Part shown: piece by piece, positions 1 to 64,000 of the stretch
How positions within the stretch are numbered: position 1 is the stretch's first letter
How the letters are laid out: the number at the start of each line of letters is the position of its first letter
Virus record (IMG/VR): IMGVR_UViG_3300008262_003210
Origin: a virus
Taxonomy: Duplodnaviria > Caudoviricetes
DNA length: 64,000 nucleotides
Strand: one strand, 5' to 3'
Position numbers and translations under genes: made by a program
The notes under the pieces: generated by a model
Databases searched by the model: none
Told to the model about the DNA's origin: nothing
The model's input: the letters and a program-made list of their open reading frames with translations, nothing else

Positions 1-3000
1 TTAGAAGACGACCAATCCAAGTGGGACATATTTGCAACATCATTTGACTGGAAAGGAGCTTGGGCTACTAGTACTCGCTATAAGGTAAATGATATTGTAT
101 CTTATAACGGTTATACTTATGTATGTACATTGAAACATATATCTGCTGCAACTGCATCTTTAGGTTTAGAAGACGACCTTGGCAATTGGGACGTTGTAAA
201 TCCAGGATTAAAATATCTAGGTTCATGGGAAAGTCTTGGATCATCATATAGATATAAATTAAACGATGTAGTTAAGTACGGTGCAAGTTTGTGGATTTGT
301 ACAGCACATCATACTTCTACTACTGATTTTGAAGACGGCGACTGGACTATTTTCTTAAACGGATTTGAATTTGAAAATAGTTGGAGCAGCTCAACAACTT
401 ACCAAGTTGGTGATATTGTCACATACGGTGGTGTGTCTTATGTTGCAAAACAAAATAACGACAATAAAAAACCATCTGCAGAACCAACATATTGGGATGT
501 CTACACTACCGGTTTTAGTTTTGAAGGTGATTGGAATAGACTTACAACATATAAGATAGGTAGTGTAGTAAGAAACGGTGGATACACTTATCTTGCAGAA
601 TTAGATTCTCCTAGTATCACTTCTGTAGCAACGGATACTACTGTTTCAACCGATCCTACTAATCCTAATACAGTCTCAGCAGACACTACTGGATTTGTAG
701 CTGGAATGACTGTTTATTTTGGTACTTCTTTTGGCGGACTAGTTGCTAATACAAAATATTATGTGTTAAGTGCAGGCTTGTCGCCAACCAGATTTAAAGT
801 AAGTACTACTCCTGGCGGAACTCCTGTTACACTAACTACAACAACAGGGCAAACTGTAGGCGTTACAGTATCGCCAGAGCCATCAAACACAACTTACTGG
901 TCTCAATTAAACTCAGGGTTCAAATGGAAGAATAATCCTGTTACTTATACCGCAGTAGCAGGAACTGTACAAGGAACAAGTTTAGGAATTAATCAACTGT
1001 TTGATGTAACAAGAACAGGAACTATTTACACAGTTACTATTAACGACGGCGGCGATTATTTTGCTGCTGGAGATGAAATAGTTATTGCAGGAACAAGCAT
1101 TGGCGGTATTAGTCCTGCAAACGATTTAACTATTACAGTAACAACAGAATCTTCTGGAGTAATTACAGCAGTTACTCACGCAGGTATCAGTGTCACATGG
1201 ACTTCTGGACTAGTTTATGTTATTGGGGACGTTATATTCTTTGGAGCAAGTAGCTACACTTGTGTAACCGAACACGTTGCTTCAACAGGAACTCGACCAG
1301 ATAATGACATCGATGCAACATACTGGAACATTGTTTCAGTTGGTGCAGAAATTGCAACGCTTACTACAGCAGGAGATACACTCTATTACAGTCCTAACGG
1401 TCCTGCAAGATTACCTATTGGAAGAGATGGACAGGTATTGCGTGTCAAAGATGGATATCCTAGTTGGGAAACTTACGGACATGTGTTTAACGCAGTATTC
1501 GTAGGACCAACCGGAGTCGACTTACCGTATCCGCAAAGTGGATTTAGTATAGACCAGCCATGGAAAACTGTTAGATACGCTTGTAAACAAATTGAGGAAG
1601 GTTATAGAGACCCTCAAACTAGACATATTTTACAAACTAATAAATCATTTTTAATTAAAGAAACATTTAACTATCTAGAATACACTTATCAAGTTAGTGT
1701 AACAGGAACTTCTGTTGGAGAATTTTTAGTTGCTGACACATCAATGTTAAATTTAAAAATGCCAATTAGATTTTTAGATCAAACAGGCAGTTTAACTTTA
1801 AACGGCAACCCTATTTTATCTACAACAACATACTATGTTAAGTCAATTACTTCAAATACAAGTTTTACTGTTGCCGCAACACCAACTGGTGCCACACTAG
1901 TTTCAGCTGGAACAGGAACTGCAACTGCTAAATTTGAATACGATAAAGCCAAAGCAAAAAGAGATGCTGGTATATTAATTGAAGGAATGATTTATGATGT
2001 AACACACGGTGGTAATTATAAAACAACCGGAAACACTTTATCATTCTACGATACAAGCGGAACTGCTTATATTACTACAAATACAGAATTACAAATTACT
2101 CAATTTATTGATAGTCATGTATATTTAAAATCTATCATTCCATCAGTACTAGCAAATACCGTAGTAAGCCCAAGCTATCAAACTTTGAATAATGAAACAG
2201 ATCCAATTTATCAAATTATTGATACCGATTACACAGCAGAATCTGATGCTCTACCAAGATTAAACGAATTATTTGATATTCTTATTGATGGATTAACTCA
2301 AGGCGATACATCTACTACACCTATTGCCAAGACTCCTAATACAACAATTAATATTAAAACAGGAACTTACTTAGAAGTTCTTCCTGTTGTTGTGCCAGAA
2401 TATACAGCACTAGTTGGAGACGAACTACGTTCCACCGTTGTTCAGCCTAGAGGTGGTAATGATTTACTGGTTAACGATCAACCAAAAACTAAAAGCGCAT
2501 TAGAACGTCTAAAGGCAGTTTTACCTAACATCATGTCTAACACCGCAGTTTCAGCAAGTGCGGAAAATACTGTTAACCAAGAGTACTTGTATACTGCCCA
2601 AGACAACACCATTACTGCAAGTATAACAGCCAACACTAATACTATGGTTGATATAATTGTCAATGGTGATAATTTCAGTACAGCATCTCCAGTAGCAGTA
2701 TTACCAACCCCAACCGGAGGTTCTAATAACGCATTTACCGCAGGATATTTTAATGCGGCAAGATTAATTAAATTAAACAGAGCACTAATTGTTGATGAAG
2801 TTGAGTATTTGATGGACACAACATATAATACTCTGTGGAATACAACATTTACAGCAACACAACGAGCACAAACTCTTAGAGATGCAGGATACATTGTTGA
2901 TGCAGTTGTTTATGATTTAACTTATGGTGGTAATTTAGCCAGTGTAATTGCTGGAAGATCTTATTACAGTAAAGGATCAATTGTTGTTCCTACAAGTAAA

Positions 3001-6000
3001 ACAGAAACTCTAGCATGTCAGGCACGTATTAAAGATATTATTGACAATATTGCTCAAGGACTAACAACTGGTTGGACAAAGAATAGTGCATTATCTCAAG
3101 ACATCAGCGGAACAGCAGGATCATTAGCAGCTGCTACTGCTGCACAGGCTCGTGTTCAGGAAATTTACGATGCTACAGACACTGGTACAGCACCTACAAC
3201 CATTGCACCAGATATTACTTGGCCAAGTGCATTAAAATTGTCAGCAAATACTTCTATTGTAGCTGCAATAACTGATATACAAGCCGAAACCCAGCAATGG
3301 ATACAGGATGCATACCCATTACTTCCTTACGATGTAACATTATGCGATAGAGACATTGGTTATTTTATTGACGCCTTGCGTTACGACATGATGTTTGGCA
3401 GTAATTTCTTAAGTATTTGGAACGGAGAATCTTACAGAAGAAACTTAACTTCTACTCAGTTTGTAGTTGACAATCAGTTAGAAGCAGAAGTTGGTATGAT
3501 TGGTTTCCTTAGTGCAATCATCAAAGAAATTACCGGTGGCGGCACATCAGGAAGTGCAGGAAGTTTCCGTGCAATTCGTCGTGTTGAAAGTGCAGCAAAA
3601 ACAGTTTATAACATTATAGCTTCTGGTTTTACTAGAGTACCAAGTATTCAATTTACAACACCAACCGGTTATAATACATCTGCATTAACAGATACTGCTT
3701 ATGCAGCCACTGGTTATGCAACTGGCGATACTACAGGGTTTGGTGATGGTAAAGCACAATTAGTACAAAACTATGATTTTATTGTAGCAGATGTTTTACA
3801 ATTCTATGCTAACGGATCATATTCAGCTATTTGGGCTGCAACAACTACAGAAGGCAGGGATAAAGGTAAACGAGATATTCGTTATATTTTAGATGCACTA
3901 CAGCACGACATGACATATGGCGGAAATTATCAGGCATCTATTGCTGGTAGTTCCTATTATAGTTCTTATCTACTAAACATTAGCGAAGAAGAAAAACCAG
4001 CATTCTTAGATGCGTTTGCATTTATGAAAGTTTTAGTAGGCCAAATAGTTCGTGAAGATGCTATTACTGCTCAATCAGGAAACACCGTAAATCGTGTTAC
4101 TACTGGTCCTGGCGGCAGCGCAGCAGCAGGAGCTTTTGCGGAAGATAGAATTCAAGATGTAATTGATTGGATTACTGACGGCGAAGCACCAACACAAGTT
4201 GCTCCTTACTACGGCTGGGCTAGTGATACATTACAAAATGCCTACAATGCTGTTGTAGCAAAGCGCGAAGAAATTTCTTTAGATGCTACTGGATGGGTTC
4301 AAAAATACTATCAAGAAGTTCTATTAGATTTAACTTTAACTACAAGAGATGCTGAATTAGTCATTGATGCTATTGCATTAGACATGGTGCTAGGCACTAA
4401 CTTCAATGCGTTAAGTGCAGGTCGTGCTTATCTAAGAGGTACTGCATCAACCGAAGCACTATTAAATGGTCCTATCAAAGATCCAACATTGGGTGCTATT
4501 GATTTTATTAAATTTAAAGTTAAAACTATTGCTGGATACGGTGCAGTTGCACAAGCACAGTCTATCTTGACAGATATTATTAATAAAACTTCATCTAATT
4601 TTACACCAAAATTAGCAATGATTGAACCTGTACTTCCTGCTGGAAGTTATTCAGCAATTTCTGGAACTAATACAGTTGGTTCAGGATCGAGTGCAACATT
4701 TAACTTTGTTAGAACTAACGCAGGATTTACTCCTAGTGTCAATGCTGGCGGTACTGGTTATGCAGTCAACGACCAGATTAGAATTAATGGATCTGATATT
4801 GGAGGTAGAACATCTGCCAACGATATTACAGTTTTAGTAACTGGTGTTTCAGGTTCAACTATTAATAGAGTCAAAGTATTAACTGATAGAGAAGCTGTTA
4901 TTTTATTAGAAGACAATAGAGATTTCTTATTGTCAGAAGTTATTGCTTATATTGACTACACATATCCAAGCCTTGTCTATAATAAAGATTTAACAGTACG
5001 TGATGCTGGCTATATTATTGATGCAGTACACTACGATTTATTATACGGCGGAGATTTTGCAAGTCAACAAGCAGGCCAGGCATACTATACTTTTGGAACA
5101 AGCCAAATAAGTGCTTATGTCAAAACTGCAACACTAGATGCAATCAATCGTCTTAAAACAACAGCTAAACAAGTTATTCAAAATACAAGTGTAACAATAA
5201 CCACTGGTAACACTAAAACACAAGTGTTCAAGAACGGCGCTCAACTACAAGGTAGTTTTGCAACTGCTACAATGATGGACTCATTGATTACTAAAATTTA
5301 TAACTATGTAGATTTAGGACTAATAGCAGGTGCACCGAGCGTTACAGTTACAGATATTGCTACTGGTGATACCTTTACATCTAATGCACACGGATTAGAA
5401 AACGGGGATTATATTGTAAATGAGTCAACAACTGTTTTTGGTTTAACAAGTGGAACAAGATATTACGTTGTTAATGCCACAACTAATGCATTTAAGTTAG
5501 CAGCAACTTACAACGGTACTGCACTTACATCATTTACAAACGGAACAGGATTAAGTTTATCTTTACACTATACTAATAATCCATATTTAGGTTGGGTAAA
5601 TGCAGATTTAATTACAGAATATTCAACATTGATGGCTGATAGAAATACAATCACAGCTGACGTTGTAACATGGATTGATGAAAACTATCCTAACTTAGTT
5701 TATGATTCTGCTTTAGCCGCAAGGGATTCTGGCCTAGCCATAGATGCAGCTTGTTTTGACTTTATGTTTAACAGTAATTTTAGAGGTGTTAAAGGTGCTC
5801 AATCTTATGCCCGCCCTCAGTCTGTTGAATTACTAAAAGGTACACTAGCTAAGGCAACTAGAGAATCACTCAAATATTTGACAGAAGTTGTATTAGACGA
5901 AATTACAGACGACACAGCTCAAACTAGAGCAAGAAAATCTTTAGTTTATGTAATTGATTATCTTGCAGGCAAGAGTGTTGATGAAGATACCGAAACTAAC

Positions 6001-9000
6001 GGTACAATTTTTTACAACATGAATGAAGGAGTATTGAGAGGAGTTGAAATTTTAAGAGCTAATACTGCTTTCCTTGCTAACGAATCTTCTGCTTGGACTA
6101 CTAAAACTTATAGTTCAACAGTAACATCAACAGCAAGTACAGGTAATGTTATAACAACTAGTTCTTCACATAACTTTTCTGTTGGAGATCCAGTTAAATT
6201 TACTTTCACAGAATACAATTATATTGCTACATCTGCTAGCTCTGTTACTAATAGATTTACATTAAACAATACAGCAGGACTTGTAGTAGGCATGCCAGTA
6301 AGTTTCTCAGGAGCATTATTGTTTGGTGGAGTAATTAACAGTTCATCTTATTTTGTAGATGGAATTGTTGGTAACGAAATATCAATTAGATCGTCAAACG
6401 GCGGAACAACGTATGCTCTAAGCTCAGGATCAGGTGTAATGGCTGTGACAGTTGGTGGAGTGATGGGAGGATTAGTTGAAAATCAAACATACTTTGTATT
6501 GACAACTCCAAGTATTACTACACTTACAGTAACCGCTACGCAATTTAGCAGTATACCGTTTATCTTATCTAATGCAGTTGGAGAAATGACAGCGGGTTAT
6601 GCATTTGATGAAGATTTGTGCAAACGAGACATGACTGAGTTTGTTCATGCATTAGTATATGACACTCAATACACTGGAAATTACAAATCTAAGAGAGCAG
6701 CAAGATTGTATTTTAACGCAATCAAAGGTTCTAACAAGAGCGACATGTGGCATGTAAGAAATGCTACTGGTGTACGTAATATGACTATGAACGGTATAGA
6801 AGGAACTCTTTCTATTCCTAACAAATTTGGTACACGTAGACCAGAAGCTGGATCTTATACAAGTTTAGATCCAGGATTCGGTCCTTATGATAGGAATGCG
6901 TGGGTGAACAACCGTTCTTGCTATGTACAGAACTGTACGTTGTTTGGTTCTGGTACCGCAGCATTAAAAATTGATGGTGCGCTACATGCAGGCGGAAATC
7001 GTAGTATTGTTGCTAACGACTACACAACATTTATTAGTGACGGTATTGGAACATGGTGTTCAGGTTCTAATTCTTTAACAGAACTTGTGTCAGTGTTTGC
7101 ATACTATTCATACGCAGGATATATTGCAGATTTAGGTGCTAAGATTCGTGCTACTAACGGTAACAGCTCTTATGGTACATACGGAGTAGTTGCTGAAGGA
7201 GTTGACACATACGAAGAACCTATTTACGGTAATCTTAACAATAGAGGTGCTGAGGCATTCATCACCAATGTTCTTACAGACGGCGCAGAAGAAGTATTGA
7301 GAATTGAATTTGCTAATGCAGGTCAATCGTATACAAACGCAGAATGGAATGTAAGCGGAGCTGGATTTAATATTGTAGCAGTTGGTGATGAATTTAGAGA
7401 TCGTGCGGTAACAGAAACAAGATTGATTGATTTAAATGACGGTTTTGGTTACGGTGGAGACGGATACCTAACAGCTTCTAACGCAGCACAGATAAGCGGC
7501 ATTGGTACAATTCTATTGGCTGCGTCCGATACCCAGTTAAGTTCAGCTTATATTGGTATGCGAGTTCTATTAATTGCAGGTACAGGTGCAGGACAAACTG
7601 CCGCTATTTTAACATATAATAACGGTAGTAAAGAAGCTAAGATTTATAAAGAATCTTTCACTACACTAACAGTAACAGCTACCGATGACAGTAACGACAG
7701 ACTAACAGTAGCAAGTACTATTACATTATATGCTAATATGCCAATTTACTTAGGAAGTGCAATTGGTGGTGCAAGTGCCAATATTCTTTACTATGTTAAA
7801 GATATTATAAGCACAACACAATTTACAATCAGCACTTCAAGCGGCGGAGGAACATTTGATATTACTTCAGCAACCACAGGACAATCAGTTAGTCTGTATG
7901 CAGCTGGATGGGATCATACAGTACCAGGAAAAACAATAGCAAATAGCTTGGATCTTACAACTACTTACATTGTTGAACCTCGTATAACTTACACAGAACC
8001 AGGATTTACATCAACTGCTAGAACACTTTCTTCTTCATCAATTTGGAAATCAGTTACATATTCAGCAGGAAGATTTATTGCTGTAAGCACCGCAGGCACC
8101 GCAACATCAACATCAACTAACGGTACAACGTGGGCAACTGGTGGTAATCTTCCAAGTAGTGCTAACTGGGTAGATGTAGTTTATGGCGGAGGCGAAGGAG
8201 CCACTGCAACTGCTGTAGTTGGAGGCTTAGGAGGTATTGGTGCAGAATTAGAAGCTGTAATTGTTTCTGGACAAGTAACTGCTGTTAATATTATTCAAGG
8301 CGGATTTGGATATTTAACACCTCCCACTATTACATTCAGTAGCGGATTGGCTGCAGCCTCGGCAATTGTACTTGATGGAGAAATTGTTGGAGTTGAAGTA
8401 TCTATTCCTGGATCAGGTTATATTACTGCTCCTACAGTTACAGCTAGAACTGATATTATTACAGGATTTACCATAAACACTAGCGGTAAAAATTACACTA
8501 GTCCTCCAAATGTAACAATAAGCGGCGGTGGCTCAACCAACCAAGCTACAGGAACTGCTGTTCTAAATACAAACAACGGATTAGCAAGCATTACTGTTGG
8601 TAACAGTGGCGGAACAGGTTACACTAGTCAGCCTACAGTGACTATTATTGACACCAACGCTAAGTTTGTTACTATTCCAGATACAGCATCTGGAGGTACA
8701 ACTAAAGCAGCTTATCAGACAGTAGCTGGTGCAGCTGCAGGTAGCGCATGGACCGCATCGACAGGATCGCTTCCAAACGGTTCTTATAACTCAATTATCT
8801 ACGGAGGCGGATACTGGATTGCTGTTGGTGGTGCTGGTGGCTCTAATGGATGTGCAAGAACTATCGATGCTGATACTACATGGAATAATGTTGCATTACC
8901 AGCGTTAGGTGCAGGAACTTATAGCGGAGTAGCCTACGGACACGGTGCGTTTGTTGCAATTACTACTGGTAACAACCAAACAGCAGTCTCTACAACATTA

Positions 9001-10683
9001 GGTTCGTCATGGTCAGCAGGCGGCACATTACCTTCAACAGCAAGCTGGAGATCTATTGTTTACGGAAACGGTAGATTTGTAGCTATGGCATCTGACGGTA
9101 GTGTAGCAATCAGTATTGACAAAGGAACCACATGGGTAGCATCTTCAGCAGGACTAGGTACACCTGCATATGGTTGGACTGATTTAGCCTACGGACAAGG
9201 CGTATTTTTTGCTGTACAAGAAGCAGTAACCGTAGCATCTACAAGCGTTGATGGATTAAACTGGACAAGACGTACAATGCCAAGCGCAGCCATTTGGCAA
9301 ACAACTGCATTCGGTAATCCAAATTCTAATCCAACTTTTGTTGCGTTGGCAGGTGTTAGCTCAACAACAAATGCAGCAAGTGTAAAAACAGGTGCAAGAG
9401 CACAAGGAAGAATTGAAGTTGCTTCTAATGCGGTATCTGAAATTCGAATGATTGAACCAGGTTCTGGTTATCCAGCAGGTTCAATAACAGCTACAACAGC
9501 TACAACAAATATCATTACAACTGGTGATACTACTAACCTTGTTAATTTACAGCCTGTAGAATTTACAGATTTAGATTCATACGGTTTAGAGACTGGAGTT
9601 ACCTACTACGTAACAACAGGCACGATTGTTACTGACACTTCATTTAAAGTGTCTATAGATACAACACTAGCTGCTGCTGGTATTAGTATTAATCTAACAA
9701 CTGGAACCGGACTAAGTGGAACTTACCAAGCAGGACCAATTGTAACTCAAGTAGATCCAAATAAAGTTCGTACTGCTCCAACAAGAGTTCGTATGGCTAA
9801 CGGTGTGTTAGGTAATCCAAGTTTCAGTAATAGAGGTAGCCTAAATACAACAGCAACCGCAACAGTTTCAGGTGACGGTTTTAGTGACTTGTATCAAGCC
9901 AGCAACTTTATTAACGTTAGCGGACTTTTTGACACTCCTGTGGCAGGTTCTAACGTTGAATTTGCAAGTATTCCAAATACATGGTTCAAACTTGTAGCAG
10001 TAACAAATAAACTAGGAAATCCTGGGGACTATAGTGCTACATTCCAAATTAATCCAGCTCTTAGTGTACTAAATGCACCAGATCATAACGACAGGATTAC
10101 AACAAGATACAAGTATAGCCAAGTTCGACTAACAGGACATGACTTCCTGTACATTGGAACTGGTAACTTTAGTGATACAAACTATCCGTTTGTAGATCCA
10201 TCAACTGCTATCCAGGCAAATCAAACATTTGCATCAGAAGGCGGGCGTGTGTTCTTTACAAGTACTGACCAAGACGGTAACTTCAACGTTGGTAACTTGT
10301 TTGCAGTTCAACAGGCAACTGGTACAGCAACATTGAATGCGTCAGCGTTCAACTTGTCAGGTTTGCAATCCTTGCAACTTGGTACTGTTTCTGTTGGTGC
10401 AGGATCAGCAGTAATTACAAGTTTCTCAACAGACCCGTTTTTTACTGCAAACAGTGATAATATTTTACCAACACAGCGAGCTATTAAATCATACATTACA
10501 GCTCAAATTGGTGGCGGACAAAGCTCACTGAACGTAAATACACTGACTTCAGGTGTTATCTACGTGGCAAACAACACTATAAGTACAACTAGCGGAGTTC
10601 AGATTAATGTCAGAGCTAAGATGTACTTCCAAGGCGGCATTGACGGAGCACCTGTCGCCCTAGCTTATTTCATGCAAAGATAA
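1..10683 (+). CDS. Giant modular virion structural protein (baseplate/tail-associated), 5'-truncated, >3560 aa
   Basis: Frame is open from base 1 (LEDDQSKWDIF...), so the track start at 130 (TTG) is an artefact. Contains Trp/Tyr CBM5/12-like repeats (W...Y..GD.V.YGG..Y), GL...T.YYV repeats, 8 RD..Y..DA..YD...G.N helical repeats, a pectin-lyase-like segment, Asp-box repeats (SIDKGTTW) and a C-terminal FSTD...SD...PTQRAIKSYI motif typical of T4-like phage structural proteins. Confidence 0.8.
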   Translation, partial: LEDDQSKWDIFATSFDWKGAWATSTRYKVNDIVSYNGYTYVCTLKHISAATASLGLEDDLGNWDVVNPGLKYLGSWESLGSSYRYKLNDVVKYGASLWICTAHHTSTTDFEDGDWTIFLNGFEFENSWSSSTTYQVGDIVTYGGVSYVAKQNNDNKKPSAEPTYWDVYTTGFSFEGDWNRLTTYKIGSVVRNGGYTYLAELDSPSITSVATDTTVSTDPTNPNTVSADTTGFVAGMTVYFGTSFGGLVANTKYYVLSAGLSPTRFKVSTTPGGTPVTLTTTTGQTVGVTVSPEPSNTTYWSQLNSGFKWKNNPVTYTAVAGTVQGTSLGINQLFDVTRTGTIYTVTINDGGDYFAAGDEIVIAGTSIGGISPANDLTITVTTESSGVITAVTHAGISVTWTSGLVYVIGDVIFFGASSYTCVTEHVASTGTRPDNDIDATYWNIVSVGAEIATLTTAGDTLYYSPNGPARLPIGRDGQVLRVKDGYPSWETYGHVFNAVFVGPTGVDLPYPQSGFSIDQPWKTVRYACKQIEEGYRDPQTRHILQTNKSFLIKETFNYLEYTYQVSVTGTSVGEFLVADTSMLNLKMPIRFLDQTGSLTLNGNPILSTTTYYVKSITSNTSFTVAATPTGATLVSAGTGTATAKFEYDKAKAKRDAGILIEGMIYDVTHGGNYKTTGNTLSFYDTSGTAYITTNTELQITQFIDSHVYLKSIIPSVLANTVVSPSYQTLNNETDPIYQIIDTDYTAESDALPRLNELFDILIDGLTQGDTSTTPIAKTPNTTINIKTGTYLEVLPVVVPEYTALVGDELRSTVVQPRGGNDLLVNDQPKTKSALERLKAVLPNIMSNTAVSASAENTVNQEYLYTAQDNTITASITANTNTMVDIIVNGDNFSTASPVAVLPTPTGGSNNAFTAGYFNAARLIKLNRALIVDEVEYLMDTTYNTLWNTTFTATQRAQTLRDAGYIVDAVVYDLTYGGNLASVIAGRSYYSKGSIVVPTSKTETLACQARIKDIIDNIAQGLTTGWTKNSALSQDISGTAGSLAAATAAQARVQEIYDATDTGTAPTTIAPDITWPSALKLSANTSIVAAITDIQAETQQWIQDAYPLLPYDVTLCDRDIGYFIDALRYDMMFGSNFLSIWNGESYRRNLTSTQFVVDNQLEAEVGMIGFLSAIIKEITGGGTSGSAGSFRAIRRVESAAKTVYNIIASGFTRVPSIQFTTPTGYNTSALTDTAYAATGYATGDTTGFGDGKAQLVQNYDFIVADVLQFYANGSYSAIWAATTTEGRDKGKRDIRYILDALQHDMTYGGNYQASIAGSSYYSSYLLNISEEEKPAFLDAFAFMKVLVGQIVREDAITAQSGNTVNRVTTGPGGSAAAGAFAEDRIQDVIDWITDGEAPTQVAPYYGWASDTLQNAYNAVVAKREEISLDATGWVQKYYQEVLLDLTLTTRDAELVIDAIALDMVLGTNFNALSAGRAYLRGTASTEALLNGPIKDPTLGAIDFIKFKVKTIAGYGAVAQAQSILTDIINKTSSNFTPKLAMIEPVLPAGSYSAISGTNTVGSGSSATFNFVRTNAGFTPSVNAGGTGYAVNDQIRINGSDIGGRTSANDITVLVTGVSGSTINRVKVLTDREAVILLEDNRDFLLSEVIAYIDYTYPSLVYNKDLTVRDAGYIIDAVHYDLLYGGDFASQQAGQAYYTFGTSQISAYVKTATLDAINRLKTTAKQVIQNTSVTITTGNTKTQVFKNGAQLQGSFATATMMDSLITKIYNYVDLGLIAGAPSVTVTDIATGDTFTSNAHGLENGDYIVNESTTVFGLTSGTRYYVVNATTNAFKLAATYNGTALTSFTNGTGLSLSLHYTNNPYLGWVNADLITEYSTLMADRNTITADVVTWIDENYPNLVYDSALAARDSGLAIDAACFDFMFNSNFRGVKGAQSYARPQSVELLKGTLAKATRESLKYLTEVVLDEITDDTAQTRARKSLVYVIDYLAGKSVDEDTETNGTIFYNMNEGVLRGVEILRANTAFLANESSAWTTKTYSSTVTSTASTGNVITTSSSHNFSVGDPVKFTFTEYNYIATSASSVTNRFTLNNTAGLVVGMPVSFSGALLFGGVINSSSYFVDGIVGNEISIRSSNGGTTYALSSGSGVMAVTVGGVMGGLVENQTYFVLTTPSITTLTVTATQFSSIPFILSNAVGEMTAGYAFDEDLCKRDMTEFVHALVYDTQYTGNYKSKRAARLYFNAIKGSNKSDMWHVRNATGVRNMTMNGIEGTLSIPNKFGTRRPEAGSYTSLDPGFGPYDRNAWVNNRSCYVQNCTLFGSGTAALKIDGALHAGGNRSIVANDYTTFISDGIGTWCSGSNSLTELVSVFAYYSYAGYIADLGAKIRATNGNSSYGTYGVVAEGVDTYEEPIYGNLNNRGAEAFITNVLTDGAEEVLRIEFANAGQSYTNAEWNVSGAGFNIVAVGDEFRDRAVTETRLIDLNDGFGYGGDGYLTASNAAQISGIGTILLAASDTQLSSAYIGMRVLLIAGTGAGQTAAILTYNNGSKEAKIYKESFTTLTVTATDDSNDRLTVASTITLYANMPIYLGSAIGGASANILYYVKDIISTTQFTISTSSGGGTFDITSATTGQSVSLYAAGWDHTVPGKTIANSLDLTTTYIVEPRITYTEPGFTSTARTLSSSSIWKSVTYSAGRFIAVSTAGTATSTSTNGTTWATGGNLPSSANWVDVVYGGGEGATATAVVGGLGGIGAELEAVIVSGQVTAVNIIQGGFGYLTPPTITFSSGLAAASAIVLDGEIVGVEVSIPGSGYITAPTVTARTDIITGFTINTSGKNYTSPPNVTISGGGSTNQATGTAVLNTNNGLASITVGNSGGTGYTSQPTVTIIDTNAKFVTIPDTASGGTTKAAYQTVAGAAAGSAWTASTGSLPNGSYNSIIYGGGYWIAVGGAGGSNGCARTIDADTTWNNVALPALGAGTYSGVAYGHGAFVAITTGNNQTAVSTTLGSSWSAGGTLPSTASWRSIVYGNGRFVAMASDGSVAISIDKGTTWVASSAGLGTPAYGWTDLAYGQGVFFAVQEAVTVASTSVDGLNWTRRTMPSAAIWQTTAFGNPNSNPTFVALAGVSSTTNAASVKTGARAQGRIEVASNAVSEIRMIEPGSGYPAGSITATTATTNIITTGDTTNLVNLQPVEFTDLDSYGLETGVTYYVTTGTIVTDTSFKVSIDTTLAAAGISINLTTGTGLSGTYQAGPIVTQVDPNKVRTAPTRVRMANGVLGNPSFSNRGSLNTTATATVSGDGFSDLYQASNFINVSGLFDTPVAGSNVEFASIPNTWFKLVAVTNKLGNPGDYSATFQINPALSVLNAPDHNDRITTRYKYSQVRLTGHDFLYIGTGNFSDTNYPFVDPSTAIQANQTFASEGGRVFFTSTDQDGNFNVGNLFAVQQATGTATLNASAFNLSGLQSLQLGTVSVGAGSAVITSFSTDPFFTANSDNILPTQRAIKSYITAQIGGGQSSLNVNTLTSGVIYVANNTISTTSGVQINVRAKMYFQGGIDGAPVALAYFMQR

Positions 10684-10698
10684 TGGAGAAAAATTAAT

Positions 10699-11025
10699 AT
10701 GGCAACAGGAAGATTAGCAGCGCCAGCACAACTGGCAGCAACAACAAACACAACTGTTTATACAGTTCCAACCGGATACTATGCGGTGGCAAACGTGTCG
10801 TTTTGTAATACAGGTTCAAGCTCTGTAGCAATTCGTCTAGCGATGGCAACATCAGGAACACCAAGCGCAGCAGAATGGATTGAATATGACACAGTTATAG
10901 TTGGTAAAGGTGTTTTTGAACGTACAGGTTTAGTCTTGCAAGCAGGTTTAAATCTTATAGCGTATTCAAACACTGGAGCAGCCGTAAGTGTCAGTGTTTA
11001 TGGATTTGAAACAGCAACAACATAA
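10699..11025 (+). CDS. Small virion structural protein (108 aa, beta-rich)
   Basis: GGAG RBS; lies in the structural operon; Thr/Val-rich. Confidence 0.65.
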   Translation: MATGRLAAPAQLAATTNTTVYTVPTGYYAVANVSFCNTGSSSVAIRLAMATSGTPSAAEWIEYDTVIVGKGVFERTGLVLQAGLNLIAYSNTGAAVSVSVYGFETATT

Positions 11026-11041
11026 TAGGGGATAGAGCGAC

Positions 11042-11620
11042 ATGGCACGTTATAACACCGTAAATACGGCTACAACATCTAGCGGTACAGCTACATTTAG
11101 TACACCTACACAAGGTTTGCTTACAACACTAACTGGAGTAGCACCTTACACAGTTACACTAGCTATGCCAGCAATGTTTACCGGTATTACGCAGAGCTTT
11201 TTTAATAATACCGGTGGTGTAGTAACACTTACCACACCATCAGGAAATATACTTGGTGCAGGATTTTCAGGCGCAGTATCACAAACTATTCCTGCTAATG
11301 CTACCTATACTCTAACATCAGATGGAACTAACTATGTTATTGTTAACAACGAAGGTGGACCAATTTCAGCAACAACGTTAAGTGCCAGTGGCACAGTTAC
11401 ACTCAGCCCAACTACTGCTGGAGTTTCAATTAATCCTGCCAACGGCAACGTTGTTATAAGCCCAACAGGAACTGGAACTGTTACAATTAATCCGGCTGTA
11501 ACTGGGACAATTAACAAAGTAAATATTGGTGCATCAACTGCGGGCGACGCAACATTTAATACAGTTACATTGAATACAACACTTACTGGAAACGGCACTA
11601 TTGATGGAGGCACATTCTAA
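11042..11620 (+). CDS. Thr/Gly-rich tail-associated structural protein (192 aa)
   Basis: Repetitive beta-strand pattern (VTLSP/VSINP/VVISP/VTINP); ends IDGGTF; stop overlaps the next start (TAATG). Confidence 0.6.
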   Translation: MARYNTVNTATTSSGTATFSTPTQGLLTTLTGVAPYTVTLAMPAMFTGITQSFFNNTGGVVTLTTPSGNILGAGFSGAVSQTIPANATYTLTSDGTNYVIVNNEGGPISATTLSASGTVTLSPTTAGVSINPANGNVVISPTGTGTVTINPAVTGTINKVNIGASTAGDATFNTVTLNTTLTGNGTIDGGTF

Positions 11621-12579
11621 TGCCAACGATTAAATTAAAGACTAATAGCACACCAGGACAAGTTCCTTCTAGCTTAGATGTTGGAGAAATTGCTATGAAT
11701 ACTGGAGACGGTAATGTCTTTATAGGCACAGGCAGCGGTGTGGTTAAAATTGTAGGTACAGCAGCAAGATTTCCAGCAAATTCAGTTACGTTTACTGGAG
11801 GAACTGTAAATGGCACAGCAATAGGAACAACAACCCCAAGTAGCATAGCCGTTAGCAATCTTCAACTTAACAGCGGCCAAACAGTAAGTTCGGTTTCAAC
11901 GTCTACTAGTTTAGGTACAAGTAATACAACTCTTGCTACAAGAGATGCTGTTACAGGGTATGTTGACACCATGCGTGGCACACTTAAAAATATCTTTACA
12001 TACACCAGTGGTACAAATACCTACACAAAAAGTGGAACTGATGTAAAACAACTTAGAGTTATCTGTGTTGGCGGTGGAGGTGGTGGACGTGGTTACGGAG
12101 AAAGCGGCGGCGCTGGCGGATTTTCAGAAGCGTGGATTAATGCAACCGGTATAACAACAGTTACCGTGACCATAGGCGGTGGTGGCGGTGGTGGCGTGTA
12201 TTACGGATACAGTCCTAGCGGTGCAACTACAAGTTTTGGTGGATTTTGTTCAGCCAGCGGTGGCAACGGTGCAAATAATAATCAAGACCACACAGGCGGT
12301 CAAGGTGGTATTGGATCAGGTGGTAATTTAAATTTTCATGGCGGCGGCGGTCGCGGCCATATCAATTGTCACACAGCGAGTTATCATAATCCAGGACACG
12401 GCGGAAATAGTTTCTTTGGAGGGTCTACACCAGGTGTACACTATACTAGTAGATCCCAAGATAACTCTGCGTTTGGTGCAGGAGGCACAGGATCTAATTT
12501 CTATAACAACGGTGCCAATAATTACGACAGAGGTTTTGATGGTCAAACCGGTGTTTGTGTAGTTTACGAATATAAGTAA
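11620..12579 (+). CDS. Gly-rich tail fibre/spike paralogue 1
   Basis: N-terminal P.SL..GE.A.N..DG attachment motif; C-terminal Gly-rich domain (VICVGGGGGG...GESGGAGG) ending VYEYK. Confidence 0.7.
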   Translation: MPTIKLKTNSTPGQVPSSLDVGEIAMNTGDGNVFIGTGSGVVKIVGTAARFPANSVTFTGGTVNGTAIGTTTPSSIAVSNLQLNSGQTVSSVSTSTSLGTSNTTLATRDAVTGYVDTMRGTLKNIFTYTSGTNTYTKSGTDVKQLRVICVGGGGGGRGYGESGGAGGFSEAWINATGITTVTVTIGGGGGGGVYYGYSPSGATTSFGGFCSASGGNGANNNQDHTGGQGGIGSGGNLNFHGGGGRGHINCHTASYHNPGHGGNSFFGGSTPGVHYTSRSQDNSAFGAGGTGSNFYNNGANNYDRGFDGQTGVCVVYEYK

Positions 12580-12585
12580 AATATT

Positions 12586-14091
12586 ATGCCAAAAATTAAA
12601 GTTAAAACATCAACAACTGCATCAGCTGTTCCAGCTAATGGATCCCTAGAACAAGGGGAAATAGCTGTTAACTTAGCAGACAACAAAATTTACATGGGAA
12701 ATGCTTCAGGCAATCCGGTATTAATGGGAGATAGCCTTGGTAGGCAAGATTCAAATGCTGTTATAATTACTGGCGGCTCAATTAACAGTACAACTATAAG
12801 TGCAACTACAGGAAATTTTAGTTCTTTAGGCATGTCTTCTGAAAGAATATGGTACGATGAAGGCACAAATGCAGGAGCGTTTACAGCCAATTGGAACGAT
12901 GCAACTACAACTAACATGCCAGAATTTGGCGGGTTAGGGAATGTTACTGCACACGGTTGGACTGCTGGTCCTAGAAGCTACACTTTAAATCTAAATGGAA
13001 TTCCAACCCACACCGAAGTCAGATATCAAGTCTTTTGGCATCATGTAGATAGTATTGATAACGAAGCAAATGAATTATATACTACAAATAGTGCAGGATC
13101 GGAAGTTTTAAGAGTTGCATTCACAAGAACTAGCGGAACACCACCAAGTTACTCAACAATAGCAAGTGGAACAACAGTTAGATGGCATGCAAATCGTTGG
13201 TACTCAACTGCTCCGTGGGGAGGTGTAGGTAGAAATGTTGAACAAGGAGCCGGCAATGGATATATTGTAATGGATACTGGTTGGTATGCACATACTCCTA
13301 GTACATTTACTGCTAGACATTTTACTGGTGTTGATCAAGCTCAGTCAGACGAAGCAGTTTATCTTTCACATGTAAGACTTTGGATTAGAGGCGGCACTAG
13401 TACAGTAACAAGTATATCCACTTCGACTGCCTTAGATACCAGTGCAACAACCCTAGCAACACAAGGTGCAATCAAATCGTACATTGACACAAACATGTCA
13501 GGTTTGGTAAAAAATGTCTTTACATACACCAGTGGTACAAACACCTACACAAAAAGCGGTACAGATGTTAAAAGAATAAGGGTCATTTGTATTGGTGGAG
13601 GTGGTGGTGGACGAGGCTATGGCGAAAGTGGTGGCGCAGGCGGCTACGCTGAACGAACACTTGACGCGGCCAGCATTTCTACTGTAACTGTCACAATAGG
13701 TGGTGGTGGCGGAGGTGGTGGCTATTTTGGTTACAGCCCAGCAGGCGGAACTACTAGTTTTGGCAGTTATCTCAGTGCCTCTGGCGGCTCTGGTGCTAAC
13801 AATCACGGATCACACATTGGCGGACACGGCGGTATTGGATCGCAAGGCGACGTAAATTCTTATGGTGGCGGCGGCATGGGTCACAACAACGGACGGAATA
13901 ACCCCTCTAATTCAGCAGTAGGTCGAGGCGGCGGCAGTTTCTTTGGAGGATCTAGAAATAGTCATCATAGTGCTTCTCGACCAGCAGACCACGGAGCACC
14001 AGGTGCGGGTGCTTCTGGATCGGTCGGTGATTCAGGCGGTGCTGGTTCGGACGGCCGTACAGGAATTTGCATAGTTTATGAACTAAGGTAA
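12586..14091 (+). CDS. Gly-rich tail fibre/spike paralogue 2 with an extra internal domain
   Basis: Same N- and C-terminal modules as paralogues 1 and 3, plus a unique Trp/His-rich insert of roughly 180 aa. Confidence 0.7.
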   Translation: MPKIKVKTSTTASAVPANGSLEQGEIAVNLADNKIYMGNASGNPVLMGDSLGRQDSNAVIITGGSINSTTISATTGNFSSLGMSSERIWYDEGTNAGAFTANWNDATTTNMPEFGGLGNVTAHGWTAGPRSYTLNLNGIPTHTEVRYQVFWHHVDSIDNEANELYTTNSAGSEVLRVAFTRTSGTPPSYSTIASGTTVRWHANRWYSTAPWGGVGRNVEQGAGNGYIVMDTGWYAHTPSTFTARHFTGVDQAQSDEAVYLSHVRLWIRGGTSTVTSISTSTALDTSATTLATQGAIKSYIDTNMSGLVKNVFTYTSGTNTYTKSGTDVKRIRVICIGGGGGGRGYGESGGAGGYAERTLDAASISTVTVTIGGGGGGGGYFGYSPAGGTTSFGSYLSASGGSGANNHGSHIGGHGGIGSQGDVNSYGGGGMGHNNGRNNPSNSAVGRGGGSFFGGSRNSHHSASRPADHGAPGAGASGSVGDSGGAGSDGRTGICIVYELR

Positions 14092-14097
14092 GGAAAA

Positions 14098-15045
14098 ATG
14101 CCAAAATACAAATTTAAAAATTCAAATACAGCATCAACTGTTCCTAGCTCTTTAGTAGCAGGAGAAGTTGCATTTAATCTGTCAGACGGAAGAGGTTGGC
14201 AAGGAAATAGTGCAGCATCAGTTACAAAAATTATAGACACAGTTGGTAAACAGGCAGCAAATAATGTAGCTATAACCGGAGGTTCTCTTGCTGTAACTAG
14301 TGTTGGTGCTACAGCTCAGGCCGCAGCAGTTGCAACTTCAACTACAATTGGCGGAACAGCATTGGCTAATATATCTTCAGATCCAAGATCTGTTGCCACA
14401 AACGCTGTTTTAACTAATTATGCAGCTCAAAATTTAGCAGTTGAAGCTGGATCAAAGTTAAAAAATGTCTTTACATACACTGGCGGAACAAATACCTATA
14501 CAAAAAGCGGCGATGATGTTAGAATAATACATGTAATAGTCTGCGGAGGTGGCGGTGGTGGCCGTGCGTATGCCGAATCAGGCGGCGCCGGCGGGTACGC
14601 TGAAAGAGTAATAGATGCTACTGGTATAACAACTGTTACAGTAACAGTTGGTGGCGGCGGAGCAGGCGGGGCATATTTTGGATTTAGCCCCGGCGGATCT
14701 ACAACTAGTTTTGGAGGATTTGTTTCAGCACCAGGAGGTGGTGGCGCAAATGCTCACATACAGCATAATGGTGGTTTAGGTGGACTAGGATCAGGCGGAC
14801 AACTAAATGTGTGGGGAGGTGGCGGTGGTGGCCACAACAATCAAGATCAATATAACGGTAACGGTGCTCCCGGACACGGTGGAGTAAGCTTCTTTGGCGG
14901 CTCTCAACCTAGTGGGCACGGTGGTCAACAACCATCAGATGTAGCAGCTTGGGGTTCAGGTGGAGTAGCAACTAACCCAGCCCATAACGGCCAAGGCGGC
15001 AGAAATGGCAAGGGCGGAATTTGTATTGTTTATGAATATAAATAA
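14098..15045 (+). CDS. Gly-rich tail fibre/spike paralogue 3
   Basis: Same modules (VPSSLVAGEVAFNLSDG; LKNVFTYTGGTNTYTKSG; VYEYK). Confidence 0.7.
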   Translation: MPKYKFKNSNTASTVPSSLVAGEVAFNLSDGRGWQGNSAASVTKIIDTVGKQAANNVAITGGSLAVTSVGATAQAAAVATSTTIGGTALANISSDPRSVATNAVLTNYAAQNLAVEAGSKLKNVFTYTGGTNTYTKSGDDVRIIHVIVCGGGGGGRAYAESGGAGGYAERVIDATGITTVTVTVGGGGAGGAYFGFSPGGSTTSFGGFVSAPGGGGANAHIQHNGGLGGLGSGGQLNVWGGGGGGHNNQDQYNGNGAPGHGGVSFFGGSQPSGHGGQQPSDVAAWGSGGVATNPAHNGQGGRNGKGGICIVYEYK

Positions 15046-15063
15046 AAAATAGGAATTAGGAAC

Positions 15064-15459
15064 ATGAAAAGAGCATTAGTTGATAAAAGATTTTGGACTG
15101 TATGTCAAATACTAGGACCAGACGAAAACGAGTTTGAAACAACCTCAGATTTTATCTGGGTTGACTGCCCTGATAATTGCGAATCAGCCTGGGGATACGA
15201 CGAAGACACAAGAGAATTCACAGACCCACATGCTCATGCAAGGGACGAATTTGGAAATCCAATTGAACCATTTTACATGCAAAGAATGAGAGCATATCCT
15301 CCCATGGGTGATCAATTAGATATGTTGTTTAAAGAAATAAGAGATACTGGTACAATTTCTTCGGACGGACAATGGTTCCAATCCATACAGACTGTCAAAG
15401 ATACTGTTCCTAAACCAGGTGCAGAAGGCGATCCTGGAAATTACCTTCCTCCTACCTAA
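15064..15459 (+). CDS. Putative tail fibre assembly chaperone (131 aa)
   Basis: R..AYPPMGDQLDML...W...I..VKD..PKP motif; directly follows the fibre genes. Confidence 0.6.
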   Translation: MKRALVDKRFWTVCQILGPDENEFETTSDFIWVDCPDNCESAWGYDEDTREFTDPHAHARDEFGNPIEPFYMQRMRAYPPMGDQLDMLFKEIRDTGTISSDGQWFQSIQTVKDTVPKPGAEGDPGNYLPPT

Positions 15460-16056
15460 TCACCATACACCAAAGTTAACTACACATCTGTGTCCGGTAG
15501 TTGGCCTAGTGCTAGTATGATAACGAGAGCCATCAAATACGATGGCTCTTCCTTTTTTAGGTGTAATACTCTTAAAAATTTGTAAATTTTCTTTTTTAAG
15601 ATCATCAGGCGGAATGTCTCTAAAAGTTTTGTCATATATTACAGTATCTCCGTCGCTGTCTGTAACATAATATAGAACTACAATATGACTAACTTCTCTA
15701 TCAACATGCGGATGGTCTAATGCACTTTCTAAATTTGGCAGTGGGATAGTTAAAAAACTTCTTGCAGCAATAACTTCGTTTACATGAAATTTAATTTTTT
15801 CGCAAGCATTATATACAATAGGTAAAACTAGTCCGTATCCAGGACTGATAATTCCAGCAGTCCTGTCATAGAATTTATGAGCAAATGCAGGTTTAGCAAC
15901 TGCTACATTTAATTCGTTAAATTTTTCATTGTCAAATGTTATATCTCTCATATAATGCCAAGTTATATTATTTCCCAGCATCTGAGTTTCTATCAAATCT
16001 TGATATTGTTTAGGAACAATATCATCTAATACAACAACGTCGTCTATTATAAGCAT
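15460..16056 (-). CDS. Fe(II)/2OG oxygenase (HxD class)
   Basis: PHVD...LYYV.DSDGDT...PKKGRAIVFDG..YH...R..VNF. Confidence 0.8.
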   Translation of the reverse strand: MLIIDDVVVLDDIVPKQYQDLIETQMLGNNITWHYMRDITFDNEKFNELNVAVAKPAFAHKFYDRTAGIISPGYGLVLPIVYNACEKIKFHVNEVIAARSFLTIPLPNLESALDHPHVDREVSHIVVLYYVTDSDGDTVIYDKTFRDIPPDDLKKENLQIFKSITPKKGRAIVFDGSRYHTSTRPTTGHRCVVNFGVW

Positions 16057-16628
16057 ATTGAATTAAATGAAATAACTATCCTTGGTTGCGTTCCTTGATA
16101 CACGTCGGCATCGTGTAGCAACATACTAGGAAATAAAACTAAATTTCCAGGAGAACAATTAACAGTAAAATGTTCATCGGCAAATTCTAAACCAAGTTTT
16201 CTTTCCATGTAATAAGGCAAGTACCAGTTATTACTTCCTCCTTTATTGTTTTCACTATCAACATAAAAAATACCAGACCAAGTTGAACCAGGGTGATGAT
16301 GGGGTTTGTGATACCCGCCACATCTAGTAACATGTGCCCAACTTTCGGTAATTACTGTTCTGTAATTAGTGTTGTTAAAATTATTAATTAATGCAGTAGA
16401 TTCTTGTATCAACCATAATTTTAAATTATTAATATCTGTTTGTTTTTCTAAAAAATCAAACGATGACTCCCATAAATTTAATTTGGCATTAACTGCTATA
16501 TTAGATTCTACAGTATTAGGGATTTCAGCTTTAAGGCAAGTCTCGACTATTGTTTTCTTATTATCCTCAAATTCTTTCCATGTACTTGTAAGTAAAGGAA
16601 TTTTTCCTAATAGCGTAAATTGTCTCAT
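16047..16628 (-). CDS. Fe(II)/2OG oxygenase-like (HxH, TIGR02466-type)
   Basis: ESWAHV...PHHHPGSTWSGIFYV...G.LVLFPSMLLH...RIVISFN. Confidence 0.8.
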   Translation of the reverse strand: MRQFTLLGKIPLLTSTWKEFEDNKKTIVETCLKAEIPNTVESNIAVNAKLNLWESSFDFLEKQTDINNLKLWLIQESTALINNFNNTNYRTVITESWAHVTRCGGYHKPHHHPGSTWSGIFYVDSENNKGGSNNWYLPYYMERKLGLEFADEHFTVNCSPGNLVLFPSMLLHDADVYQGTQPRIVISFNSICL

Positions 16629-17362
16629 TTATCTATCTCTAAATCTTTAGATTCTAAAATGTATTTTACTTTATTTTTAATAAAACTTCTCCAACCAAAT
16701 CTTGATAGTTTGTTTAAATTAAGAAGATTAGAAAATCTTTTATGATCTTTTTCAGTATATGATTTAGACTCTGCGTGTATAGTTTCTCTTTTATAAGGAA
16801 TCACTTGCACTAACGGATCACCCATTTTAATTAATGTATCTTTTTTTTCAAAAAACATTAGATTTATAGGATTGCGATTTAGCATACTATCTGTATCAAC
16901 TATTGCGGGTAATGCTTGATAATTTTTATTGTGATAAAAATAAGGCAACCACATTAGGCCATACCCTTGTTCGGTTACAATACTCCAGGGGCTATTTAAT
17001 TTAATAGACATTCGTAATTCAAACTGATTGCCAATAGTATCTCCTATCTGTTCCGAAGAATGAATTTCATACCCGTAATCAGTATTGCTCATTTCTATTT
17101 TTACAGAATCCTCAAAAAAAGATACTTGTATATCGCACCATGCAGGAATGATATAACCTGCTTTTGTATAATTTGATATAGCCGGGCATTGCCTAATTGT
17201 TAACTGACTTGCAGATTTACTGTGGTCAAAAGGACAAATCTCACCAACCGGCAGATTTTTAAATTCGTCAGGAAAGTATTTTTCTGCCGGAATAACTGGA
17301 GCATAGTTTCTTATAGCCCAATCAGGACAACTAAATGTTATTTGATTATTACTCATTGGCAA
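16625..17362 (-). CDS. DUF6065-like protein (dUTPase-like beta fold suspected)
   Basis: CPAISNYTKAGYIIP...KLNSPW...LPAIVDTD...IKMGDPLVQVIPYKR. Confidence 0.55.
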   Translation of the reverse strand: MPMSNNQITFSCPDWAIRNYAPVIPAEKYFPDEFKNLPVGEICPFDHSKSASQLTIRQCPAISNYTKAGYIIPAWCDIQVSFFEDSVKIEMSNTDYGYEIHSSEQIGDTIGNQFELRMSIKLNSPWSIVTEQGYGLMWLPYFYHNKNYQALPAIVDTDSMLNRNPINLMFFEKKDTLIKMGDPLVQVIPYKRETIHAESKSYTEKDHKRFSNLLNLNKLSRFGWRSFIKNKVKYILESKDLEIDK

Positions 17363-17939
17363 ATATATCCACTGATATTGTCAGTGTCATAACTAGCCTA
17401 TTTTCTTGACTAGAATTTATTTCAGTTTTATGATGTAAAAATCCAGGGAAAAAGATCACATCATTCTGGTTAACTTCTAAAATAGTCCAGTCATTTTTGT
17501 TATTTTTTGGAAAACCAGAAAATGTATATTGTAACGGATCTTTAAACATTATATTTCCGCCTAATTTAGGTTGTTTTAAATAGATAACAATATTTTGATG
17601 ACACATTGCATGATCATGCTCATCTGTCCATGCGCCTGGGGGATGTAAGTTTACCCAGCTTCTGTGTACACGTCTTGGACGGTCAACAAAATTAGATGTA
17701 TCCCACACTATTTTACTTTGTTGAATTAACCACTCTTTTAGATCTTTACAAACAGGATCATTAATTAAGTTGTTTATAGTACTGTATGTAGACTTGCCAC
17801 CGTTTTTTTCTAAATTATGATTTGAATTTTCATTAAAGTATGTCAAAAATTTACTAGAAATATTTGTTAAATCTCCGGGATAAACAGATTTATGTATTAA
17901 ACTAGGCCAAAGATTTATGTGTTCGATTGATGACGTCAT
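17349..17939 (-). CDS. Fe(II)/2OG oxygenase-like (HxH)
   Basis: SWVNLH...EHDH...IYLKQP..GGNI.F...VIFFPGFLHH...RLVMTL. Confidence 0.8.
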   Translation of the reverse strand: MTSSIEHINLWPSLIHKSVYPGDLTNISSKFLTYFNENSNHNLEKNGGKSTYSTINNLINDPVCKDLKEWLIQQSKIVWDTSNFVDRPRRVHRSWVNLHPPGAWTDEHDHAMCHQNIVIYLKQPKLGGNIMFKDPLQYTFSGFPKNNKNDWTILEVNQNDVIFFPGFLHHKTEINSSQENRLVMTLTISVDIFANE

Positions 17940-17940
17940 A

Positions 17941-18528
17941 TTATTCTACCAATTCGATCCACGTTGACATAATGTATTTTGTTCCAGACAGCGGAGGATT
18001 TCCTCGATGAGTGTGTGTATAACTTGCAGGCGCAATAATCATTGTTCCCCGTTTTGGCGGGATTCTTACAGACTGATATAAAAATTCTGTTTCCCCACCA
18101 TGTTCAATATCATTTAGATATAGCAACACAAATGCCAGTCGTCTTGCTGTTCCTATGTTTGCATGTTCACAATGCCATACATGATAGCCTTGCCTAGGTT
18201 CTGTTTTTTGTATTTTTACAGATTCACTTATGGCTTGTTTTGATATACTATTCAAAACTCCAATTTCATTAGAATACGATAAAAAATTAGCTCTAATTGA
18301 TTGATTAAATTCTTTTAAAATATTACTGTTGATATTAATTATAAAATCGTCAACCTCGTTTTCAACAAAATACTTTTCGTCGTCTTTGTTAATTTTTAAA
18401 GCACCGTCGTGTTGCTGTCGATTTAACGTTCTCCCTTCAGATTGCATTCTTTCAAAATGTGCAATCGCTCTATTACAGAAATCATCTGTTACAGAATTTG
18501 AATAAACTTTTATAAAAAAATCATTCAT
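17941..18528 (-). CDS. Fe(II)/2OG oxygenase (prolyl-hydroxylase-like, HxE)
   Basis: GYHVWHCE...LYLND...GGETEF...PKRGT.IIAP..YTHTHRGNPP..GTKYIMSTW. Confidence 0.85.
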   Translation of the reverse strand: MNDFFIKVYSNSVTDDFCNRAIAHFERMQSEGRTLNRQQHDGALKINKDDEKYFVENEVDDFIININSNILKEFNQSIRANFLSYSNEIGVLNSISKQAISESVKIQKTEPRQGYHVWHCEHANIGTARRLAFVLLYLNDIEHGGETEFLYQSVRIPPKRGTMIIAPASYTHTHRGNPPLSGTKYIMSTWIELVE

Positions 18529-20110
18529 ATTTGTTTTTTAAATATTGATATAATGTCGTAGCAGAATCAGCAAATTCGTTTCTTTCGGCTAGGTCAGCAT
18601 CCCATTTGTGCCAACATATATCCTTTAAGTAAGTCACGTACTCTGTATTAGCATTCCTAAACAACGTTCTTTTTAGTAAACTACTATCAATTGGAAACAG
18701 ATTCATTCCTGTGGCAATCATCATAGATCCGCCCATTTCTATATCATATAAATGACTTACAAATTTTCTATGTATTAGACTGTCTATTCCGTAAGTTGCA
18801 TAAACACCTAACTGCATAGTTTTAGGATAATTACGTTTTTGAGCAGCTTGCCAATAAGGTGTTTGATCTCTGTGACTCATAGCATAATGTAAGGCTACAA
18901 ATTCTGCAAACGCTCTAAAATCTCCTCTACATGCTTCGTTAAAAGCAGTTTTATCAAACTGACTTACCGAGTTTCTATTAAGTATTGCAACCAGTTTTAA
19001 TAAAAATTCATGAACTGTATACAAACCGTTAGACTCTAATGGTTCAATAAAGCCGGCAGCAAGTCCAATTCCACAAACATTTTTGTGATAAATTTCTTTG
19101 TGTATTCCTACTCTCATCTTAATGTTTTTAAATTCTAAAGAGTCAATAACAGATTTAGGAATTGGAACTTCTCTTTCGTTTTCTAAATATTGTTTAAATT
19201 CTTCAAGAGCAGCATCGTCAGAAATAAATTTATCACTATAAACATATCCAGTACCAGTACGACTCCATAATGGAATGTTCCAAACCCACCCATTTCCTAT
19301 AGCTGTGCAATTAGTAAATGGCTCTAGTTCTTTCTCTTTATCTTGAAACGGGATACGTGTTGCCCATGCGCTGTTGTTAGGTAATAAATCATTATAACTT
19401 TCAAACGGTGTGTGTAATGCTTTATCTAACAATATAGATTTAAAACCGGTGCAATCTAAGAATAAATCAGCAGTAACTATATCACCGTTATCTAATACTA
19501 AAGACTGAATTCCGTCGTCTTCCACTTGTACAGACAACACTTCTGCTTGAATGTGTACAACTCCTTTTGGAATAGCGTATGAATCTCTTAACCATGCACC
19601 AAACTTTGCCGCATCAAAATGATAAGCAACATCTCTATCAAAATTCCAGCCTGGTATTTCGTTGTTTTTATTATCGGTAATTTTATTTTTATTAACTAAT
19701 GCCATGGCCGGAAAGAATGTATCGGCAAAATTTGAGACAGGTATCTCAGGTTGCATTGCTTTTCTTGTGTACCAGTCATTAACTCCGTAAGGAAAGAATT
19801 TATTGTCAAATAGCGGGACTCCAAACGGGTAATGAAATGCCCCAGCATTTTCTTTGTAAAAATTAGTGAATTTGATGCTCATTTTATAACTAGCATCACA
19901 TTGTTTCATCCAGTCGTCGTCTTTTATGTCGAGGTCATGCAGCCATTCGTTTATCTGCCCAATAGTACTTTCGCCTACGCCCACAGTTGGGACGTTAGGG
20001 CTTTCGATTACATAAATTTCTTTGTTTGGAAAATTTTTAATTAGCGTTGCTGCGCTCATCCATCCGGCGCTGCCGCCGCCTACTATAACAATTTTATTAA
20101 CAATACTCAT
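18521..20110 (-). CDS. Flavin-dependent halogenase, tryptophan halogenase (PrnA)-like, copy 1
   Basis: GGGSAG FAD motif, GVGES, ASYK (catalytic Lys position), GWVWNIP, FIEPLESNG; own GGAG RBS. Confidence 0.85.
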   Translation of the reverse strand: MSIVNKIVIVGGGSAGWMSAATLIKNFPNKEIYVIESPNVPTVGVGESTIGQINEWLHDLDIKDDDWMKQCDASYKMSIKFTNFYKENAGAFHYPFGVPLFDNKFFPYGVNDWYTRKAMQPEIPVSNFADTFFPAMALVNKNKITDNKNNEIPGWNFDRDVAYHFDAAKFGAWLRDSYAIPKGVVHIQAEVLSVQVEDDGIQSLVLDNGDIVTADLFLDCTGFKSILLDKALHTPFESYNDLLPNNSAWATRIPFQDKEKELEPFTNCTAIGNGWVWNIPLWSRTGTGYVYSDKFISDDAALEEFKQYLENEREVPIPKSVIDSLEFKNIKMRVGIHKEIYHKNVCGIGLAAGFIEPLESNGLYTVHEFLLKLVAILNRNSVSQFDKTAFNEACRGDFRAFAEFVALHYAMSHRDQTPYWQAAQKRNYPKTMQLGVYATYGIDSLIHRKFVSHLYDIEMGGSMMIATGMNLFPIDSSLLKRTLFRNANTEYVTYLKDICWHKWDADLAERNEFADSATTLYQYLKNKYE

Positions 20111-20140
20111 GTTACTCCAATCTAATGTATATAATAATTA

Positions 20141-20788
20141 TCACATTGTAGAGTCTACTATAACATTTCCTGAAATTGTTATTCTATGCTTGTCTGAAGA
20201 TAAAAATGGGTAAACCAAATGTTTCATTTGAGACGGAAAAAATAAAACAGTACCTTCATACTTGCTTTCTGCAAAAAACGGTAACATAGTAATTTCCCCA
20301 AATACATTTGTATAGACAAAATTAAACGTTGTTGCTAACGGGTAATTAGAGCTAGAAACACAAGGCATCTCCATCTCTGTTTTTAAATCATACGGAATGT
20401 TTACCCAAATAACAAAACTAAAAACACCAGTATGATCATGTAACGGATTGTATTCGGTTTTCTTTTGAAAATTAACCCATATAGGATCCAACTTAAAAGA
20501 TATTGTTTTTACGGACGGGTGTTTTCTTAGAATTTCAGACTTATAGTTCCAGGCAAGCATATATTCGCCTGCCATTTCAAGCACAGTAGATTCTATAAGT
20601 GTTTGACACCTATCTAAATAAAATTGATATTCTAAATGGCCTGCTAGATTTTTTTGAATTTTAGGATGGTCTTCAATTGCATTTTCAATAAGTGCAACTT
20701 CTTCTTTAATTTTTAAAAGAATATCATCAGGTATAGTAGCTATAGAATAGCCATAATTTGGAAACGCTTTATGTTCAATTTTCATCAT
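20141..20788 (-). CDS. Fe(II)/2OG oxygenase-like (HxH)
   Basis: WVNFQ...NPLHDHTGVFSFVIWV...GTVLFFPS.MKH.VYPF...RITISGN. Confidence 0.8.
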   Translation of the reverse strand: MMKIEHKAFPNYGYSIATIPDDILLKIKEEVALIENAIEDHPKIQKNLAGHLEYQFYLDRCQTLIESTVLEMAGEYMLAWNYKSEILRKHPSVKTISFKLDPIWVNFQKKTEYNPLHDHTGVFSFVIWVNIPYDLKTEMEMPCVSSSNYPLATTFNFVYTNVFGEITMLPFFAESKYEGTVLFFPSQMKHLVYPFLSSDKHRITISGNVIVDSTM

Positions 20789-22269
20789 TTAGAAAAATTA
20801 ACAACAGTACATGAGTTTCTAGATTTTAAAATTTCTAAACATTCTCTATGAGGAATCATAGTTTGTTCTTCAATAAACTTTTTAAAATCTTTTTGTAGTT
20901 CGTTTATAGAAAACAACATGTCTTCATTTTGTTGCGACATCATATTTTTTATGCTTTCTGCATCAAGCATTTTTAAACCGTGCATGACTAATAACCAATT
21001 TACTTCTCTAAAAAGCAAATATGGTTTAGTAAAGAACGTTGTATTAGGCCCAGACATTTTAAAATGCTCTAATGTTTGCTGATTAAATTCAGTTAATTTT
21101 AAATTTTTACAATCCTTCCAAAAAGCAGAATCACTTCTGTTAGTTATATAATGCAATTGAACAAAGTCAATAATATTTTTAGCTACGTCTTCAAAATCGG
21201 AATTATATTTGTCAATTAATGGCTGATTGCCGTGTTCATAGTTTACTAAAGAGTTAGCAATGCCAAATGCTTGCTGAATAGAAGTTCCTATACTACTTGC
21301 CTCTAACGGTTCAACAAAACTTCCTGCAAGTCCAACAGAAATGCAATTTTTAATCCAAAATTTATTTACATATCCTGCTGTAAATTTAAATGTTTTAGCA
21401 ATATTAATAGGAGAGGAAAAAACTGATTGTGCTTCTGCTATGGCTTGTTCGTCTGTAATAAATTTATCACAATATACATAACCATTACCAAATCTATCAA
21501 TAGTTGGTATTCTCCACATCCAACCAGAACTCATTGCAGTACTAAGGGTGTGTGAAGGAATATCTTCTATTTTTTCTGTAGGAAATGCAAACGCACTATT
21601 CATTGGTAGATAGTCAGAACAGTCTACCCATGTTGCACCTAATTTAGAAGATATGACACGTTTAAATCCACTACAGTCAATAAAAAAATCTGCTGAATAT
21701 TTTCCAGATTTGCCAACTAGTTCTGAAACATGACCTGTGTTATCTAAGATAACATCGTCTATTGTATCATCAATAATTTTTATATCTCTGATTAAACATT
21801 GCTTAATAAGATAATCGTTAAGTTTCATTGTATTGAAATGAAACTGATTAACGGTTCCCTCCAATGGCTCGTAATGAACTGATTTATGAAGGTTATCAGG
21901 AATAATATCGTGATGTGTTTTTCCTTCAGCAATCATACCTAAATAAATGTTATTAGGACCATTATAGCTTTCTTTTAAAAAATGACCATGGACACTATGA
22001 AAATAATAGTCATCGTCTCCATTCCAATTTATAAATTTTATACCAGATTTAAATGTTGCATCTGTTTCTTTTAATAATTCTTGGATTGAAATTCCTGCAA
22101 CCTGCATAAAGCGAGCCCAATGTTCAGTTGACCCTTCTCCAACTCCAATAATGCCAATGTCAGATGATTTTACTATTGTAATATCAAGTTTTCTGTAGAT
22201 AGATTTTAATATAATTGCGTTAACTAGTCCACTAGTCCCACCGCCAAGAATTATTAAATTGTTAATCAT
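20785..22269 (-). CDS. Flavin-dependent halogenase, PrnA-like, copy 2
   Basis: GGGTSG, GVGEGS, ATFKSGIKF, GWMWRIP, FVEPLEASS. Confidence 0.85.
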   Translation of the reverse strand: MINNLIILGGGTSGLVNAIILKSIYRKLDITIVKSSDIGIIGVGEGSTEHWARFMQVAGISIQELLKETDATFKSGIKFINWNGDDDYYFHSVHGHFLKESYNGPNNIYLGMIAEGKTHHDIIPDNLHKSVHYEPLEGTVNQFHFNTMKLNDYLIKQCLIRDIKIIDDTIDDVILDNTGHVSELVGKSGKYSADFFIDCSGFKRVISSKLGATWVDCSDYLPMNSAFAFPTEKIEDIPSHTLSTAMSSGWMWRIPTIDRFGNGYVYCDKFITDEQAIAEAQSVFSSPINIAKTFKFTAGYVNKFWIKNCISVGLAGSFVEPLEASSIGTSIQQAFGIANSLVNYEHGNQPLIDKYNSDFEDVAKNIIDFVQLHYITNRSDSAFWKDCKNLKLTEFNQQTLEHFKMSGPNTTFFTKPYLLFREVNWLLVMHGLKMLDAESIKNMMSQQNEDMLFSINELQKDFKKFIEEQTMIPHRECLEILKSRNSCTVVNFSK

Positions 22270-23731
22270 ATAGTTTTTTCCATTCTTCTGTTGATAAACA
22301 ATCTTTTGTTATCAAATTTATTTCGTTTCGCAACTGATTGTATTCGGTTGTGACTTTTTCTAATATGTTTTCGTGTTTAGAATTTAAAATATTCTTCAAC
22401 ATTGTTTTATCAACTAAATTATAAGCCTGTAATACAACCGCATAATTTTCTAAAGAGTATGCAACTCCAAAATCATAAAAATTTCCATTTTTAATAGCAT
22501 CTAATTTAGATTGTAAAGATTCAGGAATAGAACTAATGGACAAATGCCTATTCCAAAATTCTGTGTCATTTTTTCTATTTCTATAGTGTAAAGAAATAAA
22601 ATCTACTGTATCATTAACAATATCTTCGTATGCAGAATTAAACCTGCTTTGTCCGTGCAAATGAGTTTGCTTGCAAGGGCTCCATGTTTCAGAAAGTATT
22701 CGCAACATCATGGCTATCATAGTGTGTCCGCCAGACCCAAGCGGTTCTAAAAATCCAGAACTGAGTCCTATAGCAATTACATTTTTCTGCCAAGGATTCA
22801 TGGCCATTTCAGGTACCCACGATGCCTTTGCAACTAAATCAACAGTTTTACCAAGTTTGCGTTCAGCTTCTAATTGTGCTTGTTCTGAAGATATTAGAGA
22901 TTCATCGTAGACATATCCATTCCCACTTCTTGATTGTAAATCAATATTAAATCTCCAACCATAATCCATTGCAATCATGTTGCTATAGGGCTGTAAGTTT
23001 GATTTGTCCCACCAAGCAATAACACTATTAGCTGTAAAATATTTAGAAAAATTTTTAAATTTAATTCCTAATTCTTTTTTTAACAGCAGTTGATTAAATC
23101 CGCTACAGTCAATAAAAAAATCAGCTTCAATGTCTTGATTTTCTAAAATTAATTTTTTAATACCAGTTTCGTCTTGTAACGATGATTTATATTTTGATAG
23201 AACTAGTTTTATATCTAAAGATAATCCTATGTTTTTAAAATAATCAGCGTTCTTTCTGCTATCAAAATGATACATAGGTCTAACTACAAATCCGTTTGCA
23301 GTAAATGGTGTCAATCTATTTTCTAACAGAGCTCCTGAAACGGTAGTTTTGTGTAAAGGTATATCTGCAGCTAACAATCCTTTAAGTAAGACATTGTCAG
23401 TTCCAAATTCAGGATTGTAATAATCCCACCGATTTCTGTAAGAAGAAAAAAGAGGCTGTATAAATGTAGTGTTGTTTGCACCCCACCCTACAAATTTACC
23501 TCCTAATTTTGGTAATGCATCAACTTTTTTAATCCAGTCGTTTGTGTCAATGTCTAAAAAATCTAACAAATCAACAAAAGGCGCTGTGCAACTTTCTCCG
23601 GCTATGATTGGCGGGTGTTTTGGATCTTCTATAACTGTAATATCTAAGGACGGCCAAACTTTTTTGAAAAAAATAGCTGATAGCCAGCCACTTGTTCCTC
23701 CGCCTAGTATAGCAACAGTTTTTACATCCAT
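22262..23731 (-). CDS. Flavin-dependent halogenase-family protein, copy 3 (degenerate motifs)
   Basis: Probable start MDVKTVAILGGGTSG at 23731 (track start 23773 overlaps the upstream gene); ALPKLGGKF; GWRFNID instead of WxWxIP; FLEPLGSGG instead of EPLES. Confidence 0.75.
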   Translation of the reverse strand: MDVKTVAILGGGTSGWLSAIFFKKVWPSLDITVIEDPKHPPIIAGESCTAPFVDLLDFLDIDTNDWIKKVDALPKLGGKFVGWGANNTTFIQPLFSSYRNRWDYYNPEFGTDNVLLKGLLAADIPLHKTTVSGALLENRLTPFTANGFVVRPMYHFDSRKNADYFKNIGLSLDIKLVLSKYKSSLQDETGIKKLILENQDIEADFFIDCSGFNQLLLKKELGIKFKNFSKYFTANSVIAWWDKSNLQPYSNMIAMDYGWRFNIDLQSRSGNGYVYDESLISSEQAQLEAERKLGKTVDLVAKASWVPEMAMNPWQKNVIAIGLSSGFLEPLGSGGHTMIAMMLRILSETWSPCKQTHLHGQSRFNSAYEDIVNDTVDFISLHYRNRKNDTEFWNRHLSISSIPESLQSKLDAIKNGNFYDFGVAYSLENYAVVLQAYNLVDKTMLKNILNSKHENILEKVTTEYNQLRNEINLITKDCLSTEEWKKLYD

Positions 23732-24423
23732 CGTTTTGGCCTCAATTTGTTTATGGCGTTGTGTATTTTCCAACTAAGTTTAGGCATATAATGTTTAAGA
23801 GTTAAACAACTGTTAACTGCATGTTCTAATTTTTCTGTTCTTTCTATTTGTTTAAGTACAAATTTATCACTTGGATTGTCAGACCTAAATCTAATGTAGG
23901 CCATTGGTTGACCTCGTTTTAAAATAACTTCATCTTCTAACATCTCAATAGTAGTTACAATAGGTCGCTGCCAAGAGTAAATGTTAAACATACCTGGAAT
24001 GAGTCTCCAAGAATGATCAATGTGATTAAATGGGGGAATAAATTCTACATAAACAGGTTGATCCGCTACAAATACAAAACTATTGCTAATGGCTACAATG
24101 GGTCTACCATTGTCAGGATCAAAATCACCCCAATGAGTTCTTACCATTGCATCAGCAGCATCTTTGGGTAAATTTGTGCTGATTACTTTGTTATATTTGT
24201 CCCAGTGTAAAACTAAATCTACTGTATTTTTTAACACAAATGTATTTTTTACATATTTTACAAATGCAGGACATTGATGATAACGAGAAGTTGAGTCGTT
24301 CCAAGTATCTAGTGGCTCTAGATCAAAATAGGCCAAATCAACCCACCCATAATAGTTAAGTGCAGTATTTGTAGTTCGAATATTTTTTTCAAACCACGGA
24401 CAAAAACCAATTTTAATAGTCAT
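23722..24423 (-). CDS. DUF6065-like protein, copy 2
   Basis: CPAFVKYVKNTFVLK...IPGMFNIYSWQRP...LKRGQPMAYIRF; same pattern as 16625-17362. Confidence 0.5.
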   Translation of the reverse strand: MTIKIGFCPWFEKNIRTTNTALNYYGWVDLAYFDLEPLDTWNDSTSRYHQCPAFVKYVKNTFVLKNTVDLVLHWDKYNKVISTNLPKDAADAMVRTHWGDFDPDNGRPIVAISNSFVFVADQPVYVEFIPPFNHIDHSWRLIPGMFNIYSWQRPIVTTIEMLEDEVILKRGQPMAYIRFRSDNPSDKFVLKQIERTEKLEHAVNSCLTLKHYMPKLSWKIHNAINKLRPKRWM

Positions 24424-24631
24424 AGTTAGATGACCAAAATCCTTGCGGGCAGCTACCGGCTTTTAAAGCGCACTTAGCACTTACTGGACTGCCTACAATT
24501 TTACATATACCCTCGTTTTTGTTTTCATATGCATAACAATTTTTACAAATTTCCATTCTTTGTTCGTATATTTGCATAGAAACGCGAAGCACTCTTTCGT
24601 CTAAGTGCATCTGTCTTGGTTTTTTAATCAT
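24413..24631 (-). CDS. Small Cys-rich protein (DUF6171-like, R..IC..C...C...C...CP.G.W)
   Basis: 72 aa with 5 Cys; coupled by overlaps to both neighbours. Confidence 0.55.
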   Translation of the reverse strand: MIKKPRQMHLDERVLRVSMQIYEQRMEICKNCYAYENKNEGICKIVGSPVSAKCALKAGSCPQGFWSSNYDY

Positions 24632-25343
24632 TTTTTAAACTCCGTTTCATATGATCTAGAATAAATTCTAAATTTAAAATTTTATTTTGTAACTGATCAA
24701 TTTCACTAGTATGTGGTTGATAGTCTATTACATAGTTGCTGTCTGACGAAAGATATTTTCCAGAGTAATTAATGTTGTAACTCATTACAATTCTAGGGTG
24801 ATTAGAAAGATTTTCTTTTGTCTTATGTCTAATCCATCCCGGAAATAATATTAAATCTCCTGTCGAAACTGGAATAGAAGTTTCTATTTTATTTTCAATA
24901 GCAACTCCATACGGTATATGGGTTAGTCCATATTCCATTGGATTTATTAATACTAAGTCTCCAGAGTTTTTTTCGGCTTTTATGTATAATGTAGCAACTA
25001 TTGGATATAAACTATGAGAATGTTCTACTGTAAGACTATTATTATAATGTATATTTGACCAACATTGGTCAATCCTAGGTTCTAACCTAGGATCAATATC
25101 TAATATTTTCCAATATAATTTAGTATGTTGTAGAACAATATCTGATACTGTTTTTGAATATTCTTCTAGATGTAAATTACAGTCAGTGGAATAAGTGCTC
25201 ACTCCACCGTTCATTTCTAAATTACTAGTTTTAGGGGAAGATTGCTTTAATTTAACCTGTAGATTTTCTTCAAGATTACTAGTATCTATTTGATCTAAAA
25301 TATTAACTTTATATATTGGTAAAGAGAATAAATTGATAATCAT
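24624..25343 (-). CDS. Fe(II)/2OG oxygenase-like (HxH) with C-terminal coiled coil
   Basis: WSNIH...EHSHS...GDLILFPGWIRH...RIVMSYN; tail EIDQLQNKILNLE. Confidence 0.8.
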   Translation of the reverse strand: MIINLFSLPIYKVNILDQIDTSNLEENLQVKLKQSSPKTSNLEMNGGVSTYSTDCNLHLEEYSKTVSDIVLQHTKLYWKILDIDPRLEPRIDQCWSNIHYNNSLTVEHSHSLYPIVATLYIKAEKNSGDLVLINPMEYGLTHIPYGVAIENKIETSIPVSTGDLILFPGWIRHKTKENLSNHPRIVMSYNINYSGKYLSSDSNYVIDYQPHTSEIDQLQNKILNLEFILDHMKRSLKND

Positions 25344-25349
25344 CGCGCT

Positions 25350-25937
25350 TTATTCCAAGTACCATTTTTTACTCACAAAAGTTTTAAAAGAAAGATATGT
25401 TCTAAGTTTTTTGCAATCTCTATTAGGTGCAAGGCCCCTGTGAGGTATGTTACTATCAAAAACTAAACAAGTATTGGGCATTGGGTAATAGGTTGCAATA
25501 ACATTTCCGTCTTGATCAAAAAACTGAAATTCTCCTCCCCATTCTGGATTCCATTCCTGATTAGGGAAAAAACAAAAAGTCATAAATCCGTCGCCCATGT
25601 CGTTAAACTCTACTTCTTTATCAGTGTGTATTCCGCCATCTAACCCAAATGTTTTTCCTCCGGCAATAGCACTATAAAGTTTAAATTGATATTTTTTGGT
25701 ACTAGGCTCAAGTTCATTTAATTTATTAATGATTTCGTAAAACGCCTGTTCTCCTACCATGTGATACAATGTTAAATCGGCTTGCCAAAACATTGTTGTA
25801 TCCTCGTCCCAAACGTCAGGATTTGTAACTCTGCCATATTGCCAAATTGGTTTTTTCAATTCAGCAACAATGTTTACAAATGTATCATTTCTCAGTACAT
25901 TTTCTAAATAAAATATTTCAGACATGGGTTTGTTCAT
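25350..25937 (-). CDS. Fe(II)/2OG oxygenase (HxD)
   Basis: GIHTD...W.PEWGGEFQF...PNTCLVFDS.IPHRG...R.YLSFK. Confidence 0.85.
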   Translation of the reverse strand: MNKPMSEIFYLENVLRNDTFVNIVAELKKPIWQYGRVTNPDVWDEDTTMFWQADLTLYHMVGEQAFYEIINKLNELEPSTKKYQFKLYSAIAGGKTFGLDGGIHTDKEVEFNDMGDGFMTFCFFPNQEWNPEWGGEFQFFDQDGNVIATYYPMPNTCLVFDSNIPHRGLAPNRDCKKLRTYLSFKTFVSKKWYLE

Positions 25938-25938
25938 A

Positions 25939-26571
25939 TTAGTTGATATCCTTATTGTGTCTATTTATGGCCTGTTTTGCCATATTTTTAGAATTTTGAT
26001 TAGACCATTCTGGGAAATTATGCTCCTCCGCTGCTAGGCTAGACAGCAAATTTGTGTCTAAATCGTGTTTGTAATTTGCATAACTGCCATGTTTTTTAAC
26101 ATAATGAAGAAATGCTTGATACTGATACTGTTGCCCTTGCATAGGGTGTCTAAAATGCATAATTTCAGTTCCTTTGTACAGTAGCACATCACCAATGTCT
26201 AAGTCAACACTTATAACTTGTCCGTTATCTACTAACCAAAATGGCCATATGTATTTTTCATAATTCAACGTTAACGTAAGACTAATTTCACAACTTGGTC
26301 TATCAGTGTGTGGTGGAAGACTATCATTTTCTTGATATATCCTAGCATATGAATAGCATGGATATAATTCTTCTCCTACTATTGTTTCAACATTTTTTTG
26401 TATTTCTACTAATTCATCATTAAATATTCCGTAAAACGCAGGACTTAACGTACACAACGGATCAGGATTTCGATATACTCCTCGGCCAAATAATGTATTA
26501 AGCCTGTTGGCCATCTCTACACATTTTTCTTTTTCAAAGAAATTTTTTAAAATCTTATAATTTTCTTTCAT
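25939..26571 (-). CDS. Fe(II)/2OG oxygenase (HxD, cyanophage-type)
   Basis: YSYARIY....L.PHTDRPSCEIS.TL...GD.LLYKG...HFR...QAFLHYV. Confidence 0.8.
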   Translation of the reverse strand: MKENYKILKNFFEKEKCVEMANRLNTLFGRGVYRNPDPLCTLSPAFYGIFNDELVEIQKNVETIVGEELYPCYSYARIYQENDSLPPHTDRPSCEISLTLTLNYEKYIWPFWLVDNGQVISVDLDIGDVLLYKGTEIMHFRHPMQGQQYQYQAFLHYVKKHGSYANYKHDLDTNLLSSLAAEEHNFPEWSNQNSKNMAKQAINRHNKDIN

Positions 26572-27142
26572 TTTGGCTAAGAGTTATATTAAACGATAAA
26601 CTAATTCTTTTATGACTTGTATTATTATGAAACACGGCATGTTCTAAAAAACTTGGAAATAACAAAATCTTTCCAACTTCTGGTTTATAGTTAACAGCGT
26701 TATCAATATTGTAAGTTAGCTTATGAAATCTATTAACTAAAGAAGGATTTCTAAAAACAATATCTCCGTCATCACCAGAAGTTTGGTGATAATAAACACC
26801 AGACATGTCACTATCGCCGTGCAAATGATAATGTTGAAAAGAATGTTCGCCTCCTATATTACACCATGATTCTCTAACATTAATGTTTAAATTAGAATAG
26901 TTTAATCGTATTAAGAATTCCCTACAATGTTTTTTTATTTCTTCTAATAGAATTGGTGTTTCAGATAAAACGTGTTCGTAATTACCATACTTAAAAGTAG
27001 TTGAAACTGTGTCTCCCCAAGGATTTACAAGCCGTGCTCCATGTAAAGTAGACACATACTCTGAAACTTCTTTTTGAATTGAATCTATATTTTCAACAAT
27101 AGCAAAATATATAGGAGTAGGAAAAAAATATTCAACTGGCAT
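26555..27142 (-). CDS. Fe(II)/2OG oxygenase-like (HxH)
   Basis: ESWCN...HYHLH...SGVYY...GKILLFPSFLEH.V...RISLSFN. Confidence 0.85.
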   Translation of the reverse strand: MPVEYFFPTPIYFAIVENIDSIQKEVSEYVSTLHGARLVNPWGDTVSTTFKYGNYEHVLSETPILLEEIKKHCREFLIRLNYSNLNINVRESWCNIGGEHSFQHYHLHGDSDMSGVYYHQTSGDDGDIVFRNPSLVNRFHKLTYNIDNAVNYKPEVGKILLFPSFLEHAVFHNNTSHKRISLSFNITLSQNERKL

Positions 27143-27758
27143 TGGATTCTATTGACAAGTTAAAAGGAATACTTATTTTATTTTTTAATTGTTTATGACT
27201 ATCATATCCATGATATACATTAGATTTAAACAATACTAATCTTCCAGGAACACAGTCATATGAGATTTTAGAATAATTCATCGGGTTATGAACCCAAGGT
27301 TTAACCGGTTCGTATGCATCTCTGTAAGGCGAACCAAAACATATCTTTGCACCTGGCGGAGCATCTACATAAAATACTCCGCTTATAGCAGCCCTGCCAA
27401 CAGTACTATGAATATGTTGAGCATGATAATCATATGGACCAATAGAATTTAACCACATGTTTGTAAAAGCCAGTTGATTCTCTTTTAAAGAAGGATATCC
27501 TAATACTTCACAAAATAGTAATGTTTGTTTTCGAATAGCTAAACATAAATCAGAAAATCTAACATCATTGTATAAATGACCGTATACGTCATGCCAAAAA
27601 GAAGTATGCAGACTACTTTCACCAAACGGATGAGGATCCTTTTCAATGTCTTTCAACATTTCCAAAGCAATCTGTTCGTAGTCGGCAAGTTTATCCATGC
27701 AGTTAAGGTCTGAATAATAGACCAATGTTGGAAACCACGAATCAATATAATGTGTCAT
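27132..27758 (-). CDS. Fe(II)/2OG oxygenase-like (HxH)
   Basis: MWLN...QHIHS...SGVFYV...GRLVLFKS.VYH...KISIPFN. Confidence 0.8.
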   Translation of the reverse strand: MTHYIDSWFPTLVYYSDLNCMDKLADYEQIALEMLKDIEKDPHPFGESSLHTSFWHDVYGHLYNDVRFSDLCLAIRKQTLLFCEVLGYPSLKENQLAFTNMWLNSIGPYDYHAQHIHSTVGRAAISGVFYVDAPPGAKICFGSPYRDAYEPVKPWVHNPMNYSKISYDCVPGRLVLFKSNVYHGYDSHKQLKNKISIPFNLSIESNAS

Positions 27759-28342
27759 TTAAATCTTGGCCCTACGACCCAGGAAACTAAACTTTTTCTT
27801 AAACCTTCTGTTACCGGAGTTACTTCGTGAATTACATAACTGGGGAATACAATTAAAGTTCCTTTAGTTTTAGGAGCAATTACTGGATCCTTTGTTGAAA
27901 ATCTATAAAATAATAATTCACCTCCTTGGTAGTCGGCTTCATCTGAAAGTTGAATAGTTAAACTTAATTTTCTAAAAAGATTATATTTGTAACCGTCGTC
28001 GCTGTGTGGTTTGTAATGACCTAGTGTATCTGAATGGTATTCAGCGTACTGTAAGTCTTCCATTTCTGTTAAATCGTATCTGTAAAATCTGTCATTCAAC
28101 TGTTGAATAATATTTGAAAGTTTCATGTAAAGATCTTTGGATTCTTCGTTAGTTTCAATCCAAGAAATTTTATTCTTACGAATTTCTTCGTTAGAAATTC
28201 CGGCTTCTAAAGTGCCATCGCCCTGCATAGTACTTTTGCTAGCCAGCATTTCTACTAATTTTATTTCATCATCGGTAAGAACGCCTGGTGCGTATGCAAA
28301 TGGTTCATTTGCGTAATTTAAATCTTTTATAAACCAGCTCAT
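27755..28342 (-). CDS. Fe(II)/2OG oxygenase (PKHD/prolyl-hydroxylase-like, HxD)
   Basis: HYKPHSD...RKLSLTIQLS...YQGGEL...GTLIVFPSYVIHEVTPVT.G.RKSLVSW. Confidence 0.85.
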   Translation of the reverse strand: MSWFIKDLNYANEPFAYAPGVLTDDEIKLVEMLASKSTMQGDGTLEAGISNEEIRKNKISWIETNEESKDLYMKLSNIIQQLNDRFYRYDLTEMEDLQYAEYHSDTLGHYKPHSDDGYKYNLFRKLSLTIQLSDEADYQGGELLFYRFSTKDPVIAPKTKGTLIVFPSYVIHEVTPVTEGLRKSLVSWVVGPRFK

Positions 28343-28911
28343 TGTTTCAATCCTGTATCAAAACTAACCACATATCGTTGATTAGAAAAATTATTTTCAG
28401 TGTAATGCATCAGCCAACTAGGAAACAATATTAAATCTCCCAGTGCTACTTTAAAATTAAAGGCTTGTCTGTTGTATTCAGTTAATCTTGTTGAAATTTC
28501 ATTAACCTTAAAAGGTTGACATGGGTTATCAAATATTAACTCGCCCGAATCGTCATCTGCTTTGCTATAAAAAACACCACTTATTAGACTAAGTTCGTGC
28601 CTATGAGGTTTAATTGTGCTGCCATCTCTGTATATGTTACACCAACTATAAGTTATTTTACAAGGATGCAATCCTAATTGATCAGCATAAAGATCTACAC
28701 ATTCCTGTATAGCATTTTTAAGATCTAAATTAGAATCTAAAAAAGAAGATGAGTTGCTTCTTAAACCTTTACCATTAAACAACTTATGATAAGTGTTAAC
28801 AAGTTCAGTTTCTTCAATTTTTTTACTAATTTCTTCTAAGTTAGCTTTGCCTAACAAATTATAAACATTTATAACGGTTGGAAATAACCAACATTCTGCT
28901 TTTTTAATCAT
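28339..28911 (-). CDS. Fe(II)/2OG oxygenase-like (HxH)
   Basis: SWCNIY...PHRH...SGVFY...GDLILFPSWLMH...RYVVSFD. Confidence 0.85.
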   Translation of the reverse strand: MIKKAECWLFPTVINVYNLLGKANLEEISKKIEETELVNTYHKLFNGKGLRSNSSSFLDSNLDLKNAIQECVDLYADQLGLHPCKITYSWCNIYRDGSTIKPHRHELSLISGVFYSKADDDSGELIFDNPCQPFKVNEISTRLTEYNRQAFNFKVALGDLILFPSWLMHYTENNFSNQRYVVSFDTGLKQ

Positions 28912-28912
28912 T

Positions 28913-29362
28913 TTAAATTAAGTCCACTAAATCAAATATTGTTTGTAATTTTGTTCTAATAGTTTTATTACTAAAACTATTTCTCAAACCTTGATGCAAT
29001 GGTTTAGGAGCGTAATCAACATTTACCCATGCGTAGCCGGTGTGTTCTTGGCTGAGAATGGGAATAAATTCGTTGTCTATTACACAGAGATATGTGTGAA
29101 AATTAAAAACTTTGTCGTTTGATACAAACGTCTCTAATGGTATAGTTTTGATTATGTGGGGAGTTGTGCCTACTTCTTCAGATACTTCTCTTTGAAGTCC
29201 TTGCCAGGGATTTTCATGTTGTAGGTTAGTGCCACCTACTAATCCCCAAGTACCAGCATGTTTGCCTTCGGCTTTTTGTAACAGTAAAAATCTTCGTGTA
29301 GATTTAGCGTAGAATAATGCTCCGCTACATACAATCTTATCTGTTACAGTTCTAATCTCCAT
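28913..29362 (-). CDS. Nudix hydrolase
   Basis: Complete Nudix box G-x5-E-x7-REVSEEVG. Confidence 0.85.
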   Translation of the reverse strand: MEIRTVTDKIVCSGALFYAKSTRRFLLLQKAEGKHAGTWGLVGGTNLQHENPWQGLQREVSEEVGTTPHIIKTIPLETFVSNDKVFNFHTYLCVIDNEFIPILSQEHTGYAWVNVDYAPKPLHQGLRNSFSNKTIRTKLQTIFDLVDLI

Positions 29363-30804
29363 TCGCCCGCCCTATACTCGCCTTCAAACGATTTAGCCCA
29401 AAATACACCATTCCAGACGTACTGGACCCCAGTATATATATTCGTTTGATATATGAGTGTGTCGGATTCTTGAGTAGAATTAAAAATTATATACCAATTT
29501 GTATTATCAAATTCTATAATATCGTTTGCATAGGCAACTAGATTCCCCCAAGCACTAGCTGGTTGAGTGTTATTTTCGTTGCCTATATCTTCTATAATTA
29601 AGTATCGAGTACCTGCTACTGGTGACTCTGGATTATAGGTCAGGGGATTAATAATTGCATCAAATGTTCCTGGGCTTGCTGGCCTTAAGTTATTTGTTCC
29701 GTAGTCGGCATCAGTGTCCAAATTACCGTCGCTATCAATTCCTGTATTCGTATTAAGTGTATCTGCGTCCCAGGATACTTGTAGGATTGTTGGATCTAGT
29801 GGACTTATTGCCACTGTGCCTATAACTTCTGTTCCGTTTGATTGAGTTAAGTACAATGAACTTGATCCTGCTGTGTACTTTCCAGGATATTTGTCAAAAA
29901 GTGCTTGCCATTCAATTGGCGTTCCTTGACGAACAGGTATATCCAGTGTTGGTTCTCTAGGCACGCTGCTTTCTGATTTATTCAATAAAATTACTTGATT
30001 GTTATAAACTTGAACATTGTAATCTGTAATAGTAGCAGATTCGCGAGTTAACAACTGCCCCATAGCAATATCTGGACCTGCTAATGGCTGACCTAATCCT
30101 TCTATGTAAGAATTATTGTTTACATTTGCACCGTCATATAAACTTGTAATAATTTTAGTAATAACTCCAAGATGCTTAACTTTAACTGGAGGACTAATCC
30201 ATATAGGAGTTTCTAACTGTAGTGTTGCAATATCAATAGGACTATCAGTACCTACTGGAACACTACGACTAGACCATGTTGTCTGTGTTAGATTTAAAAT
30301 TGAAAGGCTTGTCCAGTCAACATAATTGTCGGTTGTCTGTAGTTCAAGGCTTGGATTAAACAATACTAGTATTTGTTCTAGTAACTGTAATTTTTGTTCA
30401 GTATTTGCAGTCCATATATCACACTTCATAGTTAACTTAAAAGGCGTTGGCATCAAACGCTCAACAGTATAGTTGCGTCCTTGTCCAGAAGTGTACACTG
30501 GATTATTTGGATCAGCGTCATTTATTTCGCGTTCTCTTACATGAACTTTGCCTACAAAAGTAGAGTCACTCATTCTAGTCATGTCTAAATCTAAACCAGA
30601 AATATAAACAGCAATTCTTGGCACACTACTAATTTTGTTTTCACTGTTTTGACGAACAATACTTGCCGCCTGCCTATCAGCATCTCCGTACATAACCGGA
30701 ACACGAACAAGAGTTCCATCTCCGTATTTGACTGTAAAATTACTCAACACACGAATAGTTTGAGTTAAGTACCTTCTTATTTGTCCGTCATAAAAAAATT
30801 GCAT
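29344..30804 (-). CDS. gp15: Tail terminator / sheath stabiliser (T4 gp15-like) with C-terminal extension
   Basis: FFYDGQIRRY...F......VPV.YG...R; QKLQLLEQILVLFNP. Confidence 0.75.
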   Translation of the reverse strand: MQFFYDGQIRRYLTQTIRVLSNFTVKYGDGTLVRVPVMYGDADRQAASIVRQNSENKISSVPRIAVYISGLDLDMTRMSDSTFVGKVHVREREINDADPNNPVYTSGQGRNYTVERLMPTPFKLTMKCDIWTANTEQKLQLLEQILVLFNPSLELQTTDNYVDWTSLSILNLTQTTWSSRSVPVGTDSPIDIATLQLETPIWISPPVKVKHLGVITKIITSLYDGANVNNNSYIEGLGQPLAGPDIAMGQLLTRESATITDYNVQVYNNQVILLNKSESSVPREPTLDIPVRQGTPIEWQALFDKYPGKYTAGSSSLYLTQSNGTEVIGTVAISPLDPTILQVSWDADTLNTNTGIDSDGNLDTDADYGTNNLRPASPGTFDAIINPLTYNPESPVAGTRYLIIEDIGNENNTQPASAWGNLVAYANDIIEFDNTNWYIIFNSTQESDTLIYQTNIYTGVQYVWNGVFWAKSFEGEYRAGEWRLEL

Positions 30805-32216
30805 TATAAATCTGCCTTTGGTCTAAGAGCTTTAGATAAACTCTGTCGTTGTGCTTCTCTATTCTTGCAAAGACTAATCTTCCAAGTGCCTGTATGAGGA
30901 ATAATTTGTTGCTCATCGCTAATTACAGGAAGTTCAATGCGAATTTTACCAGCGTTATTAGTTATCATGCTAGTATAATCTTCAATAGTAAAACCTATTT
31001 CCGTTGTTTCTAATTTTAATACCAGATATACTGCACCTGTTAAATCTGAATAGTTAATATTGGTGTCAAATTCAATATCGCCTTCGTCTAACTTCACCCA
31101 ATCAATTGCAGTTGCTTGATTGTAGATATAAGAAGTATTATTAATAAATCCAGTTTTAAGAGTTTGACGAGTATCGTTGTTGGTCATATTCATACGCACA
31201 GCATCTTCTACTTTAATCCAACGTGTGCCGTCAAAGCGGAATAATCTGTTGGGCATAAAATCTGTACGTAGGAAAAAATCATCTGGACCTGGTGCTTCGG
31301 GAAACTGTATGCCGTGGCCAAAATCATATCCGTTTTGCGGGAACCCATCTCCAACTAGATAACCAGTGTAACCAGTTCTGACAGGACGAGCATTGCTTTC
31401 TAGTGCAGTAATACTTGTTATAGATGCATCTAGTTCAGTTGTATCTGAAGTATTAAGTACAGTTTTTCCTTTTTCATCAACTGCCAAAGTATAAAACTGT
31501 CTTGTTTCATATCCACTCTTAGGAGCATCTGCTTCTGCTTGTTGAACAACAGCATCGTTAATCACAAGTTCTTGTGTTCTCATACTTAACAAATCACGCA
31601 GAGTTTTATCGCTTGGATTACCGTACGCATCAGTTGCTGGCTTATCTAAAATATCTGCGAATTGTTGTGCATCTAGTAATTTCTTGCAACGTAATCTATA
31701 CAAGTGAGGATACCATGTTGCACTAAATCCTTCGCTAGCACGGCCAACATCTTCAATTACGTAATATCTTGGCAGAGCAATGTCGTAATCATTTAATGCA
31801 AATTGGTCTTTTAAATGAGGTAATTCAATAACGTCACCTGATAAGGGTTTACGTCCAACATATTCAATAAAATTATTAATGTGGACCGTCATAAAAATTA
31901 TATCATTGTCAATGAATAATCCAAATTGACTTAGGTTAAAATCAATATTTGCAACATTATAGAGCCCGCGAATTTTGTAAATTTCTTCGCTGTATTTTCT
32001 GTCTCTATTTTCTAAAAATAACAAATCTTGAATGTTTGTTTCTTTGACAGCATCGTACACTGGTTGATCTGCTGTACCTTCGTCTTTTAGTTTAGGACCT
32101 AGATACTTGTGCAAATAAACATCTGTACCGCCAACCTGAAACATCTCAGAAATTGAGCGATCTATAAATTTGTAGTCTTGCCCTCGTTCGGGCTTATATA
32201 AGGATAATCGTGGCAT
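30804..32216 (-). CDS. gp14: Neck protein (T4 gp14-like head closure)
   Basis: Probable start MPRLSLY at 32216, 5 nt after GATAAATA; G.DVY.HKY, FGLFI, GRKP..GDVIELP motifs; adjacent to gp13 and gp15. Confidence 0.65.
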   Translation of the reverse strand: MPRLSLYKPERGQDYKFIDRSISEMFQVGGTDVYLHKYLGPKLKDEGTADQPVYDAVKETNIQDLLFLENRDRKYSEEIYKIRGLYNVANIDFNLSQFGLFIDNDIIFMTVHINNFIEYVGRKPLSGDVIELPHLKDQFALNDYDIALPRYYVIEDVGRASEGFSATWYPHLYRLRCKKLLDAQQFADILDKPATDAYGNPSDKTLRDLLSMRTQELVINDAVVQQAEADAPKSGYETRQFYTLAVDEKGKTVLNTSDTTELDASITSITALESNARPVRTGYTGYLVGDGFPQNGYDFGHGIQFPEAPGPDDFFLRTDFMPNRLFRFDGTRWIKVEDAVRMNMTNNDTRQTLKTGFINNTSYIYNQATAIDWVKLDEGDIEFDTNINYSDLTGAVYLVLKLETTEIGFTIEDYTSMITNNAGKIRIELPVISDEQQIIPHTGTWKISLCKNREAQRQSLSKALRPKADL

Positions 32217-32221
32217 AATGA

Positions 32222-32241
32222 TATTTATCGCTAGATAAATA
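32222..32241. promoter_or_regulatory. Back-to-back T4-type late promoters (GATAAATA on each strand)
   Basis: Minus copy at 32229-32222 serves gp14; plus copy at 32234-32241 serves gp13. T4 late consensus is TATAAATA. Confidence 0.65.
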
Positions 32242-32258
32242 TAGTAGGAGAACTTAAA

Positions 32259-33053
32259 ATGGCAGATATATACCCGCAAGATCCTGGGCTTTCTGATAGC
32301 ACAATAGAGCGAAACAAAGCATTTGACTATGTTCGCAATATGCTAGGCGACGGCATGGTCGAAGTAGAATTAGATCCAAAACACTACGAAACAGCATTAG
32401 ATCGTGCGCTAACTAAATTTCGTCAGCGTAGTAGTAATGCAGTGGAAGAAAGTTACATGTTTTTAGAACTAATTCAAGACGTGAACGAATACAGACTGCC
32501 AGATGAAGTTATCGAAGTTCAGAGTATTTTTAGACGTGCAGTGGGTTCTCGTAGCGGTTTGGGTGCAGGCGGAACATTGTTCGAGCCGTTCAACTTGGCG
32601 TACACAAACAGCTACTTGTTAACTGGTAGTATGATGGGCGGACTAGCAACATATGAAATGTTTGCTGGATATCAAAAATTAGTAGGACGTATGTTTGGTG
32701 CTTACATAGAATTTAAATGGCGTCAAACTAATCATATACTAACCATACTGCAACGTCCTTTTGCAGCAGGTGAACAAGTACTGTTAAGAACTCATAACTT
32801 CCGTCCAGATTTCATTTTACTACAAGACATCTATGCAAAGCAGTGGTTGTACGACTACACATTAGCAGTATGTAAACTAATGCTAGGTGAAGCTCGTAGT
32901 AAATTTGGAAATATTGCCGGACCCGGTGGATCAGGAATACAACTTAACGGTACTGCACTTATGACCGCAGGCCAACAAGAAATCGAAAAACTTGAAAAAG
33001 AAATCAACGATATGGTTCCGGGCGGTACACCGCTAACATTTGTAATTGGTTAA
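32259..33053 (+). CDS. gp13: Neck protein (T4 gp13-like)
   Basis: LG...VEVELD..HYE.A...AL; W..DYTLA..K..LGEAR.KF..I.GP.G..I.LNG; AGGAG RBS. Confidence 0.8.
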   Translation: MADIYPQDPGLSDSTIERNKAFDYVRNMLGDGMVEVELDPKHYETALDRALTKFRQRSSNAVEESYMFLELIQDVNEYRLPDEVIEVQSIFRRAVGSRSGLGAGGTLFEPFNLAYTNSYLLTGSMMGGLATYEMFAGYQKLVGRMFGAYIEFKWRQTNHILTILQRPFAAGEQVLLRTHNFRPDFILLQDIYAKQWLYDYTLAVCKLMLGEARSKFGNIAGPGGSGIQLNGTALMTAGQQEIEKLEKEINDMVPGGTPLTFVIG

Positions 33054-33060
33054 AAATATC

Positions 33061-33089
33061 TTGACCTTGTAATAAACCTGTTATATACT
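33061..33089 (+). promoter_or_regulatory. sigma70-type promoter of the dNMP kinase gene
   Basis: TTGACC-N17-TATACT. Confidence 0.7.
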
Positions 33090-33111
33090 AGAGCTAACTT
33101 AGGAGAGCTCT

Positions 33112-33795
33112 ATGATTATAGGCGTGTGTGGTTTTATTGGTTCTGGCAAAGATACAGTTGCCGATTATCTAGTTAATTTTCATGGCTTTAGGCGAGAAAG
33201 TTTTGCTAATAGCTTAAAAGATGCTGTTGCCCATGTATTTGGCTGGGACAGAACTATGCTAGAAGGCCGCACAAAACAAGCACGTGAATGGCGCGAACAA
33301 GTAGATCCGTGGTGGGCTAACCGCTTGAATATGCCCAACTTAACTCCAAGACTAATGCTACAACTATGGGGCACCGAAGTATGCCGCAGAGGCTTTCATG
33401 ATGATATTTGGATTGCTAGCCTAGAAAATAAACTACGCAATAGCACAGACGACGTTGTCATTAGCGATTGTCGCTTTCCTAATGAAATTAAATCAATTAA
33501 AACTGCCGGTGGCGTTGTAGTACGTGTTATCCGAGGTGAAGAACCTGAGTGGTACGAAGATGCTATTAATGCTAACCGTGGAGAAGTTGGTAATTTCTCA
33601 TGGGCTACTAGTCGTAGTAGGCTTGAAAAACTAGGCATTCACGCTAGCGAAACAGCGTGGGTTGGAACTAAGTTTGATGCTATCCTAGACAACAACGGCA
33701 GTATTGATGATCTGTATGCAAAAATTAGAGATCTGGTATCAGATCCCCTTGACGCCAACGAACGCCCTCTTTATGCAGGACTCGTTGGCAATTAG
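33112..33795 (+). CDS. gp1: Deoxynucleoside monophosphate kinase (T4 gp1-like)
   Basis: IIGVCGFIGSGKDT P-loop, SFA..LK, R..LQ.WGTE.CR, VISDCRFPNE, H.SE. Confidence 0.9.
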   Translation: MIIGVCGFIGSGKDTVADYLVNFHGFRRESFANSLKDAVAHVFGWDRTMLEGRTKQAREWREQVDPWWANRLNMPNLTPRLMLQLWGTEVCRRGFHDDIWIASLENKLRNSTDDVVISDCRFPNEIKSIKTAGGVVVRVIRGEEPEWYEDAINANRGEVGNFSWATSRSRLEKLGIHASETAWVGTKFDAILDNNGSIDDLYAKIRDLVSDPLDANERPLYAGLVGN

Positions 33796-34051
33796 CACAT
33801 ATTGTTTTAAGGTTGTTATGGCGGCAATTGTTTAAGTCGCCATCTACATGAAACACATTAAACACTTCTCGGTGATTGCTTTTAAACCCGCACTTATCGC
33901 AAGTGTTTTTTATTTTATAGCCAGCACTTTGCCACCGAGGTGCAGTTATACCTCGTAGACAGTACCCACAACGTTTTCTATAAAACGCTTTTCCTTCCTT
34001 GTAGTAATTGATTGCTACAGGATGTCTTCCGCATAAACAAAGTGGCCTCAT
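33725..34051 (-). CDS. Zn-finger/HNH-like small protein
   Basis: CxC...CxxC...CDKCGF...HVDGD.NN....NL.TICANCQR; CTTAAATA 5 nt upstream. Confidence 0.7.
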   Translation of the reverse strand: MRPLCLCGRHPVAINYYKEGKAFYRKRCGYCLRGITAPRWQSAGYKIKNTCDKCGFKSNHREVFNVFHVDGDLNNCRHNNLKTICANCQRVLHKEGVRWRQGDLIPDL

Positions 34052-34056
34052 ACGAA

Positions 34057-34064
34057 TATTTAAG
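34057..34064 (-). promoter_or_regulatory. Late promoter CTTAAATA
   Basis: TAAATA core 5 nt before the ATG at 34051. Confidence 0.55.
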
Positions 34065-34117
34065 CCTTTTTAGGACCTTTTTCACGGTAGATATACCTGT
34101 CAAAAAGCCAAAATACA

Positions 34118-34124
34118 CTAAATA
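34118..34124 (+). promoter_or_regulatory. Late promoter CTAAATA for the sheath-tube operon
   Basis: TAAATA core about 30 nt upstream of the sheath ATG; GGAG RBS follows. Confidence 0.55.
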
Positions 34125-34155
34125 CAATTAGAAATCGTATTCATGGAGATCATAA

Positions 34156-37100
34156 ATGGCTCAACTTAATTCACCGGGCGTAAGCGTAACAGTTATCGAT
34201 GAAAGTTTTTATACATCGGCTGCACCTGGAACCACACCTTTAATTATTGTAACGTCTGAACAAGACAAATCAAATGGTGCATCAACAGGTACTGCTGTTG
34301 GTACTACTGCTATAAACGCAGGCAAAGTCTATCTAATGACTAGCCAAAAAGAGTTAGCAGATACATTTGGCACACCAATTTTTAAAACTGACGCAAACAA
34401 TAATCCAATTCATGCTGGAGAACAAAACGAGTATGGTCTTCAAGCAGCATATAGTTATTTAGGCGTAAGCAACCGTGCTTATATTGTAAGAGCGGATGTT
34501 GACCTTGGTCAACTAGATCCTAGTGCAGAAGCACCTTCAGGTGATCCTGAAGATGGTACTTTATGGTTTGACACAAGAAGTACAAATTTTGGTATTTTTC
34601 AATGGAACAGCTCAGAAGCAACAGTTACTGGCGGGCAGACCTTTAGTAATAAAGTTCCTTTGGTAATTACAGCATCTAGCGACATCGATGCAGGCGCTCC
34701 TAAGACTAGCATTGGAGCAGTTGGAGATTATGCACTTGTTTTACAAGATGCTGTCTACACCCTATTCTTTAAGAAAGGCAACACAGGCGGATCAGGACCT
34801 GCAACAGGAGCGTGGGTGGCAGTTGGAAGTTCTAACTGGATTAGAAGTTGGCCAGCAGCTCAAAGTTTAGCAACTCCTGCGGCACTATTGGTTGGTGATA
34901 CCCTTTCTATTACTGTAGACGGTAATACAAATAATTACACAGGACATACAACATTAAGTTCTCTAGTAACTGACATCAATACAACGAACGAAGGTATTGG
35001 CGATGAGACCGATGCTCGCGGCATTTCTGCGGCAGTAATTAATGGTCGATTAGAATTGTACACAACTGGAGAAAACTTCAGTGTTAGCGGTACTGCTGTT
35101 GCAAAACTAAGACTAGTATCAGATGGTAGCGGTTCATGGGCAAGCTCAGGAACATTTATTGCACCTACTCTTAAAACAAGCCCGCACTACACAGTTCCTA
35201 CATTTAAACGTTCAGACAACAATTCGTCTGTTCAAGGATACCCAACTGGGTCTCTATGGGTTAAAACAACAGATCCTAATTTAGGTGCTCGTTGGAGAGT
35301 TAAAGTTTATAACGAAGCTATTAATAGTTGGGTTGATAAAACAGCACCGTTGTTTAGTTCAAATGCAGAAGCACTTAAAGGGCTAGACTCAGCAGGTGGC
35401 GGTATTAACTTAACACAAAGCGCACTATTTGTAAAAACAAACGTAGACGAATCAGTAAACGGCCAAGGCAATGTTGTTAACGCAAATTTCAAAATTTACG
35501 CTCGTAAGGTATCAGGCGCAACTGAAATTTCTTCAACTTCTTCTTTCACTGGATTTACAGCTGGTAGCAATGAGTTTACAATTCAGGAAACAGTTAAAGG
35601 AAAAGCAACACTTTCAGACGCTCTTACTGTTGAATTTACAGCATTAGGCGGTTCATCAAATGCCGCAGCTGATATTGACACATTTATTGCTGCACTAACA
35701 GCTAAATTAAGCGATGCTACTTGGGCAACATCTCCAATTAGTTCAAGAGTAACTGTTTCTAAAACAACTACTGGAACAGTTTTAATTCGTCATAACGATG
35801 GCGGAGATATTGTATTTGATGAATCAACAGCAACTCCGTTAACAGATCTTTTCACTCCATATACTGTAGATGTAAACGGTGTTGGACAAGGTACTGTTAA
35901 TTTTTATGACAACAGCACTGGAAGCGGATATGTTGCATCTCTTTGGAGCCCATACCCAGCAATTTCTACCAGTTCAGACGCACCAACTACAGAAGCACCA
36001 GATGGACAATTATGGTACAACTCTATGGTTGATGAAGTTGATGTGTTAGTTCACAACGGCGAAACATGGGTAGGTTATCAATACAACGGTACTGGAATTT
36101 CTGCAATTACTTCTCCATATTATACAGCGGTAGAAGATGACAAAACTGATCCAAAAGGCCCAATCATAAGTGCCACAAAACCAAAGACACAAACAGATGG
36201 TACTTCATTAGTATCTGGAGATTTGTGGGTTGACACCAGCGATTTGGAAAATTATCCTTCGCTTTACAAATACAATAAAGATTTAGGAAAATGGGTTGCA
36301 GTAGATACAGGCGACCAAACAACTGAAGAAGGAATTCTATTTGCAGACGCTCGTTGGGCTACATCAGGAGAATCTGCTGATTCTTCAACAGTAATAGAAC
36401 TGTTAGTTAGCGACTTTGTAGACTTCGATGCACCAGACCCTGCATTGTACCCACGTGGTATGTTGTTATGGAATTTACGTCGTTCAGGATTTAATGTTAA
36501 GAAATTTGTACACGATTACATTGATGTTACTGCTGATAACGTAAGACAAGACGGCGCTAGCATGGCAAATTATTATGCTAATCGTTGGGTTACTGAGTCT
36601 GGCAATCAAGCTAGCGGAGCAGGAACATTTGGCCGTAAAGCACAACGTAAAGTGATTGTTCAATCATTGCAAGCTCTTGTAAACAGCAATCAACAAATTA
36701 GAGATGAAGAAAGCCGTATATTTAATTTAATCGCTTGCCCAGGATATCCTGAATTAATTAGTGAAATGACAGCACTTAATTACGACAGAGGATTAACTGC
36801 GTTTGTTGTAGGAGATACTCCAGCAAGATTAACACCAGATGCAACTAGCCTCAATAATTGGGGCAAGAACGTTGCAGGTGCATTTGAAGACAATGACGAC
36901 GGTTTAGTTACTTCAGACGAATATCTAGGAATTTTCTATCCATGGGGCTTTACTAGCGACAACATTGGTAATAACATTGTTGTTCCTCCAAGTAACATGA
37001 TTTTACGTACTATTGCATTAAATGACCAAGTTAGTTATCCATGGTTTGCACCAGCAGGTACACGTCGCGGCGGCATTACTAATGCAACAGCAGTTGGTTA

Positions 37101-37575
37101 CATTACCAGCGAAGGCGAATTCCAATCTGTATCATTAAATACTGGACAACGAGACACTCTTGCTGATAGTAAAATTAATCCAATTACATTTATCACAGGA
37201 ACTGGACTTGTTAACTACGGGCAATATACTCGTGCTAGAAACGCCAGTGCATTGGATCGTATCAATGTAGCTCGTCTAGTAGTTTACCTACGTCGTCAGT
37301 TTGCACTATTGGCCAAACCATATGTATTTGAACCAAACGACAAAGTAACAAGAGATGAATTAAAAGGTGCTGTAGAAAGCCTACTTTTAGAATTAGTAGG
37401 ACAACGTGCTCTATATGACTACATTGTAGTTTGTGATACAAGTAATAATACCCCAGCACGTATTGACAGAAACGAACTATATCTAGACGTTGCGATTGAA
37501 CCAGTTAAGGCAGTGGAATTTATCTATATTCCACTACGCTTGAAGAACACTGGCGAAATCAAGGGCCTAGCATAA
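34156..37575 (+). CDS. gp18: Tail sheath protein, expanded (1139 aa)
   Basis: N-terminal L.SPGVSV..IDESFY; C-terminal WFAPAG..RG, LDRINVARL, FEPND..TR, VCD.SNNT...ID.NEL..D..I.P.KAVEFIYI. Confidence 0.9.
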   Translation: MAQLNSPGVSVTVIDESFYTSAAPGTTPLIIVTSEQDKSNGASTGTAVGTTAINAGKVYLMTSQKELADTFGTPIFKTDANNNPIHAGEQNEYGLQAAYSYLGVSNRAYIVRADVDLGQLDPSAEAPSGDPEDGTLWFDTRSTNFGIFQWNSSEATVTGGQTFSNKVPLVITASSDIDAGAPKTSIGAVGDYALVLQDAVYTLFFKKGNTGGSGPATGAWVAVGSSNWIRSWPAAQSLATPAALLVGDTLSITVDGNTNNYTGHTTLSSLVTDINTTNEGIGDETDARGISAAVINGRLELYTTGENFSVSGTAVAKLRLVSDGSGSWASSGTFIAPTLKTSPHYTVPTFKRSDNNSSVQGYPTGSLWVKTTDPNLGARWRVKVYNEAINSWVDKTAPLFSSNAEALKGLDSAGGGINLTQSALFVKTNVDESVNGQGNVVNANFKIYARKVSGATEISSTSSFTGFTAGSNEFTIQETVKGKATLSDALTVEFTALGGSSNAAADIDTFIAALTAKLSDATWATSPISSRVTVSKTTTGTVLIRHNDGGDIVFDESTATPLTDLFTPYTVDVNGVGQGTVNFYDNSTGSGYVASLWSPYPAISTSSDAPTTEAPDGQLWYNSMVDEVDVLVHNGETWVGYQYNGTGISAITSPYYTAVEDDKTDPKGPIISATKPKTQTDGTSLVSGDLWVDTSDLENYPSLYKYNKDLGKWVAVDTGDQTTEEGILFADARWATSGESADSSTVIELLVSDFVDFDAPDPALYPRGMLLWNLRRSGFNVKKFVHDYIDVTADNVRQDGASMANYYANRWVTESGNQASGAGTFGRKAQRKVIVQSLQALVNSNQQIRDEESRIFNLIACPGYPELISEMTALNYDRGLTAFVVGDTPARLTPDATSLNNWGKNVAGAFEDNDDGLVTSDEYLGIFYPWGFTSDNIGNNIVVPPSNMILRTIALNDQVSYPWFAPAGTRRGGITNATAVGYITSEGEFQSVSLNTGQRDTLADSKINPITFITGTGLVNYGQYTRARNASALDRINVARLVVYLRRQFALLAKPYVFEPNDKVTRDELKGAVESLLLELVGQRALYDYIVVCDTSNNTPARIDRNELYLDVAIEPVKAVEFIYIPLRLKNTGEIKGLA

Positions 37576-37594
37576 TAATAACGGAGCATACAAA

Positions 37595-38218
37595 ATGGCA
37601 ATCGCAAGTTTATCAAAATTTACAGTACCTTTAGCAACTGATCAATCAGCTAGTGCTCAAGGTATGTTGATGCCGAAGTTAAAATATCGCTTTAGAGTGA
37701 TGTTTGAAAACTTTGGAGTTTCAACACCAACTACAGAACTAACAAAACAAGTTCAAGATGCAGCTCGTCCAAGTGTTACTTTTGAAAACCAGAAAATTAT
37801 GGTTTATAACTCAACTATTAACTACGCAGGCCGTCCAACATGGAATGAACTTATAGTTAAACTTCGTGACGATGTAACTGGTCAAGTTTCGAAACTTGTT
37901 GGTGAGCAAATGCAAAAGCAATTTGACTTCTTTGAACAAAGTAGCGCAGCTTCAGGCGGCGACTACAAGTTCTTAATGCGTGTTGAAATGCTAGACGGCG
38001 GCAACGGAGCACAAACACCTAACGTTCTTGAAACATGGGAGTGCTATGGTTGTTATGTCAAAGCTGCAAACTATAACCAAATTGGTTACGGTACTCAGGA
38101 TATGTTAACCATTGATTTAACAATTCAACCAGATAACTGTATTCAAACATCAGGTGGAGCAAGTGCTCCTACTTCAAGACGTATTGGTACAGCAGCAACA
38201 GCAGCTGGAGCAAGATAA
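37595..38218 (+). CDS. gp19: Tail tube protein
   Basis: Follows the sheath gene; PKL.YRFRV.F, P...FE...I..YNS...YAG...W, WE..GC motifs. Confidence 0.8.
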   Translation: MAIASLSKFTVPLATDQSASAQGMLMPKLKYRFRVMFENFGVSTPTTELTKQVQDAARPSVTFENQKIMVYNSTINYAGRPTWNELIVKLRDDVTGQVSKLVGEQMQKQFDFFEQSSAASGGDYKFLMRVEMLDGGNGAQTPNVLETWECYGCYVKAANYNQIGYGTQDMLTIDLTIQPDNCIQTSGGASAPTSRRIGTAATAAGAR

Positions 38219-38225
38219 TAAAACT

Positions 38226-38249
38226 GGCCTACTTAGTAGGCCTTTTTTA
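38226..38249 (+). terminator. Rho-independent terminator after the tube gene
   Basis: GGCCTAC-TTA-GTAGGCC followed by T7. Confidence 0.85.
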
Positions 38250-38283
38250 TAGGTAACCATTAACTACTCAGTTAATAACCATA

Positions 38284-38291
38284 GATAAATA
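38284..38291 (+). promoter_or_regulatory. Late promoter GATAAATA
   Basis: 5 nt before the ATG at 38297. Confidence 0.6.
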
Positions 38292-38296
38292 TTTGT

Positions 38297-39283
38297 ATGG
38301 CATTCACACCTAATAATTTTTTATATTCTCCAAGCAACGTCACGTTGAAAGACTATCAACATGCGGCACGTATTTTTGTTGACGATCAATTTAGACTAGC
38401 TCCAAAACTTAAATTTTTATTTCATGTTGCCTTTAGCATTAATCCTGCGGCTTTACGCAACATAGATCTAGTTGAAAAATATAGAAACGAAATTAATGTA
38501 TTAGTAAAAGCAGTTGATCTTCCTCAGTTTAAAGTTAGTACTGACACACTGAATCAGTACAACAGAAAAAAAGTCATTCAAACAACACACAAATACGAAC
38601 CAATAAATGTTACGTTTCACGACGACAACATGGGTTTAATTAATCAGTTATGGCAAAATTACTATAGTTACTATTATGCAGACACTAATAGTGCTAGTAC
38701 CCCAGGCGCTTATAGAAGGAATGCAACTCGGAACTCAAATTTTATAACAACGCCTTATGGTCTAGACAATGGCAGTACAACACCATTTTTTAACTATATT
38801 ACAATTTATCAAATGGCTCGTCACGAATATGTTAGTTATACGTTAGTTAATCCGTTGATTAATTCATTTAACCACAACAAACTAGATTCAGCACAACCCG
38901 GCATTCATGATTTTACTATGGGAATTGCATTTGAATCGGTAGCCTATTCGTATGGTGAAGTGACAACAGGCGATCCAGATGGATTTGGCTTTCAACATTA
39001 CGATCAAATTCCAAGCTCTTTACAAGCTGGAGATACTCCATCGCAAGCACTTTCTAGTTTCAACAGTGGTAGTTTAGATGGAACACAAGTATTAGATACT
39101 GTTTCTCAACAGATTAACACATATCAAAACACCAAAGAAAATCAAAATTCAGGAGCAGTAACATCTGCTTCAACACCTCAAACTAGTACAAGCACTAGCG
39201 GGTTACAAGGATTCAATTTTCCCTCAGCTACAGTAAGTAATCCTCAAGCAGTGGTTGCTTCTCAGTCATCAATAGGACGATAA
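38297..39283 (+). CDS. Tube-fold baseplate/tail tube initiator (gp54/gp48-like)
   Basis: LVKAVDLP.F......NQYNRK.......Y.PI.VTFHDD; next to the tube gene. Confidence 0.6.
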   Translation: MAFTPNNFLYSPSNVTLKDYQHAARIFVDDQFRLAPKLKFLFHVAFSINPAALRNIDLVEKYRNEINVLVKAVDLPQFKVSTDTLNQYNRKKVIQTTHKYEPINVTFHDDNMGLINQLWQNYYSYYYADTNSASTPGAYRRNATRNSNFITTPYGLDNGSTTPFFNYITIYQMARHEYVSYTLVNPLINSFNHNKLDSAQPGIHDFTMGIAFESVAYSYGEVTTGDPDGFGFQHYDQIPSSLQAGDTPSQALSSFNSGSLDGTQVLDTVSQQINTYQNTKENQNSGAVTSASTPQTSTSTSGLQGFNFPSATVSNPQAVVASQSSIGR

Positions 39284-39284
39284 C

Positions 39285-39647
39285 ATGGCAACAAATTTAC
39301 CAGCCGAACAAAGCACAACTGTGGATGTAAGACAATTCTTTGATAAGTTTTATACAAATCAAATTACATTTCCTAGCAATCAAATTGATGCCGTAGTTGG
39401 TTTCTTTGAGAAACACGGATTTGATGTTGAGAGTGCTAGAAGTACTAGTATTGTTTTACTCAATCAGGCCCGTGAAGATAATGTAAACGTGTTTCAACTG
39501 ATTGATACTCTTAAAACTTTATCAGATGTACAGTTAAGTCAGGTAGTGGCTCAAGTATTAAACACTTACAGAGAAAAAATAAGTGTCTTAGGATATCGCA
39601 TTGCGTCTATTGAAGACGAATACGAAAGTAGAAACATTCTAGTATAA
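39285..39647 (+). CDS. Hypothetical protein (120 aa)
   Basis: Coupled ORF in the structural operon. Confidence 0.6.
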   Translation: MATNLPAEQSTTVDVRQFFDKFYTNQITFPSNQIDAVVGFFEKHGFDVESARSTSIVLLNQAREDNVNVFQLIDTLKTLSDVQLSQVVAQVLNTYREKISVLGYRIASIEDEYESRNILV

Positions 39648-40075
39648 TGGCCAAATTTGCACGTGGAAAATTCAATATGAAACACCCAGAAAAATATGTA
39701 GGGAATAAAAGTCCTACATATAGAAGTTCATGGGAGCATAGTTTTATGAATTTTTGCGATGTAAATGAAAATGTACACAAGTGGGCCAGTGAAGCTATTC
39801 AAATTCCCTATAGAGATCCGTTAACAGGCCGTCAAACGGTATATGTACCCGATTTCTTCATCCAATATATTGATAAGTTTAACAAAACACACATTGAGCT
39901 GATTGAGATTAAGCCAGCTAGTCAAACTATTTTAGAGCGTGTTGGAAAAAACAAATACAATCAAGCACAGTTTGTAAAAAATCAAGCTAAATGGGCCGCG
40001 GCTAATATATGGTGTAGACAACAAGGTATAAAATTCCGCATCATTAACGAAAATGACATGTTTCATCAAGCATAA
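39647..40075 (+). CDS. gp4: Head completion nuclease (T4 gp4-like, TnsA-N fold)
   Basis: YRSSWE..F..FCD......WASE...IPY..P......Y.PDF...LIEIKP. Confidence 0.85.
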   Translation: MAKFARGKFNMKHPEKYVGNKSPTYRSSWEHSFMNFCDVNENVHKWASEAIQIPYRDPLTGRQTVYVPDFFIQYIDKFNKTHIELIEIKPASQTILERVGKNKYNQAQFVKNQAKWAAANIWCRQQGIKFRIINENDMFHQA

Positions 40076-40082
40076 GTAAAGT

Positions 40083-40577
40083 ATGACCAAAAAACTTGAA
40101 GAATTACTAAATCTCCCTGACAGTAAAAAAATAATCAAGGACGAGGAAAAACAACAGGCTAAGATAGAAATAGCCAAAACTCAGCCTTTGCTTAGAGATG
40201 TGTCAGAATTTGATAAAATTGCGGCTGCATTGCCTCAAGTAAAGGGACTGGGTGATGTCAGTGACAGTGAATTCGATGCACTAGCCCAACGTGCTACAGA
40301 TGCCTACGATGATTTGATGGATCTAGGTATGAATGTAGAAGCCCGTTATAGCGGCCGTATTTTTGAAGTTGCGGGCACAATGCTAAAAAATGCTATTGAC
40401 GCAAAAGCTGCCAAAATTGACAAAAAACTTAAAATGATTGAGTTGCAACTTAAAAAACAGAAACTGGATCAAGATGCTGCCGGCGGCGAGGATCACGGTA
40501 TCAACCTAAACGGCGACGGCGTTATCATAACGGATCGCAACAGCCTCATCGAAAAACTTAAAAATATGAATAAATAA
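40083..40577 (+). CDS. Possible terminase small subunit (helical, 164 aa)
   Basis: Helical EVAGTMLKNAIDAK...KLK segment; C-terminal ITDRNSLIEKL; position in the packaging region. Weak assignment. Confidence 0.4.
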   Translation: MTKKLEELLNLPDSKKIIKDEEKQQAKIEIAKTQPLLRDVSEFDKIAAALPQVKGLGDVSDSEFDALAQRATDAYDDLMDLGMNVEARYSGRIFEVAGTMLKNAIDAKAAKIDKKLKMIELQLKKQKLDQDAAGGEDHGINLNGDGVIITDRNSLIEKLKNMNK

Positions 40578-40594
40578 CATATCAGGATTACAAT

Positions 40595-41218
40595 ATGAGA
40601 TCATTTACAGAATACCTAATGGAAGGCAAGAAAGTTTACGAATTTAAGGTAAAACTTGCCGGTGACTACAAAAACGCTGCAGATGCTATTAAACTAGCAC
40701 TAGCACCTTATAAAGTAGAAAGTTGTTCAGCGGGCAAACGTTTGCCCATAGCAGAAACCCACAGCGATTTCCCCAATCACAAAAATGTAAATGTTACAAT
40801 TTTTGATGTTTGTACAGCTTATCCAACAAACAGCGCAACAGTACGTGCTGCTATTGCTGATAAATGTCGTTGCACATTAGAGAGTGTTAAAGTGCGTACA
40901 CCAATGGAAGAAGCTGAGATTGCTCTTAATCATGCCAATGATGAAAAAAGCGGAGAAGCGTTGTTAGGTAAAGACTATGATGCAACTTCAGAAGGCCAAA
41001 AACTAGTTGGTGAAAAACAAAAAATGAGTTTGTTAAAACAATTAACAAAAGACAAAAAAACGCTTGAGCAATATACAGGTGTTAACGATTCTATCTTAGC
41101 TAAGAGCGCACCTACAAGCGAATCAGCTGCTTCAGATAGCAGTAAAATTAATTCAAAGAGCCCGGTTGGCAGTACGAAAGTTAAAAAGCCAACAGCCAAA
41201 ACTGTTGGAGTAAAATAA
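40595..41218 (+). CDS. Putative internal head/prohead core protein
   Basis: N-terminus MRSFTEYLME resembles the T4 capsid-targeting sequence MKTYQEFIAE; AATAAATA promoter at 40569-40576. Confidence 0.5.
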   Translation: MRSFTEYLMEGKKVYEFKVKLAGDYKNAADAIKLALAPYKVESCSAGKRLPIAETHSDFPNHKNVNVTIFDVCTAYPTNSATVRAAIADKCRCTLESVKVRTPMEEAEIALNHANDEKSGEALLGKDYDATSEGQKLVGEKQKMSLLKQLTKDKKTLEQYTGVNDSILAKSAPTSESAASDSSKINSKSPVGSTKVKKPTAKTVGVK

Positions 41219-41748
41219 TGAACTTTCAAGACTTATTATCAAAATTAAAAACCTTAGACGAATCGGGTCAAGGTGTTATGGCGCCACCAAGCGAGCCAGA
41301 GTTACCTGAATGCGGTGACATGGATGGCGAGCCTAACAAAATGGCCGGCGGTGATTTATTAACTGGTGAATGCGGTACTAGCATGATGCCTATGAGCGCA
41401 CCTAAACAAAGCGATTCAGTAACTATGAACGTTAGCATGAACGGCAGCGGTTCTGGCGGTATCAAAGACCTATTAGACATTCTGAGAAACATTGAAAAAA
41501 GTGGCGGAGATATGCCTGCTGGACACGATGATGACGATGTATTATTTGGCATTGGAAAAGAAGGATTTGACGATGCAACTACTGTGCCCGATCCGCAAGT
41601 AGCAGGTATGGGTGCAGTAATACCCACAGGCGATGATATGTTTAGCAAAGGTAAAGAAGCGCCTAAAGTAAACGGTGGTGGCAATCCAATGCGCGAAGCC
41701 TTAATTGCCAGATTATCAGAAAAATATCAAACAATTAAAGGAAACTAA
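41218..41748 (+). CDS. Acidic low-complexity putative prohead core protein
   Basis: MNFQDLLSKLKTLDE N-terminal helix; Asp/Gly/Met-rich. Confidence 0.45.
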   Translation: MNFQDLLSKLKTLDESGQGVMAPPSEPELPECGDMDGEPNKMAGGDLLTGECGTSMMPMSAPKQSDSVTMNVSMNGSGSGGIKDLLDILRNIEKSGGDMPAGHDDDDVLFGIGKEGFDDATTVPDPQVAGMGAVIPTGDDMFSKGKEAPKVNGGGNPMREALIARLSEKYQTIKGN

Positions 41749-41749
41749 T

Positions 41750-42151
41750 ATGTCTTCACTAGCAGAACAAATTAAAGAACTGCAACTTAAATTGCAGGCA
41801 ATACAAGAAGCAGAGGTAGCTGCGTTTCAACCCACTGGTAGCGATGCAGTAGGGTCAATTGCCAGTACCGATGCGCCGCCCGCACCTGCACCAGTGCCCC
41901 AATCAGCTGGAGAACAGATTCCAACAATAGAAGCACCAACATTTAGCCAAGCATACGCACAGGCTAAAAAACAAGGATTAAAGAAATTTAAATGGTGTGG
42001 TGTGTATGCAGTTAAAGATAAAGTAAGACCGCAACCAGTTCCACCAAGACCAAAACCAAGACCGCCAGAAGCAACACAGGATTTCCAAGTAACAAATCCA
42101 ATGGGCGACTTCGATCCTACAGCGTTCAGCGGACAAGCTGCTGCTCGGTAA
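41750..42151 (+). CDS. Pro-rich protein with the F..A.A.A...G...F.W motif (133 aa)
   Basis: Probable start MSSLAEQ at 41750, right after the previous stop; the track start 41705 overlaps the upstream gene. Confidence 0.55.
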   Translation: MSSLAEQIKELQLKLQAIQEAEVAAFQPTGSDAVGSIASTDAPPAPAPVPQSAGEQIPTIEAPTFSQAYAQAKKQGLKKFKWCGVYAVKDKVRPQPVPPRPKPRPPEATQDFQVTNPMGDFDPTAFSGQAAAR

Positions 42152-42170
42152 TATCTTTGCAGTTATATCA

Positions 42171-42197
42171 AAAGGGGCTCTTTGGAGCCCTTTTTTT
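42171..42197 (+). terminator. Rho-independent terminator
   Basis: GGGCTC-TTTG-GAGCCC followed by T7, with an upstream A-run. Confidence 0.8.
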
Positions 42198-42211
42198 ATG
42201 TAAATAAAGTT

Positions 42212-43804
42212 ATGGCAAAATCACTAGAAGGCGTCTTAATTAAAAAGGCGCATAAACAAGAAAAGTTTACAGAAGCGCAAGTTCAGGACTTGCTAATGTG
42301 TGCCGACCCAGTTGAAGGTTACATGCACTTTGTCACAAACTTTTTTCATATACAGCATCCAACAAAAGGTAAGATAAAATTTGAACCTTTTGAATATCAA
42401 AATAGACTACTACACAGTTATCACGATTATCGTTTTAACATCAACATGATGCCACGTCAAAGTGGTAAGACTACTTGTGCTGCAGGTTACTTGTTATGGT
42501 ATGCTATGTTTCATCCAGATCAAACTATTCTAGTAGCCGCACACAAATATACAGGTGCTCAAGAAATTATGCAACGTATTCGTTACGGATATGAATTGTG
42601 TGCCGATTATGTTCGTTGTGGCGTTACTAGTTACAACAAGGGTTCAATTGAATTTGACAACGGCAGTCGTATTGTAAGTCAAACAACAACAGGGACAACA
42701 GGTCGTGGTATGTCTATATCACTACTATACTGTGATGAGTTTGCGTTTGTACAACCTAATATTGCTGAAGAATTTTGGACTTCAATCAGCCCTACACTAG
42801 CAACTGGTGGTAAGGCTATTATTACATCAACTCCTAACAGCGACGAAGATACCTTTGCAAATATTTGGAAGGAAAGTCAAGATTTATACGACGAGTACGG
42901 CAATACACGAGAAGATGAGATTGGTCGGAATGGCTTTCATGGATTCCGTGCAGAATGGCACGAACACCCAGATCGAGATGAAAACTGGAAAAAAGAGGAA
43001 CTAGGACGTATTGGCGAAGAACGATTCCGTCGTGAATACGGTTGTGAATTCTTGGTTTTTGACGAGACACTAGTAAGCTCGCTAAAATTAATTGATATGG
43101 TGGGACGAGATCCGTTATTCAAGATGGGGCAAGTTAGATGGTATAAAAAACCTATACCAGGAATGCTTTATCTAGTAGCATTAGATCCTTGTTTAGGAAC
43201 AGGTGGCGACTATGCCGGTATACAAGTTTTTGAATTACCCAGCTTTGTACAAGTCGCAGAATGGCAACACAATATCACACCTATACAGGGACAGGTTAAA
43301 ATATTTAGAGACGTACTAAAACATATTTTAGAAGAAGTTGGACAAGACAACAGCAACAGCATTTATTATAGTGTAGAAAATAACACAGTAGGAGAAGCGG
43401 CGCTGGTTGTTATACAAGATCTTGGAGAAGACACATTTCCAGGAATGTTTGTAAGCGAGCCGCAACGAAAGGGTCATGTACGTAAATTCCGTAAAGGATT
43501 TAACACAACGCATTCATCTAAAATTAGTGCCTGCTCAAGACTTAAATATCTAGTTGAAGAAGATAAAATGAAGATTTACAGTAGAACGTTAATCAGTGAA
43601 CTTAAAACATTTATTGCTCAGGGCGTCAGCTTCAAAGCCAAAGACGGACAGCACGACGACCTGGTTTCTGCGCTTCTTTTAGTGGTGCGTATGAGTGTGG
43701 TTCTAGCAGATTGGGATCCTAAGGTGTTCGAGCTTATGAGCGTAAATGACGAATTTAACGATGACTGGGAGCCACCGCTTCCGATATTCGTTTCTGGTTT
43801 GTGA
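42212..43804 (+). CDS. gp17: Terminase large subunit
   Basis: PRQSGKTT Walker A, LLYCDEFAFV Walker B, STPN, ALDP..G.GGDY and HDDLV nuclease motifs; start at 42212 (the track TTG at 42182 lies inside the terminator). Confidence 0.95.
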   Translation: MAKSLEGVLIKKAHKQEKFTEAQVQDLLMCADPVEGYMHFVTNFFHIQHPTKGKIKFEPFEYQNRLLHSYHDYRFNINMMPRQSGKTTCAAGYLLWYAMFHPDQTILVAAHKYTGAQEIMQRIRYGYELCADYVRCGVTSYNKGSIEFDNGSRIVSQTTTGTTGRGMSISLLYCDEFAFVQPNIAEEFWTSISPTLATGGKAIITSTPNSDEDTFANIWKESQDLYDEYGNTREDEIGRNGFHGFRAEWHEHPDRDENWKKEELGRIGEERFRREYGCEFLVFDETLVSSLKLIDMVGRDPLFKMGQVRWYKKPIPGMLYLVALDPCLGTGGDYAGIQVFELPSFVQVAEWQHNITPIQGQVKIFRDVLKHILEEVGQDNSNSIYYSVENNTVGEAALVVIQDLGEDTFPGMFVSEPQRKGHVRKFRKGFNTTHSSKISACSRLKYLVEEDKMKIYSRTLISELKTFIAQGVSFKAKDGQHDDLVSALLLVVRMSVVLADWDPKVFELMSVNDEFNDDWEPPLPIFVSGL

Positions 43805-43814
43805 TAAATATAAC

Positions 43815-46766
43815 ATGGACTCAAATTTAAACAAAATAGCGCAAGATTTGTATGGAAAAATACAAACTCGCTTTAAAGACATTAATATCGGTGACGAAAA
43901 CGCCGAAGTATTGAGCAAAAAGGAAGATATTCCTAGAGCCCGTTTTTTCGAATTTGAATACGAAGAAGACGGCGAATCACTAGGAACTATTGCCATTACG
44001 CTTGATCCTGAAGACGGAATTGTCATGCAAGTAAGTGGCGATTTAGTCGACGACGAAAGCAAAAGTACTAGACACAGAGCTTTTAAATTCATTAGAGGCT
44101 TTAGACAATTTGCTAAAGATAGACTTTTAAATTTTGATGTACAAAATATCGGAAAAAGTAATCTTGATAAAAGAGATTATGAATTTCAGGCCAAACGTAA
44201 GGAAATGCCAATTATGCCCGCAATTATGGAAAATAAACTCTATGGTAATAACAGGGTAAGTTACCAAGATTTAGGTGACACACGTCTTATTATTAAACAC
44301 AGCCAACAAATCAACATGGATTTGCCCGCTGGCAGGACTATGCATATTGAAAGCATTTATATTGAAAATAATCAAGGCGAACGATTTAAATATCCTTATA
44401 GACACATTAATGGTGCTCGCGCTCTTGCAGAGCACATTGGTCATGGCGGAAATCCTTATGATAACATTGGCCGTCATATTTGTGGTTTGAGTGAAGAACT
44501 AGCTGGATTAAGAAAATTTAAAGGGTATGTTAGCCGCCAAGAACAATTGAGCGAAGCAATGTCTTCAGTTACTGAGCGTGTTATTAATCGCATTGAAGAA
44601 ATTAAAGAAACAATCAATAAATTACAAAGAACTTCTTACTATGAAGAATTTGTTGAAAATTTCCAAGAACAAGATGAACAAATGATTCCAGAAGAAGTTC
44701 AAAACGATTTAATTGACCGTTTAACTATTCGTACATTTAATGAAGAATTAAAATCAGTATTTCCATATATCTATAAATTTGTAGACGAAAATGAATTACC
44801 AGTTGTTGAATTAACAGCAGACGATATTCTTGAAGATAACAATGAGAAATGTGACGACTGTGGAGAACCAGTTGCAGATTGCGAATGCCCAGGACACGAA
44901 CATAAAACCGACGAGTCATTTGATATTGAAAAACAGTTTGAGTCTTATATTGACGATTTAGTAAATGAAGATAAAAACGAAATTCTAAGCCCAAACGAAG
45001 GTGCAAAGTCAGCTGCTATTGAAAAATTAAACGATATATTGGCACAAAATTTGCAAGTAGGGCCTAACGGCGACAACGCTGTTATGACGCTAAAGGGTCT
45101 AATCGATCATCCTTCGTTTATCGAAGCAGTCAAATCAGTTCCTGCTGAAACTGACTTAAATGATATTATTCGAGGTTGGATAGAAACAGAACACGAAGAT
45201 TTGTTAGACCAACTTACTTTTCCATCAGACGAAAATGCGTCAGCACCTGAGGCACCGCCAGAACCTGCTCCAGCGGAACCTGCTCCAGCTCCAGCGGAAC
45301 CTGCACCACCAGCGCCAGCAGCCGGAGAAGTTCCTCCTGAATTAGCAGAACCTGCGGCAGATGCCGGGCTTCCAGCAAATCCTGCTCCTCCAGCACCTGT
45401 CGCTGAGGCAAAGAAAGACGACAGTCCTCCTTGGGATGTTGATCCAAAAGATAAAAAATCTAAACCTGTAACTCCAGGAAAGCACGGACAAGGATATAGT
45501 CAAGCACGACATCTTGCACGTCAGGGCATGGCCAATGCAATGAAAAAAGCTAAAGATGCTGGTGCAACTTTAGAAACACAACTTGATTTAGGCGATGGTA
45601 TTAAGACTATTGCTGAAATTATTAAAGATTGTGGAATGAAACCTACAGATTTTGGTTTTGAAACTCCAACAGAAGGCGGCTTAGAAGGAATGTTAAAATT
45701 TGTAAGCGGCTTTTATGATACAAAAACTGGCAAGTTTCCGCTTGGAGCAATGCGTATTAAGATTAAACTAAAGAAAGCATTTGAAGACGGAATGTTTGAC
45801 GGAGCAACAGAAGAAGATCTAATTAAAGTTCTAAAATTTATTGACATGAAGGATCCAGGCGGAGATGAGTCTGATCGAATCATGCAACTAGCTGGAATTG
45901 AAAAAAAAACTGGTAGGACAGGATTTGACGTCGGTGCGTTAGAAGACCAAATGAATCAAATGTCTTTGCAGTTTAATGAATCGCTTAAAGAATATGTGGC
46001 GGTTCAACCTAATACTCAAAATGCAAGCCAAGTACCGTCGGCGGCAGAACCTGCTGCAACAAACACAGCACCAGCTAGTAGTATGATGTCTGGCAGAGAT
46101 ATTATGGGGCGCCCTGTAATGAAAGGCAGTCCAAACGATATTACTAGCAATGGAGCAACTCCTCCAGCACCTGCTCCGGCACCTGCTGATGCGCCACCCG
46201 CACCTGCTCCGGCACCTGCTGATGCGCCACCCGCACCTGCTCCAGCACCTACAGCTCCAAAAAATAGAGATTCTATGACATTTGGTCAAGCATTTGCAGA
46301 TGCTCGTAAATTAGGAGAAAAAACTTTTCCTTGGAGAGGTAAGCAATACGGTACTCAACTAGCATCACAACAATCACGACAAGTTGCTACACAACCTGGC
46401 GAACCTAAAACTGCATATAGAGATCCGGATCAAGGAGGTCAGGGAGGTCAGAACGCTTTATGGTTAAATCAAAAATTTCCTAAGGCACAGCCTGGTCAAG
46501 AATATTGGGTAAAAGGTACTAGATACGAAAAAGGTGCCGATGGATGGTATAGAACTTTTGAAAAGAGTGATTGGTTTGCTAAACCTATCAATCGTCAAGC
46601 TTCTAATTTAGGCTATACTGGACCAACTGACGATGCTTCAATGCAAGCGTGGGTTGCAAAAAATAGACCAAAGCAACAGGTAACTCAAGCAGATATTCCA
46701 ATATATGAAGAGTCCACTGGTTATGACGAAGTTCAACGATTAATTAGTTTAGTACACCATAGATAA
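43815..46766 (+). CDS. Large acidic Pro/Ala-rich virion/core protein (983 aa)
   Basis: Probable start MDSNLNK 4 nt after GATAAATA; globular-looking N-terminal ~330 aa, PAPA linkers, DRIMQLAG motif, accessory C-terminal module. Confidence 0.6.
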   Translation: MDSNLNKIAQDLYGKIQTRFKDINIGDENAEVLSKKEDIPRARFFEFEYEEDGESLGTIAITLDPEDGIVMQVSGDLVDDESKSTRHRAFKFIRGFRQFAKDRLLNFDVQNIGKSNLDKRDYEFQAKRKEMPIMPAIMENKLYGNNRVSYQDLGDTRLIIKHSQQINMDLPAGRTMHIESIYIENNQGERFKYPYRHINGARALAEHIGHGGNPYDNIGRHICGLSEELAGLRKFKGYVSRQEQLSEAMSSVTERVINRIEEIKETINKLQRTSYYEEFVENFQEQDEQMIPEEVQNDLIDRLTIRTFNEELKSVFPYIYKFVDENELPVVELTADDILEDNNEKCDDCGEPVADCECPGHEHKTDESFDIEKQFESYIDDLVNEDKNEILSPNEGAKSAAIEKLNDILAQNLQVGPNGDNAVMTLKGLIDHPSFIEAVKSVPAETDLNDIIRGWIETEHEDLLDQLTFPSDENASAPEAPPEPAPAEPAPAPAEPAPPAPAAGEVPPELAEPAADAGLPANPAPPAPVAEAKKDDSPPWDVDPKDKKSKPVTPGKHGQGYSQARHLARQGMANAMKKAKDAGATLETQLDLGDGIKTIAEIIKDCGMKPTDFGFETPTEGGLEGMLKFVSGFYDTKTGKFPLGAMRIKIKLKKAFEDGMFDGATEEDLIKVLKFIDMKDPGGDESDRIMQLAGIEKKTGRTGFDVGALEDQMNQMSLQFNESLKEYVAVQPNTQNASQVPSAAEPAATNTAPASSMMSGRDIMGRPVMKGSPNDITSNGATPPAPAPAPADAPPAPAPAPADAPPAPAPAPTAPKNRDSMTFGQAFADARKLGEKTFPWRGKQYGTQLASQQSRQVATQPGEPKTAYRDPDQGGQGGQNALWLNQKFPKAQPGQEYWVKGTRYEKGADGWYRTFEKSDWFAKPINRQASNLGYTGPTDDASMQAWVAKNRPKQQVTQADIPIYEESTGYDEVQRLISLVHHR
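46167..46250 (+). repeat. 33-nt in-frame tandem repeat (2.5 copies; APAPAPADAPP)
   Basis: gcacctgctccggcacctgctgatgcgccaccc occurs twice exactly, plus a partial third copy. Confidence 0.9.
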
Positions 46767-46770
46767 CAAT

Positions 46771-47598
46771 ATGGATCTGCTTACAGTAACTTGTAGTCAC
46801 GACAAGTTACAAATGCTGTTACAAGCAGAAAGCATACAAAAATTTTTAAGTCCTTGTACTCACTGGGTTGTAATAGACGACCCAGTAATTTCTATAGAAG
46901 AGTGGTCATCTCTATTATCTCCGTATTATACAAAACACAAGCTAATAATAGTTGATGGATTCAAAATAAATTCTAATTTTAATAATAACAAAGGCGGATG
47001 GGTACGACAACAGTATCATAAATTTGCTGCTTTTGAGTACATTAAAAACGACTACCTAATACTTGACTCAAAGAATTTTTTTATTAAAGAAACTAACATT
47101 GATGAATGGAATTCAACAATAGGCAACGGTTCACAAACAGATTTCTATAATAATCATAACTGGGGTGATACAGTAATAGAATACGCAAAGTATCTTGACG
47201 TTCCTGTAAATTTTCAACATCTATCAATTTTAACTCCTTTTGTTTTTCACAAAAATATTTTAGAAACTATTCCAGATTATCAGAAATTTTTAGATTATTT
47301 TTCTAATCAGTCAGTCATCGAAAGTGAATTTATGCTTTACTCTACACTACTGTACAAACTAGATAAGTTCCCAAAAGAATTTGAAAAAATGCCAAAATTT
47401 TGCCTACTCACCAGTGATTTTAATTTAAAAGCAGATCAGCTGTTACCTTATTTTTTTGATAAAGAACATGTGAAGGTGGCTGGCATACACCGTTCGTTAT
47501 TATATCAGTTCAATTACGAAAACAAAGTATTTCTTTCTAGCTGGCTCAACAAAAAGGGGCTGTTTGTTAATGTTTTTGGTGAAAAAATCCACATTTAG
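46771..47598 (+). CDS. DUF6492-like protein (glycosyltransferase-like)
   Basis: GW.RQQ..KF and YLILDSKNFFI motifs. Confidence 0.55.
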   Translation: MDLLTVTCSHDKLQMLLQAESIQKFLSPCTHWVVIDDPVISIEEWSSLLSPYYTKHKLIIVDGFKINSNFNNNKGGWVRQQYHKFAAFEYIKNDYLILDSKNFFIKETNIDEWNSTIGNGSQTDFYNNHNWGDTVIEYAKYLDVPVNFQHLSILTPFVFHKNILETIPDYQKFLDYFSNQSVIESEFMLYSTLLYKLDKFPKEFEKMPKFCLLTSDFNLKADQLLPYFFDKEHVKVAGIHRSLLYQFNYENKVFLSSWLNKKGLFVNVFGEKIHI

Positions 47599-47619
47599 AG
47601 CAATATTTCTCTTGCTCTG

Positions 47620-47716
47620 CTAAATAAAAACGCATACAATAACACGTATGCGTTTTTTGTTGAAAGGTTTCAACAAATAAAGGCAAATAAAAGCAAAGGC
47701 ATATTAAAGGAGAAAT
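47620..47716 (+). promoter_or_regulatory. SSB-gene leader: late promoter, two hairpins and A-rich tandem repeats
   Basis: CTAAATA at 47620-47626; 12-bp stem 47626-47657; 8-bp stem 47657-47676; CAAATAAAGG-like repeats running into the AAAGGAG RBS. Confidence 0.6.
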
Positions 47717-47719
47717 ATT

Positions 47720-48694
47720 ATGGCAACTTTGGCTGAAATTAGAGCAAAACTTAAGGCATCTGAATCAAAAGGTTCAGGAGAAAGAACAAGCGGAGACAAT
47801 TCAATATATCCGTTTTGGAATCTCAAAGAAGGCGGTGAATCCGTACTTCGTTTCTTACCCGATGGTAACACTGACAACACATTTTTCTGGGTTGAACGTG
47901 CAATGATCAAACTGCCATTCGCTGGCGTCAAGGGTGAATCAGAAAGCAAACCAACTATTGTACAAGTACCATGCATGGAAATGTATGGAGACTCTTGCCC
48001 AATCCTGAATGAAGTTCGCGGTTGGTTCAAGGACCCAGCATTGGAAGATATGGGTCGTAAATACTGGAAAAAGCGTTCATACATTTTCCAAGGCTTCGTT
48101 GCTGAAGATGGTCTGAAAGAAGAAAGTCATCCAGAAAATCCAATTCGCCGATTTATCATCGGCCCACAAATTTTCCAACTGATTCGTTCAGCATTGGTTG
48201 ATCCAGAGTTGGAAGACTTGCCAACAGACTTCGTACACGGACTTGATTTCCGTATGAAGAAAGGTAGCAAGGGCGGATATGCTGACTACTCAACATCAAG
48301 TTGGGCACGTCGTGAGCGTCCATTGAATGACGAAGAACAAGCGGCTGTTAAGCAATACGGCTTGTTTAATCTAAATGATTTCTTACCTAAAAAGCCAACT
48401 GAGATTGAGCTCAAAGTAATGAAAGAAATGTTTGAAGCATCAGTTGACGGCGAACCGTTTGATATGGATCGTTGGGGACAGTACTTTAAACCCGCAGGTA
48501 TGGGTCAATCTACAGGCGACCCAGTTAAGTCTACTCCTAAAGCAGCTGCACCAGCAGCAAGCGATGACTATGATGATGAGCCAGCACCAGTAGCAAAGTC
48601 TACTCCTGCTCCTGCTCCTAAAGCAGAAGAATCAAGCGGCGGTGATAGCCGTGCCCAAGATATCTTGGCAATGATTCGCAATCGTCAGAAGTAA
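47720..48694 (+). CDS. gp32: Single-stranded DNA-binding protein (T4 gp32-like)
   Basis: LRFLPDGN, C.E..GDSCPI, YWKKRSY, G.DF...K..KGGYADY..S, acidic Ala-rich tail; first gene of the recombination cluster. Confidence 0.8.
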   Translation: MATLAEIRAKLKASESKGSGERTSGDNSIYPFWNLKEGGESVLRFLPDGNTDNTFFWVERAMIKLPFAGVKGESESKPTIVQVPCMEMYGDSCPILNEVRGWFKDPALEDMGRKYWKKRSYIFQGFVAEDGLKEESHPENPIRRFIIGPQIFQLIRSALVDPELEDLPTDFVHGLDFRMKKGSKGGYADYSTSSWARRERPLNDEEQAAVKQYGLFNLNDFLPKKPTEIELKVMKEMFEASVDGEPFDMDRWGQYFKPAGMGQSTGDPVKSTPKAAAPAASDDYDDEPAPVAKSTPAPAPKAEESSGGDSRAQDILAMIRNRQK

Positions 48695-48761
48695 TAAACA
48701 CGGCTTGGGCCTCTACAACTTAGTTGTACGCCCAGGTTCTCACACCTATTAGGAGAATAAC

Positions 48762-48953
48762 ATGACAAAATTAGCAAAATTAGCAAAGGTAAACGAAAAC
48801 ATCAGCATCAATCGTTATGACAATGGTTGGATGGTTGAAATTGGCGGCCGTAATAAAAAAGAAGATTGGTCTAATACAAAGACGCTGTGTAACACAGAAG
48901 ATGAAGTAATCGCTCTAATTAAAGAGTGGAATACATTACCATTGGATCAATAA
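48762..48953 (+). CDS. Hypothetical protein (63 aa)
   Basis: AGGAG RBS; I..YDNGWMVE.GGR pattern. Confidence 0.65.
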   Translation: MTKLAKLAKVNENISINRYDNGWMVEIGGRNKKEDWSNTKTLCNTEDEVIALIKEWNTLPLDQ

Positions 48954-48955
48954 TT

Positions 48956-50014
48956 ATGGCAAATAAAGCATTCGATTTATCAAAATTTAGAAAAACCCTA
49001 ACTAAAAGCATTGATGGGTTAGGTGTTGGGTTTAATGATCCAACAGATTGGATTAGCACAGGTAATTATACTCTTAACTATCTAATCAGCGGCGATTTTC
49101 ACAAAGGCGTACCACTTGGTAAAGTTACTGTATTTGCAGGTGAATCCGGTGCAGGTAAGTCATTTATCTGTTCTGGAAACTTAGTACGTAATGCACAACA
49201 ACAAGGCATCTATGTTATCCTAATTGATAGCGAAAATGCTCTTGATGAAAGTTGGTTACACGCTTTAGGTGTAGACACTAGTGAAGATAAACTACTCAAG
49301 CTCAATATGGCTATGATTGATGATGTGGCTAAAACTATCCACGAATTCATGAAAGAGTACAAAGAAATGACAGAACGTCCTAAGGTCTTGTTTGTCATAG
49401 ACTCGTTGGGTATGTTACTTACTCCAACTGATATTAACCAGTTCGAAGCAGGTGACCTTAAAGGCGACATGGGCCGTAAACCTAAAGCATTGACAGCACT
49501 AGTTCGTAATTGTGTAAACATGTTTGGATCTTACAACGTTGGAATGGTATGTACTAATCATACATACGCAAGTCAAGATATGTTCGACCCAGACGACAAA
49601 ATTTCAGGTGGACAAGGTTTTGTCTATGCGTCAAGCATTGTTGTTGCTATGAAAAAACTCAAACTTAAAGAGGATGAGGATGGTAACAAAGTTTCTGAAG
49701 TAAATGGTATTCGTGCCGCATGTAAGATTATGAAAACACGATATGCTAAACCTTTTGAAACTGTACAAATTAAGATTCCATACGAAACTGGTATGAATCC
49801 GTATAGTGGTATGGTTGACTTGTGTGAAAAACAAGGTATTTTAAAACAAGAAGGCAATAGACTCAAGTGGGTCGATCCTGAGACTGGAGAAGAGTTCAAA
49901 TTCTACCGAAAAGAATGGAAAGATGATAAATTAGATATGATAATGGAAAAATTTCATATCAAATCTAATACAACACCTACTGTTCCCGAGGAGAATGAAG
50001 AACATGTTGAATGA
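48956..50014 (+). CDS. uvsX: RecA-like recombinase UvsX
   Basis: AGESGAGKS Walker A, IDSENA, VIDSLG, NHTY, SGGQGFVYASS; probable start MANKAF at 48956. Confidence 0.95.
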   Translation: MANKAFDLSKFRKTLTKSIDGLGVGFNDPTDWISTGNYTLNYLISGDFHKGVPLGKVTVFAGESGAGKSFICSGNLVRNAQQQGIYVILIDSENALDESWLHALGVDTSEDKLLKLNMAMIDDVAKTIHEFMKEYKEMTERPKVLFVIDSLGMLLTPTDINQFEAGDLKGDMGRKPKALTALVRNCVNMFGSYNVGMVCTNHTYASQDMFDPDDKISGGQGFVYASSIVVAMKKLKLKEDEDGNKVSEVNGIRAACKIMKTRYAKPFETVQIKIPYETGMNPYSGMVDLCEKQGILKQEGNRLKWVDPETGEEFKFYRKEWKDDKLDMIMEKFHIKSNTTPTVPEENEEHVE

Positions 50015-50237
50015 AAGTCAAATTGGTGATATTTGGTTGCTATTTGCAGACTATATTGATAAAAAACAATTAGAAGTTGCGGCCGAACGTTATGTCGAAT
50101 TGTTAGCAGACTATGGAGTAAGTGATCGAGTGTTTCAAAGTGCAATGGGCGTTGATCATACGCTCGATCAATCTATAGAATACTACTTAGACGAAGACGA
50201 CGAAGACGAAGACGATTATAAAGAACTGGATTTTTAA
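50004..50237 (+). CDS. Acidic hypothetical protein (77 aa)
   Basis: GAGGAG RBS 10 nt before the ATG at 50004; C-terminal D/E run. Confidence 0.6.
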   Translation: MLNESQIGDIWLLFADYIDKKQLEVAAERYVELLADYGVSDRVFQSAMGVDHTLDQSIEYYLDEDDEDEDDYKELDF

Positions 50238-50692
50238 TGGGTTGGTACGCTAAAATTTCAAAAGACATCTCGCATATTCCGGATGCAGTAGAGTACTACA
50301 AGACCGAATTAGATGCTGCAAAAATTGAATGCCGTATAACGGGAAATATTGAAAGAGCAGCAGCAGGCTTGCCTGGTATTGTGGAACAGCGGTTTAGTCA
50401 GCTTCAAGAAATCGAAGCAATTTTAGAATACCTTAACATTGAACTTCGAAGACTTAAAAGCAGTCATTTTCGAAAATATCTTGAAAACTATCAACGTGCT
50501 CTAAGTAGTCGTGATTGTGAAAAATTTGTTGAAGGCGAGGCAGACGTAGTTGATTTTGAAAAAATTATCAACGAATTTGCCTTACTTCGTAACAAGTGGT
50601 TAGGCATTACTAAAGGCTTAGATCAAAAACAATGGCAAATTACCAATATTGTTAAACTTCGTGTTGCAGGGATGGAAGACGCTACCTTATGA
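50237..50692 (+). CDS. uvsY: Recombination mediator UvsY-like
   Basis: Helical; KWLGITKGLDQKQWQITNIVKLRVAGMED; lies next to uvsX. Confidence 0.75.
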   Translation: MGWYAKISKDISHIPDAVEYYKTELDAAKIECRITGNIERAAAGLPGIVEQRFSQLQEIEAILEYLNIELRRLKSSHFRKYLENYQRALSSRDCEKFVEGEADVVDFEKIINEFALLRNKWLGITKGLDQKQWQITNIVKLRVAGMEDATL

Positions 50693-51432
50693 AGATAGTC
50701 CTTGTCACCGGAGGCTTCGACCCATTGCATAGCGGACATATACGATATTTTAAAGAAGCAAAAGCATTGGGAGATATGCTAATTGTTGGATTGAACAGCG
50801 ATGATTGGCTAGAACGTAAAAAAGGCCGTGCATTTATGCCTTGGAACGAAAGGCTTTGCATTATTAACAATCTATCTATGGTTGATGAGGTCTACACATT
50901 TGATGATGAAGACAACTCTGCCCGTCATTTTATAAAACAAGTAAGAGCTCATTATCCAGAAAGTCAATTGATTTTTGCCAATGGCGGTGATCGCACACAA
51001 GCAAACATTCCAGAAATGGATTGCACCGATAAAAACTTATATTTTGCATTTGGCGTTGGCGGCGTTGACAAAATGAATTCCAGTAGATGGATTTTGCAAG
51101 AATGGAAAGCTCCTAAGACAGAAAGACCATGGGGCTACTACCGTGTCTTGCACGAGATACAAGGAACCAAGGTAAAAGAACTTACAGTGATGCCTGGTAA
51201 AAGTTTAACCATGCAGAGACACCAACATCGAGCAGAGCACTGGCATGTATCAGAAGGTCGATGCGTAGTAAATTTTGGTGATGGTGAGCAAGAACGTACC
51301 TTACATCAGTTCCAACATATTCCTGTTGGTCATTGGCATCAACTTACTAATCCGTTTAACGAACCTTGCAGGATTGTAGAAATACAATACGGCGATCGCT
51401 GTGATGAAAGTGACATCGAACGACAAAACTAA
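50689..51432 (+). CDS. Cytidylyltransferase (HxGH) fused to a mannose-6-P-isomerase-type cupin
   Basis: TGGFDPLHSGH, VGLNSD, FANGGDR; C-domain RPWGYY.VL, Q.H.HRAEHW.V..G, EIQYG....E.DIER. Confidence 0.85.
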   Translation: MKIVLVTGGFDPLHSGHIRYFKEAKALGDMLIVGLNSDDWLERKKGRAFMPWNERLCIINNLSMVDEVYTFDDEDNSARHFIKQVRAHYPESQLIFANGGDRTQANIPEMDCTDKNLYFAFGVGGVDKMNSSRWILQEWKAPKTERPWGYYRVLHEIQGTKVKELTVMPGKSLTMQRHQHRAEHWHVSEGRCVVNFGDGEQERTLHQFQHIPVGHWHQLTNPFNEPCRIVEIQYGDRCDESDIERQN

Positions 51433-51452
51433 TTTGCCCAAAAGGTAGACCG

Positions 51453-51485
51453 TAGGCCTTAAATAATATTGAGGCCTATTTTTTT
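51453..51485 (+). terminator. Rho-independent terminator
   Basis: TAGGCCT...AGGCCTA stem followed by T7. Confidence 0.7.
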
Positions 51486-51494
51486 CTATAAGTA

Positions 51495-51523
51495 TTGACT
51501 TTTGTCAAATTTTTGTTTAATAT
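51495..51523 (+). promoter_or_regulatory. sigma70-type promoter
   Basis: TTGACT-N17-TAATAT; ATG 6 nt downstream. Confidence 0.55.
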
Positions 51524-51529
51524 AGTGTT

Positions 51530-52708
51530 ATGACACAAATAGATAAAATTTTAATTAAAATTTTGAATTTACCTGATAATGATTTAATGTTAGTGCCTAG
51601 ACGCGAATTGAAGATTCTAAAAAATCTTGGAAAATTAGTTTCGTCACCGCATTTTATAACAGAAAATCAAGGCAAATTATTAATGAAAATTTTAAACGAA
51701 AATTTGAGAAATTTTAACGGAATTTCAGACGAAATTTCCGAGTCCTTACTTACACCCTCTTGGTCAAGAATCTTTAGGCCGGTTGATAAAACTAAAAAAA
51801 TATACTTGTCGACTGACAATTCTACAATAGTTATGGAGTTTGCATACTCTAGTGTAATACGCAAGGTTTTACAGTCAATCTGGCGAGACCTTGGTAACAT
51901 ATCACAAGAAACTTCTGGTAAAATTTATAACATCGAACTCACTGAAAAAAATATTGTAAAATTAGTTGACACCTTTAAACCTCTTGAATTTGAAATTGAC
52001 GAGAAAATTGAAAATTTTTACAAAATTATAAAATCTTGGTCAGAAACTGAAATAAAAAATAAATTCTTGCTCAGCAACTTTGATCATTCTAATTTTCAAA
52101 AATTGATTACTAGTGACCTTGGTATCGATACTCCTATCTCAGATGACACCATTGCTGACCGAAGTGTGCGATACCAGTATTTTTTAGAAAATCCCAAAAA
52201 AACACCAGAAAATTTGACCGAAATTTTGGCCTATAGGAAAAATACTAAAGTTTGGATCAATAAAAATTCCTACTCGTTAGAAGAGATTTTAAGTTCATTG
52301 AAACAAATAAAAAGACTACCTGTGCTTGTTATATTCGATTGTAATGACCATAAAAAATGCTATGAAGAATTGGTAGATCTTCACAAGAGTTTAGAAAAAA
52401 CTGAAATTTTTGAAAATATTGGAATTTACTTTCGCCTTGACAATGATGAAGGTGGATCGATGTTCAACAAATTTATAGCCGAAAACAAATACAATGCTCA
52501 GTTAGATGAAACAACAACTATTGTTGGAGTACAAAATGGAAAAATACCTAAATTTTTCCTAAAAAGCCCTTGGAAGCCAATGAGTGTAATAAGCATTGGT
52601 TCTTCACTTAAACAAACAAAAACTGCGGTATATGCAAATTGTTGCGACCTAATAATTTCATACACAGAGCAAGAACCTATTATTGAGAACAAAGTACTAT
52701 GGGAGTAA
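51530..52708 (+). CDS. Hypothetical protein (392 aa) upstream of UvsW
   Basis: Long ORF overlapping the uvsW start; no motif recognised. Confidence 0.7.
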   Translation: MTQIDKILIKILNLPDNDLMLVPRRELKILKNLGKLVSSPHFITENQGKLLMKILNENLRNFNGISDEISESLLTPSWSRIFRPVDKTKKIYLSTDNSTIVMEFAYSSVIRKVLQSIWRDLGNISQETSGKIYNIELTEKNIVKLVDTFKPLEFEIDEKIENFYKIIKSWSETEIKNKFLLSNFDHSNFQKLITSDLGIDTPISDDTIADRSVRYQYFLENPKKTPENLTEILAYRKNTKVWINKNSYSLEEILSSLKQIKRLPVLVIFDCNDHKKCYEELVDLHKSLEKTEIFENIGIYFRLDNDEGGSMFNKFIAENKYNAQLDETTTIVGVQNGKIPKFFLKSPWKPMSVISIGSSLKQTKTAVYANCCDLIISYTEQEPIIENKVLWE

Positions 52709-54168
52709 AATTAGTCATCCGAGACGAAGTCAACATTAAATTTGAGGGACTTCCGCTAGACGCTCGTAAAAAACTAGTATCAACCTTTAAATACGTCGAC
52801 CCAACAGCTCGATATCGACCTGCCTATAAATTAGGACGTTGGGACGGTACCATAAGTCTATTTGGTCTCGGCGGCAATGGGTATCTTAATCAATTGGAAA
52901 AATGCTTTGAGGTATTAAATTCAATTGGCGTTGAAATAGACGAGTTAGAAGATTTAAGAACTCCTGTAAAAATTAATTTCACTCCCGTTACAAATTCTTA
53001 TTGGGCGGACATGGGAAAAGTGTGGCCGGAAGGTCACAGGTTTGCAGGTAATCCTATCACCTTAAGAGACGACCAAGTCGAAATCATTAATAGATTTTTT
53101 ACAAATACACAAGCATTACAAGAAGTAGCTACAGGCGCAGGAAAAACTATTATGACTGCTACTCTTGCACATTGTTCTGAAAAATACGGACGTACTGTGA
53201 CCATTGTTCCAAACAAAGATCTTGTCACACAAACTGAAGAAGATTTCATCAATGTTGGATTAGATGTAGGTGTTTACTTTGGTGACAGAAAGATGATTGG
53301 CCACACGCATACTATTTGTACTTGGCAAAGTCTCAATGTACTAGATAAGAAAAGTAAAAACTGGGATTTAGAAGAAGCACTTTCGTTAGCTGAGTTCTTA
53401 CACGATGTTAAAACCGTTATTGTAGACGAAGTACATATGGCAAAAGCCGAAGTATTGAAGAACCTGTTGACTCATAACTTCTCAAGTACTCCGATTAGAT
53501 GGGGGTTAACTGGTACAGTACCTAAAGATGAATTTGAAGCTGAACCAATTTTTGCTAGCATTGGTCCAGTTATAGGCGGTATAAAGGCATACGAATTGCA
53601 AGAGATGGGCATACTATCTAATTGCCATGTTAATGTTGTTCAAATGATAGATTTGCCTGAATTTAAAAGCTATGCGGAAGAATTAAAATATCTTGTTACT
53701 AATAAAGAACGAATAACCTATATAAGCAAACTAATTCAAGGTATCTCTGAATCAGGTAACACACTTATCTTAGTTAATAGGATTGATACAGGAAAATTTT
53801 TAACAGAATTATTGCCAGAGGCGGCATTCATTTCAGGCGAAGTAAAAGGCAAAGAACGTAAAGAGGAATATAAAGAACATGCAACAACTGATAACAAGAT
53901 TACTGTGGCGACTTACGGCGTGGCCGCTGTTGGTATTAATATCCCAAGGATTTTTAATCTGGTTCTTCTTGAACCCGGAAAGAGCTTTGTCCGCGTTATA
54001 CAAAGCATTGGGCGAGGCATTAGAAAAGCAGAAGACAAAGACTTCGTACAAATCTGGGACCTTACTAGCACCTGTAAGTACGCCAAACGTCACCTCACGC
54101 AGAGGAAGAAATTTTATAAGGAAGCCAAATATCCGTTTACTCTTGAAAAAACGGATTGGCAAAAATAA
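52699..54168 (+). CDS. uvsW: SF2 DNA helicase UvsW
   Basis: ATGAGKT, IVDEVH, GLTGT, ATYGVAAVGINIP, QSIGRGIR. Confidence 0.9.
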   Translation: MGVKLVIRDEVNIKFEGLPLDARKKLVSTFKYVDPTARYRPAYKLGRWDGTISLFGLGGNGYLNQLEKCFEVLNSIGVEIDELEDLRTPVKINFTPVTNSYWADMGKVWPEGHRFAGNPITLRDDQVEIINRFFTNTQALQEVATGAGKTIMTATLAHCSEKYGRTVTIVPNKDLVTQTEEDFINVGLDVGVYFGDRKMIGHTHTICTWQSLNVLDKKSKNWDLEEALSLAEFLHDVKTVIVDEVHMAKAEVLKNLLTHNFSSTPIRWGLTGTVPKDEFEAEPIFASIGPVIGGIKAYELQEMGILSNCHVNVVQMIDLPEFKSYAEELKYLVTNKERITYISKLIQGISESGNTLILVNRIDTGKFLTELLPEAAFISGEVKGKERKEEYKEHATTDNKITVATYGVAAVGINIPRIFNLVLLEPGKSFVRVIQSIGRGIRKAEDKDFVQIWDLTSTCKYAKRHLTQRKKFYKEAKYPFTLEKTDWQK

Positions 54169-54174
54169 GGAATT

Positions 54175-54681
54175 ATGCAAATATTAACATTAGAGAACAA
54201 AACTTTTAGTTTAAACAATTTACCAGATGAAGTAGATGAAAACACAAGATTTGCCGTCTTGGATAATTCGGATGCTAAAGAACCAGACTTCTTTTTTATG
54301 CCGTTAATATTTTTAGAATCATTTAATAGTCCAGCAATGGTACTAAAAATAGGTGACGACGAAGTAACAATGCCAATAGACTGGTCAATAGCAGTAGGAG
54401 ACAGTTCAAGCTCCAATGATATAGAAATATTACCGTTAACAAGTTTAAACAATCGGGGATTCGAAGCAATGATTTTTAATCCGTTGAGTAGTTTTAGACT
54501 AGAATTTAAAAAAATTGAAATCGTAAATTTTTATAATGACGTCAAATGGTATTTTCCTAAAATGAAAAACGGACAGCTATTGGCAGTTCCAACTCGCTTT
54601 CAAGAAAAACCAAACTGTGCATACTTTGTTAAAGAAATTTCAAGACAAAGCGAAATCATTCAACTAGATAAAATATTATGA
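54175..54681 (+). CDS. Hypothetical protein (168 aa)
   Basis: AAGGA RBS; beta-rich; no confident family. Confidence 0.65.
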   Translation: MQILTLENKTFSLNNLPDEVDENTRFAVLDNSDAKEPDFFFMPLIFLESFNSPAMVLKIGDDEVTMPIDWSIAVGDSSSSNDIEILPLTSLNNRGFEAMIFNPLSSFRLEFKKIEIVNFYNDVKWYFPKMKNGQLLAVPTRFQEKPNCAYFVKEISRQSEIIQLDKIL

Positions 54682-54818
54682 TTGACAAAGAATGGTTAAC
54701 AAAAATAGAAATAGCCTACAAGGCTTATCCATATCCTAGTAAAGAAATAGAATCATTTATACAATGGATCTATAAACAATATGGAATAGTTCAGGAGAAA
54801 AAAGATGGGCAGTCTTAA
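54678..54818 (+). CDS. Small hypothetical protein (46 aa; not in the ORF track)
   Basis: ATGA overlap with the upstream stop; MIDKEWLTKIEIAYKAYPYPSKEIESFIQWIYKQYGIVQEKKDGQS fills the gap exactly. Confidence 0.55.
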   Translation: MIDKEWLTKIEIAYKAYPYPSKEIESFIQWIYKQYGIVQEKKDGQS

Positions 54819-55098
54819 ACCTGGTGCAACATACATATACGAACGTAACAAAGATACCGTATATGCTAGAGAATTTGGTGCTGATCCTAATACTAGACAA
54901 GTAGTTGGATGGAAATACGATAAGGATCATCCAAACTTCGATCCTAGGACTGGCGATGGTAGGCCGCTACACGATCACCTAATGGAAGACAAACTTTGGG
55001 GCGAAATTCGGAGAGAAGCACGTACCAATTCTACTTTACAAAAGGCCTTAGATCGTGCTATAATGATATACAGACTCAGCAAGGATAAACCACTATGA
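54805..55098 (+). CDS. Hypothetical protein (97 aa)
   Basis: AGGAG RBS; coupled to the next gene. Confidence 0.65.
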   Translation: MGSLKPGATYIYERNKDTVYAREFGADPNTRQVVGWKYDKDHPNFDPRTGDGRPLHDHLMEDKLWGEIRREARTNSTLQKALDRAIMIYRLSKDKPL

Positions 55099-55721
55099 CT
55101 TTAAAAGTTGCATATTTTGCGCCAACTGTAATGGCGTTAGATGAAATTCCTCCAGGCACATTTAGCCAAATTTATAATTTATCCGATACTCTTCATAGCC
55201 ACCCCGAACTAAATGATTCAGGAAATCCTACCATAAGTATTCGCGGAGGCCAACAAATTCAAGTTTATCCTAATGAATTAGAGCTTGATGTTTCGTGGCT
55301 TGTAAAATATCTTGAAGAAATTTGTGTTGGATATATGGAACTTGTATCTGCACAAAGCGGAACAGAGGAACTTAAATATTGCAAACCTATTGTAAACAGT
55401 ATTTGGACTATACGACAAGGTCCAGGACAATATCAAGAAATGCATAGTCATCCGGCTGGGAATTTAAGTGGAAACATCTATATACAGACTCCGGATTTAG
55501 AATTAAATAGTTTGCCAAGCGACGGTCAGGTGTTATTTAGAATGTCGCAGACTAAAGACATTACAAAGTTTATTATGAACGATACTTGGAAATTTACACC
55601 ACAACAAGGCATGGTAGTACTTTTTCCTAGTCATATACCACACACCGTATATCCGTGGCGCGGAACTGGATATCGAACAGTTATGGCATTTGATGCTGTG
55701 TTGAGGCCTAAGGATGAGTGA
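55095..55721 (+). CDS. Fe(II)/2OG oxygenase-like (HxH), outside the main island
   Basis: SIW.IRQ...EMHSH...SG.IYI...G.VVLFPSHIPHTVYP...R.VMAFDA. Confidence 0.8.
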   Translation: MTLKVAYFAPTVMALDEIPPGTFSQIYNLSDTLHSHPELNDSGNPTISIRGGQQIQVYPNELELDVSWLVKYLEEICVGYMELVSAQSGTEELKYCKPIVNSIWTIRQGPGQYQEMHSHPAGNLSGNIYIQTPDLELNSLPSDGQVLFRMSQTKDITKFIMNDTWKFTPQQGMVVLFPSHIPHTVYPWRGTGYRTVMAFDAVLRPKDE

Positions 55722-56193
55722 AAAAATTGAATTAAAAGAGAAAATTTCTGCGGTTGACCAGAATGTGCGTGAACTATGGGATGCCATGGATCCTGAACAA
55801 CAAAAAAGCCTTAAATCAGAATTTTTTATTCTTAATCGTTACATAAGCAATGCAAAATCATCTAATACAGAAATTCAACAACATTTTGTTTTAACTGTTA
55901 ACGAATATTTTAATAAGCACTGGAACATTCTTCAAAAGCATCCAAAACTTCTTTGGTTGTTATTGTGTATGTGCAGCTATGACGGTAAAAATCAATTTTA
56001 TCATGAATGGATTGGGCATAAAAAGAAAACAGGTACTAATAGTAAAAAGGTAAAATTTTTAACAGAAATATACCCTAATAAAAAAATTGATGAAATTGAA
56101 CTACTGTCGTCTATTGCAACTGACAAAGAGATAAAAGACCTTGCTCGAAAATATGGCATGGATGAACCAACTATTGCAAAAAAGTTTAAATGA
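55714..56193 (+). CDS. Possible clamp-loader small subunit (T4 gp62-like)
   Basis: FILNRYIS...W.G.KKK...L.EIYP..K..E.ELL pattern; weak recognition. Confidence 0.4.
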   Translation: MSEKIELKEKISAVDQNVRELWDAMDPEQQKSLKSEFFILNRYISNAKSSNTEIQQHFVLTVNEYFNKHWNILQKHPKLLWLLLCMCSYDGKNQFYHEWIGHKKKTGTNSKKVKFLTEIYPNKKIDEIELLSSIATDKEIKDLARKYGMDEPTIAKKFK

Positions 56194-56882
56194 TGAATCT
56201 TGTTAGCCAGCCTTATGTTTGTCAGTACTGTAATCATAAGTTTACAAAAGAAAAAACTTTAGCTGTGCATGTATGCGAACAGAAACGCAGGGCGTTGGCC
56301 AAACATGAAAGACATGTTGTCTTAGGCTTTGATACCTATAACAAATTTTATAAACTGACTCAAAATTCAAAAGGCGACAAGACGTATGATGAGTTTGCAC
56401 GTAGTCCTTACTATAATGCTTTTATAAAATTTGGAAGTTTTGTTTCGAATGTAAATCCTTTATATTTTGACAAGTTCATTGACTATGTAATTAAATCTGG
56501 AGTTAAGCTCGACCATTGGTGTCGAGATGAGTTATACGACAAATATGTTATAGATTTAATTAAAACAGAACCGGTTGAAGTAGCACTAGAGCGCAGTATT
56601 AAACATATGATGGAGTGGGCTGATGCAAACAAAAGCGTCTGGAATCATTATTTTTTATATGTTAGTTTAAGTCGAGCTACGTATGATATCAAGGACGGAA
56701 AGGTCAGCCCGTGGTTGTTGTTAAACAGCACGAACGGCAAAGAATTACTTAAGAAACTGAGTGATGAACAGCTAGCTGCAATAAGTAATGTTATAGACTT
56801 GCAATTTTGGATCAATAAATTTAAAAAGTTGCCTGCTGACACAGAACTTGTACGCCAAGTCGTTAAGGAATCTAACATATGA
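56190..56882 (+). CDS. Protein with an N-terminal Zn finger (230 aa)
   Basis: YVCQYCNHKFTKEKTLAVHVCE. Confidence 0.65.
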   Translation: MMNLVSQPYVCQYCNHKFTKEKTLAVHVCEQKRRALAKHERHVVLGFDTYNKFYKLTQNSKGDKTYDEFARSPYYNAFIKFGSFVSNVNPLYFDKFIDYVIKSGVKLDHWCRDELYDKYVIDLIKTEPVEVALERSIKHMMEWADANKSVWNHYFLYVSLSRATYDIKDGKVSPWLLLNSTNGKELLKKLSDEQLAAISNVIDLQFWINKFKKLPADTELVRQVVKESNI

Positions 56883-57076
56883 CAAATCCAGCTAATCATG
56901 TAAGTGGTAACCCAGATGCAATGCAACTTGACCTCCAAGTGATTGTTTCTGAAGAAGACAATTCAGTGTATGTAAAATTTACAGGTTTTGAAACAATAGA
57001 AGAAGCTGACAAATACGCAGATCATTTAACAGAACATTTGCCACTGTTACTGTTTGAAAGCGAGATAAAACATTGA
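56879..57076 (+). CDS. Hypothetical protein (65 aa)
   Basis: ATGA-coupled to the upstream gene. Confidence 0.55.
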   Translation: MTNPANHVSGNPDAMQLDLQVIVSEEDNSVYVKFTGFETIEEADKYADHLTEHLPLLLFESEIKH

Positions 57077-57261
57077 GAAAATTAGTAGACGGAACTAAGG
57101 CTAAAGAATTGAAAGAACCTGTTACACTCACAGTCTATACAAAATGTCCAGAAAAATGGATGTTAGTTGACAAAGAAACTGGAGAAGTGTATATTGGATA
57201 TGCGACTAAAGGAAAGAATAGTTGGAAGAAAATTGACCAATGGAGTGGTAAGGATGCCTGA
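57073..57261 (+). CDS. Hypothetical protein (62 aa, TTG start)
   Basis: TTGA-coupled to the upstream stop; KCPEKW.LVD.ETG.VY.G. Confidence 0.55.
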   Translation: MRKLVDGTKAKELKEPVTLTVYTKCPEKWMLVDKETGEVYIGYATKGKNSWKKIDQWSGKDA

Positions 57262-57832
57262 TATCGATATTGACTTTGCAGATAGAACACATGCTCTTGA
57301 CAAGTTTAAACATGTTGTTGCGGCTATTGAAGAACATGGCACTTTTAAAAAGCACAATACTGGTATCTATTGTACTTCTGTGCCATACAATCCAATAACG
57401 GGACTAAGTACAATAGATTATAAAACAGCAGAAGAGCGTGGTTATTTTAAAATAGACTTTTTAAATGTCGGTGTCTATGAGGGTGTAAAAGATAGAGCAC
57501 ATCTTAAACAATTGATGGAGACAGAACCATTATGGGATCTACTAGAACAAGACGACTTTACCCAACTCCTGTTCCATGTGAATGGGCATGGGTCTATTCT
57601 GAGACAAAGCAAACCAAGATCTATAGAGCAATTGGCAGCAGTACTAGCAATGATCAGACCCGCGAAACGTTATCTGATTGGGAAAGATTGGACTACGGTG
57701 ATGACGGAAGTGTGGACGAAGCCAGAGAATGATGAATACTACTTTAAGAAGGCACATGCTATTGCTTATGCACATGTAGTAGTGGTACAGATGAATTTAA
57801 TTTGTGAAAATATAAGTTACGGGTACAGTTAA
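57254..57832 (+). CDS. Miniature family-C polymerase (DnaE palm-like), 192 aa
   Basis: MPDIDIDF, KHNTG, KIDFL, LAMIRP and YFKKAHAIAYA match DnaE motifs in order; the start at 57254 follows AAGG. Confidence 0.75.
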   Translation: MPDIDIDFADRTHALDKFKHVVAAIEEHGTFKKHNTGIYCTSVPYNPITGLSTIDYKTAEERGYFKIDFLNVGVYEGVKDRAHLKQLMETEPLWDLLEQDDFTQLLFHVNGHGSILRQSKPRSIEQLAAVLAMIRPAKRYLIGKDWTTVMTEVWTKPENDEYYFKKAHAIAYAHVVVVQMNLICENISYGYS

Positions 57833-58203
57833 CGAGTTTTACGCACTAACTGTACGCTTTTACGTTTAACACGTTTTAATGTTAAATTCATTAAATTCAC
57901 AACTGGTCCTAATATTACCCTAACATCTTTGCTATTGAATGTTTTAATAGCGTAGGCAAAGGGTTGTATTTGATCTTTACAAATAATACTAATAGGAAAT
58001 TGGCGGTTGCTTTCCCACCACCAAGTTTCTCCTATTTCTAGGAAAACAGTCCGTTCTTCTAAGCTCTTTATAGAGTTAAGGTCGTAAAAGCTGGTTACGA
58101 ATTGATCTTGATTTATTATGATGCCAACGTACTCTTCTTCACCGTAGTTTAGCACACTAATAAAGGGCAAATTTTGTTCTATGTTATCTCTTAATTTTGC
58201 CAT
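57829..58203 (-). CDS. Hypothetical protein (124 aa)
   Basis: Only long ORF in the interval; convergent 4-nt overlap with mini-DnaE. Confidence 0.65.
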   Translation of the reverse strand: MAKLRDNIEQNLPFISVLNYGEEEYVGIIINQDQFVTSFYDLNSIKSLEERTVFLEIGETWWWESNRQFPISIICKDQIQPFAYAIKTFNSKDVRVILGPVVNLMNLTLKRVKRKSVQLVRKTR

Positions 58204-58228
58204 AAATATGTAATAAGGGTTTGTCCAA

Positions 58229-59314
58229 ATGCAAAAAATTTCAAGTTATTTATATCCAAATAGAATTGAACTACTGGCTAATTTGGCAGGCTTTTCAACG
58301 GAGTATACAAACGTGTATCAGAGAACAGTAAAAATTTACAACGGTATAGATAATACCTTAGAGTTTGATATAAAAAATGCAGATCAAAAACGTATTGATT
58401 TAAGTACACTATCTGCAATAGAATTAAACGTCATGGACTCTTCTGGCCAAGCACTTGCCAATAGCCCGTATACAATAGTTCCGTTAAATCAAACAACATT
58501 AAAAGGCCTGGCTTCAGTAACTATCCCTCAAGAAGATCTTGCAGAACTGAGCGAACAGTTTTTAAAATATAGTGTAACTGCTGCTAAAAACGGCCAAGAT
58601 GTTATACTATATGGAGATAGTAGATTTGGTGCCGTTGGCACAATTGAACTAGTTGGAAATGCATTACCTGTATTCAAAGATGACAGAATATACAAAACAT
58701 TTACCGCAGAAATAGATTTAAAGGGACATCCTGTATATCATAGTACTGCCATTCCAGCAACATTTTATGAAGCTGAAAAAACAGCCACACTAGATTTTGA
58801 TGTAACACTTTCTGGATTTACAGGCAGCGTTTGGTTAGAAGGAACAGAAGAGAGCACAATAAGAACCGAAGCATGGAAGGGTGCAGAATACCTAAGCTCG
58901 TATACCTTTGCAGATTTTACCGGTACATGGTCTGTTCCTAACCAGGATATCGCTAATTACAAATATTTTAGAATAAGCTACACTACTCCAAGAGCAAATG
59001 GAGTTGGTGCAAGTTTTAGTGTTAAGTTAAACAGTAATGCTTATGAAGTAACTGTGCGTACTGGCGGCACAGGTTATGCTGTTGGCAGTCAAATAAAAGT
59101 ATTAGGTAGTGTTTTGGGCGGTGTTGATGGAATTAACGATTTGGTTTTGACAGTTACTGGTGTAGATGGCGTCAGTGCCAATTACCCGTCCAGTTATAGT
59201 GTTAGTTCTATCTCGTCTGTGTCAGGAGCAGGTACAGCTGCGAATGGTACTGCCACATACATCGTAACGGGCACAAATATTACCGGAACTGTTGACAAAA
59301 TAACTGTTAGTTAA
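58229..59314 (+). CDS. Virion structural protein (BppU-like N-terminus, tail module at the C-terminus)
   Basis: IY.GIDN.LEFDIKN.DQK pattern; C-terminal GGTGYAVG..I.V.GS.LGG....NDL.LTVTGV module shared with the giant protein; ATAAATA at 58202-58208. Confidence 0.55.
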   Translation: MQKISSYLYPNRIELLANLAGFSTEYTNVYQRTVKIYNGIDNTLEFDIKNADQKRIDLSTLSAIELNVMDSSGQALANSPYTIVPLNQTTLKGLASVTIPQEDLAELSEQFLKYSVTAAKNGQDVILYGDSRFGAVGTIELVGNALPVFKDDRIYKTFTAEIDLKGHPVYHSTAIPATFYEAEKTATLDFDVTLSGFTGSVWLEGTEESTIRTEAWKGAEYLSSYTFADFTGTWSVPNQDIANYKYFRISYTTPRANGVGASFSVKLNSNAYEVTVRTGGTGYAVGSQIKVLGSVLGGVDGINDLVLTVTGVDGVSANYPSSYSVSSISSVSGAGTAANGTATYIVTGTNITGTVDKITVS

Positions 59315-59321
59315 GTATAAT
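59292..59321 (+). promoter_or_regulatory. Consensus sigma70 promoter of primase
   Basis: TTGACA-N18-TATAAT, overlapping the end of the upstream CDS. Confidence 0.75.
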
Positions 59322-59327
59322 AGTGCT

Positions 59328-60305
59328 ATGAGCCTCATAGCCGATACACTACTACAATTCTTACCTGGCAAGCGTAAACAAACTCCAAGCGGTTGGATCA
59401 GTTTTAACGCACCTTGTTGTCAAGACAAAAGACAACGTGGCGGCTTCATTATTAACGGTGGAGATGCTGTTAGTTATCATTGTTTCAATTGCGGATTCAA
59501 AGCAAGTTGGCAACCTGGTAGAACAATAAGTCAAAAAATGAACAAGCTCATGCGAGATTTGAACATGCCCGATGATGTTATTAGTCAACTACGACTTGAA
59601 GCACTACGTTTAAATGAAAACTCAAACGCAACTGTAAGACAAGTTGTTCCTACATTTGAGGCTAGAGCATTACCGCCAGATACACGACCAATTAATGACT
59701 GGCTGGATGAAATGCCAGAAAAGTTAGTGCCGGTATTAGAATATGTTGCTGAACGTAAAATGTATCTAGACTATTATAATTTTCACTGGACTCCTAAGAT
59801 TGGTTTTAGTAACAGACTAATCGTGCCGTTCTATAAAGATGGTGTTTGTGTAGGATATACTGCCCGAGCAGTTAATGATGCTAAACCTAAATATATAAGT
59901 GAGCAACAACCTGGCTATGTGTTTAATTTAGATGCACAACACAATGATAGACAGTTCGTGATTGTTTGTGAAGGGCCATTTGATGCGATAAGTATTGATG
60001 GGTGTGCGTTACTAGGTGCTGAAATTAAAGACAGTCAAAACTGGTTACTTAAACAGTTAGGCAAAGAAATCATTCTAGTACCCGATAAGGATCATGAAGG
60101 TCCTAGAACAGTAGAACAAGCAATTGAGTACGGATGGTCAGTTAGTATGCCTGATTGGCCAGATGGAGTTAAAGATGTCAATGATGCTTATATAAAATTA
60201 GGAAGATTAGCAACTCTTTGGTTGATTACTGCGGCTAAAGAGTCAAACAGTCTTAAAATACAACTACGAGCTAAGAAATGGTTTAGAGATGAAGAAACTA
60301 ATTGA
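59328..60305 (+). CDS. DNA primase (Zn finger + TOPRIM)
   Basis: FNAPCC...YHCFNCGF; VCEGPFDA; PDKD.EG; KD.ND. Confidence 0.85.
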   Translation: MSLIADTLLQFLPGKRKQTPSGWISFNAPCCQDKRQRGGFIINGGDAVSYHCFNCGFKASWQPGRTISQKMNKLMRDLNMPDDVISQLRLEALRLNENSNATVRQVVPTFEARALPPDTRPINDWLDEMPEKLVPVLEYVAERKMYLDYYNFHWTPKIGFSNRLIVPFYKDGVCVGYTARAVNDAKPKYISEQQPGYVFNLDAQHNDRQFVIVCEGPFDAISIDGCALLGAEIKDSQNWLLKQLGKEIILVPDKDHEGPRTVEQAIEYGWSVSMPDWPDGVKDVNDAYIKLGRLATLWLITAAKESNSLKIQLRAKKWFRDEETN

Positions 60306-60390
60306 ATTTTTTAAACAATGGCGCTATTGGCGTCAACGCCGACAACGTTTAAAAGAGTTGGCGGAAAAAGATCCATACATTTACAAATGA
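60289..60390 (+). CDS. Small basic peptide (33 aa; not in the ORF track)
   Basis: MKKLIEFFKQWRYWRQRRQRLKELAEKDPYIYK; its TGA overlaps the carbamoyltransferase ATG (ATGA). Confidence 0.6.
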   Translation: MKKLIEFFKQWRYWRQRRQRLKELAEKDPYIYK

Positions 60391-61331
60391 GCTACTGGGG
60401 AATAAATGCGCTGAATCATGGATCTAGTTTGGCAGTATTTGCCGAATACGACCTCAAGTCTTGGCAAGTCAGCAAAGAAAACACCTTGCCTAGCGAAGTT
60501 ATTAAACAGGCGCTCAATCAAGGCGGCCCTGACAAAATATTTTGGTATGAAAGACCCTGGGTTAAAAAAGCAAGACAGCTATACGCTGGACAATATCGTA
60601 CAGCATTTAATTTAAACACGTTACCTGGTAGATATCTTAAACAAACTCGGTTGGATTATGCCGATGTTTACTATTCGCCCCATCATGCCAGCCATGCAGC
60701 TGCTGGATATTATACTAGTCCATTTAATCATGCGGCTATTGTAGTATTAGATGCTATTGGTGAATTTGAATGTGCTACTATATGGGAAGGAAAGTGTGGT
60801 GAGCTACGCAAGGTTTGGTCTAAAAGTTATCCACATAGTTTAGGATTATTTTATAGTGCCTTTACTAAACTTTGCAGTTTAGAACCAATTAAACAAGAAC
60901 ATTTACTACAAGAAATGGCATTGAACGGTGATCCTACTAGATATTATTTTGATGTTAAGGAGTACATGGGAACATTGATACATGCTCACAAAAATCTACA
61001 CAGAGGAGTGTTAGATTGGCCACATGATATCAATAACATCAAAGATCAATGTGACATTGCAGCCGCCGTCCAAGAAGTTTTTACCGAGCAAGTTGATAGC
61101 ATAATGCGTGTGGCTAAAGAATTAACCGGTGCTGACTGTTTAGTATATATGGGCGGCTGTGCTATGAATAGTGCAGCTAATAAAATTGTAGTTGAACCAA
61201 AATTTAAGTACACATGGAGTTTGCCACAGCCTGGAGACCCTAGTAGTAGTATTGGTGCTGTACTTTATCACACACAATGGCGTGTAGATTGGCGTTATGA
61301 TATAGCCAAGCATATTGCTATTAACACTTAA
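60387..61331 (+). CDS. Carbamoyltransferase (NodU/CmcH/TobZ family), N-terminal Kae1-like domain only
   Basis: HHASHAA, DAIGE, SLGLFYSAFT, GGCAMN, GDPSSSIGA; probable start MSYWGIN at 60387. Confidence 0.8.
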   Translation: MSYWGINALNHGSSLAVFAEYDLKSWQVSKENTLPSEVIKQALNQGGPDKIFWYERPWVKKARQLYAGQYRTAFNLNTLPGRYLKQTRLDYADVYYSPHHASHAAAGYYTSPFNHAAIVVLDAIGEFECATIWEGKCGELRKVWSKSYPHSLGLFYSAFTKLCSLEPIKQEHLLQEMALNGDPTRYYFDVKEYMGTLIHAHKNLHRGVLDWPHDINNIKDQCDIAAAVQEVFTEQVDSIMRVAKELTGADCLVYMGGCAMNSAANKIVVEPKFKYTWSLPQPGDPSSSIGAVLYHTQWRVDWRYDIAKHIAINT

Positions 61332-61343
61332 AGAGCGTATAAT
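61315..61343 (+). promoter_or_regulatory. sigma70-type promoter of the helicase gene
   Basis: TTGCTA-N17-TATAAT; ATG 6 nt downstream. Confidence 0.65.
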
Positions 61344-61349
61344 TAATAG

Positions 61350-62783
61350 ATGAAACAAAATACTGATTACGGTTTTGAAATACAAAAAGTTTATTTAGAA
61401 ATGATGTTGGCAGATGCAGCAACATTTAGTCGTTGCCAAGCAATTTTTGATCACACACTATTTGATCGTAAACTGCAAAATTCTGCTGATTTTATTAACA
61501 ATTATGTCAAAGAACATAGTGTAGTTCCAACGGAAACCATTGTCAATGCAGCTACTGGTTCTGATTTTAAAGTCCCGCATGATTTGAGAGAAGAACATTT
61601 TGATTGGTTACTTACCGACTTTGAAACTTTTATTAGACACAAAGGTCTTGAAAAGGCAATTCTCGAAAGTGCCGACATGCTGGAAAAAGGTGAGTATGGT
61701 AGTGTAGAAGAAAAAATTAAAAAGGCTGTGCAAATTGGTCTACAAAAAGACATGGGTACAGATTACTTTTTAGATCCTCGTTCAAGATTAATGCGTATTA
61801 AAGATAAAAACGGACAGATTAGTACTGGATGGAAAGCCATTGATGATAAACTGTTTGGTGGCATGAATCGAGGAGAGTTGAATATCTTTGCAGGTGGATC
61901 AGGTGCAGGTAAGTCGTTATTCTTGGCTAACTTAGGTTTGAACTGGGCACTACAAGGATTGAATGTAATATATCTAAGTCTTGAACTTAGTGAAGAATTA
62001 GTATCCATGCGTATGGATGCTATGCTAACTGGCATGCCAACTAAAGATGTGTTTAAGAACATAGACGATGTTGAAATGAAGGTTAGGATGATTGGTAAAA
62101 AATCAGGGCAGTTTCAAGTCAAGTATATGCCGTCTGGGAAGACCGTAAATGACATACGTTCGTATATGAAAGAGTATGAAATCAAAATGGAACGTAAAGT
62201 AGATGTACTATTAGTAGACTACTTGGACTTGCTGATGCCTATTGGCAAGAAAATCTCTGCAGAGAACTTGTTTGTCAAAGACAAATATGTGTCTGAAGAA
62301 CTACGTAATCTGTCCATGGAGAAACAATGCATTTGCGTTACAGCGGCACAGTTGAATCGTGGAGCAGTTGAAGAAGTAGAGTTTGACCACAGTCATATCT
62401 CGGGAGGTTTAAGTAAGATTCAGACAGCAGATAATGTGTTTGGTATCTTTACCTCTAGAGCTATGCGTGAACGCGGACGCTATCAAATCCAATTAATGAA
62501 AACACGTAGTTCAAGTGGTGTTGGGCAGAAAATTGATTTAGAGTTTAATATAGATAGTTTGCGTATTACTGACCTAGCTGATGAAGATAGTTACGGTTCC
62601 GGTGCCCCTAGCGCAGGTTCAAGTTTACTCAATCAAATAAAACAAAGGCAAACAGTTGTTGATCCTACTACAGGAGAAGTTGATCCTAACAGTTTGGGCC
62701 AAGCACCAAAAGTTAAAGCCAATGTTGAAAGCACAAAATTAAGAGAACTTTTGAATAATTTACCAAGTGACGATGTAGTGTAA
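61350..62783 (+). CDS. gp41: Replicative DNA helicase (DnaB/T4 gp41-like)
   Basis: GGSGAGKS, YLSLELSE, LVDYLDL, TAAQLNR, SK..TAD, QLMKTR. Confidence 0.9.
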   Translation: MKQNTDYGFEIQKVYLEMMLADAATFSRCQAIFDHTLFDRKLQNSADFINNYVKEHSVVPTETIVNAATGSDFKVPHDLREEHFDWLLTDFETFIRHKGLEKAILESADMLEKGEYGSVEEKIKKAVQIGLQKDMGTDYFLDPRSRLMRIKDKNGQISTGWKAIDDKLFGGMNRGELNIFAGGSGAGKSLFLANLGLNWALQGLNVIYLSLELSEELVSMRMDAMLTGMPTKDVFKNIDDVEMKVRMIGKKSGQFQVKYMPSGKTVNDIRSYMKEYEIKMERKVDVLLVDYLDLLMPIGKKISAENLFVKDKYVSEELRNLSMEKQCICVTAAQLNRGAVEEVEFDHSHISGGLSKIQTADNVFGIFTSRAMRERGRYQIQLMKTRSSSGVGQKIDLEFNIDSLRITDLADEDSYGSGAPSAGSSLLNQIKQRQTVVDPTTGEVDPNSLGQAPKVKANVESTKLRELLNNLPSDDVV

Positions 62784-62851
62784 TCTAGTTGTAATAAGGT
62801 TTTCTTAGTGTTATAATAAATATACGCATATAATAACCGCTGGAGAAAATC

Positions 62852-63295
62852 ATGGAGCTGCACCACATCAAGGACATTAACGATCCGTTCGTTAAAGTTA
62901 TCAAAGACGACCCTGTGCGTCCGCACATTCCTCTTGAACAAAGAGTAAATGATCTAGCGGAAATAATGATTCTCAAAGCAGGTGAAGAAGTACTAGCGGC
63001 TACTTGTATGCAATGGTTACGCGACATTCCAGAAGATGAGCAGGATCTTATTAAACTGGCAGAAACTCACGATGTTGCAGTATTTTATACCATCTGGAGT
63101 TATGCACCTGGTGCTGGTGCTCAATTGCTTCAAGCCGCTGCAGACTGGCTTAAAAAAGAATATAAAGATATTCGAGCTATTGTTACGTTAAGCCCACAAA
63201 CAGAAATGGCTAAAAAATTCCATCTTAAAAACGGTGCAAAGATTCGTAGAGAAAATCCTACATCAGTTAACTACGAATATTACAGTAAAGAATAA
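62852..63295 (+). CDS. GNAT-fold-like protein (147 aa)
   Basis: FYTIWSY.PGAGAQLL...VTLSP....A.KFH.KNGA resembles GNAT motifs A/B; GGAG RBS. Confidence 0.5.
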   Translation: MELHHIKDINDPFVKVIKDDPVRPHIPLEQRVNDLAEIMILKAGEEVLAATCMQWLRDIPEDEQDLIKLAETHDVAVFYTIWSYAPGAGAQLLQAAADWLKKEYKDIRAIVTLSPQTEMAKKFHLKNGAKIRRENPTSVNYEYYSKE

Positions 63296-63321
63296 AAAAG
63301 CCGCACTAAGCGGCTTTTTTT
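63294..63321. terminator. Bidirectional terminator
   Basis: AAAAAAGCCGC-ACTAA-GCGGCTTTTTT between convergent genes. Confidence 0.85.
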
Positions 63322-63970
63322 ATTTGTAGTTTCTTGGAATGTTTGGATCGTAGTTACTACCAGCTCGTTTGTCGCCTTTGAGCATTTGATTGCGTAGCAT
63401 ACGACTGAACGTAGCAATTTGTTCTGGACTATGTGACTTGGGATCTAGCTGATAACCAATAGTACCATTAGCAAGACCTGCCAATACTTTTTTCACATCC
63501 TGCTCAGTATAAGGACCGTCTTTGGCAATAACGCCTTTGAGTCTTGCACGATTCACTGCCATGTTAATGCCCTGAGCATAGGTACTGGTGTTGCCTGTTG
63601 CTGCCGGAATGTCCGACGGTTGTGTATTTACTTTACCTGTAGTATAGATACCACACCATGCAAATGTTTCACATCCTGCTTTGACAGCGGCCGCAAATGC
63701 TTGATTAAAATTGGACATATATTTGATACGAGCTTGATCTTCAATAGTACATTTTTGTGGTGCACCGTCCATTGGCTCAGACCTTGCTGGTGCACCGTCC
63801 ATTGGCTCAGATCTTGCTGGTTCGGCTGGCAACGGATCTAATGCTGTACCTGTAGCTGAATTAGAATTAACAGGAGTTGCAACAGCAGGCTCAGCGGCAC
63901 TTTGAGTATCTGTTCGTTGTAAAGGAACCATTTTAGCATTTACATAGCCGCCGTAACCAGTACGTACCAT
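63320..63970 (-). CDS. Pro/Ala-rich protein with the F..A.A.A...G...F.W motif (216 aa)
   Basis: GGGGAG RBS; FNQAFAAAVKAGCETFAWCGIY. Confidence 0.65.
   Translation of the reverse strand: MVRTGYGGYVNAKMVPLQRTDTQSAAEPAVATPVNSNSATGTALDPLPAEPARSEPMDGAPARSEPMDGAPQKCTIEDQARIKYMSNFNQAFAAAVKAGCETFAWCGIYTTGKVNTQPSDIPAATGNTSTYAQGINMAVNRARLKGVIAKDGPYTEQDVKKVLAGLANGTIGYQLDPKSHSPEQIATFSRMLRNQMLKGDKRAGSNYDPNIPRNYK
63758..63820 (-). repeat. 30-nt in-frame tandem duplication (PARSEPMDGA x2)
   Basis: tggtgcaccgtccattggctcaga(c/t)cttgc twice, with one mismatch. Confidence 0.9.
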
Positions 63971-64000
63971 TTCTCCCCCTGCGCCAAGCGGAGTAGTGCC

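Follow-up and report, generated by a model that had tools for sequence, protein, structure and literature searches.

The window, which is the whole stretch of DNA analysed in this study (64,000 nucleotides), belongs to an uncultured lineage of freshwater myoviruses, about 370 kb in size and outside Kyanoviridae. On its minus strand, 18 abutting ORFs occupy positions 15460-28911 (hereafter the island), and adjoining genes either overlap by 4-17 nt or are spaced by 1-30 nt (Table 1). The island encodes 12 iron/2-oxoglutarate (2OG)-type oxygenases, three flavin halogenases, two DUF6065-like proteins, and one Cys-rich DUF6171 protein. The original prediction had described such a block of 18 overlapping or abutting genes, with seven H-x-H and five H-x-D/E oxygenases, three flavin enzymes, and a Cys-rich mini-protein. 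The block was re-found, the motif counts were correct, all three flavin enzymes matched PF04820 (Trp_halogenase), and the mini-protein matched DUF6171. As also predicted, none of the 18 products matched an NRPS, PKS, transporter, or flavin reductase family, and a search among them for a precursor, a carrier protein, a scaffold-forming enzyme, an exporter, or an immunity gene found none. Three backbone genes lie directly upstream of the island on the same strand with no gap; the placement of gp15 beside NUDIX is annotated likewise in PA5oct-like jumbo phages. On the other side, the last island gene, ox3a, meets the fibre operon tail to tail. Gly_rich_2 was matched on orthologues of the fibre-tip genes, and homologues of the phrog_1787 gene occur only in cyanophages.

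Table 1. Features of the island and its flanks. L001, L002, L003, L027, and L031 are relatives of the window.
Feature	Position	Strand	Description
Fibre module end	11620..15459	+	Three glycine-rich fibre-tip paralogues and phrog_1787 gene
Fibre-tip paralogues	11620-12579, 12586-14091, 14098-15045	+	phrog_863, E 1e-36 to 1e-41
phrog_1787 gene	15064-15459	+	phrog_1787, E 4.5e-19
ox3a	15460..16056	-	Syn9 gp51/gp53-like, HVD motif, phrog_274, E 3e-33; last island gene
ox5a	16047..16628	-	PF13759, E 3.2e-17, HHH motif; two ORFs in L031
p7084a	16625..17362	-	DUF6065-like; phrog_7084, E 4e-41; likely start ATG at 17356
ox5b	17349..17939	-	PF13759, E 3.5e-11, HDH motif
ox3b	17941..18528	-	PF13640, E 2.4e-10, HCE motif; missing in L001, L002
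hal1	18521..20110	-	PF04820, E 1.3e-106; VirX1-type flavin halogenase
ox5c	20141..20788	-	PF13759, E 6.1e-10, HDH motif; missing in L003, L031
hal2	20785..22269	-	PF04820, E 9.4e-99; all canonical flavin halogenase motifs
hal3	22262..23731	-	PF04820, E 3.4e-74; start ATG; missing in L027, L031
p7084b	23722..24423	-	Diverged DUF6065-like; phrog_17480 and phrog_7084; aligns with p7084 family
DUF6171 protein	24413..24631	-	PF19668, E 2.7e-7; Cys-rich, 72 residues
ox5d	24624..25343	-	PF13759, E 1.3e-12, HSH motif, C-terminal extension
ox3c	25350..25937	-	PF13640, E 3.5e-8, HTD motif
oxX	25939..26571	-	phrog_2954, E 3e-42, HTD motif, Syn9-gp54-like dioxygenase
CATAAATA	25962..25969	-	T4-type late-promoter-like motif, ~30 nt upstream of ox3c start codon
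ox5e	26555..27142	-	PF13759, E 6.7e-19, HYH motif
ox5f	27132..27758	-	PF13759, E 4.4e-12, HIH motif; missing in L031
ox3d	27755..28342	-	PF13640 (prolyl-hydroxylase/PKHD-type), E 4e-14, HSD motif
ox5g	28339..28911	-	PF13759, E 4.6e-18, HRH motif; first island gene in transcription order
NUDIX, gp15-like tail sheath stabiliser, virion structural (neck) protein	28913..32216	-	PF00293, PF16724; phrog_11196, phrog_11591
GATAAATA	32222..32229	-	Late-promoter-like, just upstream of neck gene ATG; kept in L001, L002

Seven oxygenases matched PF13759 (E 6e-10 to 7e-19), and three matched PF13640 above the Pfam cut-off. ox3a scored 24.4 bits against PF13640, just under the cut-off of 27 bits, and oxX had no Pfam match. 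The closest solved sequences to ox3d are PKHD-type hydroxylases (3dkq, PiuC). The H-x-H motif and a distal His are invariant in 26 PF13759-type sequences, and the HxH site of the seven island proteins differs from the canonical 2OG triad. No characterised member of the PF13759 family was found. An AlphaFold2 model of ox5e (pLDDT 86.6) matched 2rg4 (Z 20.3) and then, beyond its own uncharacterised family, protein prolyl hydroxylases, namely the EF-Tu prolyl hydroxylase, PHD2, and OGFOD1 (Z 14.7-15.4). SnoK and AlkB followed at Z 14.3 and 14.0, a margin inside the aligner's tie range, and the lead of the prolyl hydroxylases over small-molecule and nucleic-acid oxygenases stays below 1.5. Sequence identity to protein prolyl hydroxylases (P. 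putida P4H-EF-Tu 4iw3, PHD2, OGFOD1, and PBCV-1 vCPH 5c5t) is 10-16%, and these enzymes carry H-x-D, whereas the PF13759 proteins of the window carry H-x-H. A 13th oxygenase copy lies among the replication genes of the window.

hal1 aligned over its full length with VirX1 (6qgm; E 1.7e-115), the iodinating flavin halogenase of cyanophage Syn10, and kept the GxGxxG, Lys, WxWxIP, and EPLES motifs, yet the two are only about 40% identical. We know of no physiological substrate of VirX1. hal2 and hal3 are more distant from VirX1 (E 1e-39 and 4e-35) and belong to other branches than hal1. The nearest solved chains to hal2 are 9luq and 9lu2. hal3 has the deviant motifs WRFNID and EPLGS and lacks two hallmark motifs. 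Except for a few that act on peptides, the solved relatives of the three halogenases all have free tryptophan or another small molecule as substrate.

The label DUF6065-like, given in the original prediction, is weak by sequence, with no Pfam match for either window copy and E 0.019 in one orthologue, but it is backed by structure and by the Atlas. Atlas clusters contain viral fusions of DUF6065 to PF13640 and, from Pseudomonadota, fusions to Cupin_8/JmjC_2. DUF6065 also adjoins a halogenase in cyanophages Syn9, Syn10, S-RIM44, Sf-FP1, Sf-CH3, and Sf-FR1, and p7084b lies immediately upstream of hal3. The p7084a model (pLDDT 76) matched 22 dUTPase/dCTP-deaminase chains at Z 6-11.1, after which the score dropped to 3.5; as modelled, p7084a is a dUTPase-fold protein. 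C59, D77, G181, and P183 (p7084a) are invariant in the p7084 family. The DUF6171 protein has five conserved Cys residues and belongs to a mostly viral family; its gene is missing in L031 and in the sister lineage.

The fold raises the alternative that a pyrimidine nucleotide is bound and that the enzymes hydroxylate or halogenate bases, yielding modified phage DNA or host RNA. By eye, p7084a retains what we take to be remnants of dUTPase motif 3 (AIVDTD) and motif 4 (GDPLVQ). AlkB-type enzymes are structurally near ox5e, NUDIX and dNMP kinase genes are nearby, and the neighbourhood of one distant DUF6065 homologue includes a halogenase and a deoxynucleoside/thymidylate kinase-family gene (PF01712 dNK, PF02223 Thymidylate_kin). 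However, the presumed phosphate-binding residues (motif 2 Arg-Ser, motif 4 Arg, and motif 5) are, again by eye, lost, and in the family alignment the invariant Pro stands where the motif 4 Arg would be. Non-enzymatic dUTPase-fold proteins, such as herpesvirus ORF10 and pp71, are among the p7084a matches, profile comparison gave no match to any dUTPase sequence, and NUDIX is a conserved backbone gene rather than an island gene. We regard nucleotide or nucleic-acid modification as very improbable.

Every island gene with an orthologue in L002 or L003 and an estimable dS gave a dN/dS of 0.03-0.21; ox3b (no orthologue in either) and p7084a (dS saturated) have no value. Because these ratios indicate purifying selection, the island genes are real and maintained. 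Orthologues are 86-89% identical for ox5g (dN/dS 0.05-0.08), 91% for p7084b (0.04-0.05), and 93% for ox3a, and ox3c is the best-conserved oxygenase across island relatives (69-88%). Island paralogues are at most 39% identical to each other and are therefore old and distinct. GC3 of the island equals that of the neighbouring genes; hence, the island is a long-term resident. Relatives carry 14-18 island genes. Up to five have been lost while the fibre gene set and architecture are unchanged, which weakens the proposed tailoring of fibres or virions. In L027 and L031, ox3b is directly upstream of p7084a, and the sister-lineage island has a JmjC_2 enzyme.

The predicted attachment to the fibre module held in close relatives and beyond. 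The order fibre tips, phrog_1787 gene, island, with neck genes on the far side, was found in the window, L002, L027, L031, the sister lineage G002, and eight of the 12 cultured cyanomyovirus lineages checked (Syn9/10, S-RIM44, P-TIM40, S-WAM1, P-RSM6, S-SZBM1, S-CREM1, and Sf-FR1). Shared synteny within Kyanoviridae is inherited, which leaves few truly independent cases. In a different 372-kb phage, PF13640, DUF6065, and DUF6065-like genes come after the tail genes. Syn33 keeps the fibre-tip and phrog_1787 genes without a halogenase and has a single oxygenase nearby, and S-B64, S-SSM7, S-PM2, and S-MbCM6 carry their halogenase away from the fibre genes. Accessory genes commonly land at the end of a late fibre operon; hence, adjacency may carry no functional meaning.

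The island is probably late-transcribed, because ATAAATA motifs precede starts, CATAAATA is conserved, and every gap in the 21-gene block formed with the upstream backbone genes is at most 30 nt. Each of the ten ATAAATA motifs in the window is found a short distance upstream of a plausible start. Over both strands, the island contains one (CATAAATA, within the 3' end of oxX) against 13.6 ± 3.7 expected, and its position is kept in the five relatives L001, L002, L003, L027, and L031. No late sigma factor was identified within the window.

The landing-place argument may be taken further: the fibre-neck slot could gather independently useful enzymes, each with its own host target (e.g., metabolites, the 2OG/succinate pool, EF-Tu, or ribosomal proteins) and unconnected to the fibres or to the other enzymes. 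Cyanomyoviruses have documented hot spots, among them a hypervariable region close to g15. The 2OG oxygenases of S-B64 and S-SCSM1 are dispersed, the 13th window copy lies outside the island, gene content turns over, and manipulation of 2OG and nitrogen status has been proposed (Sullivan et al., 2010). We nevertheless consider such accretion rather unlikely. The slot is filled in two phage families by the same gene families and not by random genes, and DUF6065 is elsewhere fused to oxygenases and repeatedly next to halogenases. Host take-over functions would be expected early and not from late promoters, and twelve diverged enzymes under purifying selection (ox3b without a value) are more than a pure 2OG sink would require.

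The island is very probably a larger member of the Syn9-type cluster, the source of VirX1. In the Syn9 cluster, 10 tandem dioxygenases are accompanied by two halogenases and by a dUTPase-fold protein that has a conserved Cys (Iyer et al., 2010, NAR 38:5261, PMC2938197). The suggestion of an undescribed system was therefore too strong, this cluster type having been published. Nor are the families merely scattered in cyanophages: homologous arrays occupy the same slot, and S-CREM1 and S-SCSM1 have 10 and 24 oxygenase genes, respectively. Pairwise matches to the Syn9 gp41-gp54 families were obtained for hal1 (40% identity to gp41 and gp42), p7084a (28% to gp43), ox5b and ox5d (34% and 30% to gp45), ox5e, ox3b, ox3a, and oxX (32% to gp54, E 5e-24; Iyer et al., 2010, PMC2938197, place gp54 among the classical 2OG dioxygenases). 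The Syn9/Syn10 cluster (gp41-gp54/gp60) shares with the window a tandem series of 2OG dioxygenases from several distantly related families, along with VirX1-type halogenases and a dUTPase-fold protein. In both, a phrog_1787 gene and glycine-rich fibre-tip genes come directly before the cluster. Unlike Syn9/Syn10, the window has 18 genes instead of about 14, three halogenases instead of two, a second DUF6065-like copy, and DUF6171. It lacks a JmjC (gp49-like) member, its island lies on the strand opposite to the fibres and shared with the neck genes, and its carrier is a freshwater phage of roughly 370 kb outside Kyanoviridae. S-RIM44 (Vellamovirus) uses the same slot between fibre genes and gp13-gp15, in the order giant fibre, fibre-tip genes, small ORF, two halogenases, DUF6065-like gene, oxygenases, neck genes, and gp15. 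However, it is a marine member of Kyanoviridae, and its roughly nine genes all lie on the fibre and neck strand. S-SCSM1 and S-CREM1 resemble the window in having many deeply diverged PF13759/PF13640 genes (at most 41-44% identical); the S-SCSM1 oxygenases are spread over several genome regions, whereas 12 of 13 in the window form one contiguous, operon-like block.

The published reading of the Syn9 cluster is secondary metabolism (Iyer et al., 2010, PMC2938197): successive halogenation and hydroxylation of free amino acids, or of a small host-made peptide, would give a halogenated bioactive compound, such as an antibiotic or siderophore-like molecule, which the infected cell would produce and release when it lyses. 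This is a serious rival, even though we judge it unlikely. Bacterial homologues of the Syn9 gp52/gp54-type dioxygenases and JmjC proteins lie beside one to three Trp halogenases, TonB-type receptors, SapC, and peptide synthetases (PMC2938197), which points to small molecules and against protein substrates. The substrates of the solved halogenase relatives and the near equality of SnoK and other small-molecule oxygenases with protein hydroxylases on the ox5e model also favour it. The bacterial neighbourhoods resemble the window in pairing dioxygenases with one to three halogenases and, in Pseudomonadota, in DUF6065 fused to Cupin_8/JmjC_2. They differ in their uptake receptors or peptide synthetases and predicted siderophore-like products, partners that the window lacks. 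The absence of a scaffold enzyme, precursor, and transporter, together with the retention of 14-18 genes in relatives, argues against a self-contained pathway. The island also lacks a carrier protein, exporter, and immunity gene, close relatives freely lose individual enzymes, other cyanophages have lone halogenases or oxygenases, and a late structural operon is not an obvious setting for such a pathway.

The whole is best explained as a Syn9-type cluster of late, separate enzymes that modify peptide or protein side chains, an explanation to which we give about an even chance. NATAAATA-type promoters would drive late joint transcription of the island and the neck genes. About 15 soluble enzymes would each act separately and would not depend on one another as in an assembly line. 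With host-reduced flavin, O2, and halide, the halogenases would modify electron-rich aromatic side chains; hydroxylation of side chains would fall to the oxygenases, with Fe(II), O2, and 2-oxoglutarate. The dUTPase-fold proteins may be non-catalytic partners or adaptors of both, given the DUF6065 fusions to oxygenases in the Atlas and its position next to halogenases in cyanophages. Peptide or protein side chains are slightly favoured as substrates, since the ox5e model is near protein hydroxylases and the sister island has a JmjC_2 enzyme. Such side chains would already be present in the infected cell, with the co-inherited Gly/His/Asn/Tyr-rich fibre-tip proteins as the foremost candidates. 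We infer all of this chemistry and the substrates. Position and timing suggest fibre or virion tailoring, and the fibre tips specifically are a tentative choice of target. What is new is the presence of such an island in an uncultured freshwater myovirus lineage, in the same slot, with a conserved internal motif and 14-18 genes beside a fixed fibre set.

The original prediction of an island of 18 abutting minus-strand genes was confirmed from the open reading frames (ORFs) and family matches. The island is part of an unbroken minus-strand ORF block, in which its adjoining genes overlap by 4-17 nt or are spaced by 1-30 nt. Pfam assigned PF13759 (2OG-FeII_Oxy_5) to seven products (ox5a-ox5g), PF13640 (2OG-FeII_Oxy_3) to three products above the cut-off and to one further product just under it (ox3a-ox3d), PF04820 to three flavin halogenases (hal1-hal3), and DUF6171 to the small protein. 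The twelfth oxygenase, oxX, was recognized by its matches to phrog_2954 and to gp54 of cyanophage Syn9. Pfam searches of oxX and of the two DUF6065-like proteins, p7084a and p7084b, gave no match even at an E value of 5; both DUF6065-like proteins belong to phrog_7084/17480. The 12 oxygenase genes fall into at least three sequence groups, and their mutual identity does not exceed 39%.

Positions of the island, its neighbours, and related features in the window and in other loci
Feature	Sequence	Position	Strand	Remark
Fibre protein	window	1-10683	+	>3,500 residues; cut off at the window start
Fibre-tip paralogues	window	11620-15045	+	three genes
Minus-strand ORF block	window	15460-32216	-	unbroken
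Island	window	15460-28911	-	18 ORFs
oxX	window	25939-26571	-	twelfth oxygenase
Mosaic boundary	window	28913-30804	-	compared with L003:1450-3330
Heptose kinase/adenylyltransferase-like gene	window	50689-51432	+
PF13759-like oxygenase outside the island	window	55095-55721	+	phrog_81, E value 2.6e-22
Nol-like carbamoyltransferase homologue	window	60318-61331	+
ATAAATA copies (motif scan)	window	15037, 32235, 38285, 40570, 43804, 58202, 62816	+
ATAAATA copies (motif scan)	window	58253, 32228, 25968	-
Split ox5a orthologue	L031	10743-11332		two ORFs, 86 and 125 residues
Island and flank of sister lineage G002	L019	2240-7238 and 13844-18900
DUF6065-like gene (phrog_7084), Halophage HF1	L035	48119-49003

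A dioxygenase-halogenase neighbourhood of this type has been described in Syn9 (Iyer et al., 2010; PMC2938197), and the claim that the island represents an undescribed system was thus not borne out. Three features are shared by the Syn9 cluster and the island: a tandem array of distantly related classical 2OG dioxygenase genes (12 in the island), one or more Trp-halogenase-type flavin enzymes within the array (three PF04820 proteins in the island), and a dUTPase-fold protein with a conserved Cys (p7084a in the island). Syn9 gp41/42, gp43, gp45, gp48, gp50, gp51/53, and gp54 each match a window gene. Distinct from the island, in which none of the 18 products matched JmjC/Cupin_8, the Syn9 cluster has a JOR/JmjC member (MINA/No66-like, gp49-type), a member that was not said to occur universally. 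The island is a new and enlarged representative of a cluster type that is known but biochemically unexplained. Large oxygenase sets are on record for S-CREM1 (10) and S-SCSM1 (24), with the function 'not specifically investigated'; according to a 2022 cyanophage genome paper, the viral functions of such arrays had not been investigated. Misleading PHROG/RefSeq labels were seen in the Syn9, S-RIM44, P-TIM40, and P-RSM6 records (L022, L036, L037, and L039) and were treated as misnomers; 'DNA endonuclease V', 'ferrochelatase', and 'minor coat protein' on these families look like propagated misannotations.

The predicted motif tally of the oxygenases was right. The facial triad carries H-x-D/E in five genes, whereas an invariant H-x-H...H replaces it in the seven PF13759 genes; when 26 PF13759-type sequences were aligned, neither the two H-x-H His residues nor the distal His varied. 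A basic residue lies approximately 10 residues past the distal His; six PF13759 copies have Arg there, and ox5f has Lys. In Fe(II)/2-oxoglutarate dioxygenases, the basic residue after the distal His binds the C5 carboxylate of 2OG. A structure model was made for one of the 12 oxygenases, ox5e (pLDDT 86.6). The model has a DSBH fold and matched 144 chains with Z scores of at least 8; among the best 50 of these, all the characterized ones belong to the Fe(II)/2-oxoglutarate dioxygenase superfamily. The best match was the protein's own uncharacterized family (2rg4, Z 20.3), followed by protein prolyl hydroxylases (Z 14.7-15.4), with small-molecule and nucleic-acid oxygenases within approximately one Z unit behind them. 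A thirteenth, PF13759-like oxygenase gene stands alone amid replication genes of the window.

The GxGxxG FAD motif and the catalytic Lys are kept in hal1, hal2, hal3, and their orthologues. In hal1 and hal2, the canonical halogenase motifs are complete, including WxWxIP and the EPLES segment with its Glu. hal3, like its L002 counterpart, reads WRFNID and EPLGS: WxWxIP has lost its second Trp and its Pro, and EPLES its Glu. hal3 may not be a canonical halogenase. hal1 resembles VirX1, the flavin halogenase of Syn10, and is 40% identical to Syn9 gp41 and gp42. To our knowledge, VirX1 is the sole member of such a cluster whose activity has been assayed. No flavin reductase family was recognized among the 18 island products.

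The model of p7084a matched 22 dUTPase/dCTP-deaminase chains (Z 6-11.1), and the following match had a Z score of 3.5. The protein is 28% identical to Syn9 gp43, and its C59 is invariant in 24 sequences. By eye, remnants of dUTPase motifs 3 and 4 only can be discerned, with an invariant Pro in place of the motif 4 Arg. A p7084 profile search for a dUTPase found none, and p7084 sequence and profile searches against solved structures gave nothing meaningful. The DUF6065-like family comprises approximately 4,000 representative clusters, and in the Atlas clusters the fusion partner of DUF6065 is PF13640 in viruses and Cupin_8/JmjC_2 in Pseudomonadota. In three sampled bacterial contexts of distant DUF6065 homologues, a halogenase was nearby in one and oxygenases were absent from two. 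A predicted complex of hal1 and p7084a had a score of zero, which is evidence neither for nor against binding. DUF6065-like genes (phrog_7084) also occur in Halophage HF1 and approximately 50 other haloarchaeal virus records. In haloarchaeal myoviruses, it is a lone gene next to where the baseplate/tail module ends, and neither a halogenase nor an oxygenase occurs in the 10.6 kb covered.

Island synteny is kept in the related loci L001-L003, with protein identities of 54-93%. Two more distant family members carry smaller sets: 17 island genes in L027, which lacks hal3 and ox5e, and approximately 14 in L031, which lacks ox5g, ox5f, DUF6171, hal3, ox5c, and ox5b. The L031 orthologue of ox5a is split into two ORFs and is probably a pseudogene or the product of a sequencing frameshift. 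The same three fibre-tip paralogues and the phrog_1787 gene accompany the island in all of these loci. L003 shares 80-90% identity with the window over the island genes (79-90% once NUDIX is counted), whereas gp15 and the neck gene are only approximately 51% identical; this drop marks a recombination (mosaic) boundary between the island and the neck genes. The sister lineage G002 has a differently arranged gene set in the same slot, from phrog_1787 to NUDIX-gp15: four halogenases, PF13759 and PF13640 oxygenases, a DUF6065-like protein, a JmjC_2/Cupin_8 enzyme, and two DUF6445 proteins. On the NUDIX/gp15 side of the G002 island lie genes for an S8 peptidase (subtilase), an E1_FCCH-domain protein, and a 542-residue protein that has no Pfam match. 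In cyanophage S-B64, a peptidase-annotated gene also follows the halogenase.

Against orthologues in related contigs, dN/dS was 0.03-0.21 for every island gene where it was computable; ox3b (no orthologue in the compared loci) and p7084a (saturated dS) gave no value. The GC3 of the island (0.227) matches that of the fibre genes (0.218) and the neck genes (0.249). The lower GC of the island therefore reflects amino-acid composition, and recent horizontal acquisition, which the low GC could have suggested, was rejected.

The backbone of the carrier is that of a T4-superfamily myovirus, with gp15, sheath, tube, terminase, UvsX, and helicases. Its gp15 is closest to those of jumbo phages, including Phosso, PA5oct, and Atu_ph07 (33-37% identity), and NUDIX is annotated beside gp15 in several of these (PA5oct-like Pseudomonas phages). 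No near-identical DNA was found among cultured phages, and a search for distant DNA similarity picked up nothing beyond short stretches of jumbo phages within the neck genes. The related IMG/VR contigs behind L002 and L019 (107 and 92 kb) have CheckV completeness of 29% and 25%, which points to a genome of approximately 370 kb. The stretch is present in lake, freshwater, and estuary metagenomes from 15 studies. Homologues of the phrog_1787 gene, which follows the fibre tips, are restricted to cyanophages, and the fibre-tip paralogues resemble Syn9 gp38/gp39; these sequence likenesses hint at a picocyanobacterial host. The paralogues have a common glycine-rich C-terminal domain and variable His/Asn-rich loops, and Gly_rich_2 was matched on orthologues. 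The window also encodes a Nol-like carbamoyltransferase homologue and a heptose kinase/adenylyltransferase-like protein; in cyanophage S-SSM7, the halogenase is flanked by genes that bear the labels of this pair.

Only 10 copies of ATAAATA were counted in the 64 kb, all of them 12-50 nt ahead of a plausible start codon; TATAAATA is rarer than expected in the window (2 found versus 8.2). On the island strand, one copy precedes the neck gene and one lies approximately 30 nt before ox3c, within the end of oxX. The latter is the sole copy in the island, versus 13.6 ± 3.7 expected, and is conserved in five relatives. ATAAATA is probably the late promoter of the phage. The analogy is with T4-type late promoters, and on the strength of these promoter motifs the island is probably expressed late. 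The window yielded no late sigma factor, and sigma-70 and terminator scans of the island were at chance level. The copy at 43804 suggests that the true start of a 1006-residue ORF is an ATG near 43817.

Attachment to fibre genes recurs in cultured Kyanoviridae, in which 'tail fiber assembly' (phrog_863) genes are followed by a small ORF, a halogenase, and then oxygenases. This order was seen in Syn9/Syn10, S-RIM44, P-TIM40, S-WAM1, P-RSM6, and S-SZBM1 and, judged by coordinates, in S-CREM1 and Sf-FR1. As in the window, the S-RIM44 cluster lies between the fibres and gp13-gp15. In another phage, of 372 kb, PF13640, DUF6065, and DUF6065-like genes directly follow the tail genes. The exceptions are S-B64/S-H35 (halogenase after gp46), S-SSM7 (carbohydrate gene cluster), S-PM2, and S-MbCM6; Syn33 has the fibre-tip and phrog_1787 genes and no halogenase. 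Given the many carriers and these exceptions, fibre linkage is frequent but not obligatory, and in large part it reflects synteny passed down by descent, not a series of independent events. Phrog_1787 and the record annotations served as fibre markers; tblastn of one fibre-tip paralogue against phages gave no match at an E value of 1e-5, probably owing to the low-complexity filter. The original interpretation is partly supported: the attachment to fibre genes recurs, the claim to novelty falls, and the decoration of virion or fibre proteins is a candidate role.

All of the chemistry is inferred. In the reading we prefer, peptide or protein substrates would be hydroxylated and halogenated on their side chains late in infection, and the fibre tips are the foremost candidate substrate. 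The main rival is the tailoring of a secondary metabolite, and it was proposed for Syn9 that the cluster makes halogenated, hydroxylated amino-acid-derived metabolites (Iyer et al., 2010; PMC2938197). Family searches of the 18 island products found no RiPP, NRPS, or PKS scaffold-forming enzyme, precursor, exporter, or immunity gene; the absence of NRPS/PKS, transporter, and flavin reductase, as predicted, was borne out. No gap in the island is longer than 30 nt, which leaves no room for a hidden small precursor gene. With no scaffold-forming enzyme, precursor, or exporter, the substrate must already exist in the infected cell. DUF6171 was considered as a RiPP-like precursor and is unlikely to be one, being a conserved, mostly viral small-protein family that L031 and the sister lineage lack though they retain the enzymes. 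Among the virion proteins of S-SCSM1, none named in the text of the paper is a 2OG oxygenase, and 13 of the 45 detected are of unknown function. In its specific form, the favoured protein-modification reading would have the phage halogenate and hydroxylate its own Gly/His/Asn-rich receptor-binding fibre tips before assembly, with the DUF6065 dUTPase-fold proteins as the adaptors through which the fibre is presented to these enzymes; we hold this version as tentative and, on balance, doubtful.

Among the accessory genes of aquatic phages that lack an explanation, 2OG oxygenase and flavin halogenase arrays rank with the commonest. The cluster type extends beyond marine T4-like cyanophages, since a freshwater giant-phage lineage carries a version of 18 genes in the corresponding position, next to fibre-tip genes of the same kind and with putative late-type promoter motifs. 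Should the fibre reading prove wrong, the cluster would still be a candidate origin of halogenated metabolites in both lakes and oceans. If the fibre tips are indeed modified, the physiological substrates that have long been sought for VirX1-type viral halogenases and for the 2OG oxygenase arrays of cyanophages would be virion proteins.

Follow-up and report, generated by a model that had tools for sequence, protein, structure and literature searches.

Gene Content of the Locus

The window, i.e., the whole stretch of 64,000 nucleotides considered here (IMG/VR record IMGVR_UViG_3300008262_003210), encodes a tail sheath protein, the large terminase, a gp32-type SSB, UvsX, UvsY, UvsW, a primase and DnaB. 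Judged by this gene content, it is a piece of a T4-like jumbo myovirus. The public runs that contain the stretch are DNA metagenomes from lakes and other fresh waters; no RNA run is among them. In related loci, synteny revealed a conserved order of the replication module, namely UvsW, a zinc-finger protein, the gene under study, primase and DnaB. In the window, the module is arranged as follows:

52699-54168, plus strand: UvsW-type helicase, which opens the replication module (Pfam ResIII/Helicase_C, PHROG 16)
56190-56882, plus strand: C2H2 zinc-finger protein of 230 aa (PHROG 11058, E 3e-61)
56879-57261, plus strand: two small variable ORFs of 65 aa and 62 aa, between the zinc-finger gene and the gene under study
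57254-57832, plus strand: putative C-terminal unit of a split minimal Pol III alpha, 192 aa, comprising the Mg-binding part of the palm and reduced fingers (hereafter the C-unit)
57829-58203, minus strand: convergent gene of 124 aa (PHROG 11637, E 1e-31)
59328-60305, plus strand: DnaG-type primase with zinc ribbon and Toprim (Pfam Toprim_2, PHROG 47)
61350-62783, plus strand: DnaB-like replicative helicase (PHROG 19, E 1e-68)

The frame at 57254-57832 on the plus strand is open and is translated into 192 aa followed by a stop codon. Its ATG and the stop codon of the upstream 62-aa ORF overlap by 8 nt (ATGCCTGA), and a GGAG lies 8 nt upstream of the ATG; owing to this overlap and to the GGAG, the C-unit gene is coupled to the 62-aa ORF. 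A previous sequence-only reading of this DNA had already described the frame as intact and coupled, which agrees with these data. The ATG at the same motif starts the gene in 78 of the 80 related IMG/VR loci, the products being 186-195 aa long. An alternative TTG start at position 57167, which would give 221 aa, was rejected because the homologues begin at the ATG.

The zinc-finger gene is located upstream on the same strand in 79 of the 80 loci, often abutting the start of the C-unit gene, and its product is also encoded in 93 records of cultured phages that belong to the same clade. This protein consists of an N-terminal C2H2 finger and an all-helical body (pLDDT of the model 89.7). No convincing match was found for it in the PDB, where the best Foldseek hit had E 1.4 and the best VIA-wide hit had Z 4.5; the similarity to the T4 gp59 helicase loader was weak (Z 3.9, rmsd 12). 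In the Atlas, the zinc-finger protein retrieved unnamed viral clusters alone, and the convergent 124-aa gene retrieved nothing. The zinc-finger protein is a possible extra subunit or loader.

The 65-aa and 62-aa ORFs are present in 23 and 21 of the 80 related loci, respectively. The latter corresponds to the C-terminal 53 of the 559 positions of PHROG 4098, a family of unknown function. The convergent 124-aa gene occurs in 77 of the 80 loci and in 90 cultured phage records. Its stop codon overlaps that of the C-unit gene (TTAA), and the same tail-to-tail overlap is found in Sinorhizobium phage Phosso, Pseudomonas phage PAC2 and Escherichia phage Turkey3.

Several further features of the window were observed. 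Metabolic-type genes are located within the replication module on the plus strand. These are a fusion of a cytidylyltransferase-like domain with a cupin (mannose-6-phosphate isomerase C-terminal) at 50689-51432, a 2OG-Fe(II) oxygenase at 55095-55721 and a protein with a carbamoyltransferase N-terminal domain at 60318-61331, between primase and DnaB; the last two are each found in 51-54 of the 80 relatives. A giant ORF (1-10683, plus strand), with at least 3560 aa encoded, extends beyond the 5' end of the window. A low-GC block (31-35%) of paralogous genes occupies 15460-32279 on the minus strand. It includes three paralogues of about 500 aa that share 25-28% identity (E down to 1e-49), together with five or more interrelated ORFs of about 190-240 aa (E 1e-8 to 1e-22). 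The product of 63320-63970 (minus strand) contains a perfect tandem duplication of ARSEPMDGAP in its Pro/Ala-rich N-terminal region and has no family match.

Relationship of the C-Unit to C-Family Polymerases

The C-unit matches PHROG 11778 ("DNA polymerase") with E 2.1e-66, residues 3-186 covering positions 8-194 of the 197-position profile. In Pfam, the Pol III finger domain alone was matched by the 192-aa ORF, and this match was below the threshold. The profile built from 85 diverse representatives of the family matched exclusively Pol III alpha chains in the PDB (E about 6e-6). An AlphaFold2 model calculated from the alignment of the same 85 representatives reached a pLDDT of 96.6, and the first 17 Foldseek matches of this model were all DnaE or PolC. 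In VIA-align, model residues 1-190 were superposed on residues 400-784 of E. coli DnaE (Z 9.1, 185 residues aligned, rmsd 3.8), on residues 461-841 of the Taq enzyme (Z 10.1) and on residues 971-1296 of Geobacillus PolC (Z 9.5), the best unrelated chain having Z 2.9. The family match is far above chance level, as follows from the PHROG E value of 2e-66, the profile E value of 6e-6 and Z scores of 9-10 vs. 2.9.

The conserved motifs of the C-unit are distributed as follows:

57254-57277, plus strand: MPDIDIDF, residues 1-8, matching PDIDIDF of DnaE
57449-57463, plus strand: KIDFL, residues 66-70, aligned with KFDFL of E. coli
57656-57667, plus strand: RPAK, residues 135-138, the start of the fingers, matching FRPG (638-641) of E. 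coli
57740-57772, plus strand: YFKKAHAIAYA helix, residues 163-173, within the alignment of residues 152-179 to E. coli 740-768

An additional motif, KKHNTG, is found at residues 32-37. D3, D5 and D7 of the C-unit correspond to D401, D403 and D405 of E. coli DnaE, D3 and D5 being catalytic aspartates. Profile alignment with hhalign equated K66 with K553 and D68 with D555, the third catalytic aspartate; P136 corresponds to P640. H168 is aligned with H760, the proposed steric gate against ribonucleotides. In the E. coli enzyme, this role of H760 is known from modelling (Vaisman et al. 2021, PMC8485763). All motifs named in the sequence-only reading were thus found in their places and in DnaE order. 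The span of about 365 residues that this reading had given for E. coli is consistent with the superposition on residues 400-784.

Profile alignment, with which hhalign agrees, places C-unit residues 55-140 on E. coli 539-641 and residues 152-179 on 740-768. The C-unit therefore represents DnaE residues 400-784 with about 200 residues removed. The Pol-beta-like palm with three aspartates is retained and superposes on the DnaE palm; the aspartate triad (D401/D403/D555), K553, the RP pair (639-640) and the FNKSH760 helix follow in the same order in both proteins. In place of E. coli residues 407-540 (the remaining palm and the thumb), the C-unit has about 45 residues, and in place of 643-739 about 13. 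Everything past about residue 784, i.e., the rest of the fingers, the clamp-binding motif, HhH, OB and the tau-binding region, has no counterpart in the C-unit. The domain borders of E. coli DnaE used here are presumably those of Lamers et al. 2006. Unlike E. coli DnaE, which has 1160 aa and a PHP domain, the 192-aa ORF contains no PHP domain according to Pfam. PolC of Firmicutes shares the C-family catalytic fold with the C-unit; it is, however, a single chain of about 1400 aa that contains PHP, OB and an exonuclease insertion, none of which is present in the C-unit. The absence of PHP, HhH and OB had been recognized from the sequence, and this part of the description stands; the thumb, also listed as absent, is mostly but not wholly lost. 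The triphosphate-binding RGS loop is not located on the C-unit chain, the first residue of which corresponds to E. coli residue 399.

Across the 85 representatives, whose identity falls to about 30%, D3, D5, K66, D68 and P136 never vary, and D7, H34, G37, R135, K138, K165 and H168 are kept in at least 90%. Pairwise comparison of the C-unit with its 15 closest relatives gave dN/dS of 0.07-0.18. More than 8000 database clusters from metagenomes match the C-unit, nearly all of them 192 aa long, and many of these homologues are labelled DNA polymerase III alpha subunit by JGI. The identical protein is also encoded on a contig of 0.2-1 Mb. Conservation on this scale indicates that the gene is clearly functional, with its active site under selection. 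Loss of the catalytic aspartates among homologues or decay of the gene, either of which would have spoken against the sequence-only reading, was not seen.

Partner Unit and Site of the Split

With PF07733 as the profile, a single additional gene was detected in Phosso, in PAC2 and in Turkey3, encoding 169-177 aa and located 30-220 kb from the C-unit gene. Equivalents of 168-170 aa were found in all three large IMG/VR relatives (G001, G002 and G003), the C-units of which are 77-84% identical to that of the window. In this product (the N-unit), residues 98-167 correspond to E. coli DnaE 323-392 without gaps, so that in these phages this palm segment of DnaE is encoded on a separate polypeptide. 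The GRGSS sequence of the N-unit is invariant and corresponds to R362-G363-S364 of E. coli, the nucleotide-binding RGS motif. The N-unit ends with EFL(R/K/N), equivalent to ERFL of E. coli, which stands six residues before the MPDFDVDF that is mirrored by the start of the C-unit. As aligned, the split (E. coli 392/399) separates the nucleotide-binding loop from the metal-binding strand and thus falls within the Pol-beta-like fold.

In abundance and conservation, the N-unit equals the C-unit, with more than 8000 metagenome clusters for each half, and both units show strong purifying selection or strict conservation. When a fused query was searched against the 96 cultured phage records that carry a C-unit homologue, it matched 188 places, about two per record. 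Joined halves were found in none of these 96 records and in none of the 80 IMG/VR loci. A tblastn search did not find the N-unit inside the 64-kb window, nor was it found in four fragmentary close relatives, whose records are just 21-30% complete; with such partial sequences, these two negative results carry no information on its presence. The phage of the window presumably possesses an N-unit as well, as do relatives with C-units 83-84% identical to its own.

The neighbourhood of the N-unit gene is also conserved: it is followed by a small hypothetical gene and then by a GroES-like co-chaperonin. In cultured phages, a gene for an AAA+ clamp-loader-like ATPase is located downstream of the N-unit. 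In Turkey3, the C-unit lies near a gene annotated as the clamp-loader small subunit. Both halves thus adjoin clamp-loader genes.

A C-family polymerase encoded by two distant genes is likewise known from cyanobacteria with split dnaE. Those halves reportedly carry intein pieces and are spliced to a full-length DnaE, as Wu, Hu and Liu are said to have described in 1998. The split site differs in the phages, and the phage halves have no intein. A split intein was rejected, since the N-unit ends with EFL(R/K/N) and the C-unit starts with MPDIDIDF with no extra residues between them. There is no room for intein segments at the junction, and therefore any association of the two units must be non-covalent.

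The sequence-only reading had explained the compaction by internal deletions and not by simple gene splitting. The deletions are confirmed; the denial of a split is not, as the N-terminal half of the palm forms a separate gene. On the alignments, the compaction is due to internal deletions plus a gene split. According to the same reading, complementary fragments rebuilding an ordinary DnaE elsewhere in the genome would have counted against it. A complementary fragment does exist, and yet the two units sum to about 360 aa and not to an ordinary DnaE of 1160 aa. Neither PHP (PF02811) nor the HhH domain (PF14579) was found in Phosso, PAC2, Turkey3, G001 and G002, while the controls were positive (14 of 14 control genomes in the case of PHP). 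As the relatives have no PHP and HhH and the whole enzyme has about 360 aa, the fragment rebuilds no ordinary DnaE. Of the options given in that reading, one subunit of a multi-part polymerase is the right one.

Model of the Complex and Fused Form

The complex was modelled with the N-unit of the relative G001 and the C-unit of the window. The score of this pair was 0.91 vs. 0.01 for the best of three controls; this level is reached by 58 of 80 solved complexes and by 2 of 110 mismatched pairs, these counts being rough because custom alignments were used for the modelled pair. Between runs, at least 98% of contacts coincide, and the partner pLDDT is at least 90. In the model, N-unit residues 133-142, which include the GRGSS loop, contact C-unit residues 2-9. 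The halves are thus predicted to fit together as in DnaE, which supports, without proving, their binding. Since structures of full-length DnaE have been solved, this result may reflect a memory of intramolecular packing.

A natural single chain that contains both parts (P0229, 375 aa, L097:1066-2193) was seen once, on a 2.4-kb metagenome contig. Its residues 14-180 are N-unit-like (37% identity, E 3e-26) and are followed by a linker of about 10 residues and a C-unit-like part that is 35% identical to ORF 57254-57832. No relatives of this fused form were found in IMG/VR. It could represent either the ancestral state or a secondary fusion, as far as its sequence indicates. The search for longer homologues returned a single protein, P0392 (550 aa, from a 17.5-kb ENA contig), which has RNase_T exonuclease and PHP domains and the last 33 residues of which are 91% identical to the C-terminus of ORF 57254-57832. 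It was rejected as a fused architecture and most likely arose from chimeric assembly or gene calling at the FKKAH helix, which is conserved.

Known Split Polymerases of Jumbo Phages

Homologues with 40-51% identity to ORF 57254-57832 occur in 96 records of cultured jumbo phages, which include Phosso, Atu_ph07, the PA5oct group, 121Q/Rak2-type coliphages, Klebsiella phages, XacN1-type phages and SCTP-2. Several of these homologues are annotated as "DNA polymerase III alpha" or "DnaE-like". No phage record was matched when the locus was searched by megablast, and an exact search with a 44-mer yielded nothing in IMG/VR.

Iyer et al. 2021 (Viruses 13:63, PMC7824862) described a "minimal, split DNA polymerase III alpha" in group 2.2 jumbo phages, in which the N-terminal unit binds NTP and the C-terminal unit binds Mg and the template. 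Joint action with the family B enzyme on a single strand, or a part in repair, was suggested by these authors, who also proposed the split enzyme as a picture of the ancestral C-family polymerase (PMC7824862). PF07733 is a marker gene of the corresponding cluster of marine jumbo phages (Weinheimer and Aylward 2022). The split enzyme, with its domain content, the split itself and its phyletic range, is therefore already known from the published literature and from GenBank, PHROG and JGI annotations. A literature search turned up neither biochemical nor genetic work on the two units, and the omics paper on PA5oct does not mention the polymerase.

The phage of the window is an uncultured freshwater member of group 2.2. 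Its C-unit belongs to the same family as those of Phosso, PAC2 and Turkey3, with the same length and the DxD start. The neighbourhood also coincides, with the zinc-finger gene upstream, the convergent small gene downstream and primase and DnaB nearby, as does the genome type (T4-like jumbo myovirus with UvsW/X/Y, gp32-type SSB and tail sheath). The window differs from these phages in its origin from an uncultured freshwater-lake source and in the two extra small ORFs before the C-unit. G001, G003, Phosso, PAC2 and Turkey3 each encode a family B polymerase, whereas none was found within the 64 kb of the window.

Probable Function and Alternative Explanations

The ORF is very probably the C-terminal unit of a two-piece minimal Pol III alpha of the type found in the group 2.2 jumbo myoviruses (Rak2, 121Q, PA5oct and Atu_ph07), the heterodimer being a likely DNA polymerase. 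The C-unit would supply the strands with the three metal-binding aspartates, the lysine near the third of them, the cut-down fingers and the steric-gate histidine. The N-unit of about 168 aa, encoded far from it, would supply the first half of the palm and the Arg-Gly-Ser loop for the incoming triphosphate. The two units would associate non-covalently and complete one beta-sheet and one active site. Such an enzyme of about 360 aa would most likely be a dNTP-specific, template-dependent DNA polymerase of low processivity. It might work beside the family B replicase, the clamp and the clamp loader in primer extension or in recombination-linked or repair synthesis. Having lost the thumb, most of the fingers (E. 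coli 643-739 and everything past about 784), HhH, OB and the clamp-binding region, the enzyme may not be able to hold a primer-template at all. Given the family B replicase, the replicative need for a minimal Pol III alpha is not evident either.

An alternative view is that the N- and C-units form one enzyme that copies no template. The Pol-beta-like fold is common to many nucleotidyltransferases that are not polymerases, all DNA-clamping domains are lost together with the thumb and most of the fingers, and the relatives already have a complete family B replisome. The enzyme would then be a template-independent nucleotidyltransferase acting in terminal transfer or in the modification of DNA ends or primers, or it would make a nucleotide signal in conflict with the host. 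This is unlikely, as the fold search yields C-family polymerases alone, with no other nucleotidyltransferase above Z 2.9. Moreover, the DnaE-specific elements that face the template and the dNTP, i.e., RP(A/G)K and the FKKxH helix with the steric-gate histidine, are kept, and the genes are located in replication modules and not in defence or counter-defence islands. A more specific role of the polymerase has also been considered, in which the heterodimer forms the core of a dedicated primer-extension enzyme, possibly with the zinc-finger protein as a third, DNA-holding subunit that replaces the missing thumb and HhH. Much as DnaE extends primers for PolC in Firmicutes, this enzyme would continue from the DnaG-type primase and pass the primer to the T4-type family B replicase. 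Such a dedicated role is conceivable but rather improbable.

The two remaining explanations leave out the partner or the catalysis. The sequence-only reading had given first place to a repurposed nucleotidyltransferase that acts by itself, and the 192-aa protein does have all three catalytic aspartates and folds confidently on its own in the model. Self-sufficiency is nevertheless very improbable: the Arg-Gly-Ser loop and the first half of the palm are on another gene, so the ORF cannot be a self-sufficient nucleotidyltransferase, and that gene co-occurs with the C-unit in 96 of 96 cultured records and in 3 of 3 large metagenomic genomes. The existence of the natural fused form, the equal abundance and conservation of the N-unit and the predicted interface, which buries the catalytic strand of the C-unit against the N-unit loop, all argue in the same direction, and this part of the earlier proposal is unsupported. 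The least probable explanation is that of a catalytically dead remnant of a captured dnaE, with a structural or regulatory role or in the course of decay. The extreme reduction relative to DnaE and the family B polymerase in relatives might suggest it, whereas the invariance of the catalytic residues down to about 30% identity, the dN/dS of 0.07-0.18 and the length and start codon fixed across thousands of homologues are strongly at odds with it.

Significance

The window contributes one more member of the published family of split polymerases. With about 360 aa in two chains, the heterodimer would be the smallest known version of the catalytic module of the bacterial replicase. The puzzle is that a phage with a full T4-type replisome retains a second polymerase of the bacterial type. 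If the dedicated role in primer extension were true, these abundant jumbo phages would have two-polymerase replisomes in which bacterial-type and archaeo-eukaryotic-type enzymes are combined.
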